Shown: piece by piece, positions 1 to 64,000 of the stretch
Numbering within the stretch: position 1 is the first letter of the stretch
How the letters are laid out: each line of letters begins with the position of its first letter
Assembly (NCBI GenBank): GCA_023898465.1
Contig: CP060223.1
Location: 160,001-224,000 of the forward strand
DNA length: 64,000 bases
Origin: Candidatus Nomurabacteria bacterium
Lineage (GTDB): Bacteria; Patescibacteriota; Patescibacteriia; HK-STAS-PATE-3
Reading direction: 5' to 3'
The notes under the pieces: generated by a model
Database searches by the model: none
Told to the model about the DNA's origin: nothing
What the model saw: the letters and a program-made list of their open reading frames with translations, nothing else
Made by a program: the position numbers and the translations under genes

Positions 1-3000
1 ATGCGTACACTGTCACCGATTATAATATTGGAATGAGAAATGCTTTCGTTACATACGATGGCACTAACCTTTGGTTTGCTAGTAGTGACGACGATGTGGT
101 GAAGCGCGTGAATCCAGCTAATGGACAAGTTACTTCCACCTATCCAGTTGCTGAATACTTCACACCGAGTGGTATACATTGGGATGGACAATATGTTTGG
201 GTAAAAAATAAAGTTGACACCTCCGAATATCAGCTCATGCGAATTGATGGGTCAAGTAATATTTATTTACCAGGCCCTCTCGGCGGTTTTTTCCCAATTG
301 CTGAAAATTATCCAGATCCTTTTGCTCGATATCAAAGCGATAGATTCTTTGCGCGAAATGGCACAAACACATATCACGATAGTATTTATCGAGTTGACGC
401 AAGCGGAAACATCCTTGTTGAGGATTCACTTTATAGTGGGGGAAATAGCGAATACCGTCATGATGGGCTTCATGTTATTGACGGTTCCACGGTACTTGAT
501 TTCTATACCCGCTTTATACCGGGAACCACTACCTCCCCAGTAGATTTCGGTTTTGTGAAACGCAATAGGACAACCCTTGATGAAGTTGGGTCCAGATGTG
601 TTTTTCATTCACCTAGCTCGATGCAGCTCCGGGCTGGGGTAAGTATTTGGGATGGTACATACGCCTGGTTTTTCGTTAACGATACAAACTTAGGAAAATT
701 TGTAAAAAAGTTTGATCCAAATAACTGTACGCCGGTATTTTCAACTACAGGCGTAGGTTCTTATGGTTATATTGATGCGACCTACGATGGTGGGCAAAAC
801 ATTTATGCCATGAAGGAGGCAAATCGCATTATCATCGAGCGTTGGGATAAAGACACCAATACGTATTCAGAGATTGTAAATAGAGATTGTAGCGTTTGCC
901 GCCCGCTAAAGATTCAGAAGGTGGGAGATAGTTTGTGGGTTACTTATCAAGATGAAGATGGCGGTAAAGTAACCAAGTTCGATTTTTCTGAAGATGCAAG
1001 CCTGACTATTACCTCAGGTCCAAATGCTTCTCCGGTCAATTCTCGCGACGCTACCGTTACTTGGGCAACAAATCTTAATGCCGATTCCCGGGTTGATTTT
1101 GGCACCACAACCGCATACGGGAGTTACCGTACAGACTTTACCGACACAACGAGTCACAGTATTTTTATTAACGGCTTACAACCAAACACGGTATACCATT
1201 ATAAGGTAACTTCTTGTAATGATTACATTTGTGTTTCATCAAGTGATAGGCAATTCACCACAACTGCCTTGCAAGCTCCGGTGGTAACTATTACCGACCC
1301 GACTGATGGGCAAGAAATTCCCACCTCGACATATACCATGATCGGTAATGCGCACGATAACGACGGACTCATTACCAATGCCGCCTATCGAGTATGTTTG
1401 AATAACTGTACTAGTGAGTCATATTCAACCATTGCGAATCCAAACCAAGCTAACTATAACATTAGCAAGTCAATAAGCTTTTCTGGCTATGGTACTTTCC
1501 ATATTCAGGTGCGGGCTCGTGATAATGACAACCTCGAATCAGTAGCTTCAATACATGTACATCGAGGTGCGACACCTGTGGTGAATATTACCAGCCACAC
1601 CAATGGTCAATTGGTTGATACTACTACTATTGATATTTCCGGTAGCGCAACTGACGCCGATGATGCTATTACAACCCCGATGCGGGTTAGTGTGAACGGG
1701 GGAGCTTTCCAAAATATCCCCATTACTTCGAGCCAGAACGTAAGCTGGGGACCTAAAACCATCACTCTTGACTTGGGTGGTAATACCATTCGAGTTGAGG
1801 CTACAGATGCAAGTGGAAATGTTGGCTTCAAGCAAATTGTGGTAAATCGTGGCACGCCGCCAACTGTTGATATTACTTCCCATAATGATGGTGATGAAGT
1901 ACATAGTAGCTCAGTGGCACTATCCGGTACGGCATCTGATAGCGACGGCACAGTGAATCAGGTGCAGGTTCGCGTCAATGGCGGTGCGTGGAGTAATGCC
2001 TCTGGCACGAGTAGTTGGTCAAAATCAATTACCGTGAGTGCTGGGTCAAACTTGGTTGAGGTGCGGGCTCGTGATAATGACAGTCTCTATGGCTATGATC
2101 AGGTAACGCTAATCTATACGATCCCTGATTATACCTTTGAGTTAATCTCCGATAGCCCGCTCACGAAACAACGAGGAGAAAACGCAGAATATACCTTCCG
2201 ATTAAGCGGTATAAATGGATGGAGCACGGCGGTGAATTTAACCGTTGATCAGCGAGATGGCGTTCCAGTGGGTAATTTCACCTGGAGTCGAACAAGTGTG
2301 ACTCCTGATGCAGATGGTGAAGAAGTTACTTTGACCGTTACCACCTCAAACTTAAATCCATCAAGCAGTCCCTTTAATATGCGCGCTAAGGCTGATAAAC
2401 AAGGTGGCGGTAATATTAAGTACGCAAACTTTGATCTGATTTTGACTGATGGACCTGACTTTACCCTGAGCTCTCCAGACACCAGCGAAACTATTCAACC
2501 AGGACAACAAGCACATTATGTCTTGAATTTGGTTGAATCAGTGCCGAGTTATACTTTCCCGGTTGCCTTAACGACTGATTCAATTACCAAGCCGACCGGC
2601 GGCGATCCAGCTGACCTCACTATAAATTACGCCCCTGCTTCAACAACACCAACACCGCATGGCGCTGGGACGTCAGCAGTAACCATTTCAACCGCCAGCG
2701 ATATTCAGGTTGGCACATGGGTGGTAAAAGTGAAGGCAAGTGGAAGCGACCCGCTCTCCCGCATTAAATATCTTGACCTCACGATTATCATTGGTGACGC
2801 GCCTGACTTCGAGATTACTGCAACACCTTTGACGCAAATAGGTGAGTTCGGTGGCACAGTAACCTACACCTTAAACTTGCGTGAAACTATTCCTGAATAC
2901 ACCTGGCCAGTCGCGGTAACCTTAGATCAGGTATGGGGAAATGATGAAGGCGATCAAAGTAGCAAAATTACCACGACAAGCTTGCCACAAAATGTGACTC

Positions 3001-4469
3001 CCGGTGATTCTGCCGGACCTGGTACAAATCAAAATGTAGTAATTAACATTGCAGCAGACGCGCCGGCGGATACCTACACCTTAACCTTTAAAGGTGCTGG
3101 GACAGATCCACTAAATAAGACACATTTTGTGACTGTCGAGCTTGTGTTGCAAGATGTCGACTTTGACATTTATCACACTCAAGGCAGTACCTACCTTCAA
3201 ATTCAAAAAGGCACTTACCGTATATGGGACATAAAAGTAAAATCAATTAACGGTTTTACTGAGCCAGTGCGGACGACCTTAGAGGATGAATGGCCAAATG
3301 ATCCAGAAGCCTGGGATCATATTGCTGCTGAGTTTGTGAACAGCGGCACAAAAGAAATTATTGTCATACCTCCAGCTGACGGTGAAGTAGACGCTTCAGT
3401 TATCATTCGACCTGGTGGAAATACCCCGTGTGGCTTTTATCACATTACTGCGCGCGGTCGGGACGATCAAGTAGTTGGCCCACCTGATACCGCACATAGT
3501 GTCTTGGTAAAATTTGAAGTTGTTGGTTGTGAAGAAGAGGATACTGAGCCGCCAGTCATTGATCCAGCGCAGATTTCTTGCAGCCCGGATGTTGATAGAA
3601 TTACGGTCAACTGGACAACTGACGAGCCGGCCAATGGTACGCTCTTCTATGGCACAAATAATCCGCCAACTGGATCGAAAGCAGAAAATAATGGTCTGGT
3701 TACCAGCCACAGCGTTACGGCAACAGGCTTAAATCAAAATACGACCTACTATTATCAGGTGCAGTCGTGTGATGAGGCAGGCAACTGCAGTGAAAAGATC
3801 CCAGTTCCACCGGGCACATGTCAAACAACAGAATTTATTGACAATGAAGCGCCAGTTGTCAGCTGGGTCGAGCCAAGTGATGGTCAGACCGTCAGCGGTA
3901 CTATTGCTATGAAAGTGAGCGCGACGGATAATATTGGTATTCAGGATGTTCGCTTCCTGGTAGATGGCGCACTCATCAGCACAGATACAAACCCGCCAGG
4001 CTGCGATCCATATTATTGCTATACTACCTGGGATACCACCTTATACTCAGATGGTAATCATTCATTAACCGCAACCGCTCGCGACACTGCAGGTAATCCA
4101 AGCTCTCGAACCATTGTCGTTACAGTTATTAACGACACGACAGGGCCAATGTGTAGCAACTTAAGCTATGAGGTGGGCGCTACATGGGCAAATATTAGCT
4201 GGAGCACGAGCGAAAATTCTGATTCTCGCGTATACTATTGTCGAGAGGGCTATCCTGGAGAACCAGAAACCTGTGGCAATTGCGGCAGTGATGGATATTG
4301 CGCAAATGATCAGCGCGGACCTGACTGCTATTATTGTCAGGCTCAGATTCGTAACGAAAGCGTCATAAGTCACTTAGTTACCTTGAGCGACCTTAACCCT
4401 GGATCCCCGTATCATTTCATGGCTGAGTCATGTGATGATGCTGGAAATTGCGGCCAATGCGGCGGCTAG
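1..4469 (+). CDS. Large extracellular protein, 5'-truncated by the window edge. It has beta-propeller-like N-terminal repeats, tandem Ig-like/FN3-like modules, and a Cys-rich C-terminus.
   Basis: The reading frame is open from nt 3. The first ATG is at 33, but no signal peptide follows it, so the start probably lies upstream of the window. Repeated motifs (TNLWFASSDD, QYVWVKN, YAWFFVND) look like propeller blades. The protein contains FN3-like modules (SRVDFGTTTAYGSYRTDFTDT...NTVYHYKV; RITVNWTTDEPANGTLFYG...TTYYYQVQSCDEAGNCS). Internal repeats are present (VEVRARDNDSL and IQVRARDNDNL; an identical 22-nt stretch at 1507 and 2059). The tail is very Cys-rich. Confidence 0.8.
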   Translation, partial: AYTVTDYNIGMRNAFVTYDGTNLWFASSDDDVVKRVNPANGQVTSTYPVAEYFTPSGIHWDGQYVWVKNKVDTSEYQLMRIDGSSNIYLPGPLGGFFPIAENYPDPFARYQSDRFFARNGTNTYHDSIYRVDASGNILVEDSLYSGGNSEYRHDGLHVIDGSTVLDFYTRFIPGTTTSPVDFGFVKRNRTTLDEVGSRCVFHSPSSMQLRAGVSIWDGTYAWFFVNDTNLGKFVKKFDPNNCTPVFSTTGVGSYGYIDATYDGGQNIYAMKEANRIIIERWDKDTNTYSEIVNRDCSVCRPLKIQKVGDSLWVTYQDEDGGKVTKFDFSEDASLTITSGPNASPVNSRDATVTWATNLNADSRVDFGTTTAYGSYRTDFTDTTSHSIFINGLQPNTVYHYKVTSCNDYICVSSSDRQFTTTALQAPVVTITDPTDGQEIPTSTYTMIGNAHDNDGLITNAAYRVCLNNCTSESYSTIANPNQANYNISKSISFSGYGTFHIQVRARDNDNLESVASIHVHRGATPVVNITSHTNGQLVDTTTIDISGSATDADDAITTPMRVSVNGGAFQNIPITSSQNVSWGPKTITLDLGGNTIRVEATDASGNVGFKQIVVNRGTPPTVDITSHNDGDEVHSSSVALSGTASDSDGTVNQVQVRVNGGAWSNASGTSSWSKSITVSAGSNLVEVRARDNDSLYGYDQVTLIYTIPDYTFELISDSPLTKQRGENAEYTFRLSGINGWSTAVNLTVDQRDGVPVGNFTWSRTSVTPDADGEEVTLTVTTSNLNPSSSPFNMRAKADKQGGGNIKYANFDLILTDGPDFTLSSPDTSETIQPGQQAHYVLNLVESVPSYTFPVALTTDSITKPTGGDPADLTINYAPASTTPTPHGAGTSAVTISTASDIQVGTWVVKVKASGSDPLSRIKYLDLTIIIGDAPDFEITATPLTQIGEFGGTVTYTLNLRETIPEYTWPVAVTLDQVWGNDEGDQSSKITTTSLPQNVTPGDSAGPGTNQNVVINIAADAPADTYTLTFKGAGTDPLNKTHFVTVELVLQDVDFDIYHTQGSTYLQIQKGTYRIWDIKVKSINGFTEPVRTTLEDEWPNDPEAWDHIAAEFVNSGTKEIIVIPPADGEVDASVIIRPGGNTPCGFYHITARGRDDQVVGPPDTAHSVLVKFEVVGCEEEDTEPPVIDPAQISCSPDVDRITVNWTTDEPANGTLFYGTNNPPTGSKAENNGLVTSHSVTATGLNQNTTYYYQVQSCDEAGNCSEKIPVPPGTCQTTEFIDNEAPVVSWVEPSDGQTVSGTIAMKVSATDNIGIQDVRFLVDGALISTDTNPPGCDPYYCYTTWDTTLYSDGNHSLTATARDTAGNPSSRTIVVTVINDTTGPMCSNLSYEVGATWANISWSTSENSDSRVYYCREGYPGEPETCGNCGSDGYCANDQRGPDCYYCQAQIRNESVISHLVTLSDLNPGSPYHFMAESCDDAGNCGQCGG

Positions 4470-4476
4470 ATATATC

Positions 4477-7400
4477 ATGAACTTTATGCGGTATTCCTTC
4501 CTCCAAGTCGATGCAAAAAAACTGATGCGGATCAGCTTGTTTCTGCTATTGCTTGGAGTTAGCGTATTAAGCAGCAGCAATGGAGCTGGGGCAGCTGGTA
4601 GCGTGGTCATCTCCAATGTCCGTATTAATGATTTAACAACGGGGTATGCTGACATTGGATGGAATACTAACCTCCCTTCAGATTCCATTATTGAGTGGGG
4701 TGTGATTGGCGGAGGCTTGCCAAATCAAGTTGCTGCTAGTGATTTAGTAACGACACATCAACTTCGTTTAGAGCCTTTAGCAGCTGATACGGTCTACGAA
4801 TATCGGGTTGGTTCAAAGCTGGACAGTGAGGCAGAATCTGACCGAGCCTGGTTTCCGGACTCAGGAACAATTACCTTTTCCACACCATCAGGCGGTGGCG
4901 GTGGTAGTGACGAGGGTCCGCGCCTCACCAACATTCAAGTAAATGCAAACTGCTGCAGCGGCACCTTTACTTTCTCAACAAATGAGCCTTCGGCGTATAA
5001 AATTACCATTACCGATGGTCCAAACGCCGTAGGAAATTCAAGTACTTCTGCTCCAGGAAACTTCTTAAACGATTGGTCAGTAGCCTATCCAGCGGACTTT
5101 GTGAATAATATTCCTTTACTGGCCTCAAGTAGCTACGAATATAGAATTGAGTTGACTGATCCAGAGGGCAACTATCGTAGCTACGGACCCTTACCATTCA
5201 GGACTGGGTTGAATCAGTTTGATTATGTGTTTACACCTGGAGTTTGTGCGGAAGATAATACACCTCTTGGTCAATGTAATGAAGATGGCTTCTACTGTGG
5301 ACCAGGCGGCTTGGTTATCAACTGTGAAGTTTGTGGATTCCAATGTCAGGTGGGGGAGACGTGCCGTAATGGTGGAGCCTGTACGACTGATCCGGGCTTA
5401 GGGAATGATTCGTATCAGTGTAATCCTCCATCGTGCTATGGTCGGGCCTGTGTGAATAGCGGCAGCGCTTGTAGTACTGATGCGGATTGTCCTGGCAGCT
5501 CTTGTCAGGAGGGTGTTTTCTTGAGTCCAGCTGGGCCAGGGTGTTACGCATCCTGGAATCAATGTAATGCTAACACTGTAGTGCAGGTTGATCGTGATCG
5601 CGTGTGTAATAAGTGGATGACTTGCCGAACCCAAACGCAGGTAACTAATCCTACAACACAGACAACAGAGAACCTTTGCTATGACTTAGCAGCTTGTGCA
5701 GCCATCGGGCCAAATGGTGAGTGCGCGAAGCCACTCTTTGGTAAATATTGTGTAGGCGATGCATTGCGCTTCTGCTCTACTGGTAATGATTGTGAGTCAG
5801 GACTTTGTAAGCCTGCCTCGGGCACTTATTGTGCTGTTCCACGTCGCCCCAGTCCGACTGAGCCCTATGAATATGTGCCCTGTGATGTGAATGAAGGCGG
5901 TACAAATAATCCAACTTGTTTACCTTTTGACTCTAATGGAAAGTGCACTGAATTTCAGCCGGAAAATGTTACTTATGTAAGTCCAATAGATGTGCAAAAG
6001 ATTAAGTATTTGAGCGGATCAGTCAAAGCAGGTCTTCGCTGGAATACTGGGGTTTCTTTTACTTATGATGGACAGTTTCCTTGGTATTTCATGCCACAAG
6101 ACGGCTCGGTTGTGTCGCTAGGTAACGAGGCATTTGAAAATCAAGAATCAACAACTATTACTAGTAGCAACGGGACTCAGCAAACTGTTATTGATTATAC
6201 AACAAGCCCTTGGTCAGCTTACGGACGTCGCGGCAGTGATAATAGTGAAGCGACTATTACAGTTGTTCCAGAGGATGGAACTGGGCAAAGCAATCCAAAT
6301 CATATATTAAAGATAGACCCCACTGACGCGGGTAGCTATTGTCGCGGTGGAGTAAATGACGGAAACGCATGTTCGGGTGATGTTGACTGCGGCGGTGTTG
6401 CTGATTCTTGTGTTGAGGAGTTTTCCGGAGCGCAAGCCCCATCAAGCCCCTTTTCAACTCTTAATGGTGCAAAATATATTATTTCATTTAAGATACGCTC
6501 CTCTGTCCCTGAGGGTCAAACTATTCAAGCGAGAATTATGTCTCCTAATGGTAGTGTAAGTGAGCTGTGGAGAGGGGAGGTAACGACAAGCTGGCAAGGA
6601 ATAGTTGCTAATCCTGTCCCAGTAAAGGGAGGTAGTGGCTGGTTGCAGTTTGTGCGTTTGTCCGATAATAGTGATCCGTTCTACATTGATGATGTGTCTT
6701 TAAATGTAGCTCTCGGGGTTTCAAAGACTAACAATGCTGAACAACTTAATTATGTTCCCCGATCTTGTCGTTTATATCCAAGCGAAGACTCACTACTATG
6801 TCAGTATCGCGATGACTCCGGAGTCCGATACAAGGGGTGGTATGGCTATTGTCTAGAAAAAGATCCTAAATTTGCTGATCGATGCATTTCTTGGTGGCCA
6901 GTGGATATTATTGGCGGAGAAACCGATGTATATGGGACCTTTGGGTCAGAAATTCAGGCAGGTTATTCCGATCGGAGTCCACTCTATTATTGCGTAGAGG
7001 CTGAAGGGGTTACCGGTGGTGACGAGCTAGATCATGACGGAGATGAAAATGATGTTCCAGTTTCGGAAGTATCCGATGGCTGGAGATTATTACGATCGAC
7101 CATGCAGGGCTATGAAAGTGAGAATGGAAAGTGTAATACTATGCGTTTGTGGTATGGAATTGCTTCGAAAGGATTGCTTGGGGGTTGTGATGATAAAGAC
7201 TTTTTCGGTGACACTGATGGAGATTGTGAATGGAGCGGATGTGATGGAAAAGCTGATTACTCGGTATTTCATTTTGACGATAGTAATAATGACCCTGCTC
7301 ATTTTCAGTGGGATCCAGCTGATGAATATTATAAGAATGAAATTATACAAATATGTATAGATGAAAAAGCTACGACACACAGTGATTGGCATATTGGTAG

Positions 7401-9123
7401 GTTTTGTTTAAATGACGATAATAACTGGAAAGCCCGAAGGGAGCCCGGAGGAGGTAATTTCTTTGAGATCGAAGTAGTTTTTAATACTACTACCGGTAGG
7501 TTAGACGCTTTTAAACTATGGGGTAATGATAAAAGTGGAGATTACGGTGGTTTTGAGGCAAATGTTTCAGTCCAACTGCGTGAAACCTGTAATAAAATTG
7601 TGAAGGTGGTAGATGAAAATGGTCAAAATAAAGCTTGGGCAAGCCGATTATCAATTGGAAGTGGCTATACTATTCGCGACATTAATTATGTACTTACGCA
7701 GGATTTGGCACCTTATGGTGGTGCAGTAACAAGCGCTGGTGATCCATCCACCTGGACTGAAAAATTATACGTTGAACAACCGAGGACAAATGAAAATTTC
7801 ACCTTCCCATATCAATCTCGAGCAGGTTCACCGTTTGCTTGCAAAGGTGATTGTTCAAGTAGGGTTTGTATAGGTGGGGGCTCAACTGAGGGCGCAATCT
7901 GTCATACTGCTGACGATTGTCGAGATAATTCAGGAAACCAGGGCGTTTGTGCTGGTGTAGGAGTGTGTTCTATTTCTCAGAAAGCCTGTCAAGGTAATTT
8001 TAGTGAATCGGGTACTTGCTTAGCGCCTGATGGAACAACGTTAACTGCAGATAAATGTTGTTCCCTAGATAATGCAAGTGATATTTGTATAGGGGGTGCA
8101 GCCAGTATTCGAACTAGTCAGGTATACAATACTGACGATGAATACCAGTGTGAAAAATCCGGCGCTTGGTGTGGCTGTAATAGTCCGACAGATTGTAGTA
8201 ATGTCAATGGTGATACTCTTTGCGAGAGCTATCAAGACGGTGATACATGTAAGGCGATCGCACCCGCAAGTATTTTTAAACGCGCTTTTGCAATTAATAA
8301 CTTGCAGCGTATCTTTTCCGAAAGCTATGGATTCTGGACCTGGAGTCAAAAACAAGGAAAATATATAGCTCAAGAAGGGGCAGAGGATTGGTCGCCACCA
8401 ACTAAGCAATGCCTTGTTTGTAATACTTCACCACAAAAGGCCTGCGACCAGCTTGGAACAACATCTCAATGTGGAGGTGCAACTTGTAATCTTATTAGTG
8501 TTCGAGGAACATATAATACGACTGTTCCCGCGGCAGATTACTGTGGAGTGCGCCCACGGACGTATAATTTTTCGGTAAATGATCAGCAGTCAGCGGATGT
8601 TTCCGATGGATCCTGGGTAAACTTTAAATTTAATTCGACAGCTGATAGTGAGCAGTTGCCGTTAGACTCCCTCTTAATTGATTGGAGCGATGGTCAGCAG
8701 CAATCAGTTTACTTCCCTTATGCGCCAAAATCTGATGCAGGAAATCCACATAACTTGAGTCATCGCTATTTTTGCAGCCCGACGACTCTTGAGAATCTCC
8801 CTACGTGTAACAGTGATCCAAAATTACGAACTTATCCTTGTGCTGGTCCGACTGGAGGGGAGAAACAATATTGTGTATATCAACCTCGCGTGGTTGTTAA
8901 AGATAATTGGGGTTGGTGTAATGGCGTGCCAGCTGATTTTCAAGAAGGCTCAGCATGCCCTTGTGCCGACGGGCAATTCTGTCATCCTCAATATAATATA
9001 TGTGTAGATAATGATTATCTTAACCTCTCATGTGAATCAAGTGATATAAACTTCCCACCGAGCTGGCAAGATTACGCGCCAAACAAAACTATTGAGGTGC
9101 ACGTGCAGCCAATTGGAACTTAG
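4477..9123 (+). CDS. Giant secreted cysteine-rich protein of about 1550 aa, with signal peptide, N-terminal FN3-like domain, and many CxxC/EGF-like Cys clusters.
   Basis: A long ORF with a signal-peptide-like N-terminus (MRISLFLLLLGVSVLSSSNGAGAAG; the alternative start ATG is at 4525). An FN3-like segment follows (VVISNVRINDLTTGYADIGWNTNLPSDSIIEWG...YEYRVGS). Cys is abundant throughout. Coding is uniform and no strong antisense ORFs are present. Confidence 0.8.
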   Translation: MNFMRYSFLQVDAKKLMRISLFLLLLGVSVLSSSNGAGAAGSVVISNVRINDLTTGYADIGWNTNLPSDSIIEWGVIGGGLPNQVAASDLVTTHQLRLEPLAADTVYEYRVGSKLDSEAESDRAWFPDSGTITFSTPSGGGGGSDEGPRLTNIQVNANCCSGTFTFSTNEPSAYKITITDGPNAVGNSSTSAPGNFLNDWSVAYPADFVNNIPLLASSSYEYRIELTDPEGNYRSYGPLPFRTGLNQFDYVFTPGVCAEDNTPLGQCNEDGFYCGPGGLVINCEVCGFQCQVGETCRNGGACTTDPGLGNDSYQCNPPSCYGRACVNSGSACSTDADCPGSSCQEGVFLSPAGPGCYASWNQCNANTVVQVDRDRVCNKWMTCRTQTQVTNPTTQTTENLCYDLAACAAIGPNGECAKPLFGKYCVGDALRFCSTGNDCESGLCKPASGTYCAVPRRPSPTEPYEYVPCDVNEGGTNNPTCLPFDSNGKCTEFQPENVTYVSPIDVQKIKYLSGSVKAGLRWNTGVSFTYDGQFPWYFMPQDGSVVSLGNEAFENQESTTITSSNGTQQTVIDYTTSPWSAYGRRGSDNSEATITVVPEDGTGQSNPNHILKIDPTDAGSYCRGGVNDGNACSGDVDCGGVADSCVEEFSGAQAPSSPFSTLNGAKYIISFKIRSSVPEGQTIQARIMSPNGSVSELWRGEVTTSWQGIVANPVPVKGGSGWLQFVRLSDNSDPFYIDDVSLNVALGVSKTNNAEQLNYVPRSCRLYPSEDSLLCQYRDDSGVRYKGWYGYCLEKDPKFADRCISWWPVDIIGGETDVYGTFGSEIQAGYSDRSPLYYCVEAEGVTGGDELDHDGDENDVPVSEVSDGWRLLRSTMQGYESENGKCNTMRLWYGIASKGLLGGCDDKDFFGDTDGDCEWSGCDGKADYSVFHFDDSNNDPAHFQWDPADEYYKNEIIQICIDEKATTHSDWHIGRFCLNDDNNWKARREPGGGNFFEIEVVFNTTTGRLDAFKLWGNDKSGDYGGFEANVSVQLRETCNKIVKVVDENGQNKAWASRLSIGSGYTIRDINYVLTQDLAPYGGAVTSAGDPSTWTEKLYVEQPRTNENFTFPYQSRAGSPFACKGDCSSRVCIGGGSTEGAICHTADDCRDNSGNQGVCAGVGVCSISQKACQGNFSESGTCLAPDGTTLTADKCCSLDNASDICIGGAASIRTSQVYNTDDEYQCEKSGAWCGCNSPTDCSNVNGDTLCESYQDGDTCKAIAPASIFKRAFAINNLQRIFSESYGFWTWSQKQGKYIAQEGAEDWSPPTKQCLVCNTSPQKACDQLGTTSQCGGATCNLISVRGTYNTTVPAADYCGVRPRTYNFSVNDQQSADVSDGSWVNFKFNSTADSEQLPLDSLLIDWSDGQQQSVYFPYAPKSDAGNPHNLSHRYFCSPTTLENLPTCNSDPKLRTYPCAGPTGGEKQYCVYQPRVVVKDNWGWCNGVPADFQEGSACPCADGQFCHPQYNICVDNDYLNLSCESSDINFPPSWQDYAPNKTIEVHVQPIGT

Positions 9124-9126
9124 CAC

Positions 9127-12100
9127 ATGAAATTCTTTTTGAGACTTACAGGTCGGATGCGAGAAAAAAGGGGACTAGGTCCGACTGTGCTTGTGAGTGT
9201 CTTTATTGTTGCCGCACTGGTACTTTTCTTTCCTGAGAGTCGCGCCTATGCCGCAAGCACGGGAGATAAGGTAGCACTCTTCTTTATTGAGAATTTCATG
9301 TACCCGGTGGTGCAGTTTTTGGCGAACGTATTGATTGTGGTAATAAATATCCTCGTCGCCGTTGCGCAGTACAATGGATTTATCAATGCTCCGGCAGTAG
9401 AAAAAGGTTGGGTGATTGTACGCGATCTCTCCAACATGTTTTTCATTGTCTTTTTGCTTATTATTGCGTTTGGTACCATATTTAAAATCGAAGCGTATCG
9501 TTACAATCGCATTCTTGGTAAGCTAGTTATTTTTGCTTTCTTGATTAACTTTTCAAAGTTTGTTGCTGGATTTTGGATAGACATCGGACAGGTGATCATG
9601 TTGACCTTTGTGAACGGGTTTAAGGACGCAGCAGCTGGTAATTTAGCCTCCGGTCTGGGATTAGACAAAACGCTAGAACTTTCAAACAGTCCACTTCAGA
9701 ACATTGACATCACGAGCAAAGCGCTTTATGGCGCTATTATTCTTGCCTTAATCCTCCTAGGGATTGCCGTTGTAGTGACGCTCATTATTACGGTGTTGTT
9801 GCTTTATCGTATTGTGATGTTATGGATATTGATTGTTTTTTCGCCTTTGGCTTTCCTTACCCGTATTTTTCCAAATACGACCAAATACTCTGATCAGTGG
9901 TGGGGTGAGTTTAATAAGAACATCATTGTTGGACCGGTGCTCGCCTTTTTTCTCTGGCTTTCATTAACTGTTATTGCAACAAGCAATGGAAATCTTGCCA
10001 CAGACTTTCAGTCAGTAAGTACGCAAGAGACTACCGGATTATTAGGCACGGCAAATGAGGCTGGTGAAGGCACTGGTCAGACGATTTCCGCCGCCATCAC
10101 TACGATAGGTGAGTCTGATCGTCTACTTTCCTACATGATTACCATTGGTCTCTTGTTAGGCTCTTTGCAAGCTGCACAACAACTCGGTGCTGCTGGGGGT
10201 CGCTGGGCCGGTTCAATGTCAGAGAAACTGAAGACCGGTGGTTTAAGTGCGGCCGGTGTTCTGAGCGGAGTAGCTGCGGCTCGACTTGCCTTACGAGGAG
10301 GAAAGGCTGGTGCAGAGCGTGTCGGGAGTACCGCATGGCGAACTGCGGTTACGAAATCAAAGGTAGGCAATCGACAGATACTGGCACCTTTAACCAGGAA
10401 ATACTGGGAAGGGTATGCACAGCGTGGGGCTGAGCAGCAGCAAGTCCTTGATCGTCGCATGATGGCCCGTGGGCGCACCATGGCTGATATTGTCCGTGAA
10501 ACCAAGCTCTATGGTGGTGGCGGTGACTTAGCCGTGGGCACCTACATTGAAGACACTGAACGCGCCTTGATTAACGAGGGCTATAATGAAAAACAAAAAA
10601 GTTTAGGAAAAAATCCTAGCTCGGAAAAGGTTGTTCAAGAAATGTGGAGCGCCAAAGCACAAAAAGGTGAACAAGGTATTACTTCAAAAAACAGTGGAGC
10701 GCTTCTGGGTGCTAGAAATGGAAATTGGGACGATCTTAACCAAATGATGTTTTTTAATAAGGAGCTTAAATCAAACATTGAAAAATACGGGCCTGACCCT
10801 GATCAAATCCCTGCAGACGTAAAAAGTAAGCTACTTGAAGAATGGGGCTTTAGTACTGATAGTGCCATTGATGAATGGGAAGATGTGGTGAATGAAAGTT
10901 CGAAACACATGCGTGTCATTATGATGAATTATCTAGGCCTGTCACGTAAGTATGATCCAGAATATCTAGCGGCTCAGGAAGCACAAAAGAGAGGGAAGAA
11001 CATCCATATCATGCGTCGTGAAGGCGAGGCTGGTGACGCAGGTGCTGCAAAAGAATATAAAGAAATTATGCAAAAATCCCAGCAACAAGCTATGAACGAA
11101 GCTAAAAACGCTGGAATTGATGATCGCAATCGACTCATAGCCTTACAGTGGGCCGGTGATGAAGCACTTAGTGTGGGTCAGCACGTTGAACAGCGACATG
11201 GACTCTTTAATGAAGAAGAGGGGTATAGCTATATTGGCACCCTAGAAAAAATGGCAGATGATTCTTACGGTCTGCTGAACAAAACAGAATCATCCAAAGT
11301 TATGGAGCGCATGTCGCCTCATGCCATTACTCCGCGCTATTTTGATACGGAAACAGGTGAGATAGACTATAATACTGACGCATCTGAATGGAGCGAGATT
11401 GGGAAACGGATGTTTAAATTCTTTGGTAAGTTTACCAACCGTGAAATTGGACGAATGTCGGGCCGTGTCGGTGAACAAATTATTGGACTTGATGGTGTTG
11501 TAGGAAAGAAAAATGTAATCTTTGATGCAAAAGGTCAATTTTACGAAGGCGAAGGAACAGATGAAGAAAAGAAAGCGCGTCGAGCTGAATCACAACGTCG
11601 GTGGGAGGCTATGTATAGTCAAGACTCACTTTCCGCGAAGAAATTATATATGAAGGTGTTTACCGGAAGTGCTGACGGATTTAAGGATTGGGATAAAGGT
11701 GGACAAACAATAAAAGGATGGACTCCTCCAGCACCGACAGAGGCGGAAAAAGCAGCTGTAAAAAAAGCTGAGGCTGAGGAAAATACAGAGACGGCTAATA
11801 AGGCAACAGGTGAAGAAAAAACATCTACGTCCGATACCGCGCAAAAAGATGAAACTAAATCGCCCGGAGGAGTGGTTTTGACTCCAGGTGCTCAGTTTAA
11901 GGCAGAACAAGAGGGGGAGGTAAAAACATCAGATAGAAGTAGTCAAACTCCTTCAGTAGAGCCTAGTGCTGATGAAAAAGCGCCTTATAATCGAGAACAT
12001 ATGCAAGCCTCTGATAGTTATGGCAGATTGGCGAATTCTTTGACCGCCTATCATGATGAATTGCCAAAATCGGCTGATGAGTTACGTACAACTATTAGCG

Positions 12101-12345
12101 AGCTTGGTCGTAACGTAACAGATGCGGTTGATCGTTTGAATAATATTCAGAGCAATGTAAAAGCTCCAGACTTAAAAAATGAAATAGGCGGTCTGGTAGA
12201 TAAATTGAAGACCCATCAGGAAAACGGAGAATCAATTCGCTTTAATCGAACCCCGGCTGATGAGCAGCGAGAATTCTTTAAGCGCAGTACAGAATTACTT
12301 GGTGAGGTGGGTAAGGTAATAAAAAAGTCAGTTAAAGAAAAGTAG
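9127..12345 (+). CDS. Polytopic membrane protein with a long hydrophilic coiled/charged C-terminal domain. It is VirB6/TrbL-like by architecture and context.
   Basis: It has a signal-like N-terminus plus at least six hydrophobic helices in the first ~300 aa, followed by ~750 aa of hydrophilic K/E-rich sequence. It lies upstream of the VirB3-like and VirB4 genes in the same operon. The VirB6 assignment is inference from topology. No diagnostic motif was verified. Confidence 0.45.
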   Translation: MKFFLRLTGRMREKRGLGPTVLVSVFIVAALVLFFPESRAYAASTGDKVALFFIENFMYPVVQFLANVLIVVINILVAVAQYNGFINAPAVEKGWVIVRDLSNMFFIVFLLIIAFGTIFKIEAYRYNRILGKLVIFAFLINFSKFVAGFWIDIGQVIMLTFVNGFKDAAAGNLASGLGLDKTLELSNSPLQNIDITSKALYGAIILALILLGIAVVVTLIITVLLLYRIVMLWILIVFSPLAFLTRIFPNTTKYSDQWWGEFNKNIIVGPVLAFFLWLSLTVIATSNGNLATDFQSVSTQETTGLLGTANEAGEGTGQTISAAITTIGESDRLLSYMITIGLLLGSLQAAQQLGAAGGRWAGSMSEKLKTGGLSAAGVLSGVAAARLALRGGKAGAERVGSTAWRTAVTKSKVGNRQILAPLTRKYWEGYAQRGAEQQQVLDRRMMARGRTMADIVRETKLYGGGGDLAVGTYIEDTERALINEGYNEKQKSLGKNPSSEKVVQEMWSAKAQKGEQGITSKNSGALLGARNGNWDDLNQMMFFNKELKSNIEKYGPDPDQIPADVKSKLLEEWGFSTDSAIDEWEDVVNESSKHMRVIMMNYLGLSRKYDPEYLAAQEAQKRGKNIHIMRREGEAGDAGAAKEYKEIMQKSQQQAMNEAKNAGIDDRNRLIALQWAGDEALSVGQHVEQRHGLFNEEEGYSYIGTLEKMADDSYGLLNKTESSKVMERMSPHAITPRYFDTETGEIDYNTDASEWSEIGKRMFKFFGKFTNREIGRMSGRVGEQIIGLDGVVGKKNVIFDAKGQFYEGEGTDEEKKARRAESQRRWEAMYSQDSLSAKKLYMKVFTGSADGFKDWDKGGQTIKGWTPPAPTEAEKAAVKKAEAEENTETANKATGEEKTSTSDTAQKDETKSPGGVVLTPGAQFKAEQEGEVKTSDRSSQTPSVEPSADEKAPYNREHMQASDSYGRLANSLTAYHDELPKSADELRTTISELGRNVTDAVDRLNNIQSNVKAPDLKNEIGGLVDKLKTHQENGESIRFNRTPADEQREFFKRSTELLGEVGKVIKKSVKEK

Positions 12346-12351
12346 TTTTTT

Positions 12352-13755
12352 ATGGTTACCTTTGAAGATTTTTACGAATATCACGACGTAGAGCGTCTAT
12401 CAGTCGAGGAAGTACAAAAGGCTGAGGTGTTAGCGGCTATTCGTGACGCATTAACACATGCCTGGTATCAAACCCAGCCTGGTAAGGCTCATTCGGTCCT
12501 TAGTTTTATCGACCAAAAATTTTCTACAATACCAAAGAGTACACTTCCTGAAGAGATAAAAACGCTCCTTTTTCAAATACAATGTATTGTCGAATTTTCT
12601 TCTCTCCCTTCCACCAGTCCGGAAGAAGTTCAAGAATACATGCAAAAGAAATCTCGGGTACCTCTTTTCATTGAAGAGCTTGAATTACAGGACATCATGC
12701 CGAGACTCATCCAGGTGCATTTAGGCTTCCCTGATTTGTTCTTACGTTGGTTTGGATCGGCAGTACAAGGCTTGCGAGCAGGTGAGCAAGAGATCGGCAA
12801 TTCTCGCATCCAATTGTTTAATGGTAAGGTGAGTAGTCCAACAATAGGCTCGTGGACGCAGGACTATGAACGATTTGCCGAAAATCATCCGGCTGATGGT
12901 GACGTAGTTATTGCTGAGTACATGACCAAGAGTCCGAATATTCGTTCCTTGGAAGATTCGGATAAAGCAGCCATTCGTAAGCTCTTTACTTGGTTTAACC
13001 TTTTATCAATCGATCAAAGTCCAATTTTGAGGGTGTCAGAGGCCAGTCGCCCGCGAGTAAGTCCTTCTAGTGTGTCAAAAATACCAGATACTCTTACACA
13101 AGAGCCAGATAATGATGTACTTGCACCAGTTGCCCCACAAAAGAGTATGGGTAAAATAAAACCTGTTCAAAGTGCAGCACAAGAGAAGCCGGAGCGAGAC
13201 GTGAGTCCACAAGAGTTATTACTCACTAATCTGCATAATTCAAGCAACCTAGTTGAGCGCTTTGAACGTTTAGAAAAAGATTTGCCCCCGGCTGGACCAA
13301 AGAGCATTATGCAACTTACTGCATTGGCGGAAAAAGCCTTAGCAGGGCAGGAGAAGTCAGGTCGTGTAATCGCTGGAATATTTCAAATAGTGCGAGCAAG
13401 GGGATTACAAGCCTTACTGAGCGACGCTTCATTTGTGAACCTTATGCGTAAGACAATGGCGCCGGAATTAGAGCAGCGTCTGCGCCTTACGCATGACCAG
13501 GCCGTGCAGGTAAGCGATTCACCGGCCAATCGCATGGTGATCTTAAAAGAGTTTTTTAAGGCTCTCTTTAATACTGCCACCGGATCTGAGGCTGATGCGG
13601 CACGCTTAATGGTGCATGTGGCAAGTATTGTGCCAGAAACAATGGCTGGTCCAGAAGCAGGTTTTGCCTATTTTGATATGAGCGACCAGCATTTCCACTG
13701 GTCTTTGACTGAAGTGCGCTCAGCCGATGGTGTGCTTCGTAACAGAATTCCGTAG
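12352..13755 (+). CDS. Hypothetical cytoplasmic protein within the T4SS-like operon.
   Basis: A 467-aa ORF with no TM segments and no motifs I recognise. Confidence 0.6.
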   Translation: MVTFEDFYEYHDVERLSVEEVQKAEVLAAIRDALTHAWYQTQPGKAHSVLSFIDQKFSTIPKSTLPEEIKTLLFQIQCIVEFSSLPSTSPEEVQEYMQKKSRVPLFIEELELQDIMPRLIQVHLGFPDLFLRWFGSAVQGLRAGEQEIGNSRIQLFNGKVSSPTIGSWTQDYERFAENHPADGDVVIAEYMTKSPNIRSLEDSDKAAIRKLFTWFNLLSIDQSPILRVSEASRPRVSPSSVSKIPDTLTQEPDNDVLAPVAPQKSMGKIKPVQSAAQEKPERDVSPQELLLTNLHNSSNLVERFERLEKDLPPAGPKSIMQLTALAEKALAGQEKSGRVIAGIFQIVRARGLQALLSDASFVNLMRKTMAPELEQRLRLTHDQAVQVSDSPANRMVILKEFFKALFNTATGSEADAARLMVHVASIVPETMAGPEAGFAYFDMSDQHFHWSLTEVRSADGVLRNRIP

Positions 13756-13772
13756 CCACAAAGCCCTCTTCC

Positions 13773-14102
13773 ATGCGGTTGACTTTTGCATTTCCGAGAA
13801 ACATGAATACATGGAGCCTTATGCGGCGTTTAGGGTATAGTCCAGATCGCCGGACAGGCTTCCCAGCCCAGCGTTCCGCAGCTCAGGAATCTAGCTATCA
13901 ACGACGATTGGGTCGATTGGTATACCCCCGATTTCATGTGTACGTAAACCAGGACAGCTCCGATCTTCTTGTGCTCAATATTCACGTAGATATGAAGAAA
14001 ACAAGCTATGAGGGTAGTCACGCTCATTCAGGTGAGTATGATGGACCTTTATTAGAAGAGGAAGCAGCTCGAATTCAGCAATATATCAGCGCAAGCCGCT
14101 AG
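13773..14102 (+). CDS. Small hypothetical protein whose start is uncertain.
   Basis: A 109-aa ORF in an otherwise intergenic 513-nt gap. It has a non-random C-terminal segment (HVYVNQDSSDLLVLNIHVD...YEGSHAHSGEYDGPLLEEEAARIQQY) and no recognised family. It could be non-coding. Confidence 0.35.
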   Translation: MRLTFAFPRNMNTWSLMRRLGYSPDRRTGFPAQRSAAQESSYQRRLGRLVYPRFHVYVNQDSSDLLVLNIHVDMKKTSYEGSHAHSGEYDGPLLEEEAARIQQYISASR

Positions 14103-14158
14103 TTTTTGAAGCTAAAGACAGCTTGAGATAAATAGGCGATGTTTTTTATTTCTATTAC

Positions 14159-14187
14159 TTGGAATTTTCATAGCATTGTGGTATATT
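14159..14187 (+). promoter_or_regulatory. Sigma70-like promoter upstream of the 14269 gene.
   Basis: TTGGAA is followed by a 17-nt spacer and TATATT (-35 at 14159-14164, -10 at 14182-14187), inside an AT-rich gap about 80 nt upstream of the ATG. Confidence 0.5.
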
Positions 14188-14268
14188 ATCCCTAGTTATT
14201 CTCATACCAAAAACCTGTTTTTACGAGGAATTTGGATCAACTAAGGGGCGAACCGCAAAAAAGAAAAG

Positions 14269-15606
14269 ATGATAGATCTCGCAACGATTAATGCCAGTAC
14301 GATTGCTCAGCCGAAAACGCTGGAAGCAGTACGTGCAGAAGTCGATGATGTTGTCTCGCTAGGTGATGTATCGCGGGCAGGGGTTTTGTTATCGTATTTA
14401 CAGCGACAACTTCCCCAATCTCCAAATGATCCAATACGTAACAATTATCAAGAAATACTTCAATCGCTTGAACGGCTTGTTGGAGAGGCAAATCCCGCGG
14501 ATGATGCGCTCATTTCAGAAGAACGTACTCGTGTAGCAGTAAGAGATTCTTCGGGCAAGGTACAGCTCTTTAGTCATGGTCGCTTCCAGAGTCCAGAAGA
14601 GCAAAAACAGCAATTGCGCGAGCGTCCTTCCACTCCTCCGAGCTTCCGGAAGAGCATTGGAAATGTACAAAATAGTACTGAATCGCGAGCCGCGCAAAAG
14701 TCAGTCCCTGTTTCCTTTGATGTTCCGGAGGATGAAGAAGAGATTCGAGAGCATACCAATCGACTTTCCGGACTGCGTTTAAATGATCAGCATAATTATG
14801 AGGCAATGGTGGAGAGTATTATCTCCCATCATCATTTAGAGTTCCCAGATGAGCAGCTAGCGAAACGTTTCAGCACTATTGCAATCTCACGTTTGAAGGG
14901 TATTCGTGATGACAAAGAGGCAAAAGAAATCTTTACTCGTTCGCCAAAGGTCGGTGGCATGGGATTGGCGCCGGAATTAGCCGATGCGGTGCTGCAGTCT
15001 TTGGAGTCAGGCGCTGAAGTGCTTGATGAAAGCTTGCCTGAGGTGCATCCTCAACAGAAAGCGCACGTTCCGACGCCTACACCTCCAGCACCTTCGCGAG
15101 TGCTGCCACATCTAGCAAATCAGCCTACCAAGGTGATGGCGCATCAGGCTATCCCTACGCCGCCTCGTACGCAAACACCAGCAGCAACATCATCTGAGTC
15201 ACGCAAAGTACTTCCTAAGCGTCAAACAGTGCAGGCGAGCGGTCGTCCAACTTTAGACGATATTAAATCTCCTTCGCGTCGACTGGTTGGTCCGGTTGAG
15301 GAGTTGCAGCACCTAAGTCTAGAGGATTTTCGTAATTGGGGATCTACTCCAGCGGATAGTGTACGAAAAGTGTATGAGAAAATTGCCGTGCTTGGACAAG
15401 AATCATTTGGCAAACGCATTGAGGGTGTACAAGCCTGGCGTCAGAGTCCGGTGCATCAACTTTACTTATCCATTAGTCGTGAGAGTTTAGAAAAGGGGAC
15501 GGATGTGAGTAAAGTGATTAGTGAGCGGACGCAGCAAAATAAAGCCTCCTTGAGTGAGGCAGAGTTTCATGCGGTAGTTGATTTAAATACTAAGCTTCGT
15601 TTCTAA
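14269..15606 (+). CDS. Hypothetical protein with a Pro-rich middle region.
   Basis: A 445-aa ORF with a Pro/Thr-rich low-complexity segment (PTPTPPAPSRVLPHLANQPTKVMAHQAIPTPPRTQTPAATSS) and no TM. Confidence 0.6.
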   Translation: MIDLATINASTIAQPKTLEAVRAEVDDVVSLGDVSRAGVLLSYLQRQLPQSPNDPIRNNYQEILQSLERLVGEANPADDALISEERTRVAVRDSSGKVQLFSHGRFQSPEEQKQQLRERPSTPPSFRKSIGNVQNSTESRAAQKSVPVSFDVPEDEEEIREHTNRLSGLRLNDQHNYEAMVESIISHHHLEFPDEQLAKRFSTIAISRLKGIRDDKEAKEIFTRSPKVGGMGLAPELADAVLQSLESGAEVLDESLPEVHPQQKAHVPTPTPPAPSRVLPHLANQPTKVMAHQAIPTPPRTQTPAATSSESRKVLPKRQTVQASGRPTLDDIKSPSRRLVGPVEELQHLSLEDFRNWGSTPADSVRKVYEKIAVLGQESFGKRIEGVQAWRQSPVHQLYLSISRESLEKGTDVSKVISERTQQNKASLSEAEFHAVVDLNTKLRF

Positions 15607-16118
15607 TGCAGTTTGTTGTACCTCAATTCATCGACGTAGAGGATAAAGTCATCGGGCCAATATCAGTGCGGCAGTTTATTCTGCTACTCGTTGGCGCTGG
15701 CATGATTTTCTTAGAGTACGAATTAATTTACCAGTTAAATAACAACATTTGGGTCTTTCTCTTTAGCGCAATTATTACTGGTTTGTTGGACATCGTTTTT
15801 GCCTTTGTGAAGGTGAACGGACGACCTTTTCATTTTTTTCTCCTCAACTTCTTAGTGACCATGCGTGATCCACGTTTACGTATCTGGAGTAAAGAAGTGA
15901 GCCTAAAGGATTTAAAGCGTGAACAGGCAAATGCAAATCCAGTTCAGACGGTAGTGGAGCCAACCAAAAAGTCGCTCACACCCTCAAAGTTGGCAATGCT
16001 TTCTTTGGTTGTTGATACTGGAGGAGCCTTTAAAGCTCCACAGAAGATTCGCGAGGGAAGTGTGAGCGTGAAGCGCGATGAGGCCCCCTCGTTAAGTGAT
16101 GATGAGTTTCGCAGTTAA
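15606..16118 (+). CDS. Small two-TM membrane protein, VirB3/PrgI-like by position.
   Basis: A 170-aa ORF with two hydrophobic helices near the N-terminus (FILLLVGAGMIFLEY...WVFLFSAIITGLLDIVFAF). It sits immediately upstream of the VirB4 genes, as in Gram-positive-type T4SS loci. Its start overlaps the previous gene's stop. Confidence 0.5.
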   Translation: MQFVVPQFIDVEDKVIGPISVRQFILLLVGAGMIFLEYELIYQLNNNIWVFLFSAIITGLLDIVFAFVKVNGRPFHFFLLNFLVTMRDPRLRIWSKEVSLKDLKREQANANPVQTVVEPTKKSLTPSKLAMLSLVVDTGGAFKAPQKIREGSVSVKRDEAPSLSDDEFRS

Positions 16119-16127
16119 TATATTGTT

Positions 16128-16829
16128 ATGGCAGCAAAAAAAATTCAGGACAACAAAAAGAAGCGATCAGTAACGCCAACCCAGCGTTATATCGATATTC
16201 TTGAAGTGAAGGATGATATTGTCGTTCTAAAAGATGGCACGATTCGAGCTGTCCTTTTAGTATCCTCAATTAACTTTGCCCTGAAGTCAGAAGAAGAACA
16301 GAATGCGGTGATCGCCAGCTATACCCAGTTCTTAAACTCTTTAGACTTCTCTATTCAAATCGTTATCCAGTCTCGCCGTTTAAATATTGATGACTACCTC
16401 GAGCGATTAAAGCAGAGTGAGCGAGCGCAACGTAACGAGCTCCTCCGCATGCAGACAAGAGAGTATCGAGAGTATATTGCCGAGCTGATAGATATTGCCG
16501 ACTTAATGGCGAAGCGTTTCTACGTTGTTGTGCCATTTATGCCGCACTCTGATAAACCAAAACGTTTCTTCTCGCGCATACTTGAGGCAGTATCGCCATC
16601 GACAGTTATTCACCTTAAACAGCAGCAGTTTCTCACTTATCGCAGCGAACTTATGAAGCGGGTTGATTATGTTATTGATGGCTTGAGCGCAGCTGGCTTA
16701 AAGGCGGTTATGCTTGATACGCAGAGTTTAATTGAATTGTATTACAATACCTACAATCCAGAATCAGTTGGCCAGCAAAAGTTTGCTGATCTCTCAAAGG
16801 TAAATGTAGAAGGAGGCGGCAATGCCTGA
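16128..16829 (+). CDS. VirB4-family N-terminal domain protein. This is the stand-alone N-terminal half of a split VirB4.
   Basis: A 233-aa ORF. The segment DDIVVLKDGTIRAVLLVSSINFALKSEEEQNAVIASYTQFLNSLDFSIQIVIQSRRLNIDDYL resembles the conserved N-terminal region of VirB4/TraC/PrgJ-type ATPases. It ends at a TGA that overlaps the start of the ATPase ORF. Confidence 0.55.
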   Translation: MAAKKIQDNKKKRSVTPTQRYIDILEVKDDIVVLKDGTIRAVLLVSSINFALKSEEEQNAVIASYTQFLNSLDFSIQIVIQSRRLNIDDYLERLKQSERAQRNELLRMQTREYREYIAELIDIADLMAKRFYVVVPFMPHSDKPKRFFSRILEAVSPSTVIHLKQQQFLTYRSELMKRVDYVIDGLSAAGLKAVMLDTQSLIELYYNTYNPESVGQQKFADLSKVNVEGGGNA

Positions 16830-18801
16830 TATTGATTTTTCCAAAGCAGCTGGCCAGACGCCTTCACCCTCGCCTTTACCAAAGTCAGAGCGGCAACGTC
16901 AGCAAGATGAGCGACTAGAGGCCGAGCAGGAGCGCGAACTACTTGAGGCTGAGCGGGTCTATCGAGCTGGAGTAGTTACTGTTCGCGATTTAATTGCTCC
17001 GGCGGCCATGAAAGTAGAGGCAGACTTCCTGCGATTGGGAAGTCAGTATGTCCGTACTCTCTTTGTTGTTTCATACCCGCGCTATATTACTGTTGGCTGG
17101 TTTGCGCCGATTATTAATTTCAATATCCCGCTAGATATCAGCATGTTCTTCTATCCGATTGAGTCAGCGGTTATTTTGAAGCAGTTGCGAAATAAGGTGG
17201 GTGTACTTGAAGCACAAATTATTTCCGATGCTGAGAAGGGCGCCCCGCGTGATCCAGTACGAGAGACAGCGCTTCGTGATATTGAAAAATTGCGAGATGA
17301 CTTAACGCAAGGTACAGAAAAGTTTTTTCAATTTGCGCTTTACGTAACCATTTACTCTTCGCGTAAAGACCACCTTGATTTACTGACAGAAAAGATCGAA
17401 TCAATTTTAGGAGGTCGATTAATTTACTCTAAGCGTGCCTTCTTCCAGGCTGAGCAAGGTTTCCACTCGACGCTTCCCCTAGGGAGTGATCAACTGCAGG
17501 TGACCTATAACATGAGTTCATCGCCGATTGCGTCGTCTTTCCCCTTCATTTCCTCTGATCTCACCTCAGATAATGGTATTCTCTACGGCATTAATCGCCA
17601 CAACAACAGCTTGATTCTCTTTGATCGTTTCAGCTTGCAGAACGCAAACTTTGTTGTCTTCGCCACGGCTGGAGCTGGTAAGAGCTACGCCATCAAGCTA
17701 GAGATTTTGCGTAGCTTAATGTTGGGCGCCGATGTCATCGTGGTAGATCCAGAAATGGAATATCGTCACTTATCTGATGCCGTTGGAGGGACCTACATTA
17801 ATATATCCCTGAATTCGGATTCAAAGATTAACCCCTTTGACCTACCGCGCCCGTCTCGCGAAGATGAAAAACCGGCTGATATTATTCGTTCCGCCGTTAT
17901 TACCTTAAAGTCTCTCATTCGTCTGATGTTGGGCGAGTTAAATCACGAAGAAGATTCTTTGATTGACCGGGCATTATTAGAGACGTACGCGAAGAAGGAT
18001 ATTACCCCAGATTCAGATTTGCAGAATATAGACCCGCCACTTATGAAGGATTTTGAAGAGGTCTTAGGCGATATGGTGGGAACAGAAGATCTCGTGCAGC
18101 GTTTGAAAAAATACACTGAAGGTACTTTTGCCGGCCTCTTTAACAGCGCTACAAATATTGAATTAAATAATCAGCTCGTAGTGTTCTCGGTACGTGATCT
18201 CGAGGATGAATTACGACCAATCGGAATTTCCACAATTGTCTCTTATATTTGGAATATTGTACGTTCTCAACTGAAGCGTCGCATCCTCGTGATTGATGAG
18301 GCGTGGTGGCTCATGCAACATGAGGACTCAGCTAAGTTTATTTATGCTTTAGTGAAGCGATGTCGTAAATATTATCTTGGAGTAACGACTATTACGCAGG
18401 ATGTGAATGACTTCTTGCGATCACCCTATGGCCAAGCGATTGTAAACAACTCCGCTTTACAGTTACTTATGAAGCAATCGCCAGCCGGTATTGATATCGT
18501 GCAGAAGACTTTCTTGCTCACTCAAGGTGAAAAGTATCTCTTACTTGAGTGTAATGTAGGTGAGGGTATTTTCTTCGCTGGAGCAAAACACGCGGCTATT
18601 AAAGTTGTAGCGAGTTATACCGAGGACCAAATTATTACCTCTGATCCACGCCAGCTCCTAGAGATCGAACAAGCTAAGGAAGAATTCGATGAAGCTTATG
18701 CGGCCGGTCAAACTGATTTGCCGCAAGATCAATTCGGCACAGCAAAAAATGAGCCACTCGAAGCAAAGCGTTCGCTAAGTGATACGGAGGGCTTAGGTTA
18801 G
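16822..18801 (+). CDS. virB4: VirB4/TrbE/CagE-family type IV secretion ATPase (C-terminal ATPase portion).
   Basis: Walker A is VVFATAGAGKSYAIK. Walker B and the DEAW motif are RILVIDEAWWLM. The N-terminal 60 aa form a disordered Q/E-rich linker. A perfect AGGAGG Shine-Dalgarno lies 5 nt upstream of the ATG. Confidence 0.85.
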   Translation: MPDIDFSKAAGQTPSPSPLPKSERQRQQDERLEAEQERELLEAERVYRAGVVTVRDLIAPAAMKVEADFLRLGSQYVRTLFVVSYPRYITVGWFAPIINFNIPLDISMFFYPIESAVILKQLRNKVGVLEAQIISDAEKGAPRDPVRETALRDIEKLRDDLTQGTEKFFQFALYVTIYSSRKDHLDLLTEKIESILGGRLIYSKRAFFQAEQGFHSTLPLGSDQLQVTYNMSSSPIASSFPFISSDLTSDNGILYGINRHNNSLILFDRFSLQNANFVVFATAGAGKSYAIKLEILRSLMLGADVIVVDPEMEYRHLSDAVGGTYINISLNSDSKINPFDLPRPSREDEKPADIIRSAVITLKSLIRLMLGELNHEEDSLIDRALLETYAKKDITPDSDLQNIDPPLMKDFEEVLGDMVGTEDLVQRLKKYTEGTFAGLFNSATNIELNNQLVVFSVRDLEDELRPIGISTIVSYIWNIVRSQLKRRILVIDEAWWLMQHEDSAKFIYALVKRCRKYYLGVTTITQDVNDFLRSPYGQAIVNNSALQLLMKQSPAGIDIVQKTFLLTQGEKYLLLECNVGEGIFFAGAKHAAIKVVASYTEDQIITSDPRQLLEIEQAKEEFDEAYAAGQTDLPQDQFGTAKNEPLEAKRSLSDTEGLG

Positions 18802-18817
18802 CATTAACCTCAAATTT

Positions 18818-19396
18818 ATGCGTAGAATTTTTATCATCATCATCGCGCTTGTACTCTTGATTACCATTGCTGCCCTCATTCTCATCTGGATTGGTGGGGG
18901 AGACGCTTTTAATACCAACGAAAACACCAACACCACAACAAATACTAGCTTGCCGCTTGCAAATACAAATACCACAGTAAACAATAACGTGAATTCGAGT
19001 GTAGATGTTTCCCCTCAGAGCACCTTAATCGGTCAAGGGCGAAGTTTTGCCGAGCGATATGCCAGCTGGTCTCGAGCCGACTTTGATGAGTATATTAGTA
19101 GTCTCAGCGCCTGGATTACTCCTTCCTTCGCAACCGTGCTACAAACAGATAATGAAGCTCTTGATGCGGCAAAAACCGTTCAGTCGGTATCAAGTCGTGT
19201 ATTAACTAGCTCCTATAAGTCCTGGGAAGAGGATAGCTCAGCAAGTATTTCATTTGTGATGGATCGCACAGAACGACGCGACAATGAGCCAGATGCTCAC
19301 TATTATGAAACCTTGGTACTTGACTATACTTTCCTAAATGGAGAGTGGATGGTAAATGGAGCAAGTTGGCAGCCATCACGAGTCCAGCCTGAATAA
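18818..19396 (+). CDS. Membrane-anchored protein with an N/T-rich linker and a C-terminal globular domain (possible VirB8-like component).
   Basis: It has an N-terminal TM (IFIIIIALVLLITIAALILIWIG), a TNTNT-type low-complexity linker, then about 130 aa of globular sequence. The VirB8 analogy rests on size and topology only. Confidence 0.4.
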   Translation: MRRIFIIIIALVLLITIAALILIWIGGGDAFNTNENTNTTTNTSLPLANTNTTVNNNVNSSVDVSPQSTLIGQGRSFAERYASWSRADFDEYISSLSAWITPSFATVLQTDNEALDAAKTVQSVSSRVLTSSYKSWEEDSSASISFVMDRTERRDNEPDAHYYETLVLDYTFLNGEWMVNGASWQPSRVQPE

Positions 19397-19418
19397 TCAG
19401 AATCTTTGCAGTATTTTC

Positions 19419-20552
19419 ATGAGCTTTCGCTATAAAAAATTCGTTGTAGGAATGCTCACCGTTTTTCTCGGGTTTGGGGCGAGCTTTGTAGTCTCACCAG
19501 CTTCGGCACAGACAAGTTTACCCACCTGCTCATCAAGCGAGGTTTTAAATCAAATCGCTGATCACATGCAGCTCAATGTAGCGCTTCCAGGGATTACTAA
19601 CACAGTACAGTGCCTTTCGGAAACAGGTGACCAAGTAAAAACTATCCACGTTTTACAAGCAGAGTCAGGTCAGGAGCTTTCTACGTTTGTGAGAGGCTTC
19701 TATGTGTACTTTGTCTGGATTGTTGGTATTTTAGCAGTCGTGATGACTATGTACGCTGGCATTCAATGGTTAACTGCTGCTGGCAATACTTCACGGATTG
19801 AGAATGCTAAATCTACGATGAATGGTGCGCTTATCGGACTTGTATTGACGCTTACTTCATATGTTATTTTACAGGCAATTAATCCTGATTTAGTGACATT
19901 ACGAGTGCCTTTTGTTGAGCCGGTTGAAACAAGTGTTATTTCTGGGACATTTTGTCCACCAGCCCAGCAGACACAAGCTGAAAATTCAGGTCTGGTGTGC
20001 GGCGAACAACTCAAGTACTCGGATGCAAATGGTGCTGAGCACTTTTGTTTAAGTAGCGCCTGTCGAGCTGCTGATGGGGGAACTGATTGTCTGCCTTGCA
20101 CAGGGGACGGTGTTCCGTACGTGTTTTGTAAGGATCGTGGATACACCTGCGGTTACTACGACTCATTTATTTCAGTGGGGGCTACCATTACTAACTTAGT
20201 GCCAGATAAAGAACTAAAGTCGTTGAAGTTATATCGTACTAACCCAAATGCGCTTGAGGATGATAATGAATTACCATGGAAGCTTGTCAAAGAGTTTAAT
20301 GCAGATCAATTAACCGAAGGCGCGGTGCTGGAATTTACGAGCGATGATTCAGTCCCCCTTATCCAGTTTAAGTTTTCTGCGACATTCCGTGAAAGTTTTT
20401 GGAGTAATCGAGATTGTGACGCAGTAAATCCCGATGGATCAGTAAAACAACTATGGTTTGAATTACCCTATGCGCCTGGGTCAGTTGTTCACCAAGATTT
20501 TACTTTTGATATTCAAGGCATTTACAATAACAGCGAAGGCTGTATTGGTTAA
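19419..20552 (+). CDS. Secreted protein containing a conserved two-helix hydrophobic hairpin module and a Cys-rich C-terminal domain.
   Basis: A signal peptide (MSFRYKKFVVGMLTVFLGFGASFVVSPASAQ) is followed by the hairpin (RGFYVYFVWIVGILAVVMTMYAGIQWLTAAGNTSRIENAKSTMNGALIGLVLTLTSYVILQAINPDLVT) and a C-terminus with many Cys. The hairpin is about 90% identical at protein level to a segment of the 22446 gene. Confidence 0.7.
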   Translation: MSFRYKKFVVGMLTVFLGFGASFVVSPASAQTSLPTCSSSEVLNQIADHMQLNVALPGITNTVQCLSETGDQVKTIHVLQAESGQELSTFVRGFYVYFVWIVGILAVVMTMYAGIQWLTAAGNTSRIENAKSTMNGALIGLVLTLTSYVILQAINPDLVTLRVPFVEPVETSVISGTFCPPAQQTQAENSGLVCGEQLKYSDANGAEHFCLSSACRAADGGTDCLPCTGDGVPYVFCKDRGYTCGYYDSFISVGATITNLVPDKELKSLKLYRTNPNALEDDNELPWKLVKEFNADQLTEGAVLEFTSDDSVPLIQFKFSATFRESFWSNRDCDAVNPDGSVKQLWFELPYAPGSVVHQDFTFDIQGIYNNSEGCIG

Positions 20553-20563
20553 TCACTATTCAT

Positions 20564-21814
20564 ATGGAATTACCCTCACTTTCACGAAATCGAGTACTAG
20601 CTATTTTTGGCTTCTTGGTCGTACTCTTCATTCTTGGCTTCTTGCTTTTCTGGGCTTTTTTCCGCACCGATACCGCCGTAAATGGTAATACCAACACTAC
20701 CTCAAATGGTCGTTTACCAAACACCAATGATGGAGTGAATCGATCAACTACAAATACAAATAGCGTGAGTGTTTTACCGATCACTAATACACAGATAGAG
20801 GTGCCAAGCGCCACTGCCGATGGCGGGAAAACCATTGCGCAATCTTTAGTTGACACCCCTTCGGCAAATATTGCCTTAGCCGGAAATGGTGTTGATCTGA
20901 TTTATTACGAGGAGCTGAGTGGGAAATTCTATCAGCTTGATAGAAATGGCGTGGAGCGAAAAGTATTGAACGACACTACTTTTAAAGGAGTCTCGGATGT
21001 AGCCTGGTCACCAAACCGACAACGTGCCGTGCTTACTTTCAAAGACGGTGCAAATATTGTGTATGATTTTTCCAAGCAGCAGCAGATATCACTACCAACC
21101 GAGCTGCAAGAATTTTCCTTTTCACCTGATTCCGCGCAAATTGCCGCAAAGTTTATTGGTCCGACAAAGGATGATAATTGGCTGGCCGTCGTAGATGTAA
21201 ATGGGGGAAACGTGCAGGTTGTTGAGCCTTTGCGGGATAAGGAAAATCAAGTGCAGGTAAACTGGTCTCCAAACTCGCAAATTGTCGCCACCTATCAGCA
21301 GTCAATTGATAGTGAACGTCAAGAAATTGTTCCTCTAGGTATCCAAGGCGAGAATTTTAAATCCTTCGAAGTTGAGGGGAGGGGTTTTGAAGGAAAGTGG
21401 GACCAAAGTGGAAATAGGCTTCTTTATAGCGTTTACAGTTCATCATCCTCAATGAATCCAGAGTTGTATATTGTGCAGGCGAGGGGCGATGCAATTGGTG
21501 AAAGTAATACACGACTAAATCTGCAAACCTGGCCAGATAAGTGTGCCTTTACCTCGAGTGCTACTAAGGTATATTGTGCGGTTCCGCAGGGTCTAGAAAG
21601 TGGTAGTGGTCTCTATCCAGAGCTAGCAAATAGCGTGCCATATCAATTTTATGAGATTAATCTCAGCACGGGTGTACAGCAGCTGATCGCGACGCCTACT
21701 AATACAACAGGTGAAACAAGGTACTCGGTGGGTAATGTATATTTGTCAGGCGCTGAGGATCAAATCTATTTCACTGATCAGGATGGTAAGATTCGTACAA
21801 TTAAGTTGCGATGA
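20564..21814 (+). CDS. Membrane-anchored TolB-like/WD40-like beta-propeller protein.
   Basis: It has an N-terminal TM, an N/T-rich linker, then repeated AWSPNRQRAVLTF, SFSPDSAQIAAKF and NWSPNSQIVATY blade-like motifs. Confidence 0.6.
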   Translation: MELPSLSRNRVLAIFGFLVVLFILGFLLFWAFFRTDTAVNGNTNTTSNGRLPNTNDGVNRSTTNTNSVSVLPITNTQIEVPSATADGGKTIAQSLVDTPSANIALAGNGVDLIYYEELSGKFYQLDRNGVERKVLNDTTFKGVSDVAWSPNRQRAVLTFKDGANIVYDFSKQQQISLPTELQEFSFSPDSAQIAAKFIGPTKDDNWLAVVDVNGGNVQVVEPLRDKENQVQVNWSPNSQIVATYQQSIDSERQEIVPLGIQGENFKSFEVEGRGFEGKWDQSGNRLLYSVYSSSSSMNPELYIVQARGDAIGESNTRLNLQTWPDKCAFTSSATKVYCAVPQGLESGSGLYPELANSVPYQFYEINLSTGVQQLIATPTNTTGETRYSVGNVYLSGAEDQIYFTDQDGKIRTIKLR

Positions 21815-22449
21815 TGGAGAATAAGAAGCATAATTGGCTCTTACCTTTATTAGTAGCGCTTGCTGCCATAGTCCTGATTGGGTTTACCTGGTGGACTATT
21901 AGCATCCCAACTACGCCGAATCTTTCCACGCGTTTCCCAACTGTACATTTAACTGATCCGGTTCGCGGCGGACAAGATGCGCAGGTGACTATTGTTGAGT
22001 ATAGCGACTTCCAATGTGAATTTTGTCAGACTTGGCATACGGTTGCTCAGCAGATACTAGATAAATATGGCGACAAGGTAAGATTGGTATGGAAAGACTT
22101 TCCCTTAACCGATCTACACCCAGAGGCAAAAGCAGCCGCAGAAGCAGCGCGTTGTGCTCAGCAGCAATTTGCTTTTTGGGAATACCACGATCAACTTTTT
22201 GCACGTCAGAGCGAGTTAGGCACAGCGCTTTATACTGATATTGCCCAAGACCTTGGCCTAGATGCACAAGCCTTTACTCGTTGCCGAGGTTCAGGTGATG
22301 CAGACACTTTCATTACGCAGAGTCAGCAGGAAGGCGTGACCCTTGGGGTAAGTGGCACGCCAACCATCTACGTTGGTCAATACATTTTCAAAGAAGCGCC
22401 AAGTTTTTCTACGGTTGATTCACTTGTTTCTTCATTACTGTCTGAATGA
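21811..22449 (+). CDS. dsbA: DsbA/BdbD-family thiol-disulfide oxidoreductase, membrane-anchored.
   Basis: The catalytic region is VEYSDFQCEFCQTW, with CEFC as the CxxC active site. The cis-Pro loop is GVSGTPTIYV. It has an N-terminal TM. It overlaps its upstream and downstream neighbours by 4 nt each (ATGA). Confidence 0.85.
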   Translation: MMENKKHNWLLPLLVALAAIVLIGFTWWTISIPTTPNLSTRFPTVHLTDPVRGGQDAQVTIVEYSDFQCEFCQTWHTVAQQILDKYGDKVRLVWKDFPLTDLHPEAKAAAEAARCAQQQFAFWEYHDQLFARQSELGTALYTDIAQDLGLDAQAFTRCRGSGDADTFITQSQQEGVTLGVSGTPTIYVGQYIFKEAPSFSTVDSLVSSLLSE

Positions 22450-23636
22450 AGCGAAGGGATCTTTTCTTTATCTTACTCGTGGGAATTGTTGGGGGAGCTT
22501 TTTTCTCTTTGCAGACGCCGACAGCCCAGGCTTCAGAATGTTGTTGTGTAGAAATTGAAGTAGTGGGAGGAGCACCGATACAGGACTGTAAGGTGTTGGA
22601 TGAATGTGCCTTACCTTATTTACCAACAGATCTTGACCCACTCCAATGTGCAGGTGTAAACACAGATATTGAGTCAAGCACTACAAGTGATCCGATTTAT
22701 TTTACGCCTAACGCACCTATCCCAGGAGTTTTTGAAGGACCACAAGAAGTAGACGGCACACTACTGAGTCGCTACATTCGCTCTTTCTATATTTATTTTG
22801 TTTGGATTGTTGGTATCTTAGCAGTAGTGATGACAATGTACGCTGGCATCCAATGGTTAACCGCGGCCGGTAATACTTCGCAAATAGAGAATGCTAAATC
22901 CACCATGAACGGAGCCCTGGTTGGTTTAGTGTTAACGCTGACCTCGTATATTATTTTACAGGCGATTAATCCAGCACTTGTGACGCTTCAAGACCTCTCT
23001 ATCTTTTCAGTTCCAAGTCAGTTGATAGGAGAAAAAGGAGAATCAAGTGCGCGGGGTGATACCGCCGCAGGTTTACCAGAATCAATACAGGATTTAAGTG
23101 GAGTGAGTAATGTCACCAAGTGGGACGACCTGATTCGAACGATAAGTAATGAGAATAACGTCAATCCATATTATGTGAAAGCAATCATGATGATTGAGTC
23201 GCGCGGAAATGCAAACGCGATTTCACCCGTTGGCGCATGCGGATTGATGCAGGTAATGCCGGCAAATGCGAATGGCGTATGCCTGGTCGGTGAAGCACGA
23301 GCAGAGGAGAATATTCGAGCTGGTGTAAATCTCATTGCTCGACTCATTCGAAATACCTGTCCGAGCTCAGCTAGTCTAAAAAGTGGTAAAACTGTGGAGT
23401 GTAATCCACAACAGACAAATTGCTATAACGGCAGCTGGCATTATGTGATTGCGGCATATAATGGAGGAGTGGGGGCTAATTGCTCCTCACAGACTTGTGC
23501 GCCGGCTGGACCAGGCTTAAAAGGTCAGACGTGGTGGGAATGCACAGATAATGGTGGCTTTGCGGAAACTAGAAATTATGTAAAATCGGTAGAAAAGATG
23601 TATACTATTGTGCAAGGTTGGGGGGGTCTGAACTAA
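22446..23636 (+). CDS. Lytic transglycosylase (SLT domain; VirB1-like cell-wall hydrolase) fused to the two-helix hairpin module.
   Basis: The SLT catalytic motif is IMMIESRGNANAISPVGACGLMQVMPANANG (ES...SPVGA.GLMQ.MP). It has a signal peptide and a Cys-rich N-domain (ECCCVEIEVVGG...). The hairpin FYIYFVWIVGILAVVMTMYAGIQWLTAAGNTSQIENAKSTMNGALVGLVLTLTSYIILQAINPALVT matches the 19419 gene. Confidence 0.85.
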   Translation: MKRRDLFFILLVGIVGGAFFSLQTPTAQASECCCVEIEVVGGAPIQDCKVLDECALPYLPTDLDPLQCAGVNTDIESSTTSDPIYFTPNAPIPGVFEGPQEVDGTLLSRYIRSFYIYFVWIVGILAVVMTMYAGIQWLTAAGNTSQIENAKSTMNGALVGLVLTLTSYIILQAINPALVTLQDLSIFSVPSQLIGEKGESSARGDTAAGLPESIQDLSGVSNVTKWDDLIRTISNENNVNPYYVKAIMMIESRGNANAISPVGACGLMQVMPANANGVCLVGEARAEENIRAGVNLIARLIRNTCPSSASLKSGKTVECNPQQTNCYNGSWHYVIAAYNGGVGANCSSQTCAPAGPGLKGQTWWECTDNGGFAETRNYVKSVEKMYTIVQGWGGLN

Positions 23637-23646
23637 GAATTTTTGC

Positions 23647-24990
23647 ATGCGTAACAGCACCCTATTTGTTTGCTCAAAATGTGATGCGCAGTATAGTAGC
23701 TGGCAGGGCCGATGTGCCGAGTGTCAGGCTTGGGGTACTCTAGAGCCAGCCAATGCCAGCGCTAGCGATCAAATGGTTAGCGCAACAAAGCCGGCTGCAG
23801 CTACACCCTTGCATGAATTACGCGGCTCAAATGTTGAGCGATTTAGTACGGGCATAGCAGAATGTGATCGCGTATTAGGTGGCGGGATAGTTCCCGGAGC
23901 AATGTTATTACTGGCTGGCGCGCCGGGTATTGGAAAATCAACTTTAGTGTTGCAACTTGCTTCCCATATTGCGAAGGGCGGCAAAGTGCTCTATGTCTCG
24001 GGTGAGGAATCCGGGGAGCAAGTAAAATTACGTCTTGATCGGCTTGGTTTATCAGCGGAAAATATTGACTTCATCAGTAGCACCGTAATTGAGCCATGCT
24101 TGGCAGCAGCTGATAAACTGAAGCCTCGCCTCATTATTTTTGATTCAGTGCAGACACTCGCTTCGTCCAGTATTCCCTCCGAGGCTGGCACTGTTGGACA
24201 AGTGCGCACGGTTACGAACCTGGCGATGCACTATGCAAAAAATCATACCGTGGCCACTTTACTCATTGGTCACGTGACAAAAGAGGGGGTAACCGCTGGT
24301 CCAAAAACACTGGAGCACTTAGTAGATACTGTACTTTCCTTAGAAGGCGATAATAAGCATCAGTTTCGCTTATTGCGTAGCAGTAAAAATCGCTTTGGCA
24401 CAACCAATGAAGTTGGAGTATTCACGCTCGAGGAAAAAGGATTACGCGAAGTTGCTAATCCATCCGAGCGCTTCTTAGAAGAACGACAGCAGGGTAGTGG
24501 ATCAGTTGTCACAGCAACGATGGAGGGCACTCGAGCTTGGTTAGCAGAGATTCAGGCTCTAGTAAATCCCTCTGTCTTTGGCATGCCGCGACGCTCAGCA
24601 ACTGGAGTTGATGGACAACGTTTGCAGCTTATTCTAGCAGTTTTAACGAGACGAGCAGGTCTGCAATTGGGGACTCAAGATGTATTTGTGAATGTGGTTG
24701 GAGGTATTAGCGTGCGTGAGCCAGCCGCCGATCTCGCTATCGCACTCGCAGTAGCTTCTGCTTTTCGAAATGTTTCGTTTGATTCACACACGGCCATGCT
24801 GGGAGAGATAGGCTTAGGCGGTGAGGTGCGAAGTGTGGGACAAATCGAGCAGCGTGTAAGAGAGCTTGAGCGTATGGATTTTAAGAGAGTGCTGGTGAGT
24901 GCAAAGACCAAGATGAAAAAAAGTGGGATTGAAATTATCCCGGTTGCCACAGTAAAGGACGCCATTACTGCTCTTTTACCAAAAGCTTAG
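23647..24990 (+). CDS. radA: DNA repair protein RadA/Sms.
   Basis: An N-terminal C4 zinc finger (CSKCDAQYSSWQGRCAECQAWGT), Walker A GAPGIGKST, the KNRFG motif, and a Lon-like C-terminal domain. Confidence 0.9.
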   Translation: MRNSTLFVCSKCDAQYSSWQGRCAECQAWGTLEPANASASDQMVSATKPAAATPLHELRGSNVERFSTGIAECDRVLGGGIVPGAMLLLAGAPGIGKSTLVLQLASHIAKGGKVLYVSGEESGEQVKLRLDRLGLSAENIDFISSTVIEPCLAAADKLKPRLIIFDSVQTLASSSIPSEAGTVGQVRTVTNLAMHYAKNHTVATLLIGHVTKEGVTAGPKTLEHLVDTVLSLEGDNKHQFRLLRSSKNRFGTTNEVGVFTLEEKGLREVANPSERFLEERQQGSGSVVTATMEGTRAWLAEIQALVNPSVFGMPRRSATGVDGQRLQLILAVLTRRAGLQLGTQDVFVNVVGGISVREPAADLAIALAVASAFRNVSFDSHTAMLGEIGLGGEVRSVGQIEQRVRELERMDFKRVLVSAKTKMKKSGIEIIPVATVKDAITALLPKA

Positions 24991-25586
24991 GCTTCTTTTT
25001 TCCAGTCGCCCTCACTGAAACGATTCACGCCCTTATCATGCCAGTCATGTGGGTTCGCTTTTTGGATTGCGTCCCAGATTTTCTTAGCTGATGCAGTGGA
25101 GAGCTTTTCGCGCAACATCGATTGGCGTTTTGGTCCAAAAGTTTCGTTTATCTTATTACCCTTGCTTGATTGTTCGCTTATTTCAAATTCTTGGTCAAGG
25201 ATATCAGCATCCTTCACAATCTTTGCTTCGATAGATTCCTTTGCCTGATACTCACGAAATAGCTCTACATATTCACTTCCTAGCGAAGTGTCATGGAAAA
25301 TGTCCTGGGCTGCTTTTTCTTCATTTCGGCTAGTATAGAGGCGTGATACATAGTGCACATCACCCGTTCGAGTTTCCGGTAAATCATGCACGAGGGCCAT
25401 TTTAGCAATCTTGCCCGCATCGCCCTGGTTTTCGTGTCTGGCAAGAGTAAGGGCAATCCAGATAACCCGGATAGTATGTTCGCTGTCATTGGCAAAATCA
25501 GCGTTCAGAAACTGTCGCCAAGTACGTGGAATAAAGCGAAAAGTGCCTACTTCATACAGGAATTGAATATCGCGCTCGAGGCTCAT
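24987..25586 (-). CDS. HD-domain phosphohydrolase (YfbR-like 5'-deoxynucleotidase family).
   Basis: HD motif ALVHDLPETRTGD, upstream His IWIALTLARHEN, and about 200 aa in length. Confidence 0.75.
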   Translation of the reverse strand: MSLERDIQFLYEVGTFRFIPRTWRQFLNADFANDSEHTIRVIWIALTLARHENQGDAGKIAKMALVHDLPETRTGDVHYVSRLYTSRNEEKAAQDIFHDTSLGSEYVELFREYQAKESIEAKIVKDADILDQEFEISEQSSKGNKINETFGPKRQSMLREKLSTASAKKIWDAIQKANPHDWHDKGVNRFSEGDWKKEA

Positions 25587-25625
25587 AGGGGTAGTGTAAT
25601 AAGGGAAGGGGAAAAAGTAAATGCG

Positions 25626-27683
25626 TTACTCCCAGTGCACTGCATCATGCCGAATTGTTTCAAGTAACCCTGGCCACTTCTCCAGGTTGACGTCTTGTTG
25701 CAATAGCTCTTTCGCAATATCGCGAGTATGAGCAATAAGCTCAATATCTTGGAGTGACGCCATGCGAAAATCAGGTAAACCGGATTGTCGGCCTCCGCGT
25801 AATTCACCGGGCCCGCGGCGCTTCAGGTCTTCTTCAGCTACGGCAAAACCGCTCCTGGTTGCCGCGAATTTTTTCAGACGACCACTTGTTTCTGATTGAC
25901 TTAAGAGGAAGCAATACGATTGGGCGTCACCTCGGCCGACTCGTCCACGAAATTGATGCAGTTGCGCTAGACCAAAACGTTCAGCATTTTCAATCACCAT
26001 CACGCTTGCATTTGGCACATCTATGCCTACCTCGATGACTGCAGTTGCTACTAGGATGTCATAGTGATGATCAGCAAAGTCACGCATAATCTTTTCTTTT
26101 TCCTTGCTCCCAAGTTTGCCGTGCAGGAGTGCTACACGGAGTTTAGGGAAGACATGCTTTTGTAATTCTTCCGCCATATGCGTGGCAGCTTTGACGCCCA
26201 GCAAGTCGGATTCATCTATGAGCGCGGTAATGACAAAAGCTTGTCGACCTTGCGCAATTTGTTGTGCAATAAAGCCGTACATTTCCTTTCGCTTTGCCTC
26301 GGGAATGAGATGCGTTCTTATAGGCTTACGATTTTTTGGCATTTCGGTGATCGTGCTGATATCCAAATCGCTATAGAGAGTAAGCGCTAGGGTGCGGGGG
26401 ATCGGCGTTGCGGTCATGGAGAGAAAGTGTGGCTCTGTACTTAATGCTGTGCCAGTTTTTTCTTTAAGGAGTTTACGCTGAGCCACCCCGAAGCGATGCT
26501 GCTCGTCAATGATGATAAGTCCGAGACTTTGGAATTGAACATCTTCAACTAACAGGGCGTGAGTGCCAATCACCAACTGGATGCTTCCCTGGCCAATTTC
26601 TTTTTTGAGCTGCGATTTTTTAATAGCATCATTTCTATTTGCCTTTGCTTGGGATCCAGTTAAAAGAGCGATAGTTATTGACGTGTCCTGCAGGGTTTTT
26701 TGTATACTTTGGAAATGCTGCTCAGCCAGTACTTCAGTTGGTGCCATGATGGCAACTTGATGTTTGCTCCACATAGTGTTAAGAGCAGCCAAGATGGCTA
26801 CTAGGGTTTTTCCTGATCCGACATCACCCTGCAGTAAGCGATTCATTGGGTGGGCCTCGTTCATGCTCTGAATAATTTCCCAGGCTGCATTACGCTGTCC
26901 ATTGGTTAAGGTGAAGGGGAGCGTCGCTACAAAGTCTTTTGTTGCTTTTTCATGAAACTCAATCTTGGGTGCTGCAGCATGATGCAGTTGTGCGCGGTGC
27001 ATTTGATTATGTAACTGGAAACGCAGCAACTCATCAAAGGCAAGTCGAGCTCGCGCGGCCCTTAGTGCAGCATAGGTTTTTGGGAAGTGAATATCCCGTA
27101 CGGCAGTCTCGAGCTTTGGTAGCTTTTCGCTTTGACGGATTTTTGTTGGTAGAGGATCTTTAATCTCTTCCACGCAGGGTAGTGCCTGTTGCACCAAGTA
27201 GCGGAGGTACTTTGGCGTCAAACCATCAGTAACTGGATAGATAGGCACAATGCGTCCGGTATGCGTTTGTTCATCCTTCACTGGCTCGAAACTTGGATTG
27301 GTCATTTGCAGGCTGCCATCCTTTGCCAGGCTTGGTGTGCCGCTGACAATTATTTCCTCGTTATTCTCTAAACTCTTGGCGATATAGGCTTGATTAAACC
27401 AGACAAGCTTCAGATAACCACTCTCATCTTTCACAGCCGCTTCAGTAATACTCATCCGGCGACGGAAGCTACGACGGGCTCCAAGCAGCTCAACATGCAC
27501 ACGCACACTCGCTGCTATCCCAGCCTGCAAGCGAGAAATAGGGATGACTTGCGAAAAATCCTCATAGCGAAAAGGGTAATGCTGCAGCAGTTGGCGTACG
27601 TTTTGGATACCGAGACGTTGAAGCGCTTGAGCGATTTTTGGTCCTACTCCACGCAGTTGGGTAAGCGGTGTTTTGAGGTCCAT
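25626..27683 (-). CDS. recG: ATP-dependent DNA helicase RecG.
   Basis: An N-terminal wedge/HhH region (LRGVGPKIAQAL), helicase motif I GDVGSGKT, DEQH in IIDEQHRFG, TATPIPRT, and QFRGRVGRG. The protein is 685 aa. Confidence 0.9.
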   Translation of the reverse strand: MDLKTPLTQLRGVGPKIAQALQRLGIQNVRQLLQHYPFRYEDFSQVIPISRLQAGIAASVRVHVELLGARRSFRRRMSITEAAVKDESGYLKLVWFNQAYIAKSLENNEEIIVSGTPSLAKDGSLQMTNPSFEPVKDEQTHTGRIVPIYPVTDGLTPKYLRYLVQQALPCVEEIKDPLPTKIRQSEKLPKLETAVRDIHFPKTYAALRAARARLAFDELLRFQLHNQMHRAQLHHAAAPKIEFHEKATKDFVATLPFTLTNGQRNAAWEIIQSMNEAHPMNRLLQGDVGSGKTLVAILAALNTMWSKHQVAIMAPTEVLAEQHFQSIQKTLQDTSITIALLTGSQAKANRNDAIKKSQLKKEIGQGSIQLVIGTHALLVEDVQFQSLGLIIIDEQHRFGVAQRKLLKEKTGTALSTEPHFLSMTATPIPRTLALTLYSDLDISTITEMPKNRKPIRTHLIPEAKRKEMYGFIAQQIAQGRQAFVITALIDESDLLGVKAATHMAEELQKHVFPKLRVALLHGKLGSKEKEKIMRDFADHHYDILVATAVIEVGIDVPNASVMVIENAERFGLAQLHQFRGRVGRGDAQSYCFLLSQSETSGRLKKFAATRSGFAVAEEDLKRRGPGELRGGRQSGLPDFRMASLQDIELIAHTRDIAKELLQQDVNLEKWPGLLETIRHDAVHWE

Positions 27684-27734
27684 GACCCTAAGTGTAGCAG
27701 GGCTGGTCGGAAAAGCGAATGGAGAAAATAGCCG

Positions 27735-28604
27735 CTATTGTGCTAGATTTTTGTAGGAAATTGTCCTCTGCGGAAAAGGAATTTCAATACTTGCTTTGTC
27801 AAATTCCGACTTGACCCGCTTACGATATTCCCGCATGACATCCCATTGTCGGAGAGGTTTGGTATCACCTAATACTTTTAAGATAATTGCCGAGTCGGCA
27901 AACTGCTCAACCCCCAAGACTTTTGGCGCTTCAATAAGATCATTTTTCCAAGTCCCATCATTCATCATGTCTTGTCCAATTTGATTGAGGACTTGAATAG
28001 CGTAATCAAGATTTGTTTCATAGGCCACTCCAATATCAAGATTGAGGCGTGACCAGTACTTGGACATATTTGAAGAGGTTTTAATTTCTCCATTAGGGAT
28101 ATAATGTTGCACGCCGTCTAAATCACGTAACACGGTTCGCCGTAAATTAATGTCTTCTACCAAGCCGCCTATGCCGGCAATTTTCACTACGTCGCCTTTG
28201 CGATAGTGATTTTCGATGATGATAAACAGACCGGAGATAAGATCGCGGATAAGGTATTGACCACCAAAGCCAAATGCTAAACCAGCGACGCCGGCCGTGG
28301 CAATGAGTGGTCCAATGTTAATGCCTATCTCCGAAAGTATCATGAGTATGGCAGTGAGCCATAATACTACTCGAAGGCTGGAGATGGCGATGCTATTAAG
28401 CGTATCTTCTCGCTTACCCAGCGCGGCTTCTCGTACACCTTCTTGCGCTTCCTCATGCTGGATGCGGCGTACAATGTGATGCATACCTCGTTTAATGAGT
28501 CGTTCAATGACCACCTGCGCAATGCTCACGCCAACTAAGACAATGAGTATTTGAATACCGTGTCCGCTTAGCCAATCAAATATGGGTGTATACCATTGTT
28601 CCAT
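27735..28604 (-). CDS. mscS: Small-conductance mechanosensitive channel (MscS family).
   Basis: It has three TM helices and the conserved MscS beta-domain (LIRDLISGLFIIIENHYRKGDVVKIAGIGGLVEDINLRRTVLRDLDGVQHYIPNGEI). Confidence 0.85.
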   Translation of the reverse strand: MEQWYTPIFDWLSGHGIQILIVLVGVSIAQVVIERLIKRGMHHIVRRIQHEEAQEGVREAALGKREDTLNSIAISSLRVVLWLTAILMILSEIGINIGPLIATAGVAGLAFGFGGQYLIRDLISGLFIIIENHYRKGDVVKIAGIGGLVEDINLRRTVLRDLDGVQHYIPNGEIKTSSNMSKYWSRLNLDIGVAYETNLDYAIQVLNQIGQDMMNDGTWKNDLIEAPKVLGVEQFADSAIILKVLGDTKPLRQWDVMREYRKRVKSEFDKASIEIPFPQRTISYKNLAQ

Positions 28605-28666
28605 AGTTTTTTTGGTAAATAAAAAATAGCTCGCCTTTCATTAGTAACAAGGATGAGCGGATATGT

Positions 28667-29647
28667 CTACCCTCGATAGACGAGGTAGCTGATATAGAGG
28701 ACGTAGAGCAATAGGAAAGTGGTACCCTCCCAGCGCGTGAGCTGGTTTTTCTTCCCCACAAACATAGCCAAGAAAAGCAGAATAGTTACGCCAGCAGCAA
28801 AGATAGCATCAAAGGTAATTGTGCCACTAAAGGGAATTTGTAAGATAACTGCCGTTAGGCCCAGTACCCAGAAGACATTGAAAATGTTTGATCCGACAAT
28901 GTTGCCGATAGCAATATCATTATGTCCACGTGCAGCTGCCACAACTGAGGTAGCAAGCTCGGGAAGGGAAGTGCCAACGGCCACAACGGTGAGTCCAATA
29001 ATCGCTTCTGATAGACCGGCCAATCTCGCTAGAGTGACTGCATTATCAACAAGTAGCTGCCCACCAAAGTAGAGGCCAATAAGACCGCCTAGAATGAGTA
29101 AGGCCGAGGTTCCTGAGGGGTAGGTTTTTACATCCTCGCCTTGATCACCCTCGACACGGCTGACGGAAAAAGCATAAAACATAAAAATGAAGAATACCGC
29201 CATGAGGGTGAAACCGTCAGTTCGAGTGATTGCGTTTATCGCGCTTCCATCAAAGAAAATATCGTTTCCCATGATAACAATAAGCACTGCGGCAAGAATG
29301 GCAAAAGGGATTTCTCGCCAGACAGTTTGCCGCTTTACTTCCATTGGCCGAATAAAGGAACTGATGCCAAGAATAAGAAGAATATTGGCAATATTACTCC
29401 CGAGAATATTTCCTACCGCAATGTCAGCTGTTCCTTTAGCCGCAGAAACAATGTTTACAATAAGCTCTGGCGAGGAGGTGCCAAAAGCCACAATGGTAAG
29501 TCCAATAACTAGTGTGGAAACGCCCCAACGCTTCGCAAGTGAGGCAGCGCCTCGTACAAGTGATTCAGCGCCTACGATGAGTAGCGCGAGGCCCAACAGT
29601 AAGAGAAAAATGGCAGTAATCATGTCGTCAATAAAAGGGAAAAACAA
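28667..29647 (-). CDS. Na+/Ca2+ exchanger-family (CaCA, YrbG-like) membrane transporter.
   Basis: Two alpha-repeat signatures are present (GTSSPEL...GNILGSNIANIL and GTSLPELATSV...GNIVGSNIFNV). It is polytopic and 326 aa long. Confidence 0.85.
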   Translation of the reverse strand: MFFPFIDDMITAIFLLLLGLALLIVGAESLVRGAASLAKRWGVSTLVIGLTIVAFGTSSPELIVNIVSAAKGTADIAVGNILGSNIANILLILGISSFIRPMEVKRQTVWREIPFAILAAVLIVIMGNDIFFDGSAINAITRTDGFTLMAVFFIFMFYAFSVSRVEGDQGEDVKTYPSGTSALLILGGLIGLYFGGQLLVDNAVTLARLAGLSEAIIGLTVVAVGTSLPELATSVVAAARGHNDIAIGNIVGSNIFNVFWVLGLTAVILQIPFSGTITFDAIFAAGVTILLFLAMFVGKKNQLTRWEGTTFLLLYVLYISYLVYRG

Positions 29648-29680
29648 TAAAAGTATAGCAAAAAAGAATAAAAAAAGACA

Positions 29681-29953
29681 TTAGCGAAAAGGATATCGGA
29701 CAGTGCTATAAGTGGCTTGTAACTGTGTTCGGAGATCTTGACGACCTTTTCCTCCTTTCAAATAACGATCTCTTCGTAGTGCATCAATACTTGAAATATA
29801 GATTTCTACGTAAATTAGTTTTAATGGTCTACGATACTTTGTTGATAGTACAAATCCGTTTTGATGTTTTTTAATACGATTATTAAGGTTATTCGTTGAG
29901 CCAATATAGAGCTTCTTGTCATATAAGCTTAAAAGAATATAAACGTAATACAT
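29681..29953 (-). CDS. GIY-YIG nuclease-domain protein (small stand-alone YhbQ-like).
   Basis: The motif is YYVYILLSLYDKKLYIGSTNNLNNRIKKH. The protein is 90 aa. Confidence 0.8.
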   Translation of the reverse strand: MYYVYILLSLYDKKLYIGSTNNLNNRIKKHQNGFVLSTKYRRPLKLIYVEIYISSIDALRRDRYLKGGKGRQDLRTQLQATYSTVRYPFR

Positions 29954-30042
29954 AACAGAAGTGACGACATTTCGCCACGAATGTATGTATATAATGATAG
30001 TGATTGGTGTCGCGCTAAGCGCGACTTCGCACCACGCTTAGC

Positions 30043-30119
30043 GTGGTGCGCCCGGCAGGGATCGAACCTACGACCTCAGGCTCCGCAAGCCTGCGCTCTA
30101 TCCAACTGAGCTACGGGCG
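30043..30119 (-). tRNA. tRNA-Arg (anticodon GCG) with encoded CCA.
   Basis: The reverse complement folds as a cloverleaf: acceptor GCGCCCG/CGGGCGC, D-arm GCTCAGTTGGATAGAGC, anticodon stem CAGGC/GCCTG with loop TTGCGGA, and T-arm GTAGGTTCGATCCCTGC. ACCA is at the 3' end. Confidence 0.75.
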
Positions 30120-30214
30120 CATATATAATGCGTTAGATTTTAATATTGTCATCGAGATGGCCGAGGGGCCAACTGCCCGCTCGCCATCGCTTGCGCTTAG
30201 GCGCATGCGGGCGA

Positions 30215-30227
30215 GAGCTACGGGCGC
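30215..30227. repeat. 13-nt exact copy of the tRNA-Arg 5' end (gagctacgggcgc), located 108 nt from the original at 30107-30119.
   Basis: Direct sequence match. A GC-rich inverted repeat (gcccgc...gcgggc) lies between the two copies. Confidence 0.8.
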
Positions 30228-30297
30228 GTATTCACGCGTAGAGATGACTATATTGAGTCGTTGCGGTAACGACCCTCGGGACTTTAGCGTATCTGCA

Positions 30298-30783
30298 CTA
30301 GAGTTTCAAGAGGCGACTAAGTGCCTCCGAAGTAGTCTCATCTTCTCGTTCTAAATCTTCCTCTAAATGCTCGAGAAGTACCTTACGGACCTCAATAGGA
30401 TTTTCGTCCTCCAAAGGGATAACGAGCATAGGTCGGAAGGTGCTTTTAAAAGGCACGTAGAGCTTTTTTACCTCTGGTGGACGATAAGCAATCCAGAAGT
30501 TTTTTAACGCTTCATATTCAAAAAAGTCGTTTCCAATATGCAGACCATCCTCGGTAATATCGATGGTGACATCTTGTGGCCTACGTCGATTTTGCAGTAC
30601 AAGTATGACCGCAATGATAATGAGGATGATGGCGAAGAGGAAATTAAATGTCAGCATGGCAAACAAGAATGACAGCGCGCCAATCACGCCAACAATCATA
30701 TACCATCGTCGGCTACGGTTATGTTGGACGTAGTCAGGGAAGTGCCAAGTGGCTAGGACTTCACCGTATTCACTGTCGGCCAT
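30298..30783 (-). CDS. Hypothetical two-TM membrane protein.
   Basis: The tracked ORF (to 30882) would overlap tRNA-Ser. The internal start MADSEYGEV at 30783 avoids that overlap. Two hydrophobic helices are present, and the C-terminus is acidic. Confidence 0.55.
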   Translation of the reverse strand: MADSEYGEVLATWHFPDYVQHNRSRRWYMIVGVIGALSFLFAMLTFNFLFAIILIIIAVILVLQNRRRPQDVTIDITEDGLHIGNDFFEYEALKNFWIAYRPPEVKKLYVPFKSTFRPMLVIPLEDENPIEVRKVLLEHLEEDLEREDETTSEALSRLLKL

Positions 30784-30838
30784 AGGTGTGTTGATTAATA
30801 TTGATGCGTAATGCTGTGCGATTCGTCCTGCGCTAGGG

Positions 30839-30925
30839 CGGAAGGGGTGGGATTCGAACCCACGGAACCCTTTCAGGCCCAACGGTTTTCAAGACCGTCC
30901 CTTTCGACCACTCAGGCACCCTTCC
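30839..30925 (-). tRNA. tRNA-Ser (anticodon UGA), type II with a long variable arm.
   Basis: Reverse complement: acceptor GGAAGGG/CCCTTCC, anticodon stem ACGGT/ACCGT with loop CTTGAAA, long variable arm TGGGCCTGAAAGGGTTCCG, and T-arm GTGGGTTCGAATCCCAC. CCA is not encoded. Confidence 0.8.
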
Positions 30926-31090
30926 ACCTCAGTGCAGGATCTCAATCGCGACCATTCCACAGGTTCAATTCCGTGCGTCAGGTCTTAAAAAATGCACGGC
31001 ATGAGCACTGGAATTGTACGTAAAACACCAGTTTTTTTCAAGGGGCGAGAGTGATATACTTACTATATTCACGCATTAATATCAAGAGCT

Positions 31091-31624
31091 ATGGAATCAC
31101 ACCTTGGGACGAATATGATTACGTGGTGGGTAATTTTTCCCATCCTCATTTTAGCGGCGGTCGGTATTATTTGGATGATTGCAAAAATGAAGCTCAGTCC
31201 GATGAAGCGAGCAGGGATGATTGTTGGCGGTATTTTTACCTTTATTGGTTTTTCCGTTGTGGTGCTGGGTGTGTATTATCAATTGAGTATGCATTTCTCA
31301 GGAACTTTTCAGATTTATGCGTATTCAAACTTCGCTCCAAATAATGATCCTTTTAACGAGGTGGTTGGCAGCGACGGTCGTCTACTTACCATGCAAGGCG
31401 TTAAGCAGGAAGATGGAAAAGTATTTTTTGTAAAACATCCCGATCCTGATTATCCGACGGGACTATTTGTATTCACGCCAGGTAAAATGATAGTTGCTGA
31501 GGAAAAAGATAATCAAATTACCATCCCTGAAGACGTTCCAGGATCATTATCAAATGTCACTAAAACTTCACTTTGGTGGGCGCTGACCAAGGATATTTAT
31601 CTACTTGAGTCTAAGGCAAGCTAG
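31091..31624 (+). CDS. Hypothetical membrane protein.
   Basis: A 177-aa ORF with two N-terminal TM helices and a soluble C-terminal domain. It is the only + strand gene in the - strand block. Confidence 0.55.
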   Translation: MESHLGTNMITWWVIFPILILAAVGIIWMIAKMKLSPMKRAGMIVGGIFTFIGFSVVVLGVYYQLSMHFSGTFQIYAYSNFAPNNDPFNEVVGSDGRLLTMQGVKQEDGKVFFVKHPDPDYPTGLFVFTPGKMIVAEEKDNQITIPEDVPGSLSNVTKTSLWWALTKDIYLLESKAS

Positions 31625-31641
31625 AGCCTATGCAATTAGTA

Positions 31642-32256
31642 TCAACTCTTTGACGGCCTTGGAGCAAAATATCGCCAGCCGAAAAAGATTAGGACTATAG
31701 CCACTAATATCAAACTCAAATACAGCAGTAAGTTTTTTGTGCTTGATTCGGCCTCTTCTGTATCATAGTGAAATGCTTCACGTACAGTAATTTCAATTGC
31801 GTCGTTAGGAACGCGAAAAGTTTGAATTACTTCTTCCATTTTCGATATATCCGAGTTTGTCGCTACATTGATGGTAATTTTATTCTTTAACTCATTTATC
31901 CCAGAACCCGTGATTCCGTCAACAGTATAAATTATGTTATAAATTTGTTGATACCAACTATTGATTTGATTAAAGCTATATTTTACCGTATCAATTACAT
32001 ATATGGGATTTTCGTCCCTAAATAGCGGTTCTTGAGCCTCTAGTACACTGAGGACACGTTGGTGTACTTCGGGGTCTTCTGAAGCCACATTAATATGTAT
32101 AATTTGTCCGACATAATAGTAGCCAGCAAATTCAGGCGCAGTAGCTGCAATGTTTAGGAATTTATCATGAATAGAATCTTGGAAAAAGGCAGTACATGGG
32201 AACAATAAAATAATAGCTAGGCTAAATAGTCCGCTTTTAAAAATCTTTTTTTGCAT
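31642..32256 (-). CDS. Hypothetical exported or lipoprotein-like protein with a C-terminal TM anchor.
   Basis: A signal peptide followed by Cys (LFPCTAF), and a C-terminal hydrophobic helix (LLLYLSLILVAIVLIFFGW). Confidence 0.5.
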   Translation of the reverse strand: MQKKIFKSGLFSLAIILLFPCTAFFQDSIHDKFLNIAATAPEFAGYYYVGQIIHINVASEDPEVHQRVLSVLEAQEPLFRDENPIYVIDTVKYSFNQINSWYQQIYNIIYTVDGITGSGINELKNKITINVATNSDISKMEEVIQTFRVPNDAIEITVREAFHYDTEEAESSTKNLLLYLSLILVAIVLIFFGWRYFAPRPSKS

Positions 32257-32287
32257 AGTCGCAGTCCCTTTATTAAAACACCTGCGT

Positions 32288-32785
32288 TTATTCTATCCTT
32301 ATCACCTTACACGTAACCGTTTTAGCTCCTGATTGATAAGTGATACTTTCTCCTACTCGATGACTCATCAGGGCGGAGCCAATAGGTGAATTCTGTGAAA
32401 TTATTCCTTGGCTTGGATTTGCTTCGGCGGAACCGAGAATCTGATAAGTTTTTTGTTGACCCTCAATCTCAATGGTGACATGATGACCGAGCTGTATTTC
32501 AGAAGTGTTTCTTGGCGTTCTGATAATTTCTGCACGCTTTAGTTGATCCTCAAGCTCAAGTATTCTTTGATTCATTCCGCGCAAACGCCCTTTAGCCATT
32601 GCATACCCGGCATTTTCAGAAAAATCACCGCCCTCACTAAGTACCTTAACTTCCTCAGCTAAGCGTGCGCGAGTGTTTTTGATCTTTTGCAAAGTTTCTT
32701 GCAGTTCGGTGTGTTTTGCTTCTGTGAGACGAGTGTCTGGTACGGCCTGTGCGTATGTGCTTGGTTTTCGTTTTGGAATTCGCAT
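32288..32785 (-). CDS. greA: Transcription elongation factor GreA.
   Basis: An N-terminal coiled-coil, the GreA motif GDFSENAGYAMAKGRL, and a C-terminal FKBP-like domain. The protein is 165 aa. Confidence 0.85.
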   Translation of the reverse strand: MRIPKRKPSTYAQAVPDTRLTEAKHTELQETLQKIKNTRARLAEEVKVLSEGGDFSENAGYAMAKGRLRGMNQRILELEDQLKRAEIIRTPRNTSEIQLGHHVTIEIEGQQKTYQILGSAEANPSQGIISQNSPIGSALMSHRVGESITYQSGAKTVTCKVIRIE

Positions 32786-32926
32786 GGCGCTTGTTATATG
32801 TTGAGGTGTGTAGAATAACGAGACACAAGGGTTAAGTGCCGTGTATCCATCGATATAGCTGACTGTCGCGACATTATTATATTTAGAATTCGTTACTGTA
32901 ATTAACCAATTATTATTTGTGTCTGT

Positions 32927-33430
32927 CTAACGAATTTCAAAAGTGTGTAGAGAGGAGCTTAATATAGGCATATTTTGTCCTTGGTATAAAAAGCCCTGGA
33001 TTGTATATACTCCCGGCGTTGAAGGAATAGGAATATCGGGGTAGGAGTTTGGAAGAGGATTCCAAAGATATTTGTCTAATCTTGTTTCGTATATTACTTC
33101 TTCTCCAGAACTAAAAGTTTTTGAGCTGAGGGAAAGATCATGAACCGCCCGAGAATCCCACAGTTGCTTTCCATTCATATCCGATATTACAAACGCATGT
33201 GCGGGATTCCCTCCAAGCTCTATAGTAATAGCTTGATCGCTAGAATTTTTAACATGCAGTTTTAGTGTGACTTCTTCACCAACCCTAATTGAAGCGGGAA
33301 CATCTAGAGTAAGTTCGAGTAATTTAGCGGAATTCTGTGGAAGGCTGATACGGAGAACTAGATAGGTCCCTATTATTCCAATTAAGACAATCAAGAGAAT
33401 AAATATCGACTTTTGTGTTGCTAGTTTCAT
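32927..33430 (-). CDS. Hypothetical membrane-anchored exported protein.
   Basis: A 167-aa ORF with an N-terminal TM and a beta-rich C-terminal domain. Confidence 0.5.
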   Translation of the reverse strand: MKLATQKSIFILLIVLIGIIGTYLVLRISLPQNSAKLLELTLDVPASIRVGEEVTLKLHVKNSSDQAITIELGGNPAHAFVISDMNGKQLWDSRAVHDLSLSSKTFSSGEEVIYETRLDKYLWNPLPNSYPDIPIPSTPGVYTIQGFLYQGQNMPILSSSLHTFEIR

Positions 33431-33455
33431 AGTAGAAAAAATGTACTAGCTGTGC

Positions 33456-33512
33456 TGGCGGAGAGGGTGGGATTCTGCTCCCCCGAGCCATTCACGGAGC
33501 TCATGGCTCTCC
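33456..33512 (-). pseudogene. Degenerate tRNA-like remnant carrying a 20-nt exact copy of the tRNA-Ser(GCU) 3' end.
   Basis: tggcggagagggtgggattc at 33456-33475 is identical to 33595-33614, which is the tRNA 3' terminus including CCA. The adjacent sequence can pair as an acceptor-like stem (GGAGAG/CTCTCC) plus one hairpin, but it lacks the D-arm and anticodon arm. Confidence 0.45.
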
Positions 33513-33594
33513 TCCGCAGCCGGGCGGCCTCGCTGCATCCCTTACGGGCGCTCGGCTCGCCTTCGAATGCAATTATTTTGCCACGCTCAGAGCG

Positions 33595-33684
33595 TGGCGG
33601 AGAGGGTGGGATTCGAACCCACGGAGCCCTTTCGAGCTCAACACATTAGCAGTGTGCTGCTTTCGACCACTCAGCCACCTCTCC
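33595..33684 (-). tRNA. tRNA-Ser (anticodon GCU), type II with encoded CCA.
   Basis: Reverse complement: acceptor GGAGAGG/CCTCTCC, anticodon stem GCACA/TGTGT with loop CTGCTAA, long variable arm TGAGCTCGAAAGGGCTCC, T-arm GTGGGTTCGAATCCCAC, and GCCA at the 3' end. Confidence 0.8.
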
Positions 33685-33783
33685 ATGTAGTATTGCAAAA
33701 GTTTTAAAATGACCCAACTCTACACTTCTTCGTTTTATTTTTTTACTCGTCCGCCACGGCTAGACCCTAGGCGTGGCGGGCGG

Positions 33784-33795
33784 GCCACCTCTCCA
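33784..33795. repeat. 12-nt exact copy of the tRNA-Ser(GCU) 5' end (gccacctctcca), located 110 nt from the original at 33674-33685.
   Basis: Direct sequence match. A GC-rich hairpin (ccgccacg...cgtggcgg) lies between the two copies. Confidence 0.8.
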
Positions 33796-33798
33796 AAA

Positions 33799-34512
33799 TT
33801 ACTTGTCAGTGTTTTTAAGGCCTTTCGCGAATACAAGACCCCACACACGCTTGGCACCGGCCTGTTTACAGACCTGGGCCGCGGCCGCTAAGGTTGCGCC
33901 TGTAGTGAACACATCGTCGATGAGTATAACAGATTTTTCCGCGAAATCAAGGCCTGGACGGATTTGAAATGCATTGGCCAAATTTCGGATTCGATCGCTT
34001 GCCTGCAATCTGGCCTGCTGTTGCGTGGCTTTCACTCGGAGAAGCGCATCTGTGCTTATTAAGTTCGTTTCCTCAGCTACTACCCGGCTGAGATAAGCAC
34101 TTTGATTAAAGCCGCGAAAACGTAAGCGTGAAGAATGCAGAGGGATAGGGACGAGTATCGCGTTAGGTAAAGTCGGTTGATGCTCAGTCAGGCTGCGCGC
34201 CATGTGTTTACCGAGGAAGGGATATATTCCTTTCCAGAATTTGAATTTATATCCGTGAATAATTTCATGGACAAGGGGAGCTTGGTAGCTAGTGACCGCG
34301 ATCAAAGCATCGAGAGCTTTTTCTTTTTGGCACGCGTCGCAGGTAGTATTCATCTTATTCGCTTGATGACAAAAAGGACAGACGCGGGGAGCTGCTGGAA
34401 ATACATTACACTTTTCACATAACCATTCACCTTCGCGTCCGCAACCTAAACACTCGATCGGAAAAAGGAGATCGAGAAGTAGGGTAAAAAGTTTTTGGAG
34501 CTGAATTGGCAT
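33799..34512 (-). CDS. comFC: ComF-family protein (ComFC-like: double zinc ribbon plus phosphoribosyltransferase domain).
   Basis: Cys pairs CLGCG...CEKC and CPFC...CDAC, plus the PRTase motif VILIDDVFTTGATL. Confidence 0.8.
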   Translation of the reverse strand: MPIQLQKLFTLLLDLLFPIECLGCGREGEWLCEKCNVFPAAPRVCPFCHQANKMNTTCDACQKEKALDALIAVTSYQAPLVHEIIHGYKFKFWKGIYPFLGKHMARSLTEHQPTLPNAILVPIPLHSSRLRFRGFNQSAYLSRVVAEETNLISTDALLRVKATQQQARLQASDRIRNLANAFQIRPGLDFAEKSVILIDDVFTTGATLAAAAQVCKQAGAKRVWGLVFAKGLKNTDK

Positions 34513-34566
34513 AGTAGCGTATCATTATCCCGTGAGGGATGATCGCCACCATGTCTAGAATACGGG

Positions 34567-37086
34567 TCAGGTCGTAAAGGTGAGTTGGCCGTTACGAGCA
34601 CCTACTGTTACTTTAGCGCCAGCCTGAATTGATCCATCGAGCAATTTAGCCGCTAATGCATTTTCAATATGCTCTTGAATGACGCGACGAACTGCCCGTG
34701 CGCCAAATTCTGGCTTAAATCCTGTTTGCGCAATAAATTCTTCAGCGCCACGAGTGAGCTTGATGCTGATATGTTGTTCCTCAAGTCGTTGACGTAACTC
34801 CTTCATCTGCAAGCGAACGATCTCGATAACCTGCTCAGGATTTAATGGACGGAACACGATAATCTCATCAAGTCGATTCAGGAACTCCGGTCGAAATTCT
34901 CGCTCCACTTCATGCAGCACCTGTTCTTTAATGCGTTGATACTCAGTCTCAAAGTCTGAGCTCTTTTCCTCTTTTGCTGAGGTTGCGAAACCTAGACTGG
35001 CTGCTCGCTGCAATTCGGCAATGCCAATATTCGAGGTCATGATGATAATGGTATTTTTGAAGTTCACCCGGCGACCGCTGGCATCGGTTAGGTGGCCATC
35101 ATCCAATACTTGCAAGAAGACATTAAAAATATCCGGATGCGCTTTTTCAATTTCATCGAGTAATAAGACCGAATACGGTTTACGTCTGATTTGATCTGTT
35201 AGGGTGTTTTGATCTTTGTAGCCCACATAACCGGCCGGTGCGCCAAGCAACTTTGAAGTATTAAAACTTTCGCCGTATTCCGACATATCAATGCGAATAA
35301 GCGCCTTTGGATCTTTAAAAACTATTTCAGCAATCTTTTTCGCAGTTTCCGTTTTACCAATACCGGAGGGACCCAGGAAAAGGAAAGAGGCAATCGGCCT
35401 GCTTGGATGACTTAAGCCAACTCGTGAGCGACGGATAAAACTGGAGACTGACTTGATCGCCTCGTCCTGGCCGACGATGTGTTCTTTCAGTAGCGCTTCC
35501 AGGTTTAAGAGGCGTTCTTTTTCCTCTTTCACCAAATCCTCCAGCGGGATGCCGGTAGCGCGTGAAATAACTTCAGCGATTTTTTGCGTATCAACCGTGC
35601 CTTCGTAGCGTGATTCCTCGAGGCGAATTTTTTCCTGCAGTTTTTCTAAACGCTTGCGCAGTTGTAATTCTTCATTGCGTGCCTTGACTGCTTCGGCAAA
35701 GTTTTCTGATTGTACAGAAGCATTTTTTACCTGCTCTAATTCCTGCAGCCGATTTTCAATTTCCTCGTACTGCTGCATCAACGGACTTTTCTTACGCAGC
35801 ACTTTTTGCTTCGAAGCCGCTTCATCAATCAAATCAATTGCCTTGTCCGGCAGGAATTTATCTTGGATATAGCGCACACTCATTTGTACGGCAGCTTGTA
35901 CCGCATCGTCAGTGATGTGCACCCGATGATACTGTTCATAATAACGCTTGATGCCCTGCAGTATTTTAATTGTTTCCTCAGGGGTAGGTTCATCTACAAT
36001 AATAGGCTGGAAACGTCGCTCTAGGGCCGCGTCAGCTTCAATATGCTTACGATATTCATCGAGTGTGGTGGCGCCAATGCAGCGGACATTCCCTTTTGCC
36101 AGGGCGGGCTTCAAAATATTTGCCGCATCCATAGAGCCAGAAGCTGAGCCGGTGCCGACGATGGTGTGCAGCTCATCAATAAAGAGGATGATATTAGGAT
36201 CAGCTTTAATCTCTTCAATAACCTGACGGAGACGACTTTCAAATTCGCCGCGATACATTGTCCCGGCTACTAGGAGACTCATATCTAAGCTCAAGAGTCG
36301 CTTGTTGCGCAGCGCGTCGGGCACTTGTTTTTCCATAATTTTCTTGGCCAGACCCTCCACAATTGCTGTTTTTCCGACTCCCGGGTCTCCAATCAACACA
36401 GGATTATTTTTTGTGCGTCGAGAAAGGATATTCATTAAACGATCAATTTCACCCTCTCGGCCGATTACTGGGTCAATACCTTTTTGTAGCGAGGAATTGG
36501 TTAATTCGGTGGTGAAAAATTCGAGCGCCGATCCTTTTTGTTGATTTGGGTCACCCATAATACCCGCCTCGAGTGCCTCCTCTTTACCTACCTCAAAGAA
36601 ACCAGTCAGGTCAGGGAATTTGGTGGTGCTACGGAGGACGACATACACTTGGCGCTGAATCTCTTTCAATTTTATCGCGTGCTCATTGAAGTAGCGTTCT
36701 AAGGTGGGATCATTGAGTTGCAATAAACCTAGGAGCAGATGTTCAGTGCCAATATACTTATGTCCGTGCTCTTTTGCGATCAAGGCAGCTTTTTCGGTTG
36801 CTCTCTTAGCTGGCAAAGAAAATTTTACCTGCTCTTTGGTAAAATGAAGATCAGGGGAAAGAGGTTCATTCCGCTCAATAATAAAACTCTTGAGTATTTC
36901 AGCTTCCACACCCGCCTTGTTTAATATTTCTGCAGCAATACCTCCGCGGCTTTCGAGTAAGCCATAGAGCAAATGTTCAGGGTTTAAAAAGACGTGGCGT
37001 AGATCAGCTGATAAACGCGAAGCCTGCTCAAAGGTGGCCTTGAGATGGGTAGTAAATTTTTGTGCTAGAGGTGGTTTCTTCTCCAT
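34567..37086 (-). CDS. clpC: Clp ATPase, ClpC-type (Clp_N repeats, two AAA+ modules, middle coiled-coil).
   Basis: For module 1, Walker A is GDPGVGKTA and Walker B is ILFIDELHT. For module 2, Walker A is [11 protein letters not shown] and Walker B is [12 protein letters not shown]. The N-terminus has a doubled Clp_N region. The protein is 839 aa. Confidence 0.85.
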
Positions 37087-37099
37087 GAGAAGTAGATTG

Positions 37100-37143
37100 A
37101 AGATACAAAAATGTTCGCTTTATGTCAATCTCTGAAGTCAGAG
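37100..37143 (-). promoter_or_regulatory. Putative clpC promoter with an adjacent palindromic operator.
   Basis: On the - strand, TTGACA (37123-37128) is followed by a 17-nt spacer and TATCTT (37100-37105). The perfect 6-bp inverted repeat CTCTGA-ct-TCAGAG (37130-37143) abuts the -35. The leader before the ATG at 37086 is very short. Confidence 0.4.
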
Positions 37144-37172
37144 CTTAGCACGTTGAGCGAGAGATACAAGGC

Positions 37173-37955
37173 CTATGCTAGTGACTTTTTACTGCGCGTT
37201 TCTGCGTAAAGAGTGCCAAGCAGAGAAGTGATAGCCGGCAAGGTGATTAAGATGAGTATACCTCGCAGCCAGACGTTTAATCCGTCGAGTTCAGTAGAGA
37301 TAACGAAGCAAAGTACAATCAGTACGGCAAAGAGCGCAAAAAGTCGCAAACGTGATTGCCGGGCGTAGTCTCGACTAATGCTTAGGGCCTGCGTCCCTTT
37401 TTTCTCCTCCCAGATAACAATGAATGGAGTGTAGGCAAACCATAGAGTAAAGAGAGCCAGGAAGAAGAAGGTAAGCAGGAGGATAGGCAGGACTCCGCCG
37501 AAGTACCAGCGACTAATAGCATAGGCTAGCGCAATGCCACTCACCAGTATTGCGCAAAGCGTAATCAAGGCGGGTAGTGAGATAAGGAGTACGCCAGTGT
37601 AGCGCTTCCAAAGTGAGATAATTTTCTCTTCACCGCCGAGTATGGCACGATGCAGGATAGAGGTCATCCAGGTAACAAAAAAACCATTCAGCGCAAAGTA
37701 GAGCAGGGCAAATCCGATAATGGTAAATGGATCTCCTAAAATATTTACGCTGGCTCGTATGATTCCTGACAGGCTAGAAATAGAAAAGAGTGATCCAAAA
37801 TCAGGCTTCAGATAGCTTAGCGCAAAGTAAAGCACGGTATTACACGCTACTAACAACAAGGTCACAGCGAAGAGGCCAAACCAAGCATGTTGGAGGTCAC
37901 GAATCCACCAGCGGCGAAAACTACGAATGTTATTGGGTGTTGTTTTCTCTGGCAT
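37173..37955 (-). CDS. Hypothetical polytopic membrane protein.
   Basis: A 260-aa ORF with at least five hydrophobic helices. Confidence 0.55.
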   Translation of the reverse strand: MPEKTTPNNIRSFRRWWIRDLQHAWFGLFAVTLLLVACNTVLYFALSYLKPDFGSLFSISSLSGIIRASVNILGDPFTIIGFALLYFALNGFFVTWMTSILHRAILGGEEKIISLWKRYTGVLLISLPALITLCAILVSGIALAYAISRWYFGGVLPILLLTFFFLALFTLWFAYTPFIVIWEEKKGTQALSISRDYARQSRLRLFALFAVLIVLCFVISTELDGLNVWLRGILILITLPAITSLLGTLYAETRSKKSLA

Positions 37956-38664
37956 GGAAATGAATCAGCTCAGTATAGAGCGAGTAGATGAACACAACAG
38001 TGAAAGGCCACAGCAAAATATCACTTGCCAAGGGTCCAAAAACCGGAATAGTGCTAATGGTAGCCGATAGTGCGGCAAGTAAAATAAACCCAAGTAGCGT
38101 AATGAGCAGGACAGACCAAAATTTCCCCTTTACTAAACCATTACCTCTTTTTAATGCATCAATCGCAGATTTATTTTCAACAACAACTACCGTTGGCGCA
38201 AACATGAACCATATACCTAAGACAATGCCTGGAATAATAAAGAGTATAATTCCGCCCAAGACGGCGAGAGTACCAAGGAATCCAGCTATGAGCAGTGGAA
38301 GTGTTTTAGGCAGTACTGCGCGTATTTCATTGGCAATGTTTCGAGAGGAGTTATGGAGTATGCTGATAATGACTCCGGAACCCAGTGTCGTGAAGATGCC
38401 GTTTAACAGAATAACCAGAGAGGTAAATGATACCCTCAGCGTAGAAGTAAATTGTTCAGGATTATTAAATGGATCAATAAGGCCGAGATTAGCTTTCACC
38501 TGATCAAGACCGCCATTGAGATAGGTGAGTGTCATGGTAATAATGGTTACCAATGCAGAGACAGCGATAATTTGATTTGAGTAGGTCCAGAAGCGCTCCC
38601 AGCTCTTTTGGATGATGGTGAAGAGGTTAAAGGAGTTTGTTGCTTGTACCGGTGGATTATCCAT
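37930..38664 (-). CDS. Hypothetical polytopic membrane protein.
   Basis: A 244-aa ORF with multiple TM helices. It overlaps the downstream gene by 26 nt. Confidence 0.55.
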   Translation of the reverse strand: MDNPPVQATNSFNLFTIIQKSWERFWTYSNQIIAVSALVTIITMTLTYLNGGLDQVKANLGLIDPFNNPEQFTSTLRVSFTSLVILLNGIFTTLGSGVIISILHNSSRNIANEIRAVLPKTLPLLIAGFLGTLAVLGGIILFIIPGIVLGIWFMFAPTVVVVENKSAIDALKRGNGLVKGKFWSVLLITLLGFILLAALSATISTIPVFGPLASDILLWPFTVVFIYSLYTELIHFHARENNTQ

Positions 38665-39565
38665 GATGTTGGCCGCCCATTTCTCTTAATGCTTGAATAC
38701 GTTTTTCAATTGGAGGATGAGTAGAGAACACACCTGAGATGTTCTTAGCTACTGTACCGAAAGGATTCGCAATGTACAAATGCGCTGTAGCATTTGAGGC
38801 TCGTTGTAATTTCGATGACCGGGATATTTTTTGCAAAGCCGAAGCAAGTCCATCAGGATAGCGAGTAAGCAGCGCACCCGAAGCATCCGCCAGATATTCG
38901 CGACGACGGGATACAGCAAATTTAATCAATTGTGCAATGATTGGCGAGAGAATAATGAGCACCAATCCAAGTATGGCAAAAACTGCATTTCCAGAAGATC
39001 GATCGCGATTTCCCCGAAAGCTCCTAAGCATCGAGCCCCGGATGAACATGTCCGAGATAATCGCGACCATACCGACCAGCACCGTTACTAGGGTCATGAA
39101 TCGAATATCATAGTTTCCAATGTGGGAGAGTTCATGCGCCAGCACGCCTTCGAGCTCCTCATTTTCCAAATGCTCCAATAAGCCGCTTGTCACGGCCAGT
39201 GAAGCGTGTTTTGGGTCCCGACCAGTAGCAAAGGCGTTCATTGCCTGATCAGGGATAATGTAGATCTGAGGAAGGGGTAGTCCTGATGTGATGCAGAGAT
39301 TCTCAACCATCCGGTAAAGATAGGGGTTATCTTCCTTGCGAATCGGACGAGCGCCTGATGACCAGAGCGCGACTTTATCCCCAGCAAAGTAGCCGCCTAT
39401 ACTCATGGTAATAGCCAAAAATAGGGCAATACCAAGGAAGAAGACACCGGAATCAGACCACGCGTCGATGGAATAACCCAGAGCTACAATGAAAACGAGG
39501 AAGAATACCATCAGTAGCACTGATCGGCGCTTATTTGCGGCAATATGCGTGTAGGTTGTCGCCAT
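38657..39565 (-). CDS. htpX: HtpX-like M48 zinc metalloprotease.
   Basis: The HExxH motif is HELSHIGNYD. A downstream Glu is present (REYLAD), along with N-terminal TM helices. Confidence 0.85.
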   Translation of the reverse strand: MATTYTHIAANKRRSVLLMVFFLVFIVALGYSIDAWSDSGVFFLGIALFLAITMSIGGYFAGDKVALWSSGARPIRKEDNPYLYRMVENLCITSGLPLPQIYIIPDQAMNAFATGRDPKHASLAVTSGLLEHLENEELEGVLAHELSHIGNYDIRFMTLVTVLVGMVAIISDMFIRGSMLRSFRGNRDRSSGNAVFAILGLVLIILSPIIAQLIKFAVSRRREYLADASGALLTRYPDGLASALQKISRSSKLQRASNATAHLYIANPFGTVAKNISGVFSTHPPIEKRIQALREMGGQHHG

Positions 39566-39581
39566 GTATCCTTGAGCGCGA

Positions 39582-40136
39582 CTAGAATTTTACCTGAACG
39601 TTTTCTCGCTCGCTTGGTTCTTCGATCTCAAAGAATTCGCGAGTCTTGAAGCCAAACATTCCGGCGATCAAGTTGGTTGGGAAAACCTGCAACTTTGTGT
39701 TCAGATCTCGTACGTTACCATTAAAGAAGCGACGAGATGCTTGAATCTTGTTTTCCGTGTCAGAGAGCTCGTCCTGTAGTTTGGCAAAGTTTTCTGAAGA
39801 ACGTAGCTGTGGATAATTTTCCGACACAGCAAAAAGGCTTTTTAAAGCACCAGAGAGAGCGTTTTCTGCCTGTGCTTTTGCCTCAGTTCCCTGGGCGCTA
39901 ATTGCTTGAGCTCGAGCCTCGGTGACTTTAATAAAGACATTCTGCTCTTGCTGCGCATAACCTTTCACCGTTTCAACGAGATTGGGGATAAGGTCGTGTC
40001 GTCGCTTTAACTGAACGTCAATATCTGACCATGCTTCATCAGTGCGGTTGCGTAGACTAATAAGACCGTTGTAGGTTCCCCAGAACCAGAGCGCAATCAG
40101 AGCGATAAGTGCGAGTACAATCCAAAGATATAACAT
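39582..40136 (-). CDS. lemA: LemA-family protein.
   Basis: It has an N-terminal TM and the LemA signature (YNGLISLRNRTDEAWSDIDVQLKRRHDLIPNLVETVKGYA). LemA and HtpX commonly occur as a pair. Confidence 0.85.
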   Translation of the reverse strand: MLYLWIVLALIALIALWFWGTYNGLISLRNRTDEAWSDIDVQLKRRHDLIPNLVETVKGYAQQEQNVFIKVTEARAQAISAQGTEAKAQAENALSGALKSLFAVSENYPQLRSSENFAKLQDELSDTENKIQASRRFFNGNVRDLNTKLQVFPTNLIAGMFGFKTREFFEIEEPSERENVQVKF

Positions 40137-40159
40137 AATAGAGTTGCTTAGAAGTTAAA

Positions 40160-40678
40160 TTATTGCGAAAGGACTATTTTTTGAGCTGTACCTTTATTTA
40201 CTTGTCCAGCAGTATTTTTCGCTAATACTTGTATTTTATCACCAACTGATAGGGAAGAGATAGTAATGCTTTCCTCAGTGGCTGGAGCCGCATCAGTATA
40301 GTAGATTGTCCGTACAATAGCAGTATTTTCCTCAATCGTAAGGGTAATTTCTTCTCCATTTTCACCCTGCATAATGAGGGAATTACCTTGAATTCGTGCA
40401 ATAGTGCCACTAATTCCGATCATTTGACGAGCTTCATCGGAAATTTGCGATCCGGAAAGCCTTTCCAGCGCTCCCATACCTGTTACTTCATTTCCATTCG
40501 TGTCACTTTCATTTTGCTGTTGGCCCGGGAACACTAAGACGAGGACGGTAAGAATAGTCAGCACAATAGTAACGCCAATAACTGAACGCATAACCCTAAT
40601 CCAAGGGTCGTGCGCGTGTTGTCCTAGCTCGGTCTTTCGTATAATGTTTTGTGTCAGACCTGGAGTTTGTTTAGGCAT
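40160..40678 (-). CDS. Hypothetical membrane-anchored protein.
   Basis: A 172-aa ORF with one N-terminal TM. Confidence 0.5.
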   Translation of the reverse strand: MPKQTPGLTQNIIRKTELGQHAHDPWIRVMRSVIGVTIVLTILTVLVLVFPGQQQNESDTNGNEVTGMGALERLSGSQISDEARQMIGISGTIARIQGNSLIMQGENGEEITLTIEENTAIVRTIYYTDAAPATEESITISSLSVGDKIQVLAKNTAGQVNKGTAQKIVLSQ

Positions 40679-40687
40679 GGGATTTTG

Positions 40688-40716
40688 TTGACGCTAGGTC
40701 GAGAAAGTGGTAGAAT
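40688..40716 (+). promoter_or_regulatory. Sigma70-like promoter for the paralog operon.
   Basis: TTGACG (40688-40693) is followed by a 17-nt spacer and TAGAAT (40711-40716). It lies in the divergent intergenic region upstream of the 40850 gene. Confidence 0.5.
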
Positions 40717-40849
40717 TTTTTTGTATTTTTTGGACGAGTGTAATTCGACCATCTGACCTACTCTATGATAGTATAGGTGTGTCGACAAGGCTCTGTCAAA
40801 GCCATTTTCCTTACTACAACAAAATTGTGCTACATCGGGGGAGTACATA

Positions 40850-41881
40850 TTGATGCGAATAAATAGTAATTCGCGTCGAAAAAAGCATATTAGTCTGCTC
40901 GTCATTCTTGGAGTGACGATGCTGTTTTTTGGTGTTTCCCAAGCATTTGCGTATTGGACTGAGCCTGATTTACCAGCCCCTGATTCCAGCGTGGGATATC
41001 CGATTTTCCAGGGCAGTGCAAGTGATATTTCTAGCCTTCTCAGTCAAACTAAGACCGGTGGACTCACTATTGGTCCTCCTGGAACTTTAGATATATCAGG
41101 TGGATTAAACACCAGCACTGTTTCTAGCACCTCAAATGTGGTTGTGGACAGTGGCCAGCTCTGTTTAAACGGTTTGTGTATTAGCTCATGGGGTGCGATT
41201 GCGGGAGGATATGTCCATCTGAGCCCTATTTCGGCTGATGCGGGTACGCTTTGGGTGCAGAGTAACAGTTCTGACCCGGCGCTAAACTCAAAGATTATTC
41301 CTAAAAGCAACTTCTTTGGAGTCCGCAGTATTGCCGCAGAGCCAAGTCCAGCTGCTCAGACTGCTGGAATAGCAGGTGATAGTTCAGATCAAGCCTCACC
41401 ACCCGGAGACACTCCCACCTATGGTATCGGTGGCGTGGCGGTTAACATCTCCTTCTGTGTTGGTGGAAGTAACGCCGGCGAGGTGTGTACGGCAAATAGC
41501 GATTGTACTTCAAATGTTTGTACGCCATACGATAAGAGTACGGGTGTATGGGGCTCAAATGGTGGAAATGCGAATGCCTGGGCTGGACGTTTCGATGGTC
41601 GGGTCGGTGTAGAAGGCGAACTTTGTATTAACGGCGATTGTCGCGATGTTTCAAACTGGGGCCCACCTGGTGGGTATAACGATTATGTGCGGGTACAAGA
41701 CAGCGGTGATCCTATTTTCCAAAGCGGTTTGGTAAAAATTCAAGGTACAGTGAAGAGTGGTCAGTTTGTTTTAGGTGCGCCGACTGCCTCCACCTCAATT
41801 TTGTTGACCTGCGGCGATAATCTTTGTAATTACGGTGAAAATGGCGAAAATATTGTAAATTGCGCGGAGGATTGTTCCTAA
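40850..41881 (+). CDS. Secreted protein, short member of the paralog family (N-terminal EPD-motif domain only).
   Basis: Signal peptide, then YWTEPDLPAPD, QLCLNGLCISSWG, and a C-terminal TCGDNLCNYGENGENIVNCAEDCS that matches an internal motif of the 41883 and 47020 proteins. Confidence 0.75.
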   Translation: MMRINSNSRRKKHISLLVILGVTMLFFGVSQAFAYWTEPDLPAPDSSVGYPIFQGSASDISSLLSQTKTGGLTIGPPGTLDISGGLNTSTVSSTSNVVVDSGQLCLNGLCISSWGAIAGGYVHLSPISADAGTLWVQSNSSDPALNSKIIPKSNFFGVRSIAAEPSPAAQTAGIAGDSSDQASPPGDTPTYGIGGVAVNISFCVGGSNAGEVCTANSDCTSNVCTPYDKSTGVWGSNGGNANAWAGRFDGRVGVEGELCINGDCRDVSNWGPPGGYNDYVRVQDSGDPIFQSGLVKIQGTVKSGQFVLGAPTASTSILLTCGDNLCNYGENGENIVNCAEDCS

Positions 41882-41882
41882 T

Positions 41883-43511
41883 ATGCGACATCTTTCCTCC
41901 ATTGGAACGCTGCTTCTCCTCATCATACTAGGGACGACTAATGCTTTGCCTGTGCATGCACAATGGGTCGAACCTGATACTGGTGAATTTCCTACCACCG
42001 GAGGAAGCACGCAAGCGCCTTTAAATACTTCCAACGTAGATCAAACAAAGACTGGATCATTCTTTTTACAGCGCGGCTTAACAGCGGAGAATGGAGTGAG
42101 TTCAAGCGGCGTACTCACGGTACAAAATGGTAATTTGCGTGTTACGCCAGACGGCGGCGGTCAAATTTGTCTCAACGGTGTATGTAAAAGCTCGTTAGAA
42201 ACAAGCTCGGATAACTATGTACGTTTGTCTGCGATTGATCCTGACCTCGGCTTTGTGCTACTCGGTGATGGCTCAACTAACGAAGGTTATTTAGACATTA
42301 GTTCGACCGAAACAATTGGCTTATACGGTATTGCCGGTGATCCTATAACAAAAAACACCTACGGTTTATTGGGTATTGCTGGTGCTGATGATGCTCCGTG
42401 GCCTAATTTTTCAGCCGGTGTTTTTGGTGAGGCTGGTGCAAATACAAGTCAATCGATTGGTTTATCTGGTGTGAGTCCCGATCCAGACGGCCCTGCCTAT
42501 GCAGCCTACTTTAAGGGGCGAGTGAATATTGTGGGATGTCTTGAGTGGAATGGAGGCACTTGCTTAAATGCGTGGCCAAGTGGATTACCAAGCGGTGAGT
42601 ATGTTGCGCTTCTTGAAGATGACGATGAGCCGCAAATAGGAAATATTGATTTATCGACCAGCTCGACAACAGTTTTTACTAGCGTTGTGTTAGGCGATGA
42701 CCCCTCGGGCTTAAGTTTACCTGTGACCTGTGGAGACGGTATTTGCAACAATAGCGAGAGTGGGCTTACTTGTGCGATCGATTGTTTCACCATTATCAAC
42801 CTCCAAGTTACCAATATTACGGATGGCAGTGCTACCGTTACCTGGCGTACGCTGATCAATGCTGATTCATATGTTGAGTATGGATTGACCAGCGATTTTG
42901 GTAGTGATGTATATGATGCCTCGATGGTGACGATGCACTCTTTGCAAATACATAGCTTGAATCATGATACGCATTACTATTTCCGGGTCCGCACAACGAC
43001 CGGCTCGGGCATTTCTCAAACCAGCTCGATACAATCATTCACAACCCTACTTGATCAGACAGCACCTAATGTGCCGGCTAATTTGCGAACTACAACCCCA
43101 GCACCAGATCGAGTGCCATTAGCGTGGTTCCACTCTCAGCTTGATAATCCGGGTGGATCTGGTTTTAAAGAGTTCATTGTTTATCGTGATGGATCACCCT
43201 ACGACACTACCGGTAATACCTACTATGTAGATTATTTCCCAGATCCTGGATATGACCACGTCTATTGGGTGACTGCTGTGGATAATCGTAACAATGAGTC
43301 AGAGGCTTCAAATCCACTTATCGTGCATGTACCAACTCCGTGTATTAGCGACCTTGACTGTACTGATCCGCAGTATCCAGTTTGTTATGGTGCATTGGGG
43401 TGTGGCACACCTCCGCCCGGAGGCTCGCCAGTCATGCTTAAAGAAATTCCCTTAGAGTATTCCCAATATCAGGATCCAGGTGGTTGGGATGAAGGAGGTG
43501 GCTGGTACTAA
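41883..43511 (+). CDS. Secreted paralog with N-terminal EPD-motif domain, FN3 domains, and Cys-rich C-terminus.
   Basis: Signal peptide, then QWVEPDTGEFP, QICLNGVCKSS, TCGDGICNNSESGLTCAIDCF, two FN3-like modules (VTWRTLINADSYVEYG...THYYFRV; ...YWVTAVDNRNNESE), and a C-terminal GGSPVMLKE motif. Confidence 0.8.
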   Translation: MRHLSSIGTLLLLIILGTTNALPVHAQWVEPDTGEFPTTGGSTQAPLNTSNVDQTKTGSFFLQRGLTAENGVSSSGVLTVQNGNLRVTPDGGGQICLNGVCKSSLETSSDNYVRLSAIDPDLGFVLLGDGSTNEGYLDISSTETIGLYGIAGDPITKNTYGLLGIAGADDAPWPNFSAGVFGEAGANTSQSIGLSGVSPDPDGPAYAAYFKGRVNIVGCLEWNGGTCLNAWPSGLPSGEYVALLEDDDEPQIGNIDLSTSSTTVFTSVVLGDDPSGLSLPVTCGDGICNNSESGLTCAIDCFTIINLQVTNITDGSATVTWRTLINADSYVEYGLTSDFGSDVYDASMVTMHSLQIHSLNHDTHYYFRVRTTTGSGISQTSSIQSFTTLLDQTAPNVPANLRTTTPAPDRVPLAWFHSQLDNPGGSGFKEFIVYRDGSPYDTTGNTYYVDYFPDPGYDHVYWVTAVDNRNNESEASNPLIVHVPTPCISDLDCTDPQYPVCYGALGCGTPPPGGSPVMLKEIPLEYSQYQDPGGWDEGGGWY

Positions 43512-46500
43512 TGCGCTATTTCCAACTTCATTTACGTAAACGTTTAACAAATCTGGTGACTTTTGGATTAGCCGTACTTATGCTCGGCGTACTTATGATT
43601 GCTAGCCGTTTCGTAGGTAACGCAAATGCAGAATTTGGACTGACACCACGGTGGTCAACTGAGCCTCATGTGGGAGATAGTTCAGTCTACATTGGTCCAT
43701 GGTCAGCACCGATACAAAACTCTGCTTCCAGTCGACTCTTTGTATATACCGATGATATTCCTGGCGGGGATCGCAATAATTACGTGTTCCGTGTGAACGA
43801 TGATGGTAGCTCAGTGTTAGGAACCAAACTCACTCCAGCGCTAAATGTGGGAACAAACCAGGGAAATAATTTTGGCTTTGTCTCAGATGGTATCGGCGGC
43901 GCTTACGTTGGTTGGACCTCTAACGTTATTGGGGTGGGGTATAACAACGTCATTGCTCGAGTAGGTTCAAGTGGTAATTTGCAGTGGGTGCGTGCAAACA
44001 ATGATGCCGTGGGTGTATCTGAAGTAAACTGGGGACAGTATTTAGCCTCAGACACGAGTGGCAATGCGCTTATTACTTACTTTAAGGGTAGTTCTGTGTG
44101 TGCGATGAAGCTTAGTCGAGCAACTGGTGTGAGTCAGTGGTCATCATCAGCCAATTGTACCGTGGGAGCTCGATCTGCCCGTGAAATTTATCACTCTAGT
44201 TCAAATGCCATTGTGCGAGGCATGATTTCTGATCAACAGGGCGGCATGATTGTGCTACATCGCGATGGCGCAGGAAGCATTTTGCATGCCACTCGAGTAA
44301 ATAGTACTGGTACCGTACTCTGGACAGTAAGCATTACCGATGCTACTGGTGGTTCTCCAACTGGATTAGAATTATTTGCCAAGACTCCAGATACTTTTTA
44401 TGCGATTTGGCGTAAGAGCTCATCAAACTTTATTCAAGCTTTTCACACCTCAGATGGAAGTGCTGCCTGGGTTAACCCCCTCCTCTTTGCTGAATCGAAT
44501 AGCTATGATCCATCAAGTCAATTTGATCGAGCAAAGTTTGTTTGGAGTGGAGCCGATGAGTTGGCCACCGCTTGGCGGCGAACATCTGATAGCGCCCTGG
44601 TAACGAATCGCATTAATGTGGAAACGGGCGCGAAGCGTTGGGCTTCCGACGTTGTAGTGACGACCGAAGCTGAGGATAATAACTATAAAGTGGCAGGGAC
44701 GGCTCAGGGAGTCACCTTCTTTGCCTATTGTCATGATAATGTGCCATCTGATTCAGCACTTTGTGAAATGCAGGGAGTGAGTGCGGGCGGAGCGCTTGTC
44801 TTTTCTGCTGACGGAGTTGATGTTCGACGGAGTAAACCAGATGACATGCAATTCGGTCTGCACACCGTTACTTCATCGACAAGTAACACATATTGTTTGG
44901 ATGAGGGCTTCCGACGTATTGGAGAATCTGTTGGTGCACAAAGTTATTGTCTGAATAGTTTACCTACAGTTTCAGATCCGATTTGTAGTATTGATAACGG
45001 TAGTAATTTTGTACTTTGTTCTGATGCACAACAGGGTTCAACGGTGAGTCACGTGCAAGTAACCTGTGACCCAGGAGATTTTGTCCCACTTTCAGAAGGT
45101 ATGGTAGCAAATACTAGTGGAGTGCACGAGGATTCTGCCTTTATTGAGGGTCGCTATGTGGTATATCGCTATCTTGACTCCGGTCCTCGATGGAAAGTGT
45201 ACGCGTACGATTTAGGTCCTGATCAGCAGTTTGGTACGGGTGATGACCTAGGCACAAAAATTTTGGTGGATGAGGGGAGTATTGATACCTACCCACAAGA
45301 TATTAAGAATGGAAGAATTTTATATTGGCGTTCAGCTGGTGGCACGGCCTCTTTGCGTTTTTATAACCTCAGTGATGACTCGATAGATCCAGGCACCTTA
45401 ACGAGCGTCGCCTTTTCTTCAATTTCTGGCTACGATGGACGCTACTTAGTCTATGCACCTAGCGGCACAACCAACTTGAGTGTGAAAGATTTAGGTGTGG
45501 ACGAGGTGCTCGGTACGGCTGATGACGGGGGAAGCACTCAGCTTAATTCGACGCCCATGGCAAACTATGCCCGGGTGAGTGGACGTTATGCAGTTGGGCA
45601 CTCCACCGGTGGTTTAGATGATATCTATCTCTTCGATCTTACTTCGATTACACAAACACCTGTATATAGCAATGCTTCGGTGCAAGCTGATGTGCCAGAT
45701 ATCCAAGGACGATATATTGCTTGGATGGATTTTCGTAATGATCCAAATGGGTACGATGATGGCAGCGGCACCAGCAATGGCGACATCTTCATTTATGACA
45801 TGGGTCCAGATGAACAATACGGCACCTCTGATGATATCGGTGAATCACAAATCAGCGCCTCGGCGAAAAAAGATAGCTCACCGCGGATTGCCGGTACAAA
45901 GATTCTCTGGCATCAAACACAGAATGGCGGCGCGTCCGATGCAAATCAAAACGTTATGATGTACGACCTCGGACCGGATGGTGAATATGGTACGGCCGAC
46001 GATACTTCAGAAACCCAATTAACCAATAGTCTTAATAATGAATACTGGCCACGCGGAGATGGTGAGAACATTGTTTGGTTAAGCGATCAAAACGGTCCAG
46101 CAAATACCGATATTTTTATTACACCAGCTGGAATTGGTGCTGCATCAATAAGCGAAGTTCGCTTCACTATGACTGCGCCATCTGGTACGCGTTATGTTGA
46201 TCAAGTAGCTGGTGAGGTGAATGCTTCAACGTATACTCTTTATTACCCTGAGCTCATTGACGAAGAGGGGCAGTGGACGGTACAAGCCACTTGTGAAGAT
46301 GTGGCTGGACAAACAGTGCAGCGTGAAAGTATTTGGGATGTTGGACCTTGGCCTTTTAGTGATCAGCAAAAACTTTCTGTCTACGACGGAGTAGCGCAAA
46401 TTTCTAAGAATTCCGGTGATACGATGGAGATAGGTAATGCTGGACGCGATATTACCTCGAATGGAAATATTTACATCCGCCCGAATAACAGTTACGCGGG

Positions 46501-47020
46501 AGCGTACTTCGAAGGCGTAGCTTCAACTGGATCGCAGCGACTCCATCTACCCTATGGTGTGCCAGGTCAACACACTGTCTTTGCCAAGGGCACAGGTACG
46601 GTAAATAGCGCAGATGGTGCGAGTGGAATTGCAGGAATTTTTACAGGACTCTCTAATAATGCAGGTGGCAGTGGGGTTTACGGTGATGTAATGAGTTGTG
46701 CAAGCAGCGGTGGATGTGCCGCAGGGTATTTCCAGGGTGGAGATCAGATTGGCCTCTACGCCTCGACAAACAATGCCTCTTTACCAGCCCTACGAGCAGA
46801 AAACGCTGCCACACCAAATGCATCTACGCTGAATATGTCCGCACTCTTTACGGGTAAGGTGCAAGTGAGTCAGGACCTCTCCGGTTCATTTAGCCCTGAT
46901 GCCTGTGTATGGGTGACGGTAGACGTGGGCGATACTGTGTGTCCAAACGAAGGCTTTGTCTTTGGTTACGATAGCACCAGTTTCGGAGTAGCTGATAAAC
47001 TTTATTGTTGCGGAAACTAA
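43511..47020 (+). CDS. Large secreted or membrane-anchored paralog of 1169 aa, with repeat units and the shared C-terminal YCC domain.
   Basis: An N-terminal TM/signal is followed by EFGLTPRWSTEPH. There are four repeats of about 45 aa (D[LM]G[PV]D..[YL]GT.DD.G). The last ~230 aa are homologous to the 48686 and 49461 proteins and end in LYCCGN. A TAATG stop/start overlap joins it to the previous gene. Confidence 0.8.
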   Translation: MRYFQLHLRKRLTNLVTFGLAVLMLGVLMIASRFVGNANAEFGLTPRWSTEPHVGDSSVYIGPWSAPIQNSASSRLFVYTDDIPGGDRNNYVFRVNDDGSSVLGTKLTPALNVGTNQGNNFGFVSDGIGGAYVGWTSNVIGVGYNNVIARVGSSGNLQWVRANNDAVGVSEVNWGQYLASDTSGNALITYFKGSSVCAMKLSRATGVSQWSSSANCTVGARSAREIYHSSSNAIVRGMISDQQGGMIVLHRDGAGSILHATRVNSTGTVLWTVSITDATGGSPTGLELFAKTPDTFYAIWRKSSSNFIQAFHTSDGSAAWVNPLLFAESNSYDPSSQFDRAKFVWSGADELATAWRRTSDSALVTNRINVETGAKRWASDVVVTTEAEDNNYKVAGTAQGVTFFAYCHDNVPSDSALCEMQGVSAGGALVFSADGVDVRRSKPDDMQFGLHTVTSSTSNTYCLDEGFRRIGESVGAQSYCLNSLPTVSDPICSIDNGSNFVLCSDAQQGSTVSHVQVTCDPGDFVPLSEGMVANTSGVHEDSAFIEGRYVVYRYLDSGPRWKVYAYDLGPDQQFGTGDDLGTKILVDEGSIDTYPQDIKNGRILYWRSAGGTASLRFYNLSDDSIDPGTLTSVAFSSISGYDGRYLVYAPSGTTNLSVKDLGVDEVLGTADDGGSTQLNSTPMANYARVSGRYAVGHSTGGLDDIYLFDLTSITQTPVYSNASVQADVPDIQGRYIAWMDFRNDPNGYDDGSGTSNGDIFIYDMGPDEQYGTSDDIGESQISASAKKDSSPRIAGTKILWHQTQNGGASDANQNVMMYDLGPDGEYGTADDTSETQLTNSLNNEYWPRGDGENIVWLSDQNGPANTDIFITPAGIGAASISEVRFTMTAPSGTRYVDQVAGEVNASTYTLYYPELIDEEGQWTVQATCEDVAGQTVQRESIWDVGPWPFSDQQKLSVYDGVAQISKNSGDTMEIGNAGRDITSNGNIYIRPNNSYAGAYFEGVASTGSQRLHLPYGVPGQHTVFAKGTGTVNSADGASGIAGIFTGLSNNAGGSGVYGDVMSCASSGGCAAGYFQGGDQIGLYASTNNASLPALRAENAATPNASTLNMSALFTGKVQVSQDLSGSFSPDACVWVTVDVGDTVCPNEGFVFGYDSTSFGVADKLYCCGN

Positions 47021-48681
47021 TGCATTCAAAACTACGCATCTCAATTTTCTTTCTCGCTACAATCATTGTAGGAACCTTTGCTTTCAGGGCGATGGCTTTT
47101 ATCGAGCCGGATGATTTCCCGCCCAGTGATACAACGAGCGCACCAGTATTGACTGGTCCACAGGATCAGACTCGTCAGGGACCCCTGACAGTGCAAGGCA
47201 ACGTTAGCGCTTCCGGACCTTTAATTACTCGTGATAGTGAAATCGTTACCTCCGGTGATGTTACGGTGAGCGGTGGTGCTTCAATTTGTTTGAATGGAGA
47301 TTGTATTAACGCATGGACAGCGGCACTTGGTGATTTTGTTCGTCTCTCGCCACCGTCATCTGACGACGGATATATTCACTTGCAAGGTGGGGCTACTTTC
47401 CAAGCTGCCACTGACGCTGACTTTGCTCTATATTCTCGCGCCATTGCTCCGACAGCTAGTGCGAGTTATGGCTTTTATGGCAAGTCTTGGACTGGTCCAG
47501 TTACGAATAACTATAGCTACGGCGTACTTGGAGTGGCAGCTCATGAGGGAATAAATCCCGGAGCCCTAGCTTATGGCATTTTTGGCTGGAATGGAGATAA
47601 CCTCAATGCCTATGCAGGCTATTTCACTGGGAATGTTCAGTTAGTGAATAACTCGGAACTTTGTCTGACTGATGGTTTCACTATTGACTGTCGAACCACT
47701 TGGCCAAATGGAGCACCGGGCGAAGAATTTCTCCTCTTACAAAATACTTGGCCTACTTCAAGTCAGATTGGAAACACCGCGGTGAGTGGAAATGCGCAAT
47801 TTGCGAATGCGCTGTTGGGTGATCCGGGCGCCGGCACTCTTACCTGTGGCGACGGATTTTGTTCCGAGGATGCGATCAGTTGTCCAATTGACTGCCCGAC
47901 GATAACGAACATCGATGCGGAGTGGCTGACCTCTAGCAGCGCCCAGTTTACCTGGACTTCAAATACGACGATGACCTCAGTAGTTCAGTTTGGTCTTTCA
48001 GATCTCTATGGTGGACAAGACATTGACGGTTCATATGTCACAAGTCATTCAATCACCATTGAGGGCCTAGATAGCGATCAGGATTATCATTACCGCGTTG
48101 GTGGTCTGACGGAAAATTCTGGTGCAGCTGTGTTTTCCTCAGATCAAATATTGTCAGCCAGCGTGGTTGATATTGATCCTCCGCCAGTTCCGAGTGGATT
48201 AGTACTTGATGTGCATATTCCACCTCCATCTCCAACAGAAATCATCGACTTAACCTGGGCTCATGATTTGAGCGATAACCCAGTGGGTGGAAGTGGTTTT
48301 AAAGAATTTCATATCTATCGATTAGACTGGTCAGTTGGTCCTCCCTTTGTAATGATTGGCACCACCACCGATTTGAATTTCATTGATGATTCAGGGGATT
48401 TGAGTCAGACAAATGATTATACCTATAGTGTCACTGCAGTGGATAATAATGGCAATGAGTCAGATCCTTTCGAGCGAGCAGTGCACATTCCAGCGAGGTG
48501 TTCTTTTGATGTGGAATGTGGCGTTGATCCGGGATATCCTTTCTGCTGTACATGGAATGAAGGTGATAAAGCCTGTAGCGCAACTTCTTGTAAAGGAGGC
48601 GGGTCTCCAATTATGTTGAAGGAAGACCCTCCGCCATTAGGGCCACCTCCATGTAACGGTCCTGATTGTTATGGACCATAA
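47020..48681 (+). CDS. Secreted paralog with N-terminal EPD-motif domain, FN3 domains, and Cys-rich C-terminus.
   Basis: AFIEPDDFPPSD, SICLNGDCINAWT, TCGDGFCSEDAISCPIDCP, FN3 modules (ITNIDAEWLTSSSAQFTWTSN...YHYRV; YTYSVTAVDNNGNESD), and a C-terminal GGSPIMLKE motif. The start is at the TAATG overlap (the tracked 47005 start is 15 nt upstream). Confidence 0.8.
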   Translation: MHSKLRISIFFLATIIVGTFAFRAMAFIEPDDFPPSDTTSAPVLTGPQDQTRQGPLTVQGNVSASGPLITRDSEIVTSGDVTVSGGASICLNGDCINAWTAALGDFVRLSPPSSDDGYIHLQGGATFQAATDADFALYSRAIAPTASASYGFYGKSWTGPVTNNYSYGVLGVAAHEGINPGALAYGIFGWNGDNLNAYAGYFTGNVQLVNNSELCLTDGFTIDCRTTWPNGAPGEEFLLLQNTWPTSSQIGNTAVSGNAQFANALLGDPGAGTLTCGDGFCSEDAISCPIDCPTITNIDAEWLTSSSAQFTWTSNTTMTSVVQFGLSDLYGGQDIDGSYVTSHSITIEGLDSDQDYHYRVGGLTENSGAAVFSSDQILSASVVDIDPPPVPSGLVLDVHIPPPSPTEIIDLTWAHDLSDNPVGGSGFKEFHIYRLDWSVGPPFVMIGTTTDLNFIDDSGDLSQTNDYTYSVTAVDNNGNESDPFERAVHIPARCSFDVECGVDPGYPFCCTWNEGDKACSATSCKGGGSPIMLKEDPPPLGPPPCNGPDCYGP

Positions 48682-48685
48682 GTAT

Positions 48686-49459
48686 ATGCAAATGCAAAAA
48701 CATCAATTCGTACTAATATTTGGAACTGTGCTTTTCTCTGCTCTCTTCCTGGTCAGTAGTGCCTTGCCTGAAAAAGGGTATGCGGCTACACCTTTTGGAG
48801 GAAACAGCAATAAGCGCTTGTCTATTTATAATGGTACTTTATTACTTGATGGTAGCGCACAATTGCGCTTAGGTAATGCCGGTCGCGATATTCAAGCAAG
48901 CGGGACTCTGTATCTGCGTCCTGATGGAAGCGCGCGTGGCTCCTTCTTCAGCGGTGTTACCAATGATGTTGGTCAGCGCCTTTCATTAACTGGCGGCATT
49001 AGTGGCAGTGATACTATCCAAGCCTCCTGGATCGGAACGAATGGAGTAGACGAAACTCGAGGCGCGGTCACTGGTTATTTCCACGGCGCTCCTGATAGTG
49101 CGGTTGGTGCCGCAATTTTTGGTGAAGTACAATCATGTGGTGTTGGGCAAACCTGTTACGCTGGTTACTTTGCCGGTGGCCAAAGCACAGGAGTGCAAAC
49201 GTATACGGCGACAAATCCAAACGGTGGAGCTACTCCTGCTTTGCAAGTATTAAATGCTGATGCAAATGGCGTAGCCGCTTCCTTTACCGGTAATGTGCAG
49301 ACAAATCGGCTTATTCTCGATAATAATACTCGTTCTGCGTGTACCTGGGAGTCGGTAAGCGGTGCAGAATTAGTCTGCCCTAGCGGAAAATTATTAGCCG
49401 GTGTCCGAGCGAGTAATACAGACCCAGTCATTTCTGATATTTATTGTTGTGAGCTGTAA
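48686..49459 (+). CDS. Secreted protein made up essentially of the shared YCC domain alone.
   Basis: Signal peptide, then LSIYNGT, GNAGRDIQASGTLYLRPDGS, QTCYAGYFAGGQ, and a C-terminal CPSGKLLAGVRASNTDPVISDIYCCEL. The start is chosen just after the upstream stop. Confidence 0.75.
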   Translation: MQMQKHQFVLIFGTVLFSALFLVSSALPEKGYAATPFGGNSNKRLSIYNGTLLLDGSAQLRLGNAGRDIQASGTLYLRPDGSARGSFFSGVTNDVGQRLSLTGGISGSDTIQASWIGTNGVDETRGAVTGYFHGAPDSAVGAAIFGEVQSCGVGQTCYAGYFAGGQSTGVQTYTATNPNGGATPALQVLNADANGVAASFTGNVQTNRLILDNNTRSACTWESVSGAELVCPSGKLLAGVRASNTDPVISDIYCCEL

Positions 49460-49460
49460 T

Positions 49461-51716
49461 ATGCAATTCCCGCGATTACATAAACTACACATTTTAAGCG
49501 CGATGTTCATCGCAGTGCTTGGTTTAGGTGTCGCAGTTGGTGCCTACACCTATTCAAACTGGACTCGACAGCAAAAAGGAGCCGAGAATACGAGCGCTAG
49601 TACTGATAATGGTCCAACCGCGAACGTGGTGCAGGGGACGGTGTCGGGTTGTGTAAGCGGTACCACGCAAACGGTTGATTGGACGATGGTACGAGATGGA
49701 GAGCTTATCGTTGTTGCACATTCTGAGTCACAGGAAAAACTTTGCATTTATGATTATAACAGCGTTGCCACTTCACCGATTCGACAATATGACATGACTC
49801 AATCCGAGCGAAGTCCGGTTGTGGTAGGGGATGTGCTCTATCGAGTCAAAAAAGGCTTAAGTCCAATTCAAGTAGAGGCACGTTCACTCATCGATGGATC
49901 AGTGCTGTGGACAAAAACGATTAGCTCAACTGCGGTGGGTAGTACTTACAATGTAATAACCGCAGCTAATGGCAATCTCTATATCGGAGCGAAATTTAAT
50001 GGATCCGAGCAGAGAGTGCTCGCACTGCAGCAGATTGATGGTCAGCTGTTATGGATGCGCACTATTGAGCCAAGCTTTGGCTTTTCGACCAGCGTTGAAC
50101 AGCTTGGCGCCTTAGCAGTTAGTAGTGATCAAGTGTTTATCCAATTTGTTGAAGGTTCGCTGTCTGATGGTCGGGTTGGTTATCGTGCGCTTAATGCGAG
50201 TACTGGAGCCGTGAACTGGACTGCCGGTCCTTATGGTTCCGGAGTGATTCGGACCAGAGCGTCACTAATTTACGCTGATAATGCTATTTATGCTGCGCCT
50301 GATGCATATATTTCTCTCAGTTCAGCTACTGGAAATCAAACCTGGAATCAAGCAATGGCAGCTACGAATGAGGCCTTAAGTATCGCCTATAGCAGCACTA
50401 AGGTGTACTACTCCGAGCGACGAAGCACGCAATACGCCTATCTCGCTCGAAGTGCTATAAACGGCGGTTTGTCATGGACAGCTGGAAATTATAACGGCTC
50501 TATTGGTGATGGTCCCCTTGTCGTAGTAAATAACAACTTCCTATATCACTGCGCAAATAGTACCTTGCGAGGCATTTCCACTGTGACTGGTTTTGTTACG
50601 TTCACGGGAGTTGCGCCCACCTTCTGCAATGCCGCTGCAGTATATAATGGAATATTGTATGTGAATGGTAATGCCGGCTCAGTAGACCAAGGTAAAGTGC
50701 GTTTAATCGCAAATACTTTGCCCGCAAGCGCTACAACAACAGTTGGTGTGCCGACATGTAGCATTGATAATGGTTCTAATTACGTTGATTGCGCGAACTT
50801 ACAATATGGCGCGATTGTGACACATGCTCGGACAACCTGTACGAGTACTGCAGGAGTAAAAGAGGTGCAGTTCACCTTAACAGGGCCCGCCGGTACACAA
50901 TACTCCTCAGTAAAAGCACAAACAGTCGTCGGTGCTACCTATACTACACATGCGCCGGGAACGCTCGTAGGTAGTGGGCAATGGACCCTGACGGCAAAGT
51001 GCGTGAATAGCATTAATGAGAGTACATCGAATCAAAAGATTTGGACTGTTGGATCTGCTCCAAGTGAAGGATCTCAGAAGCTTTCTATTTACGAAGGAAG
51101 CGCTCGCTTTACTGATGGTGAGACTATGGAAGCGGGTGCGCTCAGCGGAGATGCAAATATCGACTGGATTGGCTCTGATAGTATTTATGTTCGTCCAAAC
51201 ACTTCAAACGGTTCTTCATTCTTCCAAGGTGTTTCAGCACTTGATCGGCAAAGCCTCTATTTAAGCGGCGGCATTAATGCGAAACCAAGCTTGGAAGCAG
51301 TTGGTTTAGGACAAAATGGAGTACCGTACCTAGGCTCTGCTATTGCCTCAACTTTTGATGGGGCTAGTTTTTCCTCCGGTGGCGGTGCAATTTACGGAGG
51401 AGTGAGTAGTTGCGGGGCAGGGAAAACTTGCTACGCAGGATACTTCAATAACAGCTCCGAAACTGGCTATGGTATTCTCGTTACGAATAACTCCGCGTCG
51501 CAACCTACGCTTCGGGCGGAAAATTTAGCCGGTGGCACTGCAGCCAATTTCGTGGGCGTAGCTAAGGTGAGTGGCGATCTACAGGCAGATAATAATACGG
51601 TGAATAGTTGTACCTGGACACCAGTGAGTGCAAAAGAATGTCCGGCTGGGACTGTCGCCTCTGGTATGCGATTTAGCGGAGGAGTGGTGAGCGAATATAA
51701 TTGTTGTAGTCTCTAA
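49461..51716 (+). CDS. Secreted paralog with a beta-propeller-like N-terminal region and the shared C-terminal YCC domain.
   Basis: Signal/TM, then a region of about 450 aa, then LSIYEGS, IYVRPNTSNGS, KTCYAGYFNNSS, and a C-terminal ECPAGTVASGMRFSGGVVSEYNCCSL. Confidence 0.8.
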   Translation: MQFPRLHKLHILSAMFIAVLGLGVAVGAYTYSNWTRQQKGAENTSASTDNGPTANVVQGTVSGCVSGTTQTVDWTMVRDGELIVVAHSESQEKLCIYDYNSVATSPIRQYDMTQSERSPVVVGDVLYRVKKGLSPIQVEARSLIDGSVLWTKTISSTAVGSTYNVITAANGNLYIGAKFNGSEQRVLALQQIDGQLLWMRTIEPSFGFSTSVEQLGALAVSSDQVFIQFVEGSLSDGRVGYRALNASTGAVNWTAGPYGSGVIRTRASLIYADNAIYAAPDAYISLSSATGNQTWNQAMAATNEALSIAYSSTKVYYSERRSTQYAYLARSAINGGLSWTAGNYNGSIGDGPLVVVNNNFLYHCANSTLRGISTVTGFVTFTGVAPTFCNAAAVYNGILYVNGNAGSVDQGKVRLIANTLPASATTTVGVPTCSIDNGSNYVDCANLQYGAIVTHARTTCTSTAGVKEVQFTLTGPAGTQYSSVKAQTVVGATYTTHAPGTLVGSGQWTLTAKCVNSINESTSNQKIWTVGSAPSEGSQKLSIYEGSARFTDGETMEAGALSGDANIDWIGSDSIYVRPNTSNGSSFFQGVSALDRQSLYLSGGINAKPSLEAVGLGQNGVPYLGSAIASTFDGASFSSGGGAIYGGVSSCGAGKTCYAGYFNNSSETGYGILVTNNSASQPTLRAENLAGGTAANFVGVAKVSGDLQADNNTVNSCTWTPVSAKECPAGTVASGMRFSGGVVSEYNCCSL

Positions 51717-51717
51717 T

Positions 51718-54700
51718 ATGGCATTTGTACAACGACATTCACGAGCACTATTTATCAGTATATTCGCAACACTTGTTATAGTGGCTGCTGGACTTCTTAT
51801 TGCAAAGGTTAGTTTTGCTGGGCTCGAGTGGGAGCCGCAAAAACCTCCAGAAGTATATCAGAATAACAGTAGCATCGACTTCTATAAAGTTGATTTCCAA
51901 CAAAACCCCAGCGATAATAAATACTATGGTTGGGTGGTAGGTGAGGACTTAAGCGGTAAACAATCAAGCCTCCTTTACTTTAATGGCGCTTTTTGGAAAT
52001 CAATTACCGACGACGGTTTGGGTGCGGGGTCGACATCGGACCTCTTTGATGTTTCCGCTGTTTGGAATTCAGATATTGATCAGTATCTTGTTTGGGCAGT
52101 AGGGGAAAATCAAGCGCTCTGGTATTTAACTGACAGCGAGACTGTGTGTAATAGTGAAGCTATCCCATGTCCTGATAGTCCAGCTGGAGCTGTGACTTTA
52201 AATTCGGTTGAAGGTGCTTGGTATAGCGGAGATGATAAAGTTGCCTTTTTTGTAGGTGATAACGGGCACATTTATCATGCAGTGGCTGATGATTACCAAA
52301 GCGCATTCGCCTACACCGCAGCATTTGCTACGAGCGGGACCATCCGCGATATTGATTCTTTTGACGCTGCACATACTTGGGCAGTATCAAGTGATGGCAA
52401 GATATATTTTAATAGCGATTATCTGACAAACTCGTGGGTGCAACAAGCCTCTTTCCCAGGCATTGATTTTACAGGAGTGTCAGCGGCAGATGCCAGCCAC
52501 GTATGGGCTTCGGCAATTAACGGCACAAAAGGTCAAATTTATTTTTACGACGGGTCCACCTGGTCGCTCCAATTCACTACAGTGCTTGATATTCCGCTTC
52601 ATGATGTGAGTGCATTTTATAATCCTACTTTATCTATTTATAATGCCTTTGCGGTTGGTGATATTGATTCCTCTACAGGCAACGGAGGTGTTTATCAATA
52701 TAATGGTACAATTTGGGAACGGCAGGATTCAAATAATAATGGTGAAGTATTACGCGGCATTTCTGCTGCCAGCCTTATTGAGATACGAGCCGTTGGTGCG
52801 AACACCACACTCTTAACCAGCTCACCGGGAAATATATTTGGTTGGATTTGGCTAGGATCAAGCACAAGTAATGGAAGTGGCGATGCGCTGGGATGGGGAA
52901 GCGGAAGCTGCGCTAATCTTGATAGTTGTGAAAGTGCTGGCTTTACTTACGGCGTAAACATCCGCCGCAGTGGCACCAGTCAAGGTGCTTTGTCTGGTTA
53001 CTTTTGGCTAGGGAATGCTGATCCGGATGCTTATATTCCAAATGACTGTGACACCGATCCAGGCGTCGAAGCTTGTCAATCTAATTCGAGCATTAGCTGC
53101 ACTACTGATTTTGAATGTCGTTGCGCTATTAATTCAGCAGCTTGTTTTTCAACTGGTTGGATGTCGTTTAACAAAAAAGGCTCGGATGGTGTGACTGATG
53201 AGGCTGGCACACCTCCAGCTGCACCGTACAATGATGGTGCGCAAAACTATATTGCTCGATTTGATGCAAAGACGGGTAAGGTAACTGGCTGGGCTCGTTT
53301 ACTTTCCTTATACGAAGATCCAAGCACTGGTGGCTGGATTCGTTTGCGAGGGAATGCAGTTACTCCGAATGTAGGTGACTTACCAGTCCGAGACTGTAAA
53401 AATTGTGGCAAATTCTGCAGTCTCGACACTACGTATAAGTGTACAGTTGACGCTGACTGTAATGTAGACGCAGACGGTGATGGAACAGATGAAAACTACG
53501 GCCCGTGTAATGTGAGTGTTTGTAAGATTTGTAATGCTTTAAATGATGAAACAATCGTTTCTGCAAACATGTGCTCAAATACCGGCGGCACCTCATGTAC
53601 GCGACGTTGTGAGCTTAACAACAGTATTACCTGTACCGATGATGCAGATTGTATAGGATTTGGCTCATGTGTGAATGAGACTTTTTGTGATTCTTGTGTG
53701 ACCTATGACCAATATGGTGTAGCGATTGATGACGCAACTGGTAAGATTACCGGCTATGCTTGGAGTGGCGCGTCTACTACATATGGTCAACTTGGCTGGA
53801 TTGATTTTAATCGAGCAAACTATTATAGCCAGGCTTGGTTACAGACCCAATTTGGGAATATCTACGCTCAAGCTGATATCGGTAGCGTTGGTACGCCAGC
53901 TGCTCCAGAGGGTAAATGTAATGCGACATACGTGATTAGTGCAGCTGGTACCATCACTAACTTCTGTTCGCGCTACGAAGAAATCGATCCAACCGCCCCG
54001 CCAGGGGACTACACCACTCGCCCCTTCATCCAGCAAAACTACGATGAAATTTATTATCCAACCGAGGCAAATAACTATACGAACGTCCTAGGAAAATTGG
54101 ATCCAGATGCTCTGGTGCAGGATGTGGGCGCTGGAAAAAATAAATATGGCGATGAAATCATTACGGTAAACAGCGATGCTGATTTACTTGACCTTGGCTT
54201 GTGTGATGCTGACGGAGTAACGCTTGATGGCAAGGTATATCATGTGGTTGGAAATCTCAGTATCGGTGTCTGTAATCCTGGTAGCGGTGATGTTACTGAA
54301 TTGATTATTAAGAATTCTTCACTCGCCAGTGGGTCAGGGACAATAGTGGTTGATGGTAATCTCACCATTGATATGAATATAAGCTACGAACAAAGTTCAA
54401 TCTCTAATATTAGAGATTTGGCCTCCCTGGGTGTGATGGTGAAGAAAAATATGATAGTGACTGGTGATGTAGATTCAATCGTCGGCTCCTATATCGTCTT
54501 TGGAACCGATGAGACAGAAGCTAATAAATTTAGTGGAATTAAGATTGAAAACTCCTTAATCGAACGCTCCTTTAGTGCGCAAGGTCTCATGATCGCCCGA
54601 GGCTTCAAATTCGAGCGCACATATCGTGGCACCTTAATCGATCCACAACCAGCTGAGCAGGTGGTATACGATGGACGGGTGATTGCAAATACGCCGCCAG

Positions 54701-54756
54701 GATTCCGTGATTTTGCGAAAGTCTTACCAGTTATTCGAGAAACCATACCTTTTTAA
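51718..54756 (+). CDS. Large membrane-anchored secreted Cys-rich protein (1012 aa) with an N-terminal EPQ motif.
   Basis: An N-terminal TM is followed by GLEWEPQKPPE. The middle is Cys-rich (CKNCGKFCSLDTTYKCTVDADCNVDADGDG...) and the C-terminus is beta-helix-like. It is the last gene of the paralog operon. Confidence 0.75.
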   Translation: MAFVQRHSRALFISIFATLVIVAAGLLIAKVSFAGLEWEPQKPPEVYQNNSSIDFYKVDFQQNPSDNKYYGWVVGEDLSGKQSSLLYFNGAFWKSITDDGLGAGSTSDLFDVSAVWNSDIDQYLVWAVGENQALWYLTDSETVCNSEAIPCPDSPAGAVTLNSVEGAWYSGDDKVAFFVGDNGHIYHAVADDYQSAFAYTAAFATSGTIRDIDSFDAAHTWAVSSDGKIYFNSDYLTNSWVQQASFPGIDFTGVSAADASHVWASAINGTKGQIYFYDGSTWSLQFTTVLDIPLHDVSAFYNPTLSIYNAFAVGDIDSSTGNGGVYQYNGTIWERQDSNNNGEVLRGISAASLIEIRAVGANTTLLTSSPGNIFGWIWLGSSTSNGSGDALGWGSGSCANLDSCESAGFTYGVNIRRSGTSQGALSGYFWLGNADPDAYIPNDCDTDPGVEACQSNSSISCTTDFECRCAINSAACFSTGWMSFNKKGSDGVTDEAGTPPAAPYNDGAQNYIARFDAKTGKVTGWARLLSLYEDPSTGGWIRLRGNAVTPNVGDLPVRDCKNCGKFCSLDTTYKCTVDADCNVDADGDGTDENYGPCNVSVCKICNALNDETIVSANMCSNTGGTSCTRRCELNNSITCTDDADCIGFGSCVNETFCDSCVTYDQYGVAIDDATGKITGYAWSGASTTYGQLGWIDFNRANYYSQAWLQTQFGNIYAQADIGSVGTPAAPEGKCNATYVISAAGTITNFCSRYEEIDPTAPPGDYTTRPFIQQNYDEIYYPTEANNYTNVLGKLDPDALVQDVGAGKNKYGDEIITVNSDADLLDLGLCDADGVTLDGKVYHVVGNLSIGVCNPGSGDVTELIIKNSSLASGSGTIVVDGNLTIDMNISYEQSSISNIRDLASLGVMVKKNMIVTGDVDSIVGSYIVFGTDETEANKFSGIKIENSLIERSFSAQGLMIARGFKFERTYRGTLIDPQPAEQVVYDGRVIANTPPGFRDFAKVLPVIRETIPF

Positions 54757-54762
54757 GGTTTC

Positions 54763-54791
54763 TTGCGACAGAGTAAGAAAAATGCTATAAT
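54763..54791 (+). promoter_or_regulatory. Near-consensus sigma70 promoter upstream of pilM.
   Basis: TTGCGA (54763-54768) is followed by a 17-nt spacer and TATAAT (54786-54791), about 45 nt upstream of the pilM ATG. Confidence 0.55.
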
Positions 54792-54838
54792 TGATCGAGT
54801 TCATACACGTTTTTTCTAAATGATTAGGACGCTGGGGG

Positions 54839-55927
54839 ATGGGTTTATTTAACAAAAAAGAAAGCTATCTCGGGATTGATATCGGCACTTCTAGTATTAA
54901 AGTGTCTGAATTCAGAAACGAAGAAGGTCGTCCGCGCTTGTTAAGTTATGGCTTTGTCGAGCAACCAAGCGAGGTTTTAAAAAGCGATTCACCCGAAGCA
55001 ATCCAGCAAGTGGTGACTACCTTGTTAGGTGTGTTTAAAAAGGGCCATATGCAAAGCCGCAAAGTGGTTTCGGCTCTGCCTAGCTACGCAGTTTTCACAT
55101 CGATTTTGAGCTTGCCAGTAATGCCGAAGAAGGATTTATACTCGGCAATTCGCTGGGAGGCAAAAAAAATCGTCCCAATGTCCCTCGATGAAATGGTGCT
55201 AGACTGGCGCTTACTCCATGACCCAGAAGAGGCGACTGATGAAAAAGGTAAAAAGAGCAAAAAGGATCAAATAAGCAGTGGAGGTCCTAAAAATACCCGT
55301 GTGCTCATTACGGCAGCTCCAAAAAACTTAGTTAAACGTTACATTGATATATTTAAACTGGCTGAGCTCGAAATCGTCAGCCTAGAAACCGAGTCATTTG
55401 CCCTTGTTCGTTCACTTCTTGGACGAGATAATTCCACAGTGATGGTGGTGGATATCGGGGCAATTGCCACGGAAATAAGCGTTATACTCGATGGTATACC
55501 TTTTCTCAATCGAAGTATCGACGTAGGGGGAGAAACTATTACGAAATCAATAGCCAATAGTCTCAATATTGATGCAGAACGCGCTGAGCAAATTAAGCGC
55601 GACTTTGGCGTTATGAGTGGGCCGAGCACGAGTCAGATTCCTCGGGTTATTGAATTTGTCATGCAGAATATCGTGAATGAGATTCGCTATATTTTATCGA
55701 TGTATCAAAATCAGGGCGAAAAGCCAATTGAAAAAATTGTGTTGTCTGGTGGATCAGCCTTCCTGCCCAATTTGCCTAGCTATCTCGAGCAGATGATTAA
55801 GCTCAAATGCTATATTGGAGATCCGTGGGCTCGAGTAGTCTACCCAGTAGAATTAAAGCCAGTGCTAGATGAGATTGGACCACGCTTTGCCGTGGCAAAT
55901 GGTCTAGCCATGCGTGAAATTGTGTAA
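54839..55927 (+). CDS. pilM: Type IV pilus assembly protein PilM (actin-like ATPase fold).
   Basis: The N-terminus LGIDIGTSSIKVSEF is typical of PilM. An acetate/sugar-kinase fold signature is present (VVDIGAIATEISV...LSGGSA). Confidence 0.85.
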   Translation: MGLFNKKESYLGIDIGTSSIKVSEFRNEEGRPRLLSYGFVEQPSEVLKSDSPEAIQQVVTTLLGVFKKGHMQSRKVVSALPSYAVFTSILSLPVMPKKDLYSAIRWEAKKIVPMSLDEMVLDWRLLHDPEEATDEKGKKSKKDQISSGGPKNTRVLITAAPKNLVKRYIDIFKLAELEIVSLETESFALVRSLLGRDNSTVMVVDIGAIATEISVILDGIPFLNRSIDVGGETITKSIANSLNIDAERAEQIKRDFGVMSGPSTSQIPRVIEFVMQNIVNEIRYILSMYQNQGEKPIEKIVLSGGSAFLPNLPSYLEQMIKLKCYIGDPWARVVYPVELKPVLDEIGPRFAVANGLAMREIV

Positions 55928-55930
55928 TCT

Positions 55931-57244
55931 ATGGATATTAATCTCCTAAAAGATACTCAGCGATCTGAGGACCAGAAGAAAAAACAGTTGAACTCAACTG
56001 GTAATCAGGAGATGACAAATCCAGACAAGCTCCCGCCCGCTAAACCGGAGCCAAAGCTGCCTTCACGCTTTAGCACCTGGCTACAATCCCTCCGTGGTAA
56101 AAAAAATCCTAAAGAAATGCAAGAGGAAGAAATTATTCAAGAACCAATAAAAGCCCCAAAAAGTCCAACATTTGATGAGAGCGCTCGACCCAAGACCGAG
56201 GATATTTTTGCTGACCTCGACACACCCTCTTCTCAGCCTGAGTCAAATCCAGAGCCAATCATGTCAGATGAAGAGTCTTTACAAACCTTTACGCCGCCAG
56301 AGCCTAAGAAAAAGCAAGCAATGCCCAATGCGGTGAAACCCCCACGCTTCACTCAGAAGATGGAAGAAATTAAAATGACGCCTCCGCCAGAGTTACCCAA
56401 GAAAAAGGTAAAGCAGCCAAAAATTTCCTCATCGCGCGACCAATCCTTTTTGGTAAACTTGCTGCCAACTGAGTTTCAGCGATCAATTGACCCCCGTTCG
56501 AAATTAATCAGCCTGGGAATTACCGTTTTAATCACCGCCTTAGTGATTGGAGCTGCCTATGGAGCGTTGACGCTCTACCGCACCTCTATTTTAGAGCAGA
56601 TTCAGAGTCTACGTACGGAGCGCTCGGTTGTAGAAAGTACTATTAGCGATTTGCGCCCGAGTCAGCGTGAGGCGATTACCACAAAAGAGCGGACTGAATT
56701 GGTAAAGACCTTACTTGACCAGCACGTGTATTGGACAAGGTTTTTTGAAAAGCTTGAGGAATATACCATTGATGACGTGTATTACATTGGTGCCTTTAAT
56801 GGAAGTCTGGGTGGTCAAATTACGCTTTCGGCAGTTGGCACTTCCTTTAGTGCTCCGGCGCGCCAGTTAATTGCTTTTCAACAAGCCAGCGACTTTGTTT
56901 CCAGCGTGCGAATTACCTCAGCCCGTTCGGCTGATTCAGCCACTGGAACCACCGTCGGCAGCACCGGCACTGAGCAGATTTCTTTTTCGGTAACACTAAG
57001 CCTACTGCCTGACCTTTTCTATTATGATGCTTCTACCTTCCCCTTAGAGCGAATCGGCAATGTAACAACACCTTTGCCCGGTGACACTTCGCTCTTACCT
57101 GGTGCAACCGGAGTACCGGACTTAGGGACATCCACCAATACCAATACTTCAGGAGCTACAAATACGAACACCTCGACAAATACTAATTCAAGTACGAATA
57201 CCAACACCAGCACGACGCTTAATAGCAATATCTCGAACCCATGA
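55931..57244 (+). CDS. pilN: PilN-like pilus assembly protein with an unusually long Pro/Lys/Glu-rich cytoplasmic N-terminal extension and a T/N-rich C-terminal tail.
   Basis: The PilN motif (FLVNLLPTEF) lies immediately before a single TM (LISLGITVLITALVIGAAYGALTLY). A periplasmic domain follows. The C-terminus is low-complexity TNTNTS. The N-terminus also begins MDINLLK. Confidence 0.7.
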   Translation: MDINLLKDTQRSEDQKKKQLNSTGNQEMTNPDKLPPAKPEPKLPSRFSTWLQSLRGKKNPKEMQEEEIIQEPIKAPKSPTFDESARPKTEDIFADLDTPSSQPESNPEPIMSDEESLQTFTPPEPKKKQAMPNAVKPPRFTQKMEEIKMTPPPELPKKKVKQPKISSSRDQSFLVNLLPTEFQRSIDPRSKLISLGITVLITALVIGAAYGALTLYRTSILEQIQSLRTERSVVESTISDLRPSQREAITTKERTELVKTLLDQHVYWTRFFEKLEEYTIDDVYYIGAFNGSLGGQITLSAVGTSFSAPARQLIAFQQASDFVSSVRITSARSADSATGTTVGSTGTEQISFSVTLSLLPDLFYYDASTFPLERIGNVTTPLPGDTSLLPGATGVPDLGTSTNTNTSGATNTNTSTNTNSSTNTNTSTTLNSNISNP

Positions 57245-57909
57245 AAATCTTCGGCAAAAGCTTCACTGAATTCTTAATTGAGCAATACCGCTATGTATTA
57301 GTGGCGGTTGCGCTTATACTTGCTTTGGTCGGCTATCTGGTGTTTATTGGACCGGAATTGCAAGAAGTCCGTCGTTTCGGTACAGCTGACTTAAAAGATG
57401 AGAAATCGAAATTAGAAGATCGGAAAACCTATTTGACTCGTTTACAGGGCATGCTTGATGCCTATAGTACGCTGAATCAAAATAGTTTAAGCGAGTTAGA
57501 GGGGGTGCTACCGACCTATGAAGATATCCCTGACCTCTTCATTATTGTAGAGGACTTGGCCAAGCAGAGTGGCTTATCACTCAGTTCTGTTTCTATTAAT
57601 CCGGCGAATTTAGAATCCGAATCAAGCGCAGCCGGTGCAAGTACAACATCGCTGAGTCAGTTGGCTAAATCAAAGAACTTAAAAGCCTTTGACATCTCAG
57701 TGACGGCTATTAATGGTACTTCATACGAAGATTTCAAAGACTTTATTACGAATATCGAAAATAGCAACCGCCTGTTTGATGTGCGATCTATGCAGTTTAC
57801 GCCGGAGCCGCGTCAGTCAGCTGACCGTACGAGTGAGACCTCAGCTGCTACGACTCCGTACTCAATCAACTTGCGCACTTATTATATTGACGGTGAGGAG
57901 GCTTCCTAA
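57241..57909 (+). CDS. pilO: PilO-like pilus assembly protein.
   Basis: A 222-aa ORF with an N-terminal TM (YVLVAVALILALVGYLVFIG), a coiled-coil, and a periplasmic domain. It occupies the PilO position in the pilMNO order. Confidence 0.6.
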   Translation: MKIFGKSFTEFLIEQYRYVLVAVALILALVGYLVFIGPELQEVRRFGTADLKDEKSKLEDRKTYLTRLQGMLDAYSTLNQNSLSELEGVLPTYEDIPDLFIIVEDLAKQSGLSLSSVSINPANLESESSAAGASTTSLSQLAKSKNLKAFDISVTAINGTSYEDFKDFITNIENSNRLFDVRSMQFTPEPRQSADRTSETSAATTPYSINLRTYYIDGEEAS

Positions 57910-57912
57910 GCT

Positions 57913-58206
57913 ATGGCACTGGTACAGAAAAGCAATAAAAAGAGCGTCACTATTTTACTCAGCGTCCTGGTCGGTGTCACGGTGATTGGTTTACTTGTGT
58001 ATTTCCTGGTTATCGCTCCACCGGATGTTGATCCAAATGTGAATACCTCCAATAATATTGTGCAGAGAGATTTGCCAATCTACACTACCTTTGGCGAAGA
58101 CTTGTTTGATGATCCGCGTTTCCGCGCCCTCGTGCCCTATGGTGATCTGCCGGTTGATCTAGGTGACGTGGGGAGGACTAACCCATTTGAGAAGCCATCC
58201 CCATGA
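57913..58206 (+). CDS. Small single-TM protein of the pilus operon.
   Basis: A 97-aa ORF with an N-terminal TM (VTILLSVLVGVTVIGLLVYFLVIA). It is translationally coupled, overlapping pilB by 4 nt. Confidence 0.5.
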   Translation: MALVQKSNKKSVTILLSVLVGVTVIGLLVYFLVIAPPDVDPNVNTSNNIVQRDLPIYTTFGEDLFDDPRFRALVPYGDLPVDLGDVGRTNPFEKPSP

Positions 58207-59984
58207 GCGCTGCCCGACGTAGCAGCTCGGTTCAGGACGATTCCGTCTTAGGCATGCCTAGGGCGATTATTAATGACTTGGAAGAACGGGGATTAATCAG
58301 CGAGGAAACTCTAGCTCAATATGTAGAGCAGGCTAAAGCAAAGAAGTTTACCCTCGAACGGATTCTCTTAGATACTCGAGCAGTGAGGGAAGAGGATATC
58401 ACCAAAGCAAAGGGCAAGCTTTTTAACGTGCCCTATGTTGAGCTATTTGGAAAAATAGTACGCGCTGAGGTGCTGAATCTAATACCACAGGAGTTAGCGC
58501 AAAACTACAGCATGGTAGCCTTTAGCCGAGATGCTGATGAGCTATCTGTGGCAATGGTGAATCCATCTGACTTTAAGGCGCTAGAAGCAATTGAATTCAT
58601 TGCTCGTAAAAATCGCCTCAAATTAAAGTATTTCATTGCCTCGGAAACAGGCGTGAAGCACATATTGCAGCAATACGAGAGTCTTTCCGCTGAAGTTGAA
58701 GAAGCGCTCAAGGATACAGAGTCAGAAGGCGACGCAGAGGTAAAGTTAAACATTGCCGAGCCGGGCATGGAGGAGGTAATCCGCCAAGCTCCGGTTTCAA
58801 AGATGGTTTCGGTTATTATGCGACACGCAGTAGAGGGTAAAGCTTCTGACGTGCACATCGAGCCAGTCGGCAATGAATCTCGCATTCGCTATCGTATTGA
58901 TGGTGTGCTGCATACCTCGCTTGTGTTGCCAAAGCATGTCCATGCCTCAATCGTTGCGCGCATTAAGGTGCTGTCTAATTTGAAGATTGATGAAACGCGT
59001 GTGCCGCAAGATGGTCGCTTCCGCATGAATATTGACGGGAGAGATGTTGACTATCGTGTTTCTACACTGCCGCTCGTCAACCAAGAAAAAGTCGTGATGC
59101 GTATTCTCGACACTAGTGGCGCCATGACTGATTTGCAGGATTTGGGTTTCGACGGGCGCAATTACGAAATTATTCAGGAGAACATTGATAAATCCCACGG
59201 AATGATTTTAGTCACTGGTCCGACCGGTTCTGGTAAGTCAACCACCCTCTATGCCATTATGAGTCGCTTGAATGAGGAATCTGTGAATATTGTGACGCTG
59301 GAAGATCCGGTTGAATATTATATGAAAGGAGTAAACCAGTCACAAATTAATCCTGACGTTGGACTTACCTTTGCAGCAGGTTTGCGCTCCATCTTACGTC
59401 AGGACCCTGACATCGTCATGGTTGGAGAAATTCGGGATACTGAAACTGCAGATTTGGGTGTGCACGCCTCATTGACTGGTCACGTGGTACTCTCAACGCT
59501 TCACACCAACGACGCTTTTGGAGCAATACCGCGTTTTATTGACATGAAGATCGAACCATTCTTACTTGCTTCATCGCTCAATGTTGTCATTGCCCAACGC
59601 CTGGTCCGTCGTATTTGTCAGCATTGTACGACCACGATGGAGATACCGGCCGCCTTGCAAAAAGAGGTACAAGAGGGCTTAAAAGAATTAAAGCCTGAGC
59701 AGTTACCAAAAGGTATTAGTCTAAATTCGCCTAAGTTTTATCGAGGTAAAGGTTGTGTACGCTGTGAAAATACCGGCTATAAAGGCCGTGTTGCTATTGC
59801 TGAGGTGCTAGATATGACTGAAAATTTGAAGAAGGTGATCACTGGTGAACAGGCGAGAATTTTAGAGAACATTCACGAAGAATTTAATAGACAGGGCCTA
59901 TTAACCATGAAGCAGGATGGCTTACTGAAGGCTCTGCGCGGCTTAACCACCATTGAAGAGGTGTGGGACGCTACCCGAGAATAA
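58203..59984 (+). CDS. pilB: Type IV pilus assembly ATPase PilB (GspE family), catalytically intact.
   Basis: Walker A is LVTGPTGSGKSTT. The Asp box is EDPVEY. Walker B is IVMVGEIRDTETA. The His box is GHVVLSTLHTNDA. The tetracysteine motif is CQHC...CVRC. It also has an N-terminal GSPII-type domain. Confidence 0.9.
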   Translation: MSAARRSSSVQDDSVLGMPRAIINDLEERGLISEETLAQYVEQAKAKKFTLERILLDTRAVREEDITKAKGKLFNVPYVELFGKIVRAEVLNLIPQELAQNYSMVAFSRDADELSVAMVNPSDFKALEAIEFIARKNRLKLKYFIASETGVKHILQQYESLSAEVEEALKDTESEGDAEVKLNIAEPGMEEVIRQAPVSKMVSVIMRHAVEGKASDVHIEPVGNESRIRYRIDGVLHTSLVLPKHVHASIVARIKVLSNLKIDETRVPQDGRFRMNIDGRDVDYRVSTLPLVNQEKVVMRILDTSGAMTDLQDLGFDGRNYEIIQENIDKSHGMILVTGPTGSGKSTTLYAIMSRLNEESVNIVTLEDPVEYYMKGVNQSQINPDVGLTFAAGLRSILRQDPDIVMVGEIRDTETADLGVHASLTGHVVLSTLHTNDAFGAIPRFIDMKIEPFLLASSLNVVIAQRLVRRICQHCTTTMEIPAALQKEVQEGLKELKPEQLPKGISLNSPKFYRGKGCVRCENTGYKGRVAIAEVLDMTENLKKVITGEQARILENIHEEFNRQGLLTMKQDGLLKALRGLTTIEEVWDATRE

Positions 59985-60009
59985 TTTTGCCAATAATTTT
60001 ATTACGCCT

Positions 60010-60420
60010 ATGACAAAGGCAACAAGTAGTGCAAAAGAGCAGTCAAAAAAGAAGAATCCCCAAGTGCTTATTGTGGAGGATGATACCTTCCTGTCTGGAA
60101 TGTACGTCACCAAACTTGAGCTAGAGGGGATTGATGTAGAGTTGGCCAGTGATGGTCAGCAGGCTATTAATGTCGTGCAGAAGAGGAGACCAGATGTCAT
60201 CCTGCTCGATGTGGTGATGCCTAAGATGTCGGGATTCGATGTCTTGACTTGGTTAAAAAAGACCAAAGAGACAAAAGATATCCCGGTTATCTTATTAACC
60301 AATTTGGGAGAGAAAGAAGACGTACAAAAAGGCTTGAAGCTTGGCGCTGTCGATTATCTCATCAAAGCACATTTCTTGCCATCAGAAGTGGTAGAAAAGA
60401 TTAAGCGTATTGTTCGCTAG
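60010..60420 (+). CDS. Stand-alone response-regulator receiver domain (CheY/PilH-like).
   Basis: The acidic pocket is LIVEDD. The phospho-acceptor lies in ILLDVVMP. A conserved Thr is in LLT and a Lys in YLIKA. There is no output domain. The start was chosen at MTKATSS to avoid overlap with pilB. Confidence 0.8.
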   Translation: MTKATSSAKEQSKKKNPQVLIVEDDTFLSGMYVTKLELEGIDVELASDGQQAINVVQKRRPDVILLDVVMPKMSGFDVLTWLKKTKETKDIPVILLTNLGEKEDVQKGLKLGAVDYLIKAHFLPSEVVEKIKRIVR

Positions 60421-60421
60421 C

Positions 60422-61498
60422 ATGCCCTCATCCGACACTATAGCTATTCAGAAAATTTTGGCCTCGGCGGCTGATTATGGAGCCTCTGATATTCACATTG
60501 TGCCAGGTAATCCACCGACCCTGCGCGTGGACGGTAAATTAGTGCCTTTAGAGAATGAAGTAGTGGTCACGCCGGACCTGATGACCGCTTTAGAAGAACT
60601 TTTACTTACCCCTGAGCAACGTGAGCGTTTCCATGCTGACAAGGAGCTTGTCACAGCAACCAGCTTAGAGAATCGCCAACGTTTTAAAGCCAGCTTTTTT
60701 TACCAAAAGGGTTTACCAGCCAGTTCGCTCCGTTTAATTGCCAGCCGACCAAAGTCTGTCCGAGATTTAGGCTTACCGGATAATATTGAGGACCTCGCCC
60801 GTTTGTCATCTGGACTCGTGGTTATTTCAGGTCCCTACGGATCAGGACGGTCTTCAACGGTGTCCGCCTTACTCCAAACAATTAATCAGCAGCGCGCCGC
60901 TCATGTGGTTACGATTGAGTGGCCGATTGAGCATCTGTTTGTCAACGAGAAGAGTATGATAGAGCAGCGTGAAGTAGGTCGTGACACACAATCGTTTACC
61001 AAGGCGATTGAAACGGCAACTCGAGAAGATGTGGATGTGGTGATGGTGTCTGAGATGGAGGATCCAAATGTGGTGCAGTCAGTGTTGCAAATTGCCTCGA
61101 CTGATCGTTTAGTCGTGAGTATGTTATTAGCCGATTCGGTGCCGCAAACGGTAGAAAAAATCCTTGACGCATATCCGGCTGAGGAACAGGAGCAGGCTCG
61201 ACGTATTTTTGCCGAACATCTGGGTGGTATCGTGTGTCAGCGTCTCTTACCGCGTGTGGGCGGCGGGCGCATTGTGGTAGCAGAAATCCTGCTGCCCACT
61301 GATCCGGTGCGCGCCCTTATTCGCGATGGGCAGATTGGTCAGCTCAAGACTATGCTACAAAGCTCCCAAGAGGAGGGATTAGTTTCTTTTGATCGTTATT
61401 TAGCCGCTTTAGTACGTAATGGTGAAATATTAGTTGATGATGCATTAGCCAATGCAAATGATCGGGCCGAGCTCTCAGCCGCCCTACGAGGACGATAA
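60422..61498 (+). CDS. pilT: PilT-family retraction ATPase homolog with degenerate catalytic motifs.
   Basis: It aligns along its full length with PilT (GASDIHIVPGNPPTLRVDG, NQREVGRDTQSF, AEEQEQ, GGGRIVVAEILL). However, Walker A is GPYGSGRSS (Lys replaced by Arg), the Asp box is EWPIEH instead of EDPIEF, and the His box is DRLVVSMLLAD instead of GHLVFGTLHT. The ATG at 60422 follows a TTG at 60410. Confidence 0.8.
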   Translation: MPSSDTIAIQKILASAADYGASDIHIVPGNPPTLRVDGKLVPLENEVVVTPDLMTALEELLLTPEQRERFHADKELVTATSLENRQRFKASFFYQKGLPASSLRLIASRPKSVRDLGLPDNIEDLARLSSGLVVISGPYGSGRSSTVSALLQTINQQRAAHVVTIEWPIEHLFVNEKSMIEQREVGRDTQSFTKAIETATREDVDVVMVSEMEDPNVVQSVLQIASTDRLVVSMLLADSVPQTVEKILDAYPAEEQEQARRIFAEHLGGIVCQRLLPRVGGGRIVVAEILLPTDPVRALIRDGQIGQLKTMLQSSQEEGLVSFDRYLAALVRNGEILVDDALANANDRAELSAALRGR

Positions 61499-61504
61499 TT
61501 ACTT

Positions 61505-62713
61505 ATGCCAAATTTTGAATATACTGCACGAGATAGTCAGGGAAATACCAGTACAGGTATTGTTGAAGCGCCAACTGAGAGCATAGCGCAGGATGTTTTG
61601 CGTGAACGCGGTTTGATAGTGACCGGTATTAGCGAGCGTCAGCGCAAAGCGCTTTTTCAAACCTCGCTGAACATATTTAATCGCGTGCCTCGTCGTGATG
61701 TCACTATTTTTTCACGGCAGCTGGCAGTGATGATTTCGGCCACGGTACCGATTGTGCAGGCTTTGCGTATCCTCGTGAAGCAGACAGAAAACGTAGCTTT
61801 TAAGATTATTATCTCAGAGGTTGCTGATGAGGTTGACGGTGGATCAAAGCTTTCCGCCACTTTAGGGAAGTATCCTCATGTGTTCAATGATTTCTTTGTG
61901 CACATGATTCGATCTGGTGAAACCACGGGTAAGTTGGATGAAACGCTCAACTATTTAGCTGATCAGCAGGAAAAAGACTACGATTTGATCTCTAAGATCA
62001 AAGGCTCGATGACCTATCCGGTCTTTATTCTGGGTGCTTTGGTGGCTGTCGGTATCCTTATGATGATTTTTGTGATTCCACAGCTGACCGATATCCTGAC
62101 AGCTGGTGGGCAAGAGCTGCCGATTATGACGCGAGCTTTAATCGCTACCTCGGCATTTTTGCAGACAAAGTGGTGGGTGTTGCTTATTGTGATTGCGCTT
62201 TTGTACGCGGCATATCGCTTTGTGGAGCGGTCTGAGCAAGGTCAAGACGTGATTGATCGCTTGAAGCTGCACTTCCCAATTTTTGGACAAATTTTTCAGC
62301 GTATTTACCTTGTCCGTTTCGCGCGCAGCTTATCAACCTTAATCTCCAGCGGCGTGCCAATTACTCGCTCACTCGAGATTGTGGCTGATGTGATTGATAA
62401 CCGTCTCTATCGTAAGTTAACCAAAGAGACTATTGAAGCAATTGAGGGAGGTAAATCTATCTCCTATGTCTTTGCGCAAAATAAAGATATCCCTCCTATG
62501 TTGACGCAGATGATGAGCATTGGTGAATCAACTGGTAAGCTTGATTTCATTTTAGAAAAGCTGGCAAATTTCTACAGTCGTGAGCTAGAAAACAACGTAG
62601 CAAACCTGGTTAGCCTGATCGAACCTTTGATTCTGGTGGTTATGGGTGTGGCAGTTGCCTTCCTCGTTATCGCTATTCTCTTGCCGATGTATAATTTGTC
62701 ATCAGCCATTTAG
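61505..62713 (+). CDS. pilC: Type IV pilus platform protein PilC (GspF family).
   Basis: A 402-aa ORF with two GspF-type repeats and three TM helices. The N-terminus is PNFEYTARDSQGNTSTGIVEA. Confidence 0.85.
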   Translation: MPNFEYTARDSQGNTSTGIVEAPTESIAQDVLRERGLIVTGISERQRKALFQTSLNIFNRVPRRDVTIFSRQLAVMISATVPIVQALRILVKQTENVAFKIIISEVADEVDGGSKLSATLGKYPHVFNDFFVHMIRSGETTGKLDETLNYLADQQEKDYDLISKIKGSMTYPVFILGALVAVGILMMIFVIPQLTDILTAGGQELPIMTRALIATSAFLQTKWWVLLIVIALLYAAYRFVERSEQGQDVIDRLKLHFPIFGQIFQRIYLVRFARSLSTLISSGVPITRSLEIVADVIDNRLYRKLTKETIEAIEGGKSISYVFAQNKDIPPMLTQMMSIGESTGKLDFILEKLANFYSRELENNVANLVSLIEPLILVVMGVAVAFLVIAILLPMYNLSSAI

Positions 62714-62892
62714 CTAAAGTTAGCCGAAAAAGTAGGGGATTTGTTGTCGAATGTGGAAAAGTAAGAACACTTGTTCGGTATTTGCAAAAATGGTACACTA
62801 CAACTGTACAAATTGCGTACACTAAAAGCCTCGGCATATTTCACGCGTGAAGTATGTACAACGGCAAAATGAAAGGGGGTGAGACAGAAAGA

Positions 62893-63459
62893 ATGAAAAA
62901 AGGATTCACACTTATTGAGCTCTTGGTCGTGATCGCGATCATCGGTATTTTGTCTGCAATTGGGCTCGTCTCACTAAACGGTGCACGTGAAAAGGCCCGT
63001 GACGCCCAAGCCAAGTCTGACCTTGGTCAGATGCGCACTGCGTTGACCTTGTTTGCTGATGATAACGGTGGAAGCTTTGTTGGAGTGCAGGTAGCAGGCG
63101 CAAGTAATACGCCTGATTGTTCTGGTGACACAAACGACGCCGGATCGACCGCAGCTGGTAATGATTAAGTGTGGGATAGCAACGACGGTTACCGATTATC
63201 TCTCAACCTATCTAAATTCACCACGAGCTTGGTTACTGGCGCGGACGCGTGCGAAGGTCGTTATGGTTATGTGGCAAATGAATTCAGCTGCTACCGTAAA
63301 CGACGCTGATGATTATGTGTTGTTCTATAGACCGAAACAGGTGATGGACAAAACTACTACAAGCTTAGCGCTGACGGGCAGTCGGTTGATTATTCAGATA
63401 ATGAAACAGGTGTTCCTACCTGTCCAAACACGGGTGCGGCTTGTACGCTAAATCCGTAA
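62893..63459 (+). pseudogene. Type IV pilin gene that has an intact prepilin N-terminus but is interrupted by in-frame stops and compensating frameshifts (pseudogene or silent-cassette-like).
   Basis: The class III signal is MKKGFTLIELLVVIAIIGILSAIGL. An in-frame TAA lies at 63166. The same frame then continues with pilin-like sequence (VWDSNDGYRLSL...GADACEGRYGYVANEFSC), matching GIWDGTGG...YGYVSNG of the downstream pilin. Further in-frame TGA, TGA and TAG lie at 63307-63330. The +1 frame carries DDYVLFY, similar to SDYGLYY in the neighbouring pilin. The original frame ends ...TGDGQNYYKLSADGQSVDYSDNETGVPTCPNTGAACTLNP* at 63459, just before a terminator. Confidence 0.65.
62959..63035 (+). repeat. 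77-nt segment perfectly identical to 63619..63695 (the conserved pilin N-terminal region).
   Basis: A direct nucleotide comparison of the two pilin genes shows the flanking codons differ at synonymous sites while these 77 nt are identical. Confidence 0.9.
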
Positions 63460-63470
63460 GGTTGATAAAC

Positions 63471-63500
63471 AAAAAAGGGGTGCTAGTTGACCCCTTTTTT
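63471..63500 (+). terminator. Rho-independent terminator (bidirectional hairpin).
   Basis: AAAAAAGGGG, loop tgctagttga, CCCCTTTTTT. This is a 10-bp perfect stem with A- and T-tracts, located 12 nt after the pilin-frame stop. Confidence 0.8.
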
Positions 63501-63552
63501 GTTTATTGTGCTATACTTACCGCATTGAAGCTTAAGTTAAAGGGGGTAGTTA

Positions 63553-64000
63553 ATGAAAAAAGGATTCACACTTATTGAGCTCCTAGTTGTTATCGCGATT
63601 ATTGGAGTACTTTCTGCTATTGGGCTCGTCTCACTAAACGGTGCACGTGAAAAGGCCCGTGACGCCCAAGCCAAGTCTGACCTTGGTCAGATGCGTACAG
63701 CATTAACTTTATTTGCTGACGATAGCGGTGGATATTATCCAGATGTACAAAGTGATAGTCCTGGTGTGCCAGATGAGAGCGCTCCCAATTTAACTGAGGG
63801 CGGTATTTGGGATGGCACCGGTGGGTCAATAATTCCAAGTTATCTATCAGCAGAACTTGAATCCGGCTCAAGTACTCCTTACGGTTATGTATCGAATGGA
63901 CTAGATGCTACTCCAAATGTATCTAGCGATTATGGGCTCTATTACTTGTTAGAATCTGGCGATGGAGCGCGCTACTACGTGCTTACTGCCAATGGAACAG
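63553..64000 (+). CDS. Type IV pilin (major pilin candidate), 3' end beyond the window.
   Basis: MKKGFTLIELLVVIAIIGVLSAIGLVSLNGAREKARDAQAKSDLGQMRTALTLFADD... with GGGGGT as a Shine-Dalgarno 6 nt upstream. The ORF is open to the end of the window. Confidence 0.85.
   Translation, partial: MKKGFTLIELLVVIAIIGVLSAIGLVSLNGAREKARDAQAKSDLGQMRTALTLFADDSGGYYPDVQSDSPGVPDESAPNLTEGGIWDGTGGSIIPSYLSAELESGSSTPYGYVSNGLDATPNVSSDYGLYYLLESGDGARYYVLTANGT

Follow-up and report, generated by a model that had tools for sequence, protein, structure and literature searches.

What do the genes packed directly upstream of a type IV pilus operon in Candidatus Nomurabacteria encode, and do their products belong to the pilus? 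This was addressed in a 64,000-nucleotide stretch of contig CP060223.1 (the window, to which all positions refer), for which a first-pass annotation had proposed a family of secreted proteins sharing an N-terminal EPD motif.

Gene content of the island

The ORF calls bore out seven consecutive forward-strand genes at 40850-54756: seven tightly packed ORFs (g1 to g7; 40853-54756) fill this span, with ATG starts at 40853, 41883, 43511, 47020, 48686, 49461 and 51718 and intergenic gaps, from g1/g2 through g6/g7, of 1, -1, -1, 4, 1 and 1 nt. The true TAATG overlaps are two (g2/g3 and g3/g4) and not three as had been counted, three other junctions reading TAA-T-ATG. A type IV pilus operon lies directly downstream of g7, as annotated (54839..63168, forward strand: pilM, a pilN-like gene of 437 aa, pilO, a gene for a 97-aa membrane protein, pilB, a response regulator gene, pilT, pilC and a pilin gene); a second pilin gene, starting near 63553, is cut by the end of the window, and the minor pilins of this genome lie beyond that end. 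Upstream of g1, the divergent intergenic region (174 nt) holds a promoter-like site, a consensus match only (TTGACG-17-TAGAAT with TG; 40688..40716, forward strand); the total of such sites in the region was not above that in shuffles, but the region has only two intergenic gaps and this site falls in one of them. Between g7 and pilM, a gap of 82 nt contains another (TTGCGA-17-TATAAT with TG; 54763..54791, forward strand) and no terminator-like hairpin. The site before pilM suggests separate transcription, which counts against a pilus function.

Sec-type signal peptides were confirmed on all seven proteins by a rule-based check, each having a charged n-region, a hydrophobic core of 12 residues (mean Kyte-Doolittle 2.5-2.95) and an AXA-type site; all seven products are taken to be exported by Sec, with probable cleavage by signal peptidase I. 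The cluster proteins are 37-54% identical to their orthologues, against 68-75% for PilM and PilB, a difference typical of exposed proteins. They do not form the single family first described: all-against-all BLASTP split them into family A (g1, g2, g4), with a common N-terminal domain of about 300 aa; family B (g3, g5, g6), in which only a C-terminal domain of about 230 aa ending in YCCxL is common; and g7, unrelated to either.

The short form of family A is g1 (342 aa; 40853..41881, forward strand), consisting of a signal peptide, the N-terminal module described below (N-module) and a Cys-containing domain of about 300 aa ending TCGDNLC...CAEDC; its orthologues are 40-46% identical. The long forms are g2 (542 aa; 41883..43511, forward strand), with signal peptide, N-module, A-domain, FN3 region and a Cys-rich tail with GGSPVMLKE, and g4 (47020..48681, forward strand), 553 aa long from the ATG overlapping the g3 stop codon. 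The [LI]CLNGxC and TCGDGxC...C..DC motifs reported for these three proteins proved invariant in them, and the FN3 assignment of g2 and g4 was also recovered (FN3 / Pur_ac_phosph_N domain).

Family B includes g3 (1169 aa; 43511..47020, forward strand), with a signal peptide, beta-propeller-like repeats (TIGR04275-type), an Ig-like CSIDNGSNFV segment and the family B C-terminal domain (46322..47017, forward strand; KLSVY...GNAGRDI...YAGYF-like...CxW...CPxG...YCCGN); g5 (257 aa, or 262 aa with the ATG at 48671 as start codon; 48686..49459, forward strand), with a signal peptide and the family B domain only; and g6 (751 aa; 49461..51716, forward strand), with a signal peptide or anchor, a repeat-rich N-region, an Ig-like segment and the C-domain (about 51018-51713). 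The g6 orthologue in L002/L003 carries a PQQ_2 beta-propeller.

The module at the mature N-terminus

The EPD motif had been placed right after the signal cleavage site, and in g1, g2 and g4 it does start at +1/+2 (AFA/YWTEPD, VHA/QWVEPD and AMA/FIEPDD, slashes marking predicted sites). It had been extended to five proteins and is homologous in these three: an HMM built on 60 independent sequences of other genomes matched, among the 141 ORFs of the window, only g4 (FIEPDDFPPSDTTSAPVLTGPQDQTRQGPL; 47098..47193; E 1.8e-7), g2 (QWVEPDTGEFPTTGGSTQAPLNTSNVDQTKTGS; 41961..42068; E 4e-7) and g1 (YWTEPDLPAPDSS...LSQTKTGGL, from predicted mature residue +1; 40952..41068; E 3e-5), all on the forward strand, and gave no match to g3, g5, g6 or g7. 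Neither of the other two candidate motifs is kept in orthologues, WSTEPH of g3 being replaced by QWDPPLY or FWATPPA and LEWEPQ of g7 by LEWEVQ or LDWEIQ; the conserved N-terminal pattern of g3 is [FY]xLxPxWxxP, not EP.

Nor is EPD an invariant core, since it occurs in only 7 of the 150 best relatives. The family A sequence is a divergent copy of a module of about 35 aa, A/W-x-E-P-x3-PPGGN-x3-P-L-N-x-S-x3-Q-x-K-x-G-x-L, which begins at mature residue +1 in hundreds of Patescibacteria protein clusters and has no counterpart among Pfam or NCBIfam models. Within family A it is the most strongly conserved stretch (P38, Q65 and G69 each at least 90% conserved). The 110 N-termini alignable on a [WFYIV]-x-x-P match have W (50), F (28) or Y (15) in first position, and 62 of them have E in the third; in 57, the spacing between that first residue and the Q of QxKxG is exactly 23. 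At the DNA level, the WTEPxxxPPGGN pattern was found in 64 stretches of 596 Gb, compared with about one expected by chance (an estimate). The first-pass annotation had named cleavage sites off the motif and its absence elsewhere as grounds for rejection; what was found is a mature N-terminal motif conserved in the homologues of other genomes.

In a structure model of g1, of unusably low quality overall, the N-module has no secondary structure (block-mean pLDDT 47-61). Docking peptides, too, are often modelled without structure. The module is joined to different partners in relatives: to the family B C-terminal Cys module in a 157-aa protein (L010), and directly to collagen-like GXY repeats in another (L053), such repeats being present also in L034 and L037.

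GWI-repeat proteins, gene neighbourhoods and competing explanations

[quoted passage not shown] By its sequence, it is a member of a large unnamed "GWAWSxNIGWISF" repeat family of at least 751 members: a GWI HMM built from 23 independent sequences matched it as the sole ORF of the window (E 1e-24; repeat region 52792..53829, forward strand, aa 359-546 and 655-704; units such as GNIFGWIWLG, STGWMSFN, VTGWARL, GGWIRLRG and GYAWS...GQLGWIDFN). Its C-terminal tail (FAKVLPVIRETIPF region; 54718..54753, forward strand) is a variant of the family-wide terminal motif LP-x-[WI]-x-E-x-x-P; P-x-W-x-E-x-x-P ends 68 of 120 GWI proteins. This conserved tail (LPxWxExxP) is reminiscent of the C-terminal "plug" of PilC/PilY1, which, like the extended N-terminus of T4bP cargo proteins, is a precedent for the sorting or docking element that had been suggested (bioRxiv 10.64898/2026.09.18.752573; PMC13533445), and the last 12 residues of a GWI protein were unstructured within a confident model (pLDDT 87), matching the published behaviour of that plug.

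The layout of N-module genes followed by a giant GWI gene and then pilM is kept in seven relatives: five with the N-module gene(s) first and the GWI gene last before pilM (L003, L004, L070, L093, L094) and two on partial contigs, one beginning inside the GWI gene and continuing into pilM (L072), the other holding N-module genes and the GWI gene and stopping before any pilM (L092). PilM identity across the five falls from 75% to 54%, and the last gene before pilM is always the g7 counterpart. Six further loci show a small-TM gene and an N-module gene immediately behind genes for pilins or minor pilins. Among 19 metagenomic loci, about 12 have the GWI gene between pilD and the minor pilins or directly before pilM/N/O; prepilin genes lie immediately downstream of it in 10, with pilM or pilN/O instead in L072 and L074. 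The order in other lineages is pilB-RR-pilT-pilC-pilins-pilD-GWI, then GspH-like, PilV-like and GspJ-like genes and a fourth small gene, taken as K-like by position and N-terminus only, with no family match. GWI genes are also present in 24 of 59 N-module loci, all on the same strand and within 300 nt in 15, the commonest housekeeping families reaching 7 of these loci; those beside fibre genes and those beside minor pilins may be different paralogues. The functional link to the pilus that had been suggested is thus supported, mainly through g7, which the first-pass annotation had not singled out, and the GWI family.

Since the uncharacterised modules of the island recur beside pilus genes across Patescibacteria, its products are probably attachment proteins associated with the pilus, of a type so far undescribed. 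The fuller reading has in our judgement about an even chance of being correct: the genes would be a rapidly evolving accessory set of adhesins belonging to the type IV pilus system, with products acting at the pilus tip. g7 would be a functional analogue of PilC/PilY1, a non-pilin protein joining the minor-pilin tip or priming complex, perhaps via its conserved C-terminal tail. For the N-module, with which the predicted mature g1, g2 and g4 begin, we propose a role as a docking element, probably extended, that would link these proteins (probably oligomeric and fibre-like) to the tip complex or the GWI protein. Host or surface binding would fall to their variable distal parts (A-domain, FN3, Cys-rich tail), and g3, g5 and g6 would supply this assembly with beta-propellers and with head domains ending in YCC.

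A possible but clearly weaker alternative is that the proteins are general surface fibres or adhesins independent of the pilus, the N-module being the base that fixes secreted oligomeric fibres to the envelope. The anchor could be the small membrane protein often encoded just upstream; alternatively, the GWI protein could serve as a platform in the wall or membrane. The pilM adjacency would be conserved synteny only. Within the fetched stretches (up to 8 kb), about 51 of the 59 canonical N-module loci (about 87%) have no T4P gene; T4P families occur in only 4-5 loci each (8 loci in total), against 7 for the commonest housekeeping families, so that the link between N-module and pilus is largely indirect, through GWI. 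Clustering of the ORFs of 61 loci gave only two recurrent families, GWI and the small-TM gene; in 21 of 59 loci the small-TM gene lies upstream within 300 nt, on the same strand. Copies are dispersed (four loci each in the MAGs with contigs DAOVPY01 and JAHIOY01), relatives carry the collagen-like repeats and a tail-fibre chaperone domain, and the ClpB-HtpX-LemA flank of the island is conserved too, so that its place beside pilM in this lineage might reflect synteny inherited without functional meaning. However, many lineages have a GWI gene embedded between pilD and the minor pilins, the cassette directly follows minor pilins in L018, L023, L026, L054 and L055, and the island, which holds between 3 and 7 genes, keeps both ends fixed, with an N-module gene at one and the giant GWI gene, ahead of pilM, at the other.

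It is improbable that the N-terminal motif is instead a processing or sorting signal for a dedicated enzyme (a specialised signal peptidase, sortase-like transpeptidase or modifying enzyme). Such a signal would fit the near-invariance of W, E and P at +1, +3 and +4, W directly following the signal peptide in 66 of 70 instances of the WTEPxxxPPGGN-type motif, and the fixed spacing to QxKxG. Nevertheless, no recurrent peptidase, sortase or transferase was found among the ORFs of the 61 loci, the island proteins lack a C-terminal LPXTG-plus-TM signal, and conservation over about 35 residues extends far beyond known cleavage-site signals.

Less probable again is release of the proteins as substrates of the pilus machine acting as a secretion device, as for TcpF and CofJ, with the extended mature N-terminus as export signal. 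An N-terminus of this kind, acting as an export signal and binding tip minor pilins, has a published precedent (discussed in 10.64898/2026.09.18.752573), and the N-module is conserved yet modelled unstructured. Against this, pilMNO and pilT make the system T4aP-like, not T4bP, and fibre-like architectures favour display over release. In addition, Patescibacteria are generally regarded as having no outer membrane, hence none to cross. A prophage or tailocin remnant encoding tail fibres is close to refuted: Peptidase_S74 (the chaperone domain above) occurs in one N-module relative and PHROG tail-protein families match the FN3 regions of g2, but a search of 2.9 million viral contigs with the canonical motif pattern gave no match, each of the seven proteins carries a signal peptide, phage genes are absent nearby and the chromosomal position is stable across relatives.

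Comparison with known systems

The proposed tip adhesins can be set beside four known groups. Phage tail fibres and endosialidase-type trimeric fibres resemble relatives of family A in their Peptidase_S74 or collagen-like stalks, and in one tail-collar likeness judged by eye (C-terminal region of L007, without Pfam match); the island differs from them in its signal peptides, its cellular context and the lack of any viral-contig match to the canonical motif pattern, and g1, g2 and g4 themselves have no Peptidase_S74, collagen-like or tail-collar domains. PilX1/PilX2 of Saccharibacteria TM7x share with the island the Patescibacteria host, the pilus locus, the lack of a PilD-type signal and large accessory domains including a beta-propeller, and are proposed tip adhesins needed for host binding; they are described as lollipop-shaped and pilin-like, unlike g1-g7 (a comparison by description only), and no W-x-E-P module is reported for them (PMC11623550).

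The T4bP cargo proteins CofJ and TcpF are, like family A, Sec-exported non-pilin proteins, whose extended mature N-terminus engages the pilus tip, as summarised in 10.64898/2026.09.18.752573. Family A has no sequence relationship to them and its host system is T4aP-like, with pilMNO and pilT; the N-module, unlike their N-terminus, comprises about 35 aa, occurs on many paralogues, often fibre-like, and its interaction is only proposed.

The PilC/PilY1 tip adhesins of type IVa pili (Neisseria, Pseudomonas, Myxococcus) differ from g7 and the GWI family in their PF05567/IPR008707 beta-propeller: the domain search found no PilY1 domain in g7, which has propeller-like repeats and a large uncharacterised C-terminal region, while GWI proteins have GWI repeats with Ig and PKD domains. 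In addition, g7 lies before pilM and not among minor pilins, binding to a PilK-like pilin is only putative, and the host is commonly considered monoderm-like; the T4aP of such bacteria are said to be without PilC/PilY1. The likenesses are that PilC/PilY1, as GWI proteins, are large non-pilins with a type I signal peptide and a variable adhesin part, are encoded with core minor pilins (for GWI, pilD-GWI-H/V/J/K-like) and have a short conserved peptide at the extreme C-terminus, unstructured in the monomer model (10.64898/2026.09.18.752573; PMC13533445).

Gene content and conservation of the island

The interval 40850-54756 is filled by seven + strand ORFs encoding secreted proteins (g1-g7, 40853-54756, directly before pilM; together "the island"), which, with ATG starts assumed, are spaced by 1, -1, -1, 4, 1 and 1 nt. 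The first-pass annotation had given this spacing as 0-5 nt with three TAATG overlaps; the tight packing was reproduced, with two true TAATG overlaps and three junctions reading TAA-T-ATG. Promoter-like sites are located in the divergent gap before g1 (40688-40716) and in the 82-nt gap before pilM (54763-54791); this second gap holds no terminator-like hairpin. A Sec-type N-terminus with an AXA site was recovered in all seven proteins by a rule-based check, as originally proposed. Prepilin-type signals were ruled out in g1-g7: the class III signal (G|[FM]xxxE followed by a hydrophobic helix) was matched only by the pilin genes at 62902 and 63562, and there was no match to N_methyl (PF07963). 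A lipoprotein reading was considered and rejected. Pfam, NCBIfam and PHROGs returned only FN3-type matches and TIGR04275 repeats for g1-g7, and PDB sequence searches (profiles of families A and B, defined below; g3, g6 and g7) found nothing.

The seven proteins do not form the single family first suggested, but two families and an unrelated protein, g7. Family A (g1, g2, g4) shares an N-domain of about 300 aa, in which the previously noted CLNGxC and TCGDGxC...DC motifs are indeed invariant; g2 and g4 add FN3 and a Cys-rich tail (Pfam fn3 / Pur_ac_phosph_N: g2 aa 305-388, 3.8e-9; g4 aa 303-369, 2.9e-6), with a second FN3-like unit detected only by PHROG and weak matches. Family B (g3, g5, g6) has in common only a C-terminal domain of about 230 aa, ending in YCCxL/N. 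By hhalign the two families align only weakly and locally, around YAGYF (probability 16%), and they were not accepted as homologous. A near-terminal GGSP[IV][MV]LK follows the Cys-rich stretch in the long proteins of family A and in their orthologues (43440-43470 in g2, 48610-48640 in g4; variants GGSPVMLKE, GGSPIMLKE, GGSPVVLKE and SSPIMAKG, and SSPIMKK in the protein P0001). The extreme C-terminus of g3, g5 and g6 reads [YFN]-x?-C-C-x-[LN] (47005-47017, 49445-49456, 51702-51713), and endings of this type also occur on short proteins from other genomes (LYCCGI at locus L010, IECCGK at L017, LFCCK at L011) that begin with the N-terminal module described below; the L010 protein, of 157 aa, joins that module to the terminal Cys module of family B.

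The island occupies the same position in seven relatives, between ClpB-HtpX-LemA-small TM protein and pilM (PilM identity to the window 75%, 70%, 58%, 58%, 58% and 54% in the six with pilM visible). Its content is A A B A B B GWI in the window, L003, L004 and L092 (GWI being a family of "GWAWSxNIGWISF" repeat proteins of which g7 is a giant member; the L092 contig ends within the GWI gene, before any pilM), ? A B-like B-like GWI in L093, A A A GWI in L094 and A ? GWI in L070; the L072 contig begins inside the GWI gene and shows the pilM side only. Island size thus varies from three to seven genes, genes with the N-terminal module stand at or next to the start wherever this is visible (the first gene of L093 is A-like without a match to the module), and the last gene is always a giant GWI gene with a variant of the conserved tail. 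Orthologous island proteins share 37-54% identity compared to 68-75% for PilM and PilB, indicating that the island diverges faster.

A fast-evolving single-pass membrane protein of 172 aa is encoded divergently from g1 (40160-40678, -), and a gene for 156-183 aa lies between lemA and the island in L003, L004, L070, L071, L092, L093 and L094, its homology to the 172-aa protein being confirmed by BLASTP for L003 and L004 only. Elsewhere in the window, which belongs to a Patescibacteria (CPR) genome, there are typical CPR features (a VirB4 / TrbL / T4SS-pilin cluster, ClpB, HtpX, LemA). The CPR-type type IV secretion-like cluster (9127-23636, +) encodes a TrbL/VirB6-like protein of 1072 aa, a VirB4-like protein of 659 aa and two T4SS_pilin proteins, one of them a fusion with an SLT transglycosylase. 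Ahead of this cluster, two giant secreted proteins are encoded that contain FN3 and Big_7 domains (33-4469, 4432-9123).

The N-terminal module and its relatives

A motif at the mature N-terminus had been attributed to five of the proteins. Three of these (g1, g2, g4) are genuine bearers and two (g3, g7) are not, because orthologue comparison and an independent profile both pick g1, g2 and g4 only. The profile was trained on 60 independent sequences from unrelated genomes (signal peptide end + WTEPxxxPPGGN...P[LI]N...QxKxGxL); among the 141 window ORFs it matched g4 (E 1.8e-7), g2 (4e-7) and g1 (3e-5), and neither g3, g5, g6 and g7 nor any remaining ORF. In the orthologues from two related genomes (L003 and L004), the motif is kept in family A ([FY]W[ST][EA]P, xW[VN][ED]P, F[IVN]EP), while the EP of g3 (QWDPPLY, FWATPPA) and of g7 (LEWEVQ, LDWEIQ) is lost. 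The predicted cleavage sites, from the same kind of rules, place the module at +1/+2 (AFA|YW in g1, VHA|QW in g2, AMA|F in g4).

When the N-domain of family A was used in an exhaustive profile search, 484 cluster representatives were recovered, 89 of them at E <= 1e-10; from the g4 N-domain, a word-indexed search for homologues yielded a single truncated protein. The representatives start with a signal peptide followed directly by a module of about 35 residues (the N-module), canonically A|W-T-E-P-T-x-x-P-P-G-G-N-V-A-A-P-L-N-x-S-x-x-x-Q-T-K-x-G-x-L. Across 110 N-termini anchored on [WFYIV]-x-x-P, the first position is W in 50, F in 28 and Y in 15, the third is E in 62, and in 57 the Q of QxKxG is spaced exactly 23 residues from that first position. 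"EPD", by which the motif was initially named, is rare (7 of the 150 best relatives). The W directly follows the AXA of the signal peptide in 66 of the 70 canonical instances. In 185,579 species genomes, a DNA pattern for WTEPxxxPPGGN hit 64 stretches, where by our own estimate about one would be expected; almost all came from Patescibacteria MAGs and three were chance matches. No Pfam or NCBIfam model covers the N-module, and a literature search with the motif string returned nothing relevant.

The partners of the N-module in relatives include collagen-like GXY repeats or a Peptidase_S74 tail-fibre chaperone; the C-terminal region at locus L007 appeared phage tail-collar-like by eye and had no Pfam match. 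The collagen-like, Peptidase_S74 and Cys-module partners suggest that the N-module relatives are fibrous, probably oligomeric, modular surface proteins. The AF2 monomer of g1 was poor (pLDDT 60, pTM 0.31, 45-sequence alignment), and the N-module, the best-conserved part of family A, has no structure in that model. Genuine N-module genes were also found on contigs of MAGs labelled Gammaproteobacteria, Pirellulales or Bdellovibrionales (L016, L026, L063, L068; in L026 together with pilins and with genes of the GWI and small membrane protein families), which is probably due to mis-binning or mislabelling and less probably reflects a real occurrence outside Patescibacteria.

Every ORF was clustered across 61 genuine N-module loci. 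Only two families were far above background, the commonest housekeeping family reaching at most 7 loci: GWI genes (G[WY]AWSxNIGWIxF repeats), present in 24/59 loci, always on the same strand and in 15 cases within 300 nt; and genes for a small membrane protein with a single TM helix, KKSLxYL at its N-terminus and EEILxSLTAP in its acidic tail, which lie upstream of canonical N-module genes at a distance below 300 nt in 21/59 loci (L054:781-1077(-), L023:429-674(-), L007:674-967(+) and about 18 others). The window has no member of this second family.

The GWI family and its pilus neighbourhood

The GWI family comprises at least 751 proteins at E <= 1e-5, annotated at NCBI only as "PKD domain-containing protein". 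A profile built from independent members matched g7 (E 1e-24, aa 359-546 and 655-704); since it is the sole window ORF matched, the cluster represents a widespread N-module + GWI cassette in expanded form. One member gave a confident model (pLDDT 87, pTM 0.72) with an N-terminal membrane helix, a beta-rich GWI domain, Ig and PKD, and its last 12 residues have no structure in this monomer model. A P-x-W-x-E-x-x-P ending occurs in 68 of 120 members, typically as LPxWKEVKPE; in g7 the tail is LPVIRETIPF, I replacing the W of LP-x-W-x-E-x-x-P, and in its orthologues LPRIREEIPF, LPKISEVSP, LPDLKAVTP or LPNVQEFAP. The GWI terminal peptide (W-x-E-x-x-P; P0161-P0280) resembles the start of the N-module (W-x-E-P), a likeness that may be a coincidence or reflect a shared binding partner.

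Downstream of g7 there are pilM, a pilN-like gene, pilO, a gene for a 97-aa membrane protein, pilB, a response regulator, pilT, pilC and pilins, the second pilin gene (MKKGFTLIELLVVIAIIGVLS..., 63553-64000, +) running off the window. Scanning metagenomes with the g7 alignment as seed gave 19 GWI loci, and in 10 of them prepilin genes directly follow the GWI gene. The whole order is seen in L077 and L087: pilB-response regulator-pilT-pilC-pilins-(membrane or glycosyltransferase-like genes)-pilD-GWI-three minor pilins-fourth small gene. In L087 the GWI gene occupies 9773-11104 and the four genes after it 11149-13507. The gene preceding GWI is a peptidase A24, the three minor pilins show N_methyl matches and weak GspH, PilV and GspJ matches, and the fourth gene, which has no family match, we take to be K-like from its position and N-terminus. 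Canonical GWI genes stand beside the core minor pilins in 10/19 loci. In this genome g7 is placed ahead of pilM, the minor pilins lie beyond the window, and no pilD was seen. L072 has a g7-like gene immediately preceding pilMNO-pilB-response regulator-pilT-pilC, and L074 a giant GWI gene ahead of pilN/O-like genes.

The 97-aa single-pass membrane protein between pilO and pilB (57913-58206, +; ending ...GRTNPFEKPSP) has no Pfam or NCBIfam family and is kept at the same position in relatives (60% identity in L004, 47% over 49 aa in L072, 33% in L070); it may be an unnamed pilus-machine component of Patescibacteria. Its assignment to the small membrane protein family of the N-module loci was rejected, an earlier apparent match being due to its presence in the seed alignment. 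Between pilB and pilT there is a stand-alone gene for a response-regulator receiver (59953-60420, +), and the same pilB-response regulator-pilT order recurs in the unrelated Patescibacteria loci L054, L055, L072, L077 and L087.

Possible functions and comparison with known systems

Overall, the original observation was confirmed in part, and its interpretation as pilus-associated adhesins is partly supported. A pilus-associated adhesin island is the best-supported reading of g1-g7, to which we give roughly an even chance: g7 would be the analogue of PilY1 in its position and logic, without homology, the N-module of family A would act as a docking element, and family B proteins would supply further head domains. 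We hold this reading no more firmly because the link of the N-module to the pilus is mostly indirect, most canonical N-module loci show no type IV pilus genes nearby, the two GWI contexts may involve different paralogues, and the opposite flank of the island is conserved too. The main rival, clearly less probable, is that these proteins build pilus-independent surface fibres anchored by the small membrane protein or by GWI. It is improbable that the N-terminal motif is a sorting signal read by an enzyme; sortase or exosortase substrates were ruled out, the C-termini of g1-g7 being soluble, Cys- or Pro-rich and devoid of a sorting motif, TM helix and basic tail. Slightly less probable again is that the products of g1-g7 are secretion cargo. 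An origin as phage remnants, such as tail fibres, is extremely unlikely, given that the canonical motif pattern had no match in viral contigs and that the window holds no phage genes.

Beyond the adhesin island itself, we tentatively consider that Patescibacteria may possess their own two-part pilus decoration system, composed of a GWI tip plug and an N-module docking tag. GWI proteins would be the non-homologous counterpart of PilC/PilY1, plugged into the minor-pilin tip complex by the terminal W-x-E-x-x-P; the N-module would be a universal tag loading probably oligomeric fibre adhesins onto this complex; the adhesin repertoire would be large and rapidly diversifying (hundreds of families, several per genome); and the seven-gene island would be an expanded version hard-wired to pilMNO.

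A large part of bacterial diversity belongs to the Patescibacteria. Among their organelles for attachment and motility, type IV pili are the best supported; to our knowledge, pilus-borne host-recognition molecules have been described mainly from a few Saccharibacteria. The members in cultivation are all found attached to other microbes (PMC11623550). Neither the N-module (484 cluster representatives for family A alone) nor GWI (at least 751 proteins) has useful annotation at present, with no curated model and no literature as far as our searches reached. Defining both would give a new annotation to thousands of proteins now labelled "hypothetical" or "PKD domain", and would yield host-recognition candidates and short peptides suited to binding assays.

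Several known systems offer a comparison. Two 2026 studies found that the last 10-12 residues or so of PilC/PilY1 are disordered in isolation and anchor this non-pilin adhesin to the tip via beta-strand addition to PilK (10.64898/2026.09.18.752573; PMC13533445). Like PilC/PilY1, g1-g7 have a predicted type I signal peptide and are non-pilin proteins, g7 being large, and the GWI tail is likewise conserved and, in the monomer model, predicted to be unstructured. They differ in that g7 and the canonical GWI proteins lack the PilY1-type beta-propeller (PF05567 / IPR008707; no Pfam match at E <= 0.1 in g3, g6 and g7, no match at E <= 0.01 in canonical GWI proteins). In T4bP, cargo proteins bind the tip minor pilins by an extended mature N-terminus (10.64898/2026.09.18.752573), and in Saccharibacteria a role as tip adhesins has been proposed for PilX1 and PilX2, which are encoded at the pilus locus and lack a PilD signal (PMC11623550). 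The T4aP of monoderms are considered to lack PilC/PilY1 (10.64898/2026.09.18.752573), and recent work describes their use of modular pilins in its place. A third way of equipping the tip would be a large family of non-pilin proteins whose genes lie between pilD and the minor pilins and whose terminal peptide is conserved. As concepts, the tip adhesin with its terminal peptide and the N-terminal docking signal are already known; the two families are new as far as our searches reached, and non-pilin tip proteins are unexpected in the group that carries both modules.

Follow-up and report, generated by a model that had tools for sequence, protein, structure and literature searches.

In a CPR bacterium that is ultrasmall and uncultivated, three genes of a seven-gene operon, here named A, B and C, encode secreted paralogs that share a previously undescribed C-terminal domain of ~220 aa ending in a vicinal Cys-Cys pair (CC). 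We suggest that the terminal CC most likely forms half of two structural disulfides in a small beta-sheet cap. The CC itself is structural and nothing exotic biologically. As the best explanation of the data as a whole, we favor, as reasonably probable, a disulfide-stapled cap or assembly domain of fiber-like surface proteins. The relevant features of the window, i.e. the entire 64-kb stretch of DNA that was analyzed, are the following:

21811..22449 (+), DsbA-like thiol-disulfide oxidoreductase, anchored in the membrane at its N-terminus, active site CEFC
40850..43511 (+), genes D (343 aa) and E (542 aa), operon genes 1-2, supported by synteny
43511..47020 (+), gene A, 1169 aa, same sequence as P0005: a signal peptide, an N-terminal domain of ~430 aa, an Ig-like region interrupted by beta-propeller repeats, shared C-terminal domain
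46352..47017 (+), shared domain in A, aa 948-1169, ending LYCCGN (HMM envelope, alignments, BLASTP)
46697..46717 (+), Cys pair in the M module of A, C1063 with C1069, SCASSGGC
46904..47017 (+), C module of A, C1132, C1144, C1166 and C1167, C-x-W...CPNEG...YCCGN
47005..48681 (+), gene F, 558 aa, between A and B, a paralog of E without the CC domain
48671..49459 (+), gene B, 262 aa if counted from the first ATG: signal peptide and shared domain only
48791..49456 (+), shared domain in B, aa 41-262, ending IYCCEL, the sequence used for the structure model
49340..49456 (+), C module of B, C224, C236, C259 and C260
49461..51716 (+), gene C, 751 aa, same sequence as P0006: a hydrophobic anchor or signal at the N-terminus, then a propeller-like region, an Ig-like region and the shared domain
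51060..51713 (+), shared domain in C, aa 534-751, ending YNCCSL (HMM, alignment, BLASTP)
51609..51713 (+), C module of C, C717, C727, C748 and C749
51718..54756 (+), gene G, 1012 aa with 30 Cys, which closes the operon and is kept in all related loci
54839..62713 (+), type IV pilus genes directly 3' of the operon: pilM, a possible pilN, pilO, pilB, a response regulator gene, pilT and pilC

The C-termini of A and C are homologous to the whole of mature B (33-39% identity over ~220 aa, E 1e-31 to 1e-38). In pairwise BLASTP with composition-based statistics, identity was 33% for A/B (E 1e-36), 35% for A/C (E 3e-31) and 39% for B/C (E 2e-38), and in the MAFFT alignment the last ~220 residues of A and C match mature B column by column. 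When three B orthologs are included, 36 columns are invariant, six of which are Cys. Because the real pairs scored 101-119 bits and shuffled sequences at most 20.4 bits (60 shuffles per partner), the similarity is positional and not compositional. The ordered C-terminal domain proposed for the three paralogs in the initial annotation is therefore real, and a mere likeness in Gly/Ser composition, named beforehand as the counter-reading, is excluded. The three endings had been read exactly, and B, annotated from position 48686, does consist of the shared domain alone, to which a signal peptide is added; the ATGs at 48671, 48686 and 48692 are equally possible starts, and the NCBI choice, 48692, gives P0001. 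The proposed motif list was mostly right, but some motifs are not common to all three proteins: GNAGRDI is replaced by GDANIDW in C, TCYAGYF by GCAAGYF in A, PALRAEN by PALQVLN in B and CPxG by CPNEG in A. Moreover, the A/C similarity reaches ~100 aa further upstream than had been described.

The domain is built from three separable modules: (i) an N module with the motifs QKLSxYxG, GNAGRDI and IYxRPN, (ii) an M module with the motif SCx5CYAGYF, and (iii) a C module of 45 aa with the pattern C-x-W...C-P-x-G...G...Y-C-C-x-L and four invariant Cys. The Cys pair in the M module of A is likely a local disulfide, and both of its Cys are absent together in P0020. In the C-module alignment the four Cys and one Gly are invariant, the Trp is present in >90% of sequences and the Cys spacing is tight (9-15 and then 20-24 residues). 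Conservation of the terminal CC in homologs held throughout: it is found in every homolog with a complete C-terminus (30/30 matches to the module pattern), and in 27 of the 30 it is followed by exactly two residues. These two residues form clade-specific dipeptides (EL, [STKN]L and G[NTQ]) and, together with their near-constant number, could mean that the free C-terminus is recognized by something; the clade-specific tails are not strict, as the A-position protein of locus L009 ends in CCEL like B.

The family carrying the CC domain is tiny. An exhaustive profile (HMM) search of 1.84 billion representative proteins returned 72 matches, of which 17 have the full domain, ~45 the N module only and ~10 the C module only. 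Word-index homolog searches found only four B orthologs and missed A and C themselves, and a search of this type with a 52-column C-module profile gave no match. The 220-aa domain has no significant profile match in Pfam-A, NCBIfam, PHROGs or PDB sequences, phage tblastn gave no match, and we found no description of the domain or the operon in the literature. The C module also terminates the unrelated proteins P0051, P0052, P0067, P0074, P0075 and P0038; the upstream parts of the first three match phage tail-fiber PHROGs (E 1e-5 to 7e-13), and the gene for P0052 adjoins a Peptidase_S74 fiber gene. P0063/P0076 has three tandem C modules in one protein, two of the CC pairs being internal (CCPLT and CCNLD), and the P0076 gene lies beside genes for a Vps62 protein and a Tc toxin. 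The domain tolerates large inserts: P0012 has 415 aa between the M and C modules that are homologous to the N-terminal domain of A (E 2e-76), and P0007 has a propeller between Cys1 and Cys2 of the C module.

A structure prediction with six sequences had a mean pLDDT of 39.6. With a 27-sequence alignment, AlphaFold2 modeled residues 180-222 of the B domain at pLDDT 84-92 as three beta-strands (182-188, 201-207 and 214-221), and the check proposed for the position of the CC placed it in the last strand of this confident sheet; the N and M modules had pLDDT <55. Structural searches gave no significant match, and the top Foldseek matches, below significance, were sarcoglycans. The 45-aa four-Cys module is an undescribed small fold. 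We infer that the proteins are fibers or oligomers, and the bulk of the domain may be a fiber or beta-helix.

The genomic context is that of a set of exported, Cys-rich proteins. Signal peptides are present in 7/7 operon proteins, the Cys counts of the seven proteins are all even (12, 12, 16, 16, 6, 14 and 30), and local pairs of the type C-x4-C and C-x5-C are evident. D and E are both secreted, fiber-like and Cys-rich, and E has an fn3 domain. The DsbA-like protein encoded in the window matches Thioredoxin_4 (E 2e-29) and DSBA (E 2e-17) and is a plausible catalyst of disulfides in the operon proteins. Each of five lineages has exactly three CC-domain genes in fixed order at operon positions 3, 5 and 6, and pilM directly follows the operon wherever the contig extends to it. 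A scan of the genome collection found a single locus (L006), with the gene layout of L002. In the window, two pilin genes follow pilC from ~62.9 kb. There is a promoter-like site between G and pilM, and the promoter/terminator scan there was at chance level. Upstream of the operon, genes for an M48 peptidase and LemA lie on the opposite strand and are syntenic in relatives. The operon may be linked to pilus function; as the genomes that share the pilM synteny are fairly closely related, common descent could explain it instead of function. A and C resemble the PilY1/PilC tip adhesins in being large, exported by Sec and equipped with beta-propeller domains, and in having their genes next to those of a type IV pilus; PilY1, however, has no such C-terminal Cys module. 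The propeller of PilY1/PilC is Pfam family PF05567, to which A, B and C have no match at E up to 0.1. Propeller matches are only generic (PQQ_2 or Msarc-type repeats): the repeats of A match TIGR04275 under its curated cutoff, and orthologs of C have PQQ_2 matches.

Combining these data, we propose that the C module would be a three-stranded beta unit of ~45 aa held by two disulfides from its four invariant Cys. Cys1 (C-x-W) would lie in strand 1 and Cys2 (C-P-x-G) just ahead of strand 2. Strand 3 would hold the vicinal pair, Cys3 and Cys4, as two half-cystines that face opposite sides and fasten this strand to the remainder of the module. The chain would stop two residues past the CC because the last strand ends there, with the final Leu/Ile as a core residue. 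A vicinal disulfide within the CC is probably not formed; it is more likely that each of its Cys bonds one of the other two module Cys, a presumed pairing. The domain would serve secreted fiber-like surface proteins as their distal cap or assembly end; these proteins would be exported by Sec and oxidized outside the cytoplasm, probably by the DsbA-like enzyme. The operon encoding them keeps a fixed place immediately ahead of the type IV pilus assembly genes in a small CPR group. The resistin/RELM family likewise has a C-terminal ...CC-x3-6 end and a disulfide-rich trimeric head. Its signature is C-x11-C-x8-C-x-C-x3-C-x10-C-x-C-x-C-x9-CC-x3-6, which the shared domain does not have.

Likenesses are also found at the ends of phage tail fibers and tailspikes and of similar bacterial proteins (for instance Peptidase_S74 intramolecular-chaperone ends and the P22 tailspike cysteine annulus), where, as here, a small autonomous module forms the very C-terminal end of secreted proteins that are elongated, beta-structured and rich in Gly, Ser and Asn. 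The C module replaces the usual end in proteins with shafts matching tail-fiber PHROGs, one of which is encoded next to the S74 fiber gene. However, no tail-fiber end matches in sequence or, at significant level, in fold, and a protease or chaperone motif is absent; A, B and C have no PHROG match themselves, neither they nor other C-module carriers match Peptidase_S74 (PF13884) in Pfam, and the context here is cellular, i.e. a pilus-linked operon in a CPR genome, and not a prophage.

Phage tail fibers are homotrimers, and the single C modules in tail-fiber-like proteins bear on an extension of the disulfide-cap explanation that does not exclude it and that we regard as possible, if unlikely: the shared domain would be a trimerization unit, and A, B and C would form one heterotrimeric fiber. 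Their three C modules would pack as a pseudo-threefold, beta-prism-like cap, A and C would bring propeller "payloads", B, consisting of the domain alone, would supply the third chain, and the vicinal CC might also form inter-chain disulfides. Consistent with this, the paralogs form three ancient clades in a neighbor-joining tree, each operon of the five lineages has one gene per position, P0063 has three tandem modules in a single chain, and monomer modeling does not resolve the N and M modules, a usual outcome with obligate triple beta-helices. A precedent is the P22 tailspike, whose C-terminal cysteines take part in trimer assembly (PMC3357383). On the other hand, every structural match is below significance, the CCEL tail of the L009 protein blurs the distinction between clades, and the three paralogs might just as well act as monomers or each form a homo-oligomer of its own. 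C1q A/B/C and the beta/gamma/delta-sarcoglycan tower also have three paralogous chains that share one C-terminal domain and are encoded together, but this is analogy and not homology. Among beta-prism repeat domains we compared the APC-beta domain of apicomplexan PLP1 and the MABP/MACPF-associated prism. APC-beta has three ~80-aa repeats, each folded as a 4+2-stranded sandwich that carries two conserved disulfides (PMC5943054). The C module has ~45 aa and three strands and occurs in three tandem copies only in P0063; the APC-beta profile match has E 0.34 and spans the CPxG element only.

It is doubtful that the C module is instead a lectin-like, ligand-binding knob for a host-surface molecule, with disulfides for robustness only and with A, B and C as three adhesins of differing specificity. 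The distal position of the module in tail-fiber-like proteins, the neighbors of the triple-module P0076 and the variable Cys1-Cys2 loop (9-15 residues, and a whole propeller in P0007) fit this reading, as does the need of episymbiotic CPR bacteria for host adhesins (PMC11623550); we found no likeness to any known lectin family, however, and within clades the module is strongly conserved rather than hypervariable.

We consider it very improbable that the four Cys bind a metal ion as a Cys4 knuckle. There are four invariant Cys in one small module, and the anoxic groundwater that many CPR bacteria inhabit is less favorable to extracellular disulfides; but Zn or Fe sites have paired CxxC knuckles, which are missing from the spacing C-x(9-15)-C-x(20-24)-CC, these secreted proteins come from an organism encoding a DsbA-like oxidase, and the even Cys counts and local Cys pairs extend across the operon.

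The initial annotation had offered an anchoring, lipidation or sorting signal or a disulfide staple for the CC. The staple alone fits: it is supported by the invariant Cys, the strand model, the even Cys counts, the joint loss of the M-module Cys pair in P0020 and the DsbA-like enzyme, whereas the other three are contradicted by the tandem internal CC copies in P0063/P0076, which show that the CC does not serve as a terminal signal. In the internal copies of P0063 the residue at CC+2 is still hydrophobic, and thus belongs to the fold. We looked for a sorting signal of the LPXTG, PEP-CTERM or GlyGly-CTERM type and found no hydrophobic segment or basic tail, only CC and two residues; there was no sorting-domain match in NCBIfam, no sortase- or exosortase-like gene in the operon or the window and no protein prenyltransferase gene in the window. 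A CaaX or Rab CCXX box, which the Cys position fits, was rejected, as every carrier begins with a Sec signal peptide or anchor, which makes cytosolic prenylation implausible. Hence a CC-x-x tag, prenylation-like or of a new sortase-/exosortase-like type, is the least credible reading and scarcely worth entertaining: the near-fixed tail length, the mostly Leu last residue (geranylgeranyl CaaL boxes end in Leu) and the nearby M48 peptidase with LemA would suit it, but further modules follow the CC in P0063, the C-terminus is extracytoplasmic and lacks a TM segment, the operon has no dedicated processing enzyme, the M48 protein is HtpX-like in size (301 aa), and LemA-M48 gene pairing is widespread.

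CPR/Patescibacteria, whose surface machinery is almost wholly uncharacterized, depend on attachment to host cells. Because the operon is conserved, lies beside type IV pilus genes and encodes seven Cys-rich secreted proteins, it is a candidate part of this attachment machinery. A bolder proposal, which we think quite unlikely as a whole, is that it encodes a dedicated CPR host-attachment fiber acting with the type IV pilus, in which A, B and C form a heterotrimeric stalk closed by a disulfide-locked pseudo-threefold beta-prism cap. If true, the same cap would be made from one chain with three tandem repeats, from three identical chains as in the tail-fiber-like proteins, or from three paralogs, and it would represent a new minimal trimer-capping fold. 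The C module recurs at the ends of tail-fiber-like proteins outside this group, and defining it would therefore improve the annotation of many "hypothetical" fiber proteins and provide a compact, testable model of fiber capping.

The three paralogs A, B and C, which share a C-terminal domain of about 220 residues and of which B consists of a signal peptide and this domain only, are encoded among seven genes transcribed in one direction:

40850-41881, D, co-directional with the other six
41883-43511, E, co-directional; fn3-containing paralog of F
start 43511, A, co-directional with the other six
47005-48681, F, co-directional; fn3-containing paralog of E
start 48671 (ambiguous), B, co-directional with the other six
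start 49461, C, co-directional with the other six
51718-54756, G, co-directional with the other six
upstream of the operon, opposite strand, LemA and M48 peptidase
downstream of G, pilM, possible pilN, pilO, pilB, response regulator, pilT, pilC

The gene junctions are tight, from a 16-base overlap (A/F) up to 1-base gaps, the F/B junction being as ambiguous as the start of B. The B sequence is identical to that of a hypothetical protein encoded on a 1.08-Mb contig of a Candidatus Nomurabacteria (CPR) MAG. All seven proteins carry an N-terminal signal peptide or anchor and have an even number of cysteines (12, 12, 16, 16, 6, 14 and 30). Many of these cysteines form obvious local pairs, e.g. LCLNGxC, and TCGDGxCN...C..DC is present in D, E and F. 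Immediately past their predicted signal-peptidase sites, the proteins D, E, F and G start with [FWY]-x-E-P-x(2-3)-P-P (YWTEPDLPAP, QWVEPDTGEFP, FIEPDDFPP and LEWEPQKPP). This N-terminal motif is also found in the unrelated database matches P0028, P0031, P0061 and P0051 and may serve as a conserved element in recognition or assembly. The C-termini of E (43400-43511) and F (48560-48681) contain GGSP[VI]MLKE followed by a short Pro/Gly-rich tail; this sequence is retained in the orthologs at loci L002 and L003 and could function in processing or attachment. In the pil region, a stand-alone response-regulator receiver gene lies between pilB and pilT (59953-60420), and downstream of pilC (about 62900-64000) are two type IV pilin genes in tandem, whose products carry KKGFTLIEL at the N-terminus and are identical to each other in this part (KKGFTLIELLVVIAIIG...REKARDAQAKSDLGQMRT).

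The initial annotation had described a common C-terminal domain in A, B and C, and this is borne out by positional homology. When the C-terminal ~245 residues of A and of C were aligned with the whole of B using MAFFT, the motifs aligned column by column and in order, although GNAGRDI, TCYAGYF and P[AT]LRAEN as originally written are each absent from one protein; LYCCGN, IYCCEL and YNCCSL match the C-termini exactly. With three B orthologs added, 36 columns are invariant, six of them cysteines. In BLASTP with composition-based statistics, the pairs are 33-39% identical across ~220 residues (E 1e-31 to 1e-38), with scores of 101-119 bits compared to at most 20.4 bits for shuffled partners, and therefore the similarity reflects homology rather than Gly/Ser composition. 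Upstream of the domain, A (44950-46350) and C (50770-51060) share a further ~100 residues reading PxCSIDNGSN...C...C, which are probably Ig-like and which in A are interrupted by about 360 residues of TIGR04275-type beta-propeller repeats.

The domain family is real yet very rare. A, B and C have no match in Pfam, NCBIfam or PHROGs, neither B nor the family profile has a sequence match in the PDB, and word-index searches returned four B-type proteins and nothing further. Searching 1.84 billion representatives exhaustively with the profile gave 72 proteins with E values of 1e-3 or lower, 17 of which contain the whole domain (each E below 1e-30), and scanning 185,579 species-representative genomes turned up one locus. 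The domain and its C-terminal part are undescribed families; in kind, a disulfide-stapled end domain on fibrous secreted proteins is familiar.

Re-scoring of the 72 matches separates the domain into three modules: (i) the N module (profile positions 1 to ~100) contains QKLSxYxG, GNAGRDI and IYxRPN, (ii) the M module (~100-175) contains SCx5CYAGYF, and (iii) the C module (~175-218) follows C-x-W-x(7-13)-C-P-x-G-x4-G-x(8-14)-[YQ]-C-C-x-[LI]. The N module occurs without the other two in about 45 further secreted proteins, often directly after the signal peptide. Such N-only proteins (among P0022-P0073) have two other types of recurrent C-terminus, either Cys-rich ...C-L-C-[YIKR] or F-x-Y-E-[VI]-V-x-x-R-x-G-[FY]-x3-R-F, suggesting a stem family with interchangeable end caps. 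In P0020 both M-module cysteines are lost jointly, as expected for a local disulfide. In the C module, four cysteines and one glycine are invariant in a 21-sequence alignment and the Trp is conserved in >90%, confirming that the CC pair is kept in homologs; the cysteine spacings are 9-15 and 20-24 residues, and the chain ends exactly two residues past CC in 27 of 30 sequences.

The C module is also structurally autonomous. P0012, the ortholog of C at L002 (10807-14394), has a 415-residue insert between the M and C modules that shares 35% identity (E 2e-76) with the N-terminal domain of A; a domain has thus been transferred as a cassette between the paralogs. In the B-type protein P0007 (L010 7098-8924), a Kelch/DUF5122-like beta-propeller of ~330 residues occupies the Cys1-Cys2 loop of the C module. 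The C module ends P0051, P0052, P0067, P0074, P0075 and P0038, which are otherwise unlike A, B or C. The shafts of P0051, P0052 and P0067 match phage tail-fibre PHROGs (E 1e-5 to 7e-13), and the P0052 gene adjoins a Peptidase_S74 fibre gene. P0063 and P0076 contain three tandem C modules in which two CC pairs are internal (YLCCPLT, YYCCNLD) and keep a hydrophobic residue at CC+2. Thus, CC and the following Leu belong to the fold, and the two residues that usually come after CC simply reflect where the last strand stops. The P0076 gene (L004 6001-12612) is in a clearly non-CPR setting: it lies downstream of a sigma-54 activator, and its neighbours include a Vps62-family gene and a gene for a 2344-residue SpvB/TcdB/RHS (Tc-toxin-like) protein.

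AlphaFold2 on B with six sequences yielded no usable model (mean pLDDT 39.6). With 27 sequences, residues 180-222 reached pLDDT 84-92 and formed strands at 182-188, 201-207 and 214-221, with Cys1 in strand 1, Cys2 just ahead of strand 2 and CC in strand 3; the remainder stayed below about 55. Adjacent residues of a beta-strand point to opposite sides, and the simplest reading of the predicted fold would be two disulfides, each taking one Cys of CC. The structural matches in the PDB (by Foldseek: sarcoglycans, Mu tail fibre) and in BFVD (tail fibres and, for viral proteins, two local matches of 42-45 columns) are leads only, all below significance. A further lead is the APC-beta prism of Toxoplasma PLP1, in which the C-module profile touched the CPxG element in all three repeats (E 0.34); these ~80-residue repeats have two disulfides apiece (PMC5943054).

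Combining these data, we consider it reasonably probable that a three-stranded C-terminal module of 45 residues is stapled by two disulfides and that the terminal CC makes up half of this staple. This stapled module would cap the 220-residue domain of secreted, fibre-like proteins. A plausible candidate for the oxidant of its disulfides is the DsbA-like enzyme encoded in a type IV secretion (conjugation-like) cluster at 9127-24990:

9127, VirB6/TrbL
15606, PrgI
16822, VirB4-like ATPase
19356, T4SS-pilin-like protein
21811-22449, DsbA-like oxidoreductase with membrane anchor and CEFC active site
22446, T4SS-pilin-like protein fused to SLT transglycosylase

Three giant proteins of 1072-1563 residues are encoded upstream.

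By HMM scan of all fetched loci, every complete operon (the window, L001/L002/L006, L003 and L009; with L010, five lineages) has exactly three CC-domain genes, at positions 3, 5 and 6; L010 has two because the contig ends there. pilM follows the operon wherever the contig extends far enough. Neighbour joining of 18 full domains yields three clades, each with its own tail, CCEL (B type), CC[STKN]L (C type) and CCG[NTQ] or CCDT (A type). These signatures are not absolute, given that the A-position protein of L009 ends in CCEL. The number three recurs in the tandem copies of one chain and in the paralogs of one operon, with single copies in tail-fibre-like proteins. Together with the failure of the N and M modules in monomer models, this makes a trimer an attractive arrangement, which here would be an A:B:C heterotrimer; we rate it as a speculative possibility, less likely than not. 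The C module could also be a binding knob, which is compatible with either a stapled cap or a trimer. The earlier proposal that CC is a sorting, anchoring or lipidation signal is unsupported given the internal CC pairs of P0063 and P0076 and is very improbable, as is metal binding by the C-module cysteines. The remaining interest lies in a conserved operon that adjoins the pilus genes of CPR bacteria, and in the possible assembly of three chains.

Follow-up and report, generated by a model that had tools for sequence, protein, structure and literature searches.

A gene in the pilT position of the type IV pilus operon of an ultrasmall Candidatus Nomurabacteria bacterium (Patescibacteria/CPR) encodes a PilT-derived protein, hereafter termed PilT', which keeps the PilT fold and the nucleotide-binding residues, and has lost a set of residues that canonical PilTs keep in their active-site motifs. 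Judging from its active site and from those of its relatives, PilT' is probably an ATP-binding, hydrolysis-impaired pseudo-ATPase, serving as a switch, clutch or placeholder/adaptor rather than as a power-stroke motor. An earlier note on the window, the 64-kb stretch of DNA (64,000 nucleotides) analysed here, had proposed a catalytically impaired PilT with a regulatory or structural role, or pili in which ATP-driven retraction is reduced or absent. Comparison with other PilTs supports the note in part: it speaks well for the impaired protein, the core of the proposal, and makes the consequence for retraction a possibility. The degenerate active site appears not as a one-off decay, since sequence comparison indicates that it is a conserved, selected state of a large Patescibacteria clade.

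Overall structure and family membership of PilT'

PilT' is encoded on the plus strand at positions 60422..61498, with its ATG located 1 base past the stop codon of the upstream response-regulator gene. The 358-residue product, read from ATG to stop, is identical to GenBank entry USN53717.1, which is annotated as "PilT/PilU family type 4a pilus ATPase". The source contig is 1,082,586 bp in length and presumably represents a closed genome. A phmmer search against all PDB sequences aligned residues 7-357 of PilT' with residues 13-364 of A. aeolicus PilT (PDB 2EWV) at an E-value of 8e-77, in agreement with the end-to-end PilT alignment claimed earlier. The alignment against this characterised PilT contains only one gap, of a single residue near residue 316 and distant from the motifs; the motif regions being gap-free, a misalignment of the motifs is ruled out and their reading holds.

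The AlphaFold2 model of PilT', calculated with 33 relatives as input, is of high confidence (pLDDT 91.2, pTM 0.84). According to Foldseek, it superimposes closely on the ATP-bound PilT4 of G. metallireducens (PDB 6OJX), with a TM score of 0.93-0.95 and an rmsd of 1.6 Å, and on P. aeruginosa PilU (PDB 9N32) with a TM score of 0.81-0.84. Tested for membership in the PilT/PilU family (TIGR01420; PilT/VirB11-like ASCE), PilT' displays the full-length two-domain architecture and the fold of the family, and its TIGR01420 score of 319.9 bits marginally passes the cutoff of 319.1 bits; the canonical Patescibacteria PilT P0117 scores 441.2 bits. Altogether, PilT' is a member of the PilT/PilU family by its fold, length, operon position and, marginally, the NCBIfam cutoff.

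Degenerate active-site motifs of PilT'

All four nucleotide-site motifs of PilT' deviate from those of 2EWV. The Walker A motif or P-loop (60830..60856, residues 137-145, plus strand as are the motifs below) reads GPYGSGRSS in place of GPTGSGKST; Gly137, Gly142 and Ser144 are kept, and the invariant Lys of GxxxxGK[ST] is replaced by Arg143. The Asp box (60917..60934, residues 166-171) is EWPIEH in place of EDPIEY, in which Glu166 and the Mg-binding Glu170 are kept and the Asp is changed to Trp167. The Walker B motif and its tail (61034..61063, residues 205-214) read DVVMVSEMED in place of DVIFVGEMRD, retaining the catalytic Glu211 and turning GEMRD into SEMED through Gly to Ser210 and Arg to Glu213. 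The remnant of the His box (61100..61135, residues 227-238) is TDRLVVSMLLAD, compared to TGHLVFGTLHTN in 2EWV; the pattern T-G-H-x5-L-H-T-N is absent and both histidines are replaced, the first by Arg229 and the γ-phosphate His by Leu236. In addition, AIRNLIRE, the C-terminal motif of PilT, takes the form PVRALIRD, with both Arg kept and the substitutions Asn to Ala298 and Glu to Asp302. The Arg finger R87 is present, likewise Ser144, Glu170 and Glu211.

To see these changes in perspective, we take as reference a set of 70 canonical PilTs, which come from several phyla, among them Aquificota, Actinomycetota and Patescibacteria. Gly is found at position 210 in 70/70 of them and Asn at 298 in 66/70. 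Lys143, Asp167, Arg213 and His236 are each found in 70/70, and His229 in 69/70; given this invariance of 99-100%, the combination seen in PilT' is not ordinary variation. The three substitutions put forward in the earlier note, namely Lys to Arg in Walker A, EWPIEH as the Asp box and the loss of both His-box histidines, are therefore all confirmed. Lacking the Walker A Lys and the His box, and having only part of the Asp box and of the Walker B tail, PilT' should not be filed as a retraction ATPase.

Published work assigns roles to several of these residues, where G. metallireducens (Gm) PilT4 residues equal the window residues minus 6. Gm H230 and E164 are the only residues in the two box motifs that contact ATP or Mg (PMC5424180, PMC6858323), and the roles of the Asp-box residues E160-E164 are taken from the same two papers (PMC6858323, PMC5424180). 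In P. aeruginosa PilT, the mutations H229A and E204A abolished twitching (PMC5424180, PMC6858323).

A conserved degenerate clade in Patescibacteria

The degenerate state extends far beyond the window. In a collection of 5.8 billion proteins, 115 of the 120 proteins closest to PilT' have the same kind of active site, with the consensus GPFGSGRT / IEKPIE / VSEMEE / SSRLVISTMNTD, and the other 5 are canonical. The conservation check on the substitutions thus shows them to be common property of the relatives, and the replacement residues are themselves conserved in the clade (R143 in 83%, R229 in 86%); a degeneration private to one genome is not borne out. A profile search over 1.84 billion representatives of 50% identity clusters found at least 54 degenerate sequences among the 74 single-domain representatives in the best 150 matches, from which we conclude that the clade is deep and diverse.

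A neighbour-joining tree of 128 sequences, rooted on PilB cores, unites all 60 degenerate sequences in a single clade with 100/100 bootstrap support, a value that may be inflated by long-branch attraction in this fast-evolving group. The clade is nested within the canonical Patescibacteria (CPR) PilTs, with the canonical pair P0111/P0112 as its sister. LigA, used as an organismal marker in a single-gene neighbour-joining tree of 14 taxa, does not cleanly separate the hosts of degenerate PilT from those of canonical PilT. Some of the MAGs with degenerate loci carry the label "Gammaproteobacteria".

Within its subclade, PilT' itself diverges most: it is 62% identical to its nearest relative, and of 148 positions conserved in the subclade it deviates at 15, the median being 4. 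Moreover, a nearby pilin gene has an in-frame stop and a frame disruption, which points to some decay or assembly error in the locus. Both observations would fit a PilT' that is a decaying, non-functional gene (an incipient pseudogene) or a sequencing artefact, a reading that we consider highly improbable and reject: the frame is intact and full-length, the AlphaFold2 model has a high confidence (pLDDT 91), well over 100 independent sequences show the same substitutions, and the dN/dS of the clade is far below 1. In addition, nearly all of the 15 deviations are swaps between similar residues (such as E18D, L70F, T136S and F139Y), with E226S as the main exception.

The dN/dS check suggested in the earlier note gives values of 0.034, 0.056 and 0.113 for PilT' in three pairs of clade loci close enough for comparison (Nei-Gojobori, NG86), a range similar to those of PilB (0.039-0.060) and PilC (0.025-0.059) in the same pairs; as dS is above 1 and saturated in all usable pairs, the values, 0.03-0.11 for PilT', are only rough. 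By this measure, the PilT' clade is clearly under purifying selection and maintained, and so, presumably, is the window gene, whose nearest relative is 62% identical. The rate order of the operon, judged from pairwise identities, is reversed: PilT' evolves faster than PilB and PilC, the opposite of canonical loci. In 153/153 pairs of degenerate loci, the identity of PilT' is below that of PilB (mean 44.7% vs 55.7%, or -11 points), whereas in canonical CPR loci PilT is the more conserved of the two in 99% of 105 pairs (54.0% vs 46.5%). Canonical P0117-type PilT is at least 81% identical across the 120 clusters listed.

Residues kept and lost across the clade

Canonical PilT has 87 positions with a conservation of at least 90%; the degenerate clade retains 45 of them, and the other 42 are changed or relaxed, the changed ones lying mostly around the nucleotide site. 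We surveyed these residues in 54 diverse clade representatives, in window numbering. G137 is kept in 54/54, whereas G142, Ser/Thr144, E166, the Mg-binding E170 and the Arg finger R87 are each kept in 53/54, and position 143 is basic in 51/54 (R 31, K 20). By contrast, only 19/54 retain the catalytic Glu211, in place of which the remaining 35/54 have K, Q, D, S, V, G, N or another residue. Asp at 167 (Gm D161) is found in 13/54 and Arg at 201 (Gm R195) in 9/54, Thr at 227 (Gm T221) and His at 236 (Gm H230) in 0/54 each, and the GEMRD Arg is essentially absent from the clade. The contact at the closed subunit interface that corresponds to Gm T221-H230 can accordingly not be made in the canonical way. 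The γ-phosphate His of the His box has been reported as conserved throughout the PilT/VirB11-like family (PMC5424180, PMC6858323), and the clade qualifies or contradicts this published family-wide invariance.

Near-invariant binding residues next to free or replaced catalytic and coupling residues provide the strongest argument for selection on binding and not on catalysis. The clade appears, from this residue pattern, to be selected for Mg-nucleotide binding and cross-subunit sensing, not for fast hydrolysis. Likewise, the description of Walker A as degenerate is correct in that the Lys is lost, and would be better put as a motif that binds but does not turn over the nucleotide, as the binding residues are near-invariant.

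The closer relatives of PilT' give a more permissive picture of catalysis. In these 132 sequences, Glu211 is kept in 111/132, G137 and G142 are both present in 132/132, and position 143 is R in 109, K in 22 and M in 1. The active site might accordingly have been rebuilt, with Arg143 standing in for the P-loop Lys and Arg229 for the γ-phosphate His, so that PilT' would be a working, perhaps slow, retraction ATPase. The retention of Glu211, Glu170, Ser144 and R87 in PilT', the conservation of R143 and R229, the strong purifying selection and the PilT slot of the operon are all in line with such a site. Against it, replacement of the Walker A Lys by Arg in P-loop NTPases typically keeps binding and blocks hydrolysis, the catalytic Glu is replaced in most of the wider-clade representatives, and the evolutionary rate is reversed relative to PilB. 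With Glu211 replaced in 35/54, selection on the clade as a whole is not for catalysis. We therefore give the rebuilt site a low probability overall; from the sequences compared, it is unlikely for the clade as a whole and possible for the window's subclade. Since Glu211, the Mg-binding Glu170 and the Arg finger are kept and R143 and R229 have been gained in the pocket, where they might make up in part for the lost residues, slow residual hydrolysis may still occur in PilT'.

Organization of the type IV pilus operon

PilT' belongs to an operon with the gene order pilM-N-O-x-pilB-RR-pilT'-pilC-pilins, entirely on the plus strand, in which it sits next to pilC. The actin-like PilM (54839..55927) is 47-75% identical to PilM-position ORFs with PilM_2 in related loci. 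The following PilN-position gene (55931..57244) has no Pfam hit and encodes a Thr/Asn/Ser-rich C-terminal tail; its position is conserved in loci L001, L088 and L090. Next come pilO (57241..57909; Pfam PilO, 1.4e-5) and, ahead of pilB, a small conserved ORF of 97 residues (57913..58206), in the place of which the same three loci have a gene of 91-95 residues. The extension ATPase PilB (58203..59984) possesses an MshEN N-terminal domain and intact catalytic motifs throughout (GPTGSGKS, EDPVE, GEIRD and GHVVLSTLHTN), in addition to two intact zinc-binding CxxC pairs. The earlier description of an adjacent PilB with every catalytic motif is accurate for the motifs and not for the adjacency, as a CheY-like gene intervenes between pilB and pilT'.

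This gene, at about 60010..60420 if translation is taken to begin with the first ATG in the ORF that is listed from 59953, encodes a single-domain CheY-like response regulator (Pfam Response_reg, 1e-26), in which the acidic pocket (EDD), the phospho-acceptor Asp (LLDVVMP), the Thr (LLTN) and the Lys (LIKA) are present. No histidine kinase partner was found among the Pfam-scanned ORFs of the window. Downstream of pilT' lie the gene of the platform protein PilC (61505..62713), which has two T2SSF domains, a first pilin gene with an N_methyl signal (62893..63460), apparently disrupted, as it contains an in-frame stop and its frame is locally broken, and a second pilin gene (63554..64000) that runs past the window end.

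The organization is shared by most of the 21 degenerate loci in species-representative genomes (at least 20 from a genome scan, in addition to L001 from a gene look-up): 19/21 have the order pilM ... pilB, receiver, pilT', pilC, and in L010 and L024 the degenerate gene adjoins pilM, with no pilB within 10 kb. The same arrangement, including the receiver, is found with canonical PilT in L022, L025, L026, L041, L042, L048 and L077; hence the receiver gene is not specific to the degenerate clade. In 7 degenerate and 10 canonical loci, the pilT slot is followed 6-9 kb downstream by the single-copy gene ligA. In L090, which carries a member of the window's subclade, the order is pilT'-pilC-...-pilD-pilins-ligA-gatC-gatA, and in the canonical L084 it is pilT-pilC-pilin-pilD-pilins-ligA-gatC-gatA. 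The shared operon slot and the synteny to ligA-gatC-gatA indicate that PilT' is the locus's own pilT counterpart, not an extra paralog.

Search for a second PilT

Walker A/B mutants of PilT in V. cholerae and A. baylyi support PilU-powered retraction, which a pilT deletion does not (PMC6821130). By analogy, PilT' could be a dead adaptor that recruits an intact canonical PilT/PilU-type motor encoded elsewhere in the genome, and we give this, like the rebuilt site, a low probability. Patescibacteria do have an "orphan" family of canonical PilT remote from pilB and pilC, seen in four loci (L081, L065, L089 and L092) and with many relatives of 66-100% identity. Moreover, tandem PilT-PilT fusions of one degenerate and one canonical half are present in the protein library, implying that such pairs can work together. 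The genomic distribution speaks against the adaptor. A tblastn search with PilT' and PilB found only these two in the 64-kb window and no other PilT-like gene, and the 10-kb surroundings of about 21 degenerate loci are likewise free of canonical PilT. Among the matches listed (best 120 each), none of the 240 canonical clusters is on a contig equal in length to one that bears a degenerate cluster (120 clusters, including the contig of 1,082,586 bp), an observation of little weight. In addition, the P0117-type canonical PilT occurs in the same ligA-anchored slot, which makes it an alternative occupant of the slot and not a partner. The patterns used in the genome scan miss P0117-type canonical PilT (0/122 matched), so the finding of no second match per genome carries no weight.

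Some apparent pairs of contigs were set aside. The contigs of 441,384 and 442,044 bp come from different samples and do not represent one genome; P0050 and P0391, which come from ENA assemblies, have separate contigs; and the contigs of 176,935 and 176,927 bp were not counted as a co-occurrence, the P0078 cluster having a single member and ligA being found in both loci. An assignment of PilT' as PilU is also rejected, given its degenerate motifs and the lack of a second PilT-like gene in the 64-kb window.

Proposed role of PilT' at the pilus base

We propose that the pseudo-ATPase PilT' retains the PilT fold, and presumably still forms the hexamer and docks at its site on the PilC/PilM platform. 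It would still bind Mg-nucleotide and sense it across the subunit interfaces via the Arg finger, having lost the machinery of fast hydrolysis and coupling, namely the Walker A Lys, the γ-phosphate His, the first His-box His, the Asp-box Asp and the GEMRD Arg. With these residues gone, PilT' is most likely a nucleotide-dependent switch, clutch or placeholder at the pilus base. The PilT' hexamer would compete with PilB for docking at this platform, its ATP turnover being slow or nil. For example, it might displace or antagonise PilB, upon which fibre growth would stop and the pilus could depolymerise with no dedicated motor; when this happens may be controlled by the CheY-like regulator, whose gene separates pilB from pilT'.

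A bolder version takes PilT', in a large part of the Patescibacteria including the genome of the window, as the only PilT-like protein of the pilus machine, present as an ATP-binding but non-hydrolysing hexamer, with retraction, and hence DNA uptake and host attachment, proceeding without a dedicated motor and PilT' acting as a nucleotide-sensing clutch that displaces PilB, possibly gated by the CheY-like regulator of the operon. We put this forward tentatively, as the less probable course. Should PilT' indeed be the sole PilT, the pilus would retract without a dedicated motor or hardly at all; if so, these bacteria would provide a case of naturally evolved, motor-independent retraction in a type IVa-like pilus.

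Both DNA uptake and host attachment in Patescibacteria are considered to depend centrally on type IV pili, and genome papers on the group list PilT as a retraction ATPase without comment. For Saccharibacteria, the Walker boxes of PilB and PilT have been described as well conserved; in agreement with this statement, most loci labelled Saccharibacteria in our set carry canonical PilT. In the literature consulted, which covers the journals in part, we found no published description of a degenerate or pseudo-ATPase PilT in CPR. If the PilT of the clade cannot hydrolyse ATP, conclusions drawn from the name "retraction ATPase" need revision for the lineages concerned. The clade also offers a ready set of sequences for probing nucleotide binding alone in a PilT hexamer, and makes pilus retraction in these bacteria a directly testable question.

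Comparison with known systems

PilT' resembles the canonical PilTs (2EWV, 6OJX and P. aeruginosa PilT, PDB 3JVV) in length, two-domain fold and full-length alignment, with 30-38% identity in structural alignments. It also shares with them the operon place beside pilC, the P-loop glycines, the Mg-binding Glu, the Arg finger and Glu211. It differs from them in the Walker A Arg, in the loss of the Asp-box Asp, the GEMRD Arg and both His-box histidines, and in the motif PVRALIRD; and unlike canonical PilT it evolves faster than PilB, not slower.

A functional parallel may be seen in the PilT alleles K136A and E204A of V. cholerae and A. baylyi (PMC6821130), which presumably do not hydrolyse ATP and are still functional at the machine. 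Those alleles, however, are laboratory-made and depend on PilU, whereas the state of PilT', known here from sequence, is natural, ancient and selected. The PilT' clade would thus be a natural, selected counterpart of the ATPase-dead Vibrio alleles, separating the docking or structural role of PilT from its motor role. PilU belongs to the same TIGR01420 PilT/PilU family, and its structure 9N32 is matched by the PilT' model. Unlike PilT', PilU keeps all catalytic motifs and is encoded beside pilT, whereas PilT' stands alone in the PilT slot.

Nucleotide-binding accessory proteins that hydrolyse slowly or not at all, and that regulate or position the real motor, are also found in other machines, such as FlaH/ArlH of the archaellum and TadZ of the Tad pilus. 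They have folds unrelated to that of PilT', KaiC/RecA-like in FlaH/ArlH and ParA/MinD-like in TadZ, and are not derived from the motor ATPase itself; what PilT' would share with them is the concept of a subunit that binds ATP and is not the motor.

A response regulator gene between pilB and pilT

Many pilus operons of Patescibacteria carry a gene for a single-domain CheY-like response regulator that separates pilB from pilT. In the window, this gene occupies the pilB/pilT interval at 60010-60420, and its product has the full set of phospho-acceptor residues; Pfam scans of window ORFs detected no histidine kinase. Among the related pilus loci in other genomes, the regulator gene accompanies both the degenerate PilT, with altered motifs (L001, L004-L009, L011-L017, L019, L021, L027, L028 and L030), and the canonical PilT, with intact motifs (L022, L025, L026, L041, L042, L048 and L077). 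Several third-party-annotated MAGs, represented by L005, L006, L012, L015, L016 and L021, are titled “uncultured Gammaproteobacteria bacterium” and have pilus operons of the Patescibacteria type. As the nearest relatives of these operons are Patescibacteria sequences, the organism labels look wrong.

Variants of the degenerate PilT

One subclade of degenerate PilT, found at L010 and L024, retains the Walker A lysine (GSFGSGKTT) and lacks the His box. Its gene adjoins pilM instead of being placed between the regulator and pilC, and pilB is absent within 10 kb of it. In addition, the protein library contains tandem PilT-PilT fusion proteins of 700-1000 residues (P0238-P0245, P0280 and P0295). 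In several of them (P0245, P0239, P0280 and P0295) one PilT half is degenerate, for example with GNRGSGRS and without a His box, the other half being largely canonical in P0245 and P0239, and partly degenerate too in P0280 and P0295.

Canonical PilT families without a nearby pilB

A conserved canonical PilT family of Patescibacteria (L081, L065, L089 and L092-L094) is encoded by an isolated gene with neither pilB nor pilC within 10 kb, the neighbors of which include QueH/VanZ-like genes and genes for a PDZ protease, PGK and enolase. This isolated PilT could be a second retraction motor. Another canonical family (L002, L003, L084 and L085) is extremely conserved, with at least 81% identity among the 120 clusters listed, and belongs to an operon pilT-pilC-pilin-pilD that lies directly 3' of mraY and starts with pilT. 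As pilB and pilMNO are absent within 10 kb of this pilT, the assembly genes must be elsewhere in those genomes.

Other genes of the window

The 437-residue protein encoded at the pilN position (55931-57244) has no match in Pfam and ends at its C-terminus in a Thr/Asn/Ser-rich low-complexity tail, TNTNTSGATNTNTSTNTNSSTNTNTS. Two pilin genes are arranged in tandem (62893-63460 and 63554-64000), the 5' parts of which have a common block of ~75 identical bases. The first gene has an in-frame TAA at 63166-63168, beyond which pilin-like sequence goes on, and also a short frame disruption at ~63290-63335. Either this gene is a pseudogene, or the assembly is wrong here.

Very large ORFs (1478, 1563, 1169, 1012 and 771 residues) form two groups, at 33-9123 and at 41883-54756, the latter immediately upstream of pilM. 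They have only Big_7 or fibronectin-III-like domains, or no Pfam match, and may encode surface or pilus-associated proteins.

A cluster at 9127-23636 resembles a type IV secretion system, and encodes a TrbL/VirB6-like membrane protein (9127-12345), a P-loop ATPase of the TraG/VirB4 type (16822-18801), a protein with a T4SS-pilin domain (19356-20552), a DsbA-like thioredoxin (21811-22449) and a T4SS-pilin domain fused to an SLT transglycosylase (22446-23636).

Follow-up and report, generated by a model that had tools for sequence, protein, structure and literature searches.

The question raised by this locus is what becomes of a type IV pilin gene whose reading frame closes after 91 codons while pilin-like sequence continues behind the stop. 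The gene, pil1 (62893-63459), heads a tandem array, pil1-pil2-pil3, directly after pilC; all coordinates refer to the window, the whole 64-kb stretch of DNA that was analyzed. An earlier sequence-only reading had offered three answers: a decaying duplicate pilin, a silent cassette for recombination-based pilin variation, or a 91-aa minor pilin with a fossil 3' region.

Gene context and conserved features of pil1

The genes upstream of pil1 were assigned with Pfam to pilM, a pilO-like gene, pilB, a response regulator, pilT and pilC, a complete pilus-assembly set. Their order is the same in relatives, which is the genomic association expected of a type IV pilin, and for the eight pilus-assembly genes just upstream the gene lengths agree with those of relatives. 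The genome is that of an uncultured member of the Patescibacteria. PilC (61505-62713) is 100% identical to USN53718.1 of Candidatus Nomurabacteria bacterium, 78-80% identical to its counterparts in the nearest other genomes, and ~65% identical in several next ones, labelled Kerfeldbacteria. The features between pilC and the window end are as follows.

62771..62799, + strand: promoter-like site of pil1, TTGTTC, 17 nt, TGG-TACACT (candidate, placed by eye from the alignment)
62893..63168, + strand: open part of pil1, with leader MKKG cleaved before F, N-terminal helix and start of the variable domain; 91 codons, then TAA at 63166-63168
63464..63507, no strand assigned: predicted intrinsic terminator, perfect 17-18-bp inverted repeat with A-run and T-run, from folding
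63509..63517, + strand: putative extended -10-like element before pil2, TG-c-TATACT, read from the sequence
63553..64000, + strand: pil2, intact paralogue cut by the window end; full protein 173 aa (P0121 / USN53719.1)

The N-terminus of pil1 (MKKG, then FTLIELLVVIAIIG after the cleavage site) matched PF07963 N_methyl (E=8e-9, 35.1 bits against a cut-off of 21.2) and carries the leader Gly, F/M-T-L-I-E, Glu5 and hydrophobic helix of a type IV pilin. A strong RBS, AAAGGGGGTGA, precedes the ATG at 62893. All coordinates of the sequence-only reading, including the ATG and the in-frame TAA at 63166-63168, were correct, and the intact prepilin leader and strong terminator that it had described were both found. 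The terminator hairpin, followed by its T-run, folded with a dG of -24.8 kcal/mol (z=-6.2). A promoter/terminator consensus scan called neither this terminator nor the promoter-like sites, and an Rfam scan of 62600-64000 returned sub-threshold noise on the terminator hairpin and nothing else. In the aligned promoter-like site of relatives (TTGTTG, 17 nt, TGC-TATAAT) the -10 box differs from that of pil1 at two positions. An arrangement similar to the -10-like element before pil2 follows the terminator of one relative, L008. Between the promoter-like site of pil1 and its RBS lies a 22-nt near-perfect palindrome, CATATTTCACGCGTGAAGTATG (62835-62856), and GTACACTA is present twice, at about 62793 and 62817; the palindrome and repeats may form an operator or 5'-UTR element.

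In the source genome pil2 is followed by pil3 (184 aa, P0122 / USN53720.1), 65% identical at the protein level in a search made with the partial pil2; residues 1-61 of the pil3 protein are the same as residues 1-61 of pil1. PilC, pil2 and pil3 were given consecutive accessions (USN53718/19/20), with no protein record for pil1. Because, in addition, no pil1 product of 91, 99 or 104 aa was found in a collection of ~15 billion proteins, the depositor's annotation made no pil1 protein. An AF2 model of pil2 (pLDDT 91) has a helix at residues 7-57 and beta-strands at 111-114, 127-132 and 141-145, and type IV pilins are the closest matches to its fold in the PDB, at a weak level (1oqw, probability 0.98, E=0.04). 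Aligned on this model, the pil1 stub stops in the loop before the first beta-strand and leaves Cys77 unpaired.

Lesions and ancestral reading frames

Frameshift-aware alignment and profile scoring located five lesions in pil1, one nonsense codon and four single-base frame changes (~63187, ~63225, ~63284 and ~63332), the latter as two compensating pairs. The TAA at 63166 replaces the Gly of a G-[IV]-W motif. Beyond it, the ancestral frames run as follows, all on the + strand.

63169..63186: ancestral block, frame 0, VWDSND, with the conserved G-[IV]-W motif
~63187-63190: frameshift 1, 0 to +1, in GACG[G]TTACC
63188..63223: ancestral block, frame +1, VTDYLSTYLNSP; 9.2 bits alone, at a collinear profile position
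~63224-63226: frameshift 2, +1 to 0
63226..63282: ancestral block, frame 0, SLVTGADACEGRYGYVANE
~63281-63287: frameshift 3, 0 to +1, in GAAT[T]CAGC
63287..63331: ancestral block, frame +1, AATVNDADDYVLFYR
~63332/63333: frameshift 4, +1 to 0
63331..63459: ancestral C-terminal block, frame 0, TETGDGQNYYKLSADGQSVDYSDNETGVPTCPNTGAACTLNP plus TAA, with the conserved C-terminal Cys pair; 30.2 bits

Stops and compensating frameshifts had been reported from the sequence alone; they are real, though the damage was understated, with three lesions counted instead of five and the second frameshift pair missed. The frame-0 reading given there as GYRLSLNLSKFTT is not ancestral, since 63188-63223 read in frame +1 gives VTDYLSTYLNSP, which fits the family motif [IV]-x-x-Y-L-x-x-x-L-x-x-P. 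Among 117 homologues, 93-96% have its Y97 and P105, which are encoded in frame +1 only. The stops in frame 0 are TGA at 63307, TGA at 63310, TAG at 63328 and the final TAA at 63457-63459. The two TGAs and the TAG are by-products rather than lesions, because the shifted block at 63287-63331 is there being read out of frame. At frameshift 4, restoring a lost T yields a CTC Leu codon within Y-R-L-E-T-G, compared with YYRLETG in P0123.

Scores were obtained with a profile of the variable domains of 40 related pilins, from which pil2 was left out. The last frame-0 block (63331-63456) scored 30.2 bits (E=3e-11), the +1-frame stretch 13.5 bits, and the repaired region after the TAA 56 bits. The +1-frame match is in two parts, AATVNDADDYVLFY, which the sequence-only reading had recognized as pilin-like, and, ahead of it, VTDYLSTYLNSP. 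Off-frame segments of 64 intact pilin genes at related loci served as a control (455 segments, 12,011 residues in all), and their maximum was 1.7 bits. Pilin homology beyond the TAA, as first described, is thereby upheld. Repair with four frameshifts scored 74.4 bits against 61.2 for repair with two. The variable domain of repaired pil1 reached 75.9 bits compared with 77.9 for intact pil2. A continuous ORF for the globular beta-sheet domain and C-terminal disulfide loop is absent in pil1, and the domain was recognizable after repair only (74-76 bits).

None of the frameshift sites (GACGGTTA, CCACGAGC, GAATTCAG, TAGACCGA) has a run longer than 2, and the one A6 run in pil1 is intact. No homopolymer or simple-sequence repeat of a phase-variable contingency locus was found at these sites, nor any repeat beyond the 5' box shared with the other copies, and a slipped-strand contingency locus was rejected on the absence of slippery or repeat sequences there. 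The compensation between frameshifts does not restore translation. That all five lesions fall within 166 nt is weakly unusual (p about 0.08, a scan-statistic estimate); as a sign of a special mechanism this clustering was set aside as not compelling. Two compensating pairs 36-45 nt apart have a ~1-in-4 chance of arising from four independent +/-1 indels. Substitutions were seen as well: in the still-open part of pil1 the YP motif, whose P is present in 98% of 117 homologues, has become FV (P63V), and repaired pil1 has 2-3 violations at 11 conserved variable-domain sites, P63V among them, counts that occur in 3-11% of intact homologues.

Comparison with related loci

Repaired pil1 (189 aa) aligned end to end with the first pilins of L002 (178 aa), L081 (182 aa) and L083 (178 aa), and the alignment with relatives takes in the YxLxxxLE...G core and the C-terminal Cys pair. 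Comparison with orthologous loci, a check put forward with the sequence-only reading, gave intact first pilins of 173-192 aa in a single frame. The leader/RBS segment of pil1, AAATGAAAGGGGGTGAGAC, is the same as that before the relatives' first pilins, and the pil2 leader differs. From its position and this conserved leader/RBS, pil1 is the positional counterpart of the relatives' first pilin, which is presumably the major pilin. No pilin recovered, pil2 and pil3 included, is more than 39% identical to it in the variable domain. A protein word-index search with the repaired variable domain gave no match at E<=1e-3 and thus no close pil1 allele. The shortest of the 120 best homologues has 132 aa and is a partial record.

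Several related contigs end at this place. Four stop inside the first pilin gene (L001 11389-11561; L020 11356-11505; L089 9478-9843; L091 2178-2504), and L082 ends 73 nt after it, which suggests that population heterogeneity or repeats at the pilin locus break short-read assemblies of relatives. In L008, an 823-kb contig, the sole major-type pilin after pilC (11379-11950) has a single frameshift beside a CCCC run, the rest lying in frame +1. As a second example of a broken pilin it was set aside, a long-read error being the probable cause given the single CCCC-run shift in the locus's only major-type pilin. Gene content near pilC and the pilins varies among relatives: a gene of the 23S-rRNA-intervening-sequence type (four-helix bundle) between pilC and the pilin in L002 (1347-1727) and upstream of pilC in L087 (675-1037), and an IS200-type Y1 transposase directly 3' of the pilin in L081 (8089-8544).

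Recombination between pilin copies

A search for recombination tracts between the pilin genes, also proposed with the sequence-only reading, recovered one between pil1 and pil2, and a longer box shared with a separate contig.

62959..63035, + strand: gene-conversion tract, 77 nt identical to pil2 63619-63695
62868..63035, + strand: shared 5' box, 168 nt (25 nt leader/RBS plus codons 1-48), 100% identical to the 5' end of the L086 hybrid gene

In the flanks of the 77-nt tract, pil1 and pil2 differ at 11/30 nt and about 8/36 nt, almost all of the differences synonymous. Across the tract itself roughly 11-19 sites separate pil1 from its orthologues in L001, L002, L081 and L083. Because the orthologues vary over the same stretch, constraint at the nucleotide level is excluded, and the pattern indicates recent gene conversion as the explanation of the pil1/pil2 identity. 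The tandem pilins of the relative L087/L088 also have a 77-nt identical run, and their 5' ends are near-identical.

L086 is a 700-nt ENA contig (ERZ27309238, k141_753943) whose gene product, P0241, falls in the 90% cluster of pil2. The gene is identical to pil1 from -25 to +143 and to pil2 from +67 to +448 (the window end), and both sides of the crossover are free of mismatches. In front of the gene stand the pil2 3' end and a leader identical to the last 25 nt of that of pil1. A 141-nt terminal overlap closes the contig into a loop with one pilin gene and a 37-nt spacer. It could represent a real recombinant or tandem structure, or a loop formed through the pil3 5' end; we lean to a real recombinant because only reads should have been able to supply the hybrid 141-mers.

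Exchange inside the variable regions was not seen between pil1 and pil2 DNA, where the best identity was 65% over 111 nt. No second copy of 63036-63459 was found within the 64-kb window, and pil1 as the target of a diversity-generating retroelement was rejected on this absence of a template repeat.

Interpretation of pil1

pil1 has full-length homology to intact genes together with disabling lesions, as expected of a bacterial pseudogene, and we think it probable that it is a real pseudogene of the positional major pilin, with pil2 and pil3 as the working copies. One nonsense substitution and four single-base indels, midway through the variable domain, would have disabled the gene, while the intact pil2 and pil3 presumably supply the pilus subunit. 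Its leader, RBS, signal peptide and N-terminal helix would have been overwritten repeatedly by gene conversion from the working paralogues, in concerted evolution of a shared ~170-nt 5' box, and the pristine 5' end would be owed to this conversion rather than to any need for a 91-aa product. The damage is local and speaks against a general error rate, because the rest of the window is unbroken: the 64 kb are 96% coding and none of the other ~48 long ORFs looks like part of a split gene. The indel sites are without long homopolymers (0/4). On the other side, there is little missense decay in repaired pil1, which counts against a pseudogene, and so do the compensating frameshift pairs, which a consensus of mixed alleles can also yield. 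We infer that the lesions exist in cells, that pil2 and pil3 took over, and that the 91-aa stub is without a role. Of the earlier phrase "decaying duplicate pilin", the decay fits best, given the full-length homology, the five lesions and the missing protein record; a recent duplicate of pil2 it is not, the variable domains being too far apart (at most 39% identity).

An artefact of assembly or consensus would mean that one or more intact pil1 alleles exist in the population and that the published hypervariable middle is a mosaic or poorly polished, with indels added. The lesions are mostly +/-1 indels in compensating pairs, repaired pil1 scores like an intact pilin, the pilin genes of relatives are assembly trouble spots (L001, L020, L089, L091, L082), the only pilin of the long-read-style contig L008 has its frameshift at a CCCC run, and the source, one contig of 1.08 Mb, is probably a long-read assembly, the platform being our guess. 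Against this, the TAA substitution is untypical of consensus errors, the indels lie outside long homopolymers, the other 63 kb of the window, with the repeat-prone 5' box, are clean, and conserved-site substitutions (YP to FV) accompany the lesions; an artefact was accordingly judged unlikely. The broken gene could also be kept as a donor or partner in pilin switching, its variable domain swapped, deleted or duplicated via the 5' box so that the pilC-proximal pilin changes. The 77-nt conversion tract speaks for such a reservoir, as does the exact mosaic of L086, with its crossover inside the shared tract and a terminal overlap indicating a tandem or looped structure, and tandem pilins with homogenized 5' ends recur in L087/L088. 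Exchange is, however, demonstrated in the conserved 5' part only, the DNA identity of the variable regions is too low for homologous exchange, true silent cassettes lack the RBS and 5' coding region that pil1 has retained, a donated variable segment would carry the lesions along, and L086 could be a graph loop through the pil3 5' end; retention of pil1 as a reservoir therefore seems distinctly improbable.

Still less probability, at a level we regard as very low, was given to a functional short pilin, in which the 91-aa product (87 aa after leader cleavage) would, once synthesized and processed, serve as a minor or regulatory pilin beside a fossil 3' part. Leader, RBS and N-terminal helix are intact, all lesions lie downstream of codon 91, and short pilins are known elsewhere (Geobacter PilA-N). 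But the intact 5' end is explained by gene conversion, and the chance that no lesion falls outside the last 52% of the gene is ~14% for three lesions and ~4% for five. No pilin under 132 aa occurs among the 120 best homologues, the stub lacks the beta-strands of the pil2 model and the Cys partners, the YP-to-FV change lies within it, and its -10 box is weaker than that of relatives. The 91-aa minor pilin of the sequence-only reading is thus disfavored. Programmed recoding, by which stop read-through and four ribosomal frameshifts would give a full-length pilin, has in its favor that the frames alternate between 0 and +1 only and return to 0. Slippery heptamers, simple repeats and stimulatory structures are absent at the sites, five events within 170 nt would be unprecedented, and a single frame encodes the protein in relatives; we regard recoding as next to impossible.

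Comparison with known pilin systems

In the pilE-pilS system of Neisseria gonorrhoeae and Neisseria meningitidis, the pilS cassettes have no promoter, RBS or conserved 5' coding part and act as donors of variable-region segments. The locus described here resembles it in having pilin copies with common conserved sequence, a broken copy beside working ones, and non-reciprocal recombination, represented by the 77-nt tract and the hybrid contig. It differs in that pil1 keeps its RBS, ATG and 57 conserved N-terminal codons in a pilC-proximal, expression-like position, and in that exchange is confined to the conserved 5' box. A Neisseria-type silent cassette was therefore rejected: the 5' features are kept and no donation of variable region was seen between pil1 and pil2 DNA. 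The "silent cassette" of the sequence-only reading fails in this defining feature, while the evidence for recombination among the copies is real.

A second parallel is Francisella tularensis, in whose reduced genome pilin genes have reportedly been lost by nonsense mutation, frameshift or direct-repeat recombination while paralogues persist, with the lesions said to be verified in cultured strains. Here too a type IV pilin is inactivated in a reduced genome while its paralogues stay. The phylum and lifestyle are different, and a single metagenome-derived assembly is the source of the pil1 lesions described here. Kingella kingae (pilA1/pilA2) and Eikenella corrodens (ecp) have tandem major-pilin paralogues with concerted 5' ends and intact copies. 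Like these, and like L087/L088, the present array has adjacent pilins with a near-identical N-terminal coding region and divergent globular domains, but the copies are intact in those organisms and the first copy is dead here. In Geobacter, PilA-N and PilA-C are two conserved, separately translated genes, and pil1 shares with them a short N-terminal pilin ORF followed by DNA for the remaining globular domain. In contrast, the downstream part of pil1 is marked by four frameshifts and lacks a conserved start, and the split is found in no relative. A split pilin of the PilA-N type was rejected, since the first pilins of relatives are intact (173-192 aa) and the downstream part is frameshifted.

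Possible pilin turnover through tandem arrays

Type IV pili are described in one report (PMC11623550) as well conserved in Patescibacteria and as predicted to mediate attachment to host cells. Since attachment is predicted to depend on them, the pilin that is expressed may set the host range. As such, a pilin pseudogene is routine biology, an ordinary fate for a duplicated surface-protein gene. What the locus shows is that a positional first pilin can be lost with its paralogues remaining, and that recombination takes place among the 5' ends of the copies; tandem arrays may be the route by which pilins turn over in these organisms. In annotation, pil1 is not to be entered as a 91-aa pilin.

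Rearrangement of the array in natural populations is hinted at, and possible recombinational pilin switching in a host-dependent ultrasmall bacterium is the part worth following. The proposal that the pilC-proximal tandem array is a switching locus in this Patescibacteria lineage is a speculative one, which we would not expect to hold. RecA-type crossovers in the ~170-nt identical 5' box would delete, duplicate or re-head variable domains, and the population would in this way replace or bypass a dead or disfavored first pilin. L086, with its pil1-type head and pil2 body, would be one such product. If the proposal were true, specificity of host attachment could change without new mutations.

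Other large genes in the window

Three very large ORFs (1478, 1563 and 1072 aa) occupy 33-12345. The first, of 1478 aa, contains Big_7, fn3 and purple-acid-phosphatase-N-like domains, and the third, of 1072 aa, has a sub-threshold TrbL/VirB6 match (23.8 bits against a cut-off of 25.9); these may be surface or type IV secretion-like components. Directly upstream of pilM, at 41883-54756, lie six large ORFs on the same strand (542, 1169, 558, 262, 771 and 1012 aa). Three of the four that were scanned had no Pfam match, and the fourth, of 558 aa, had weak fn3-like matches only. The six genes could be pilus-associated.
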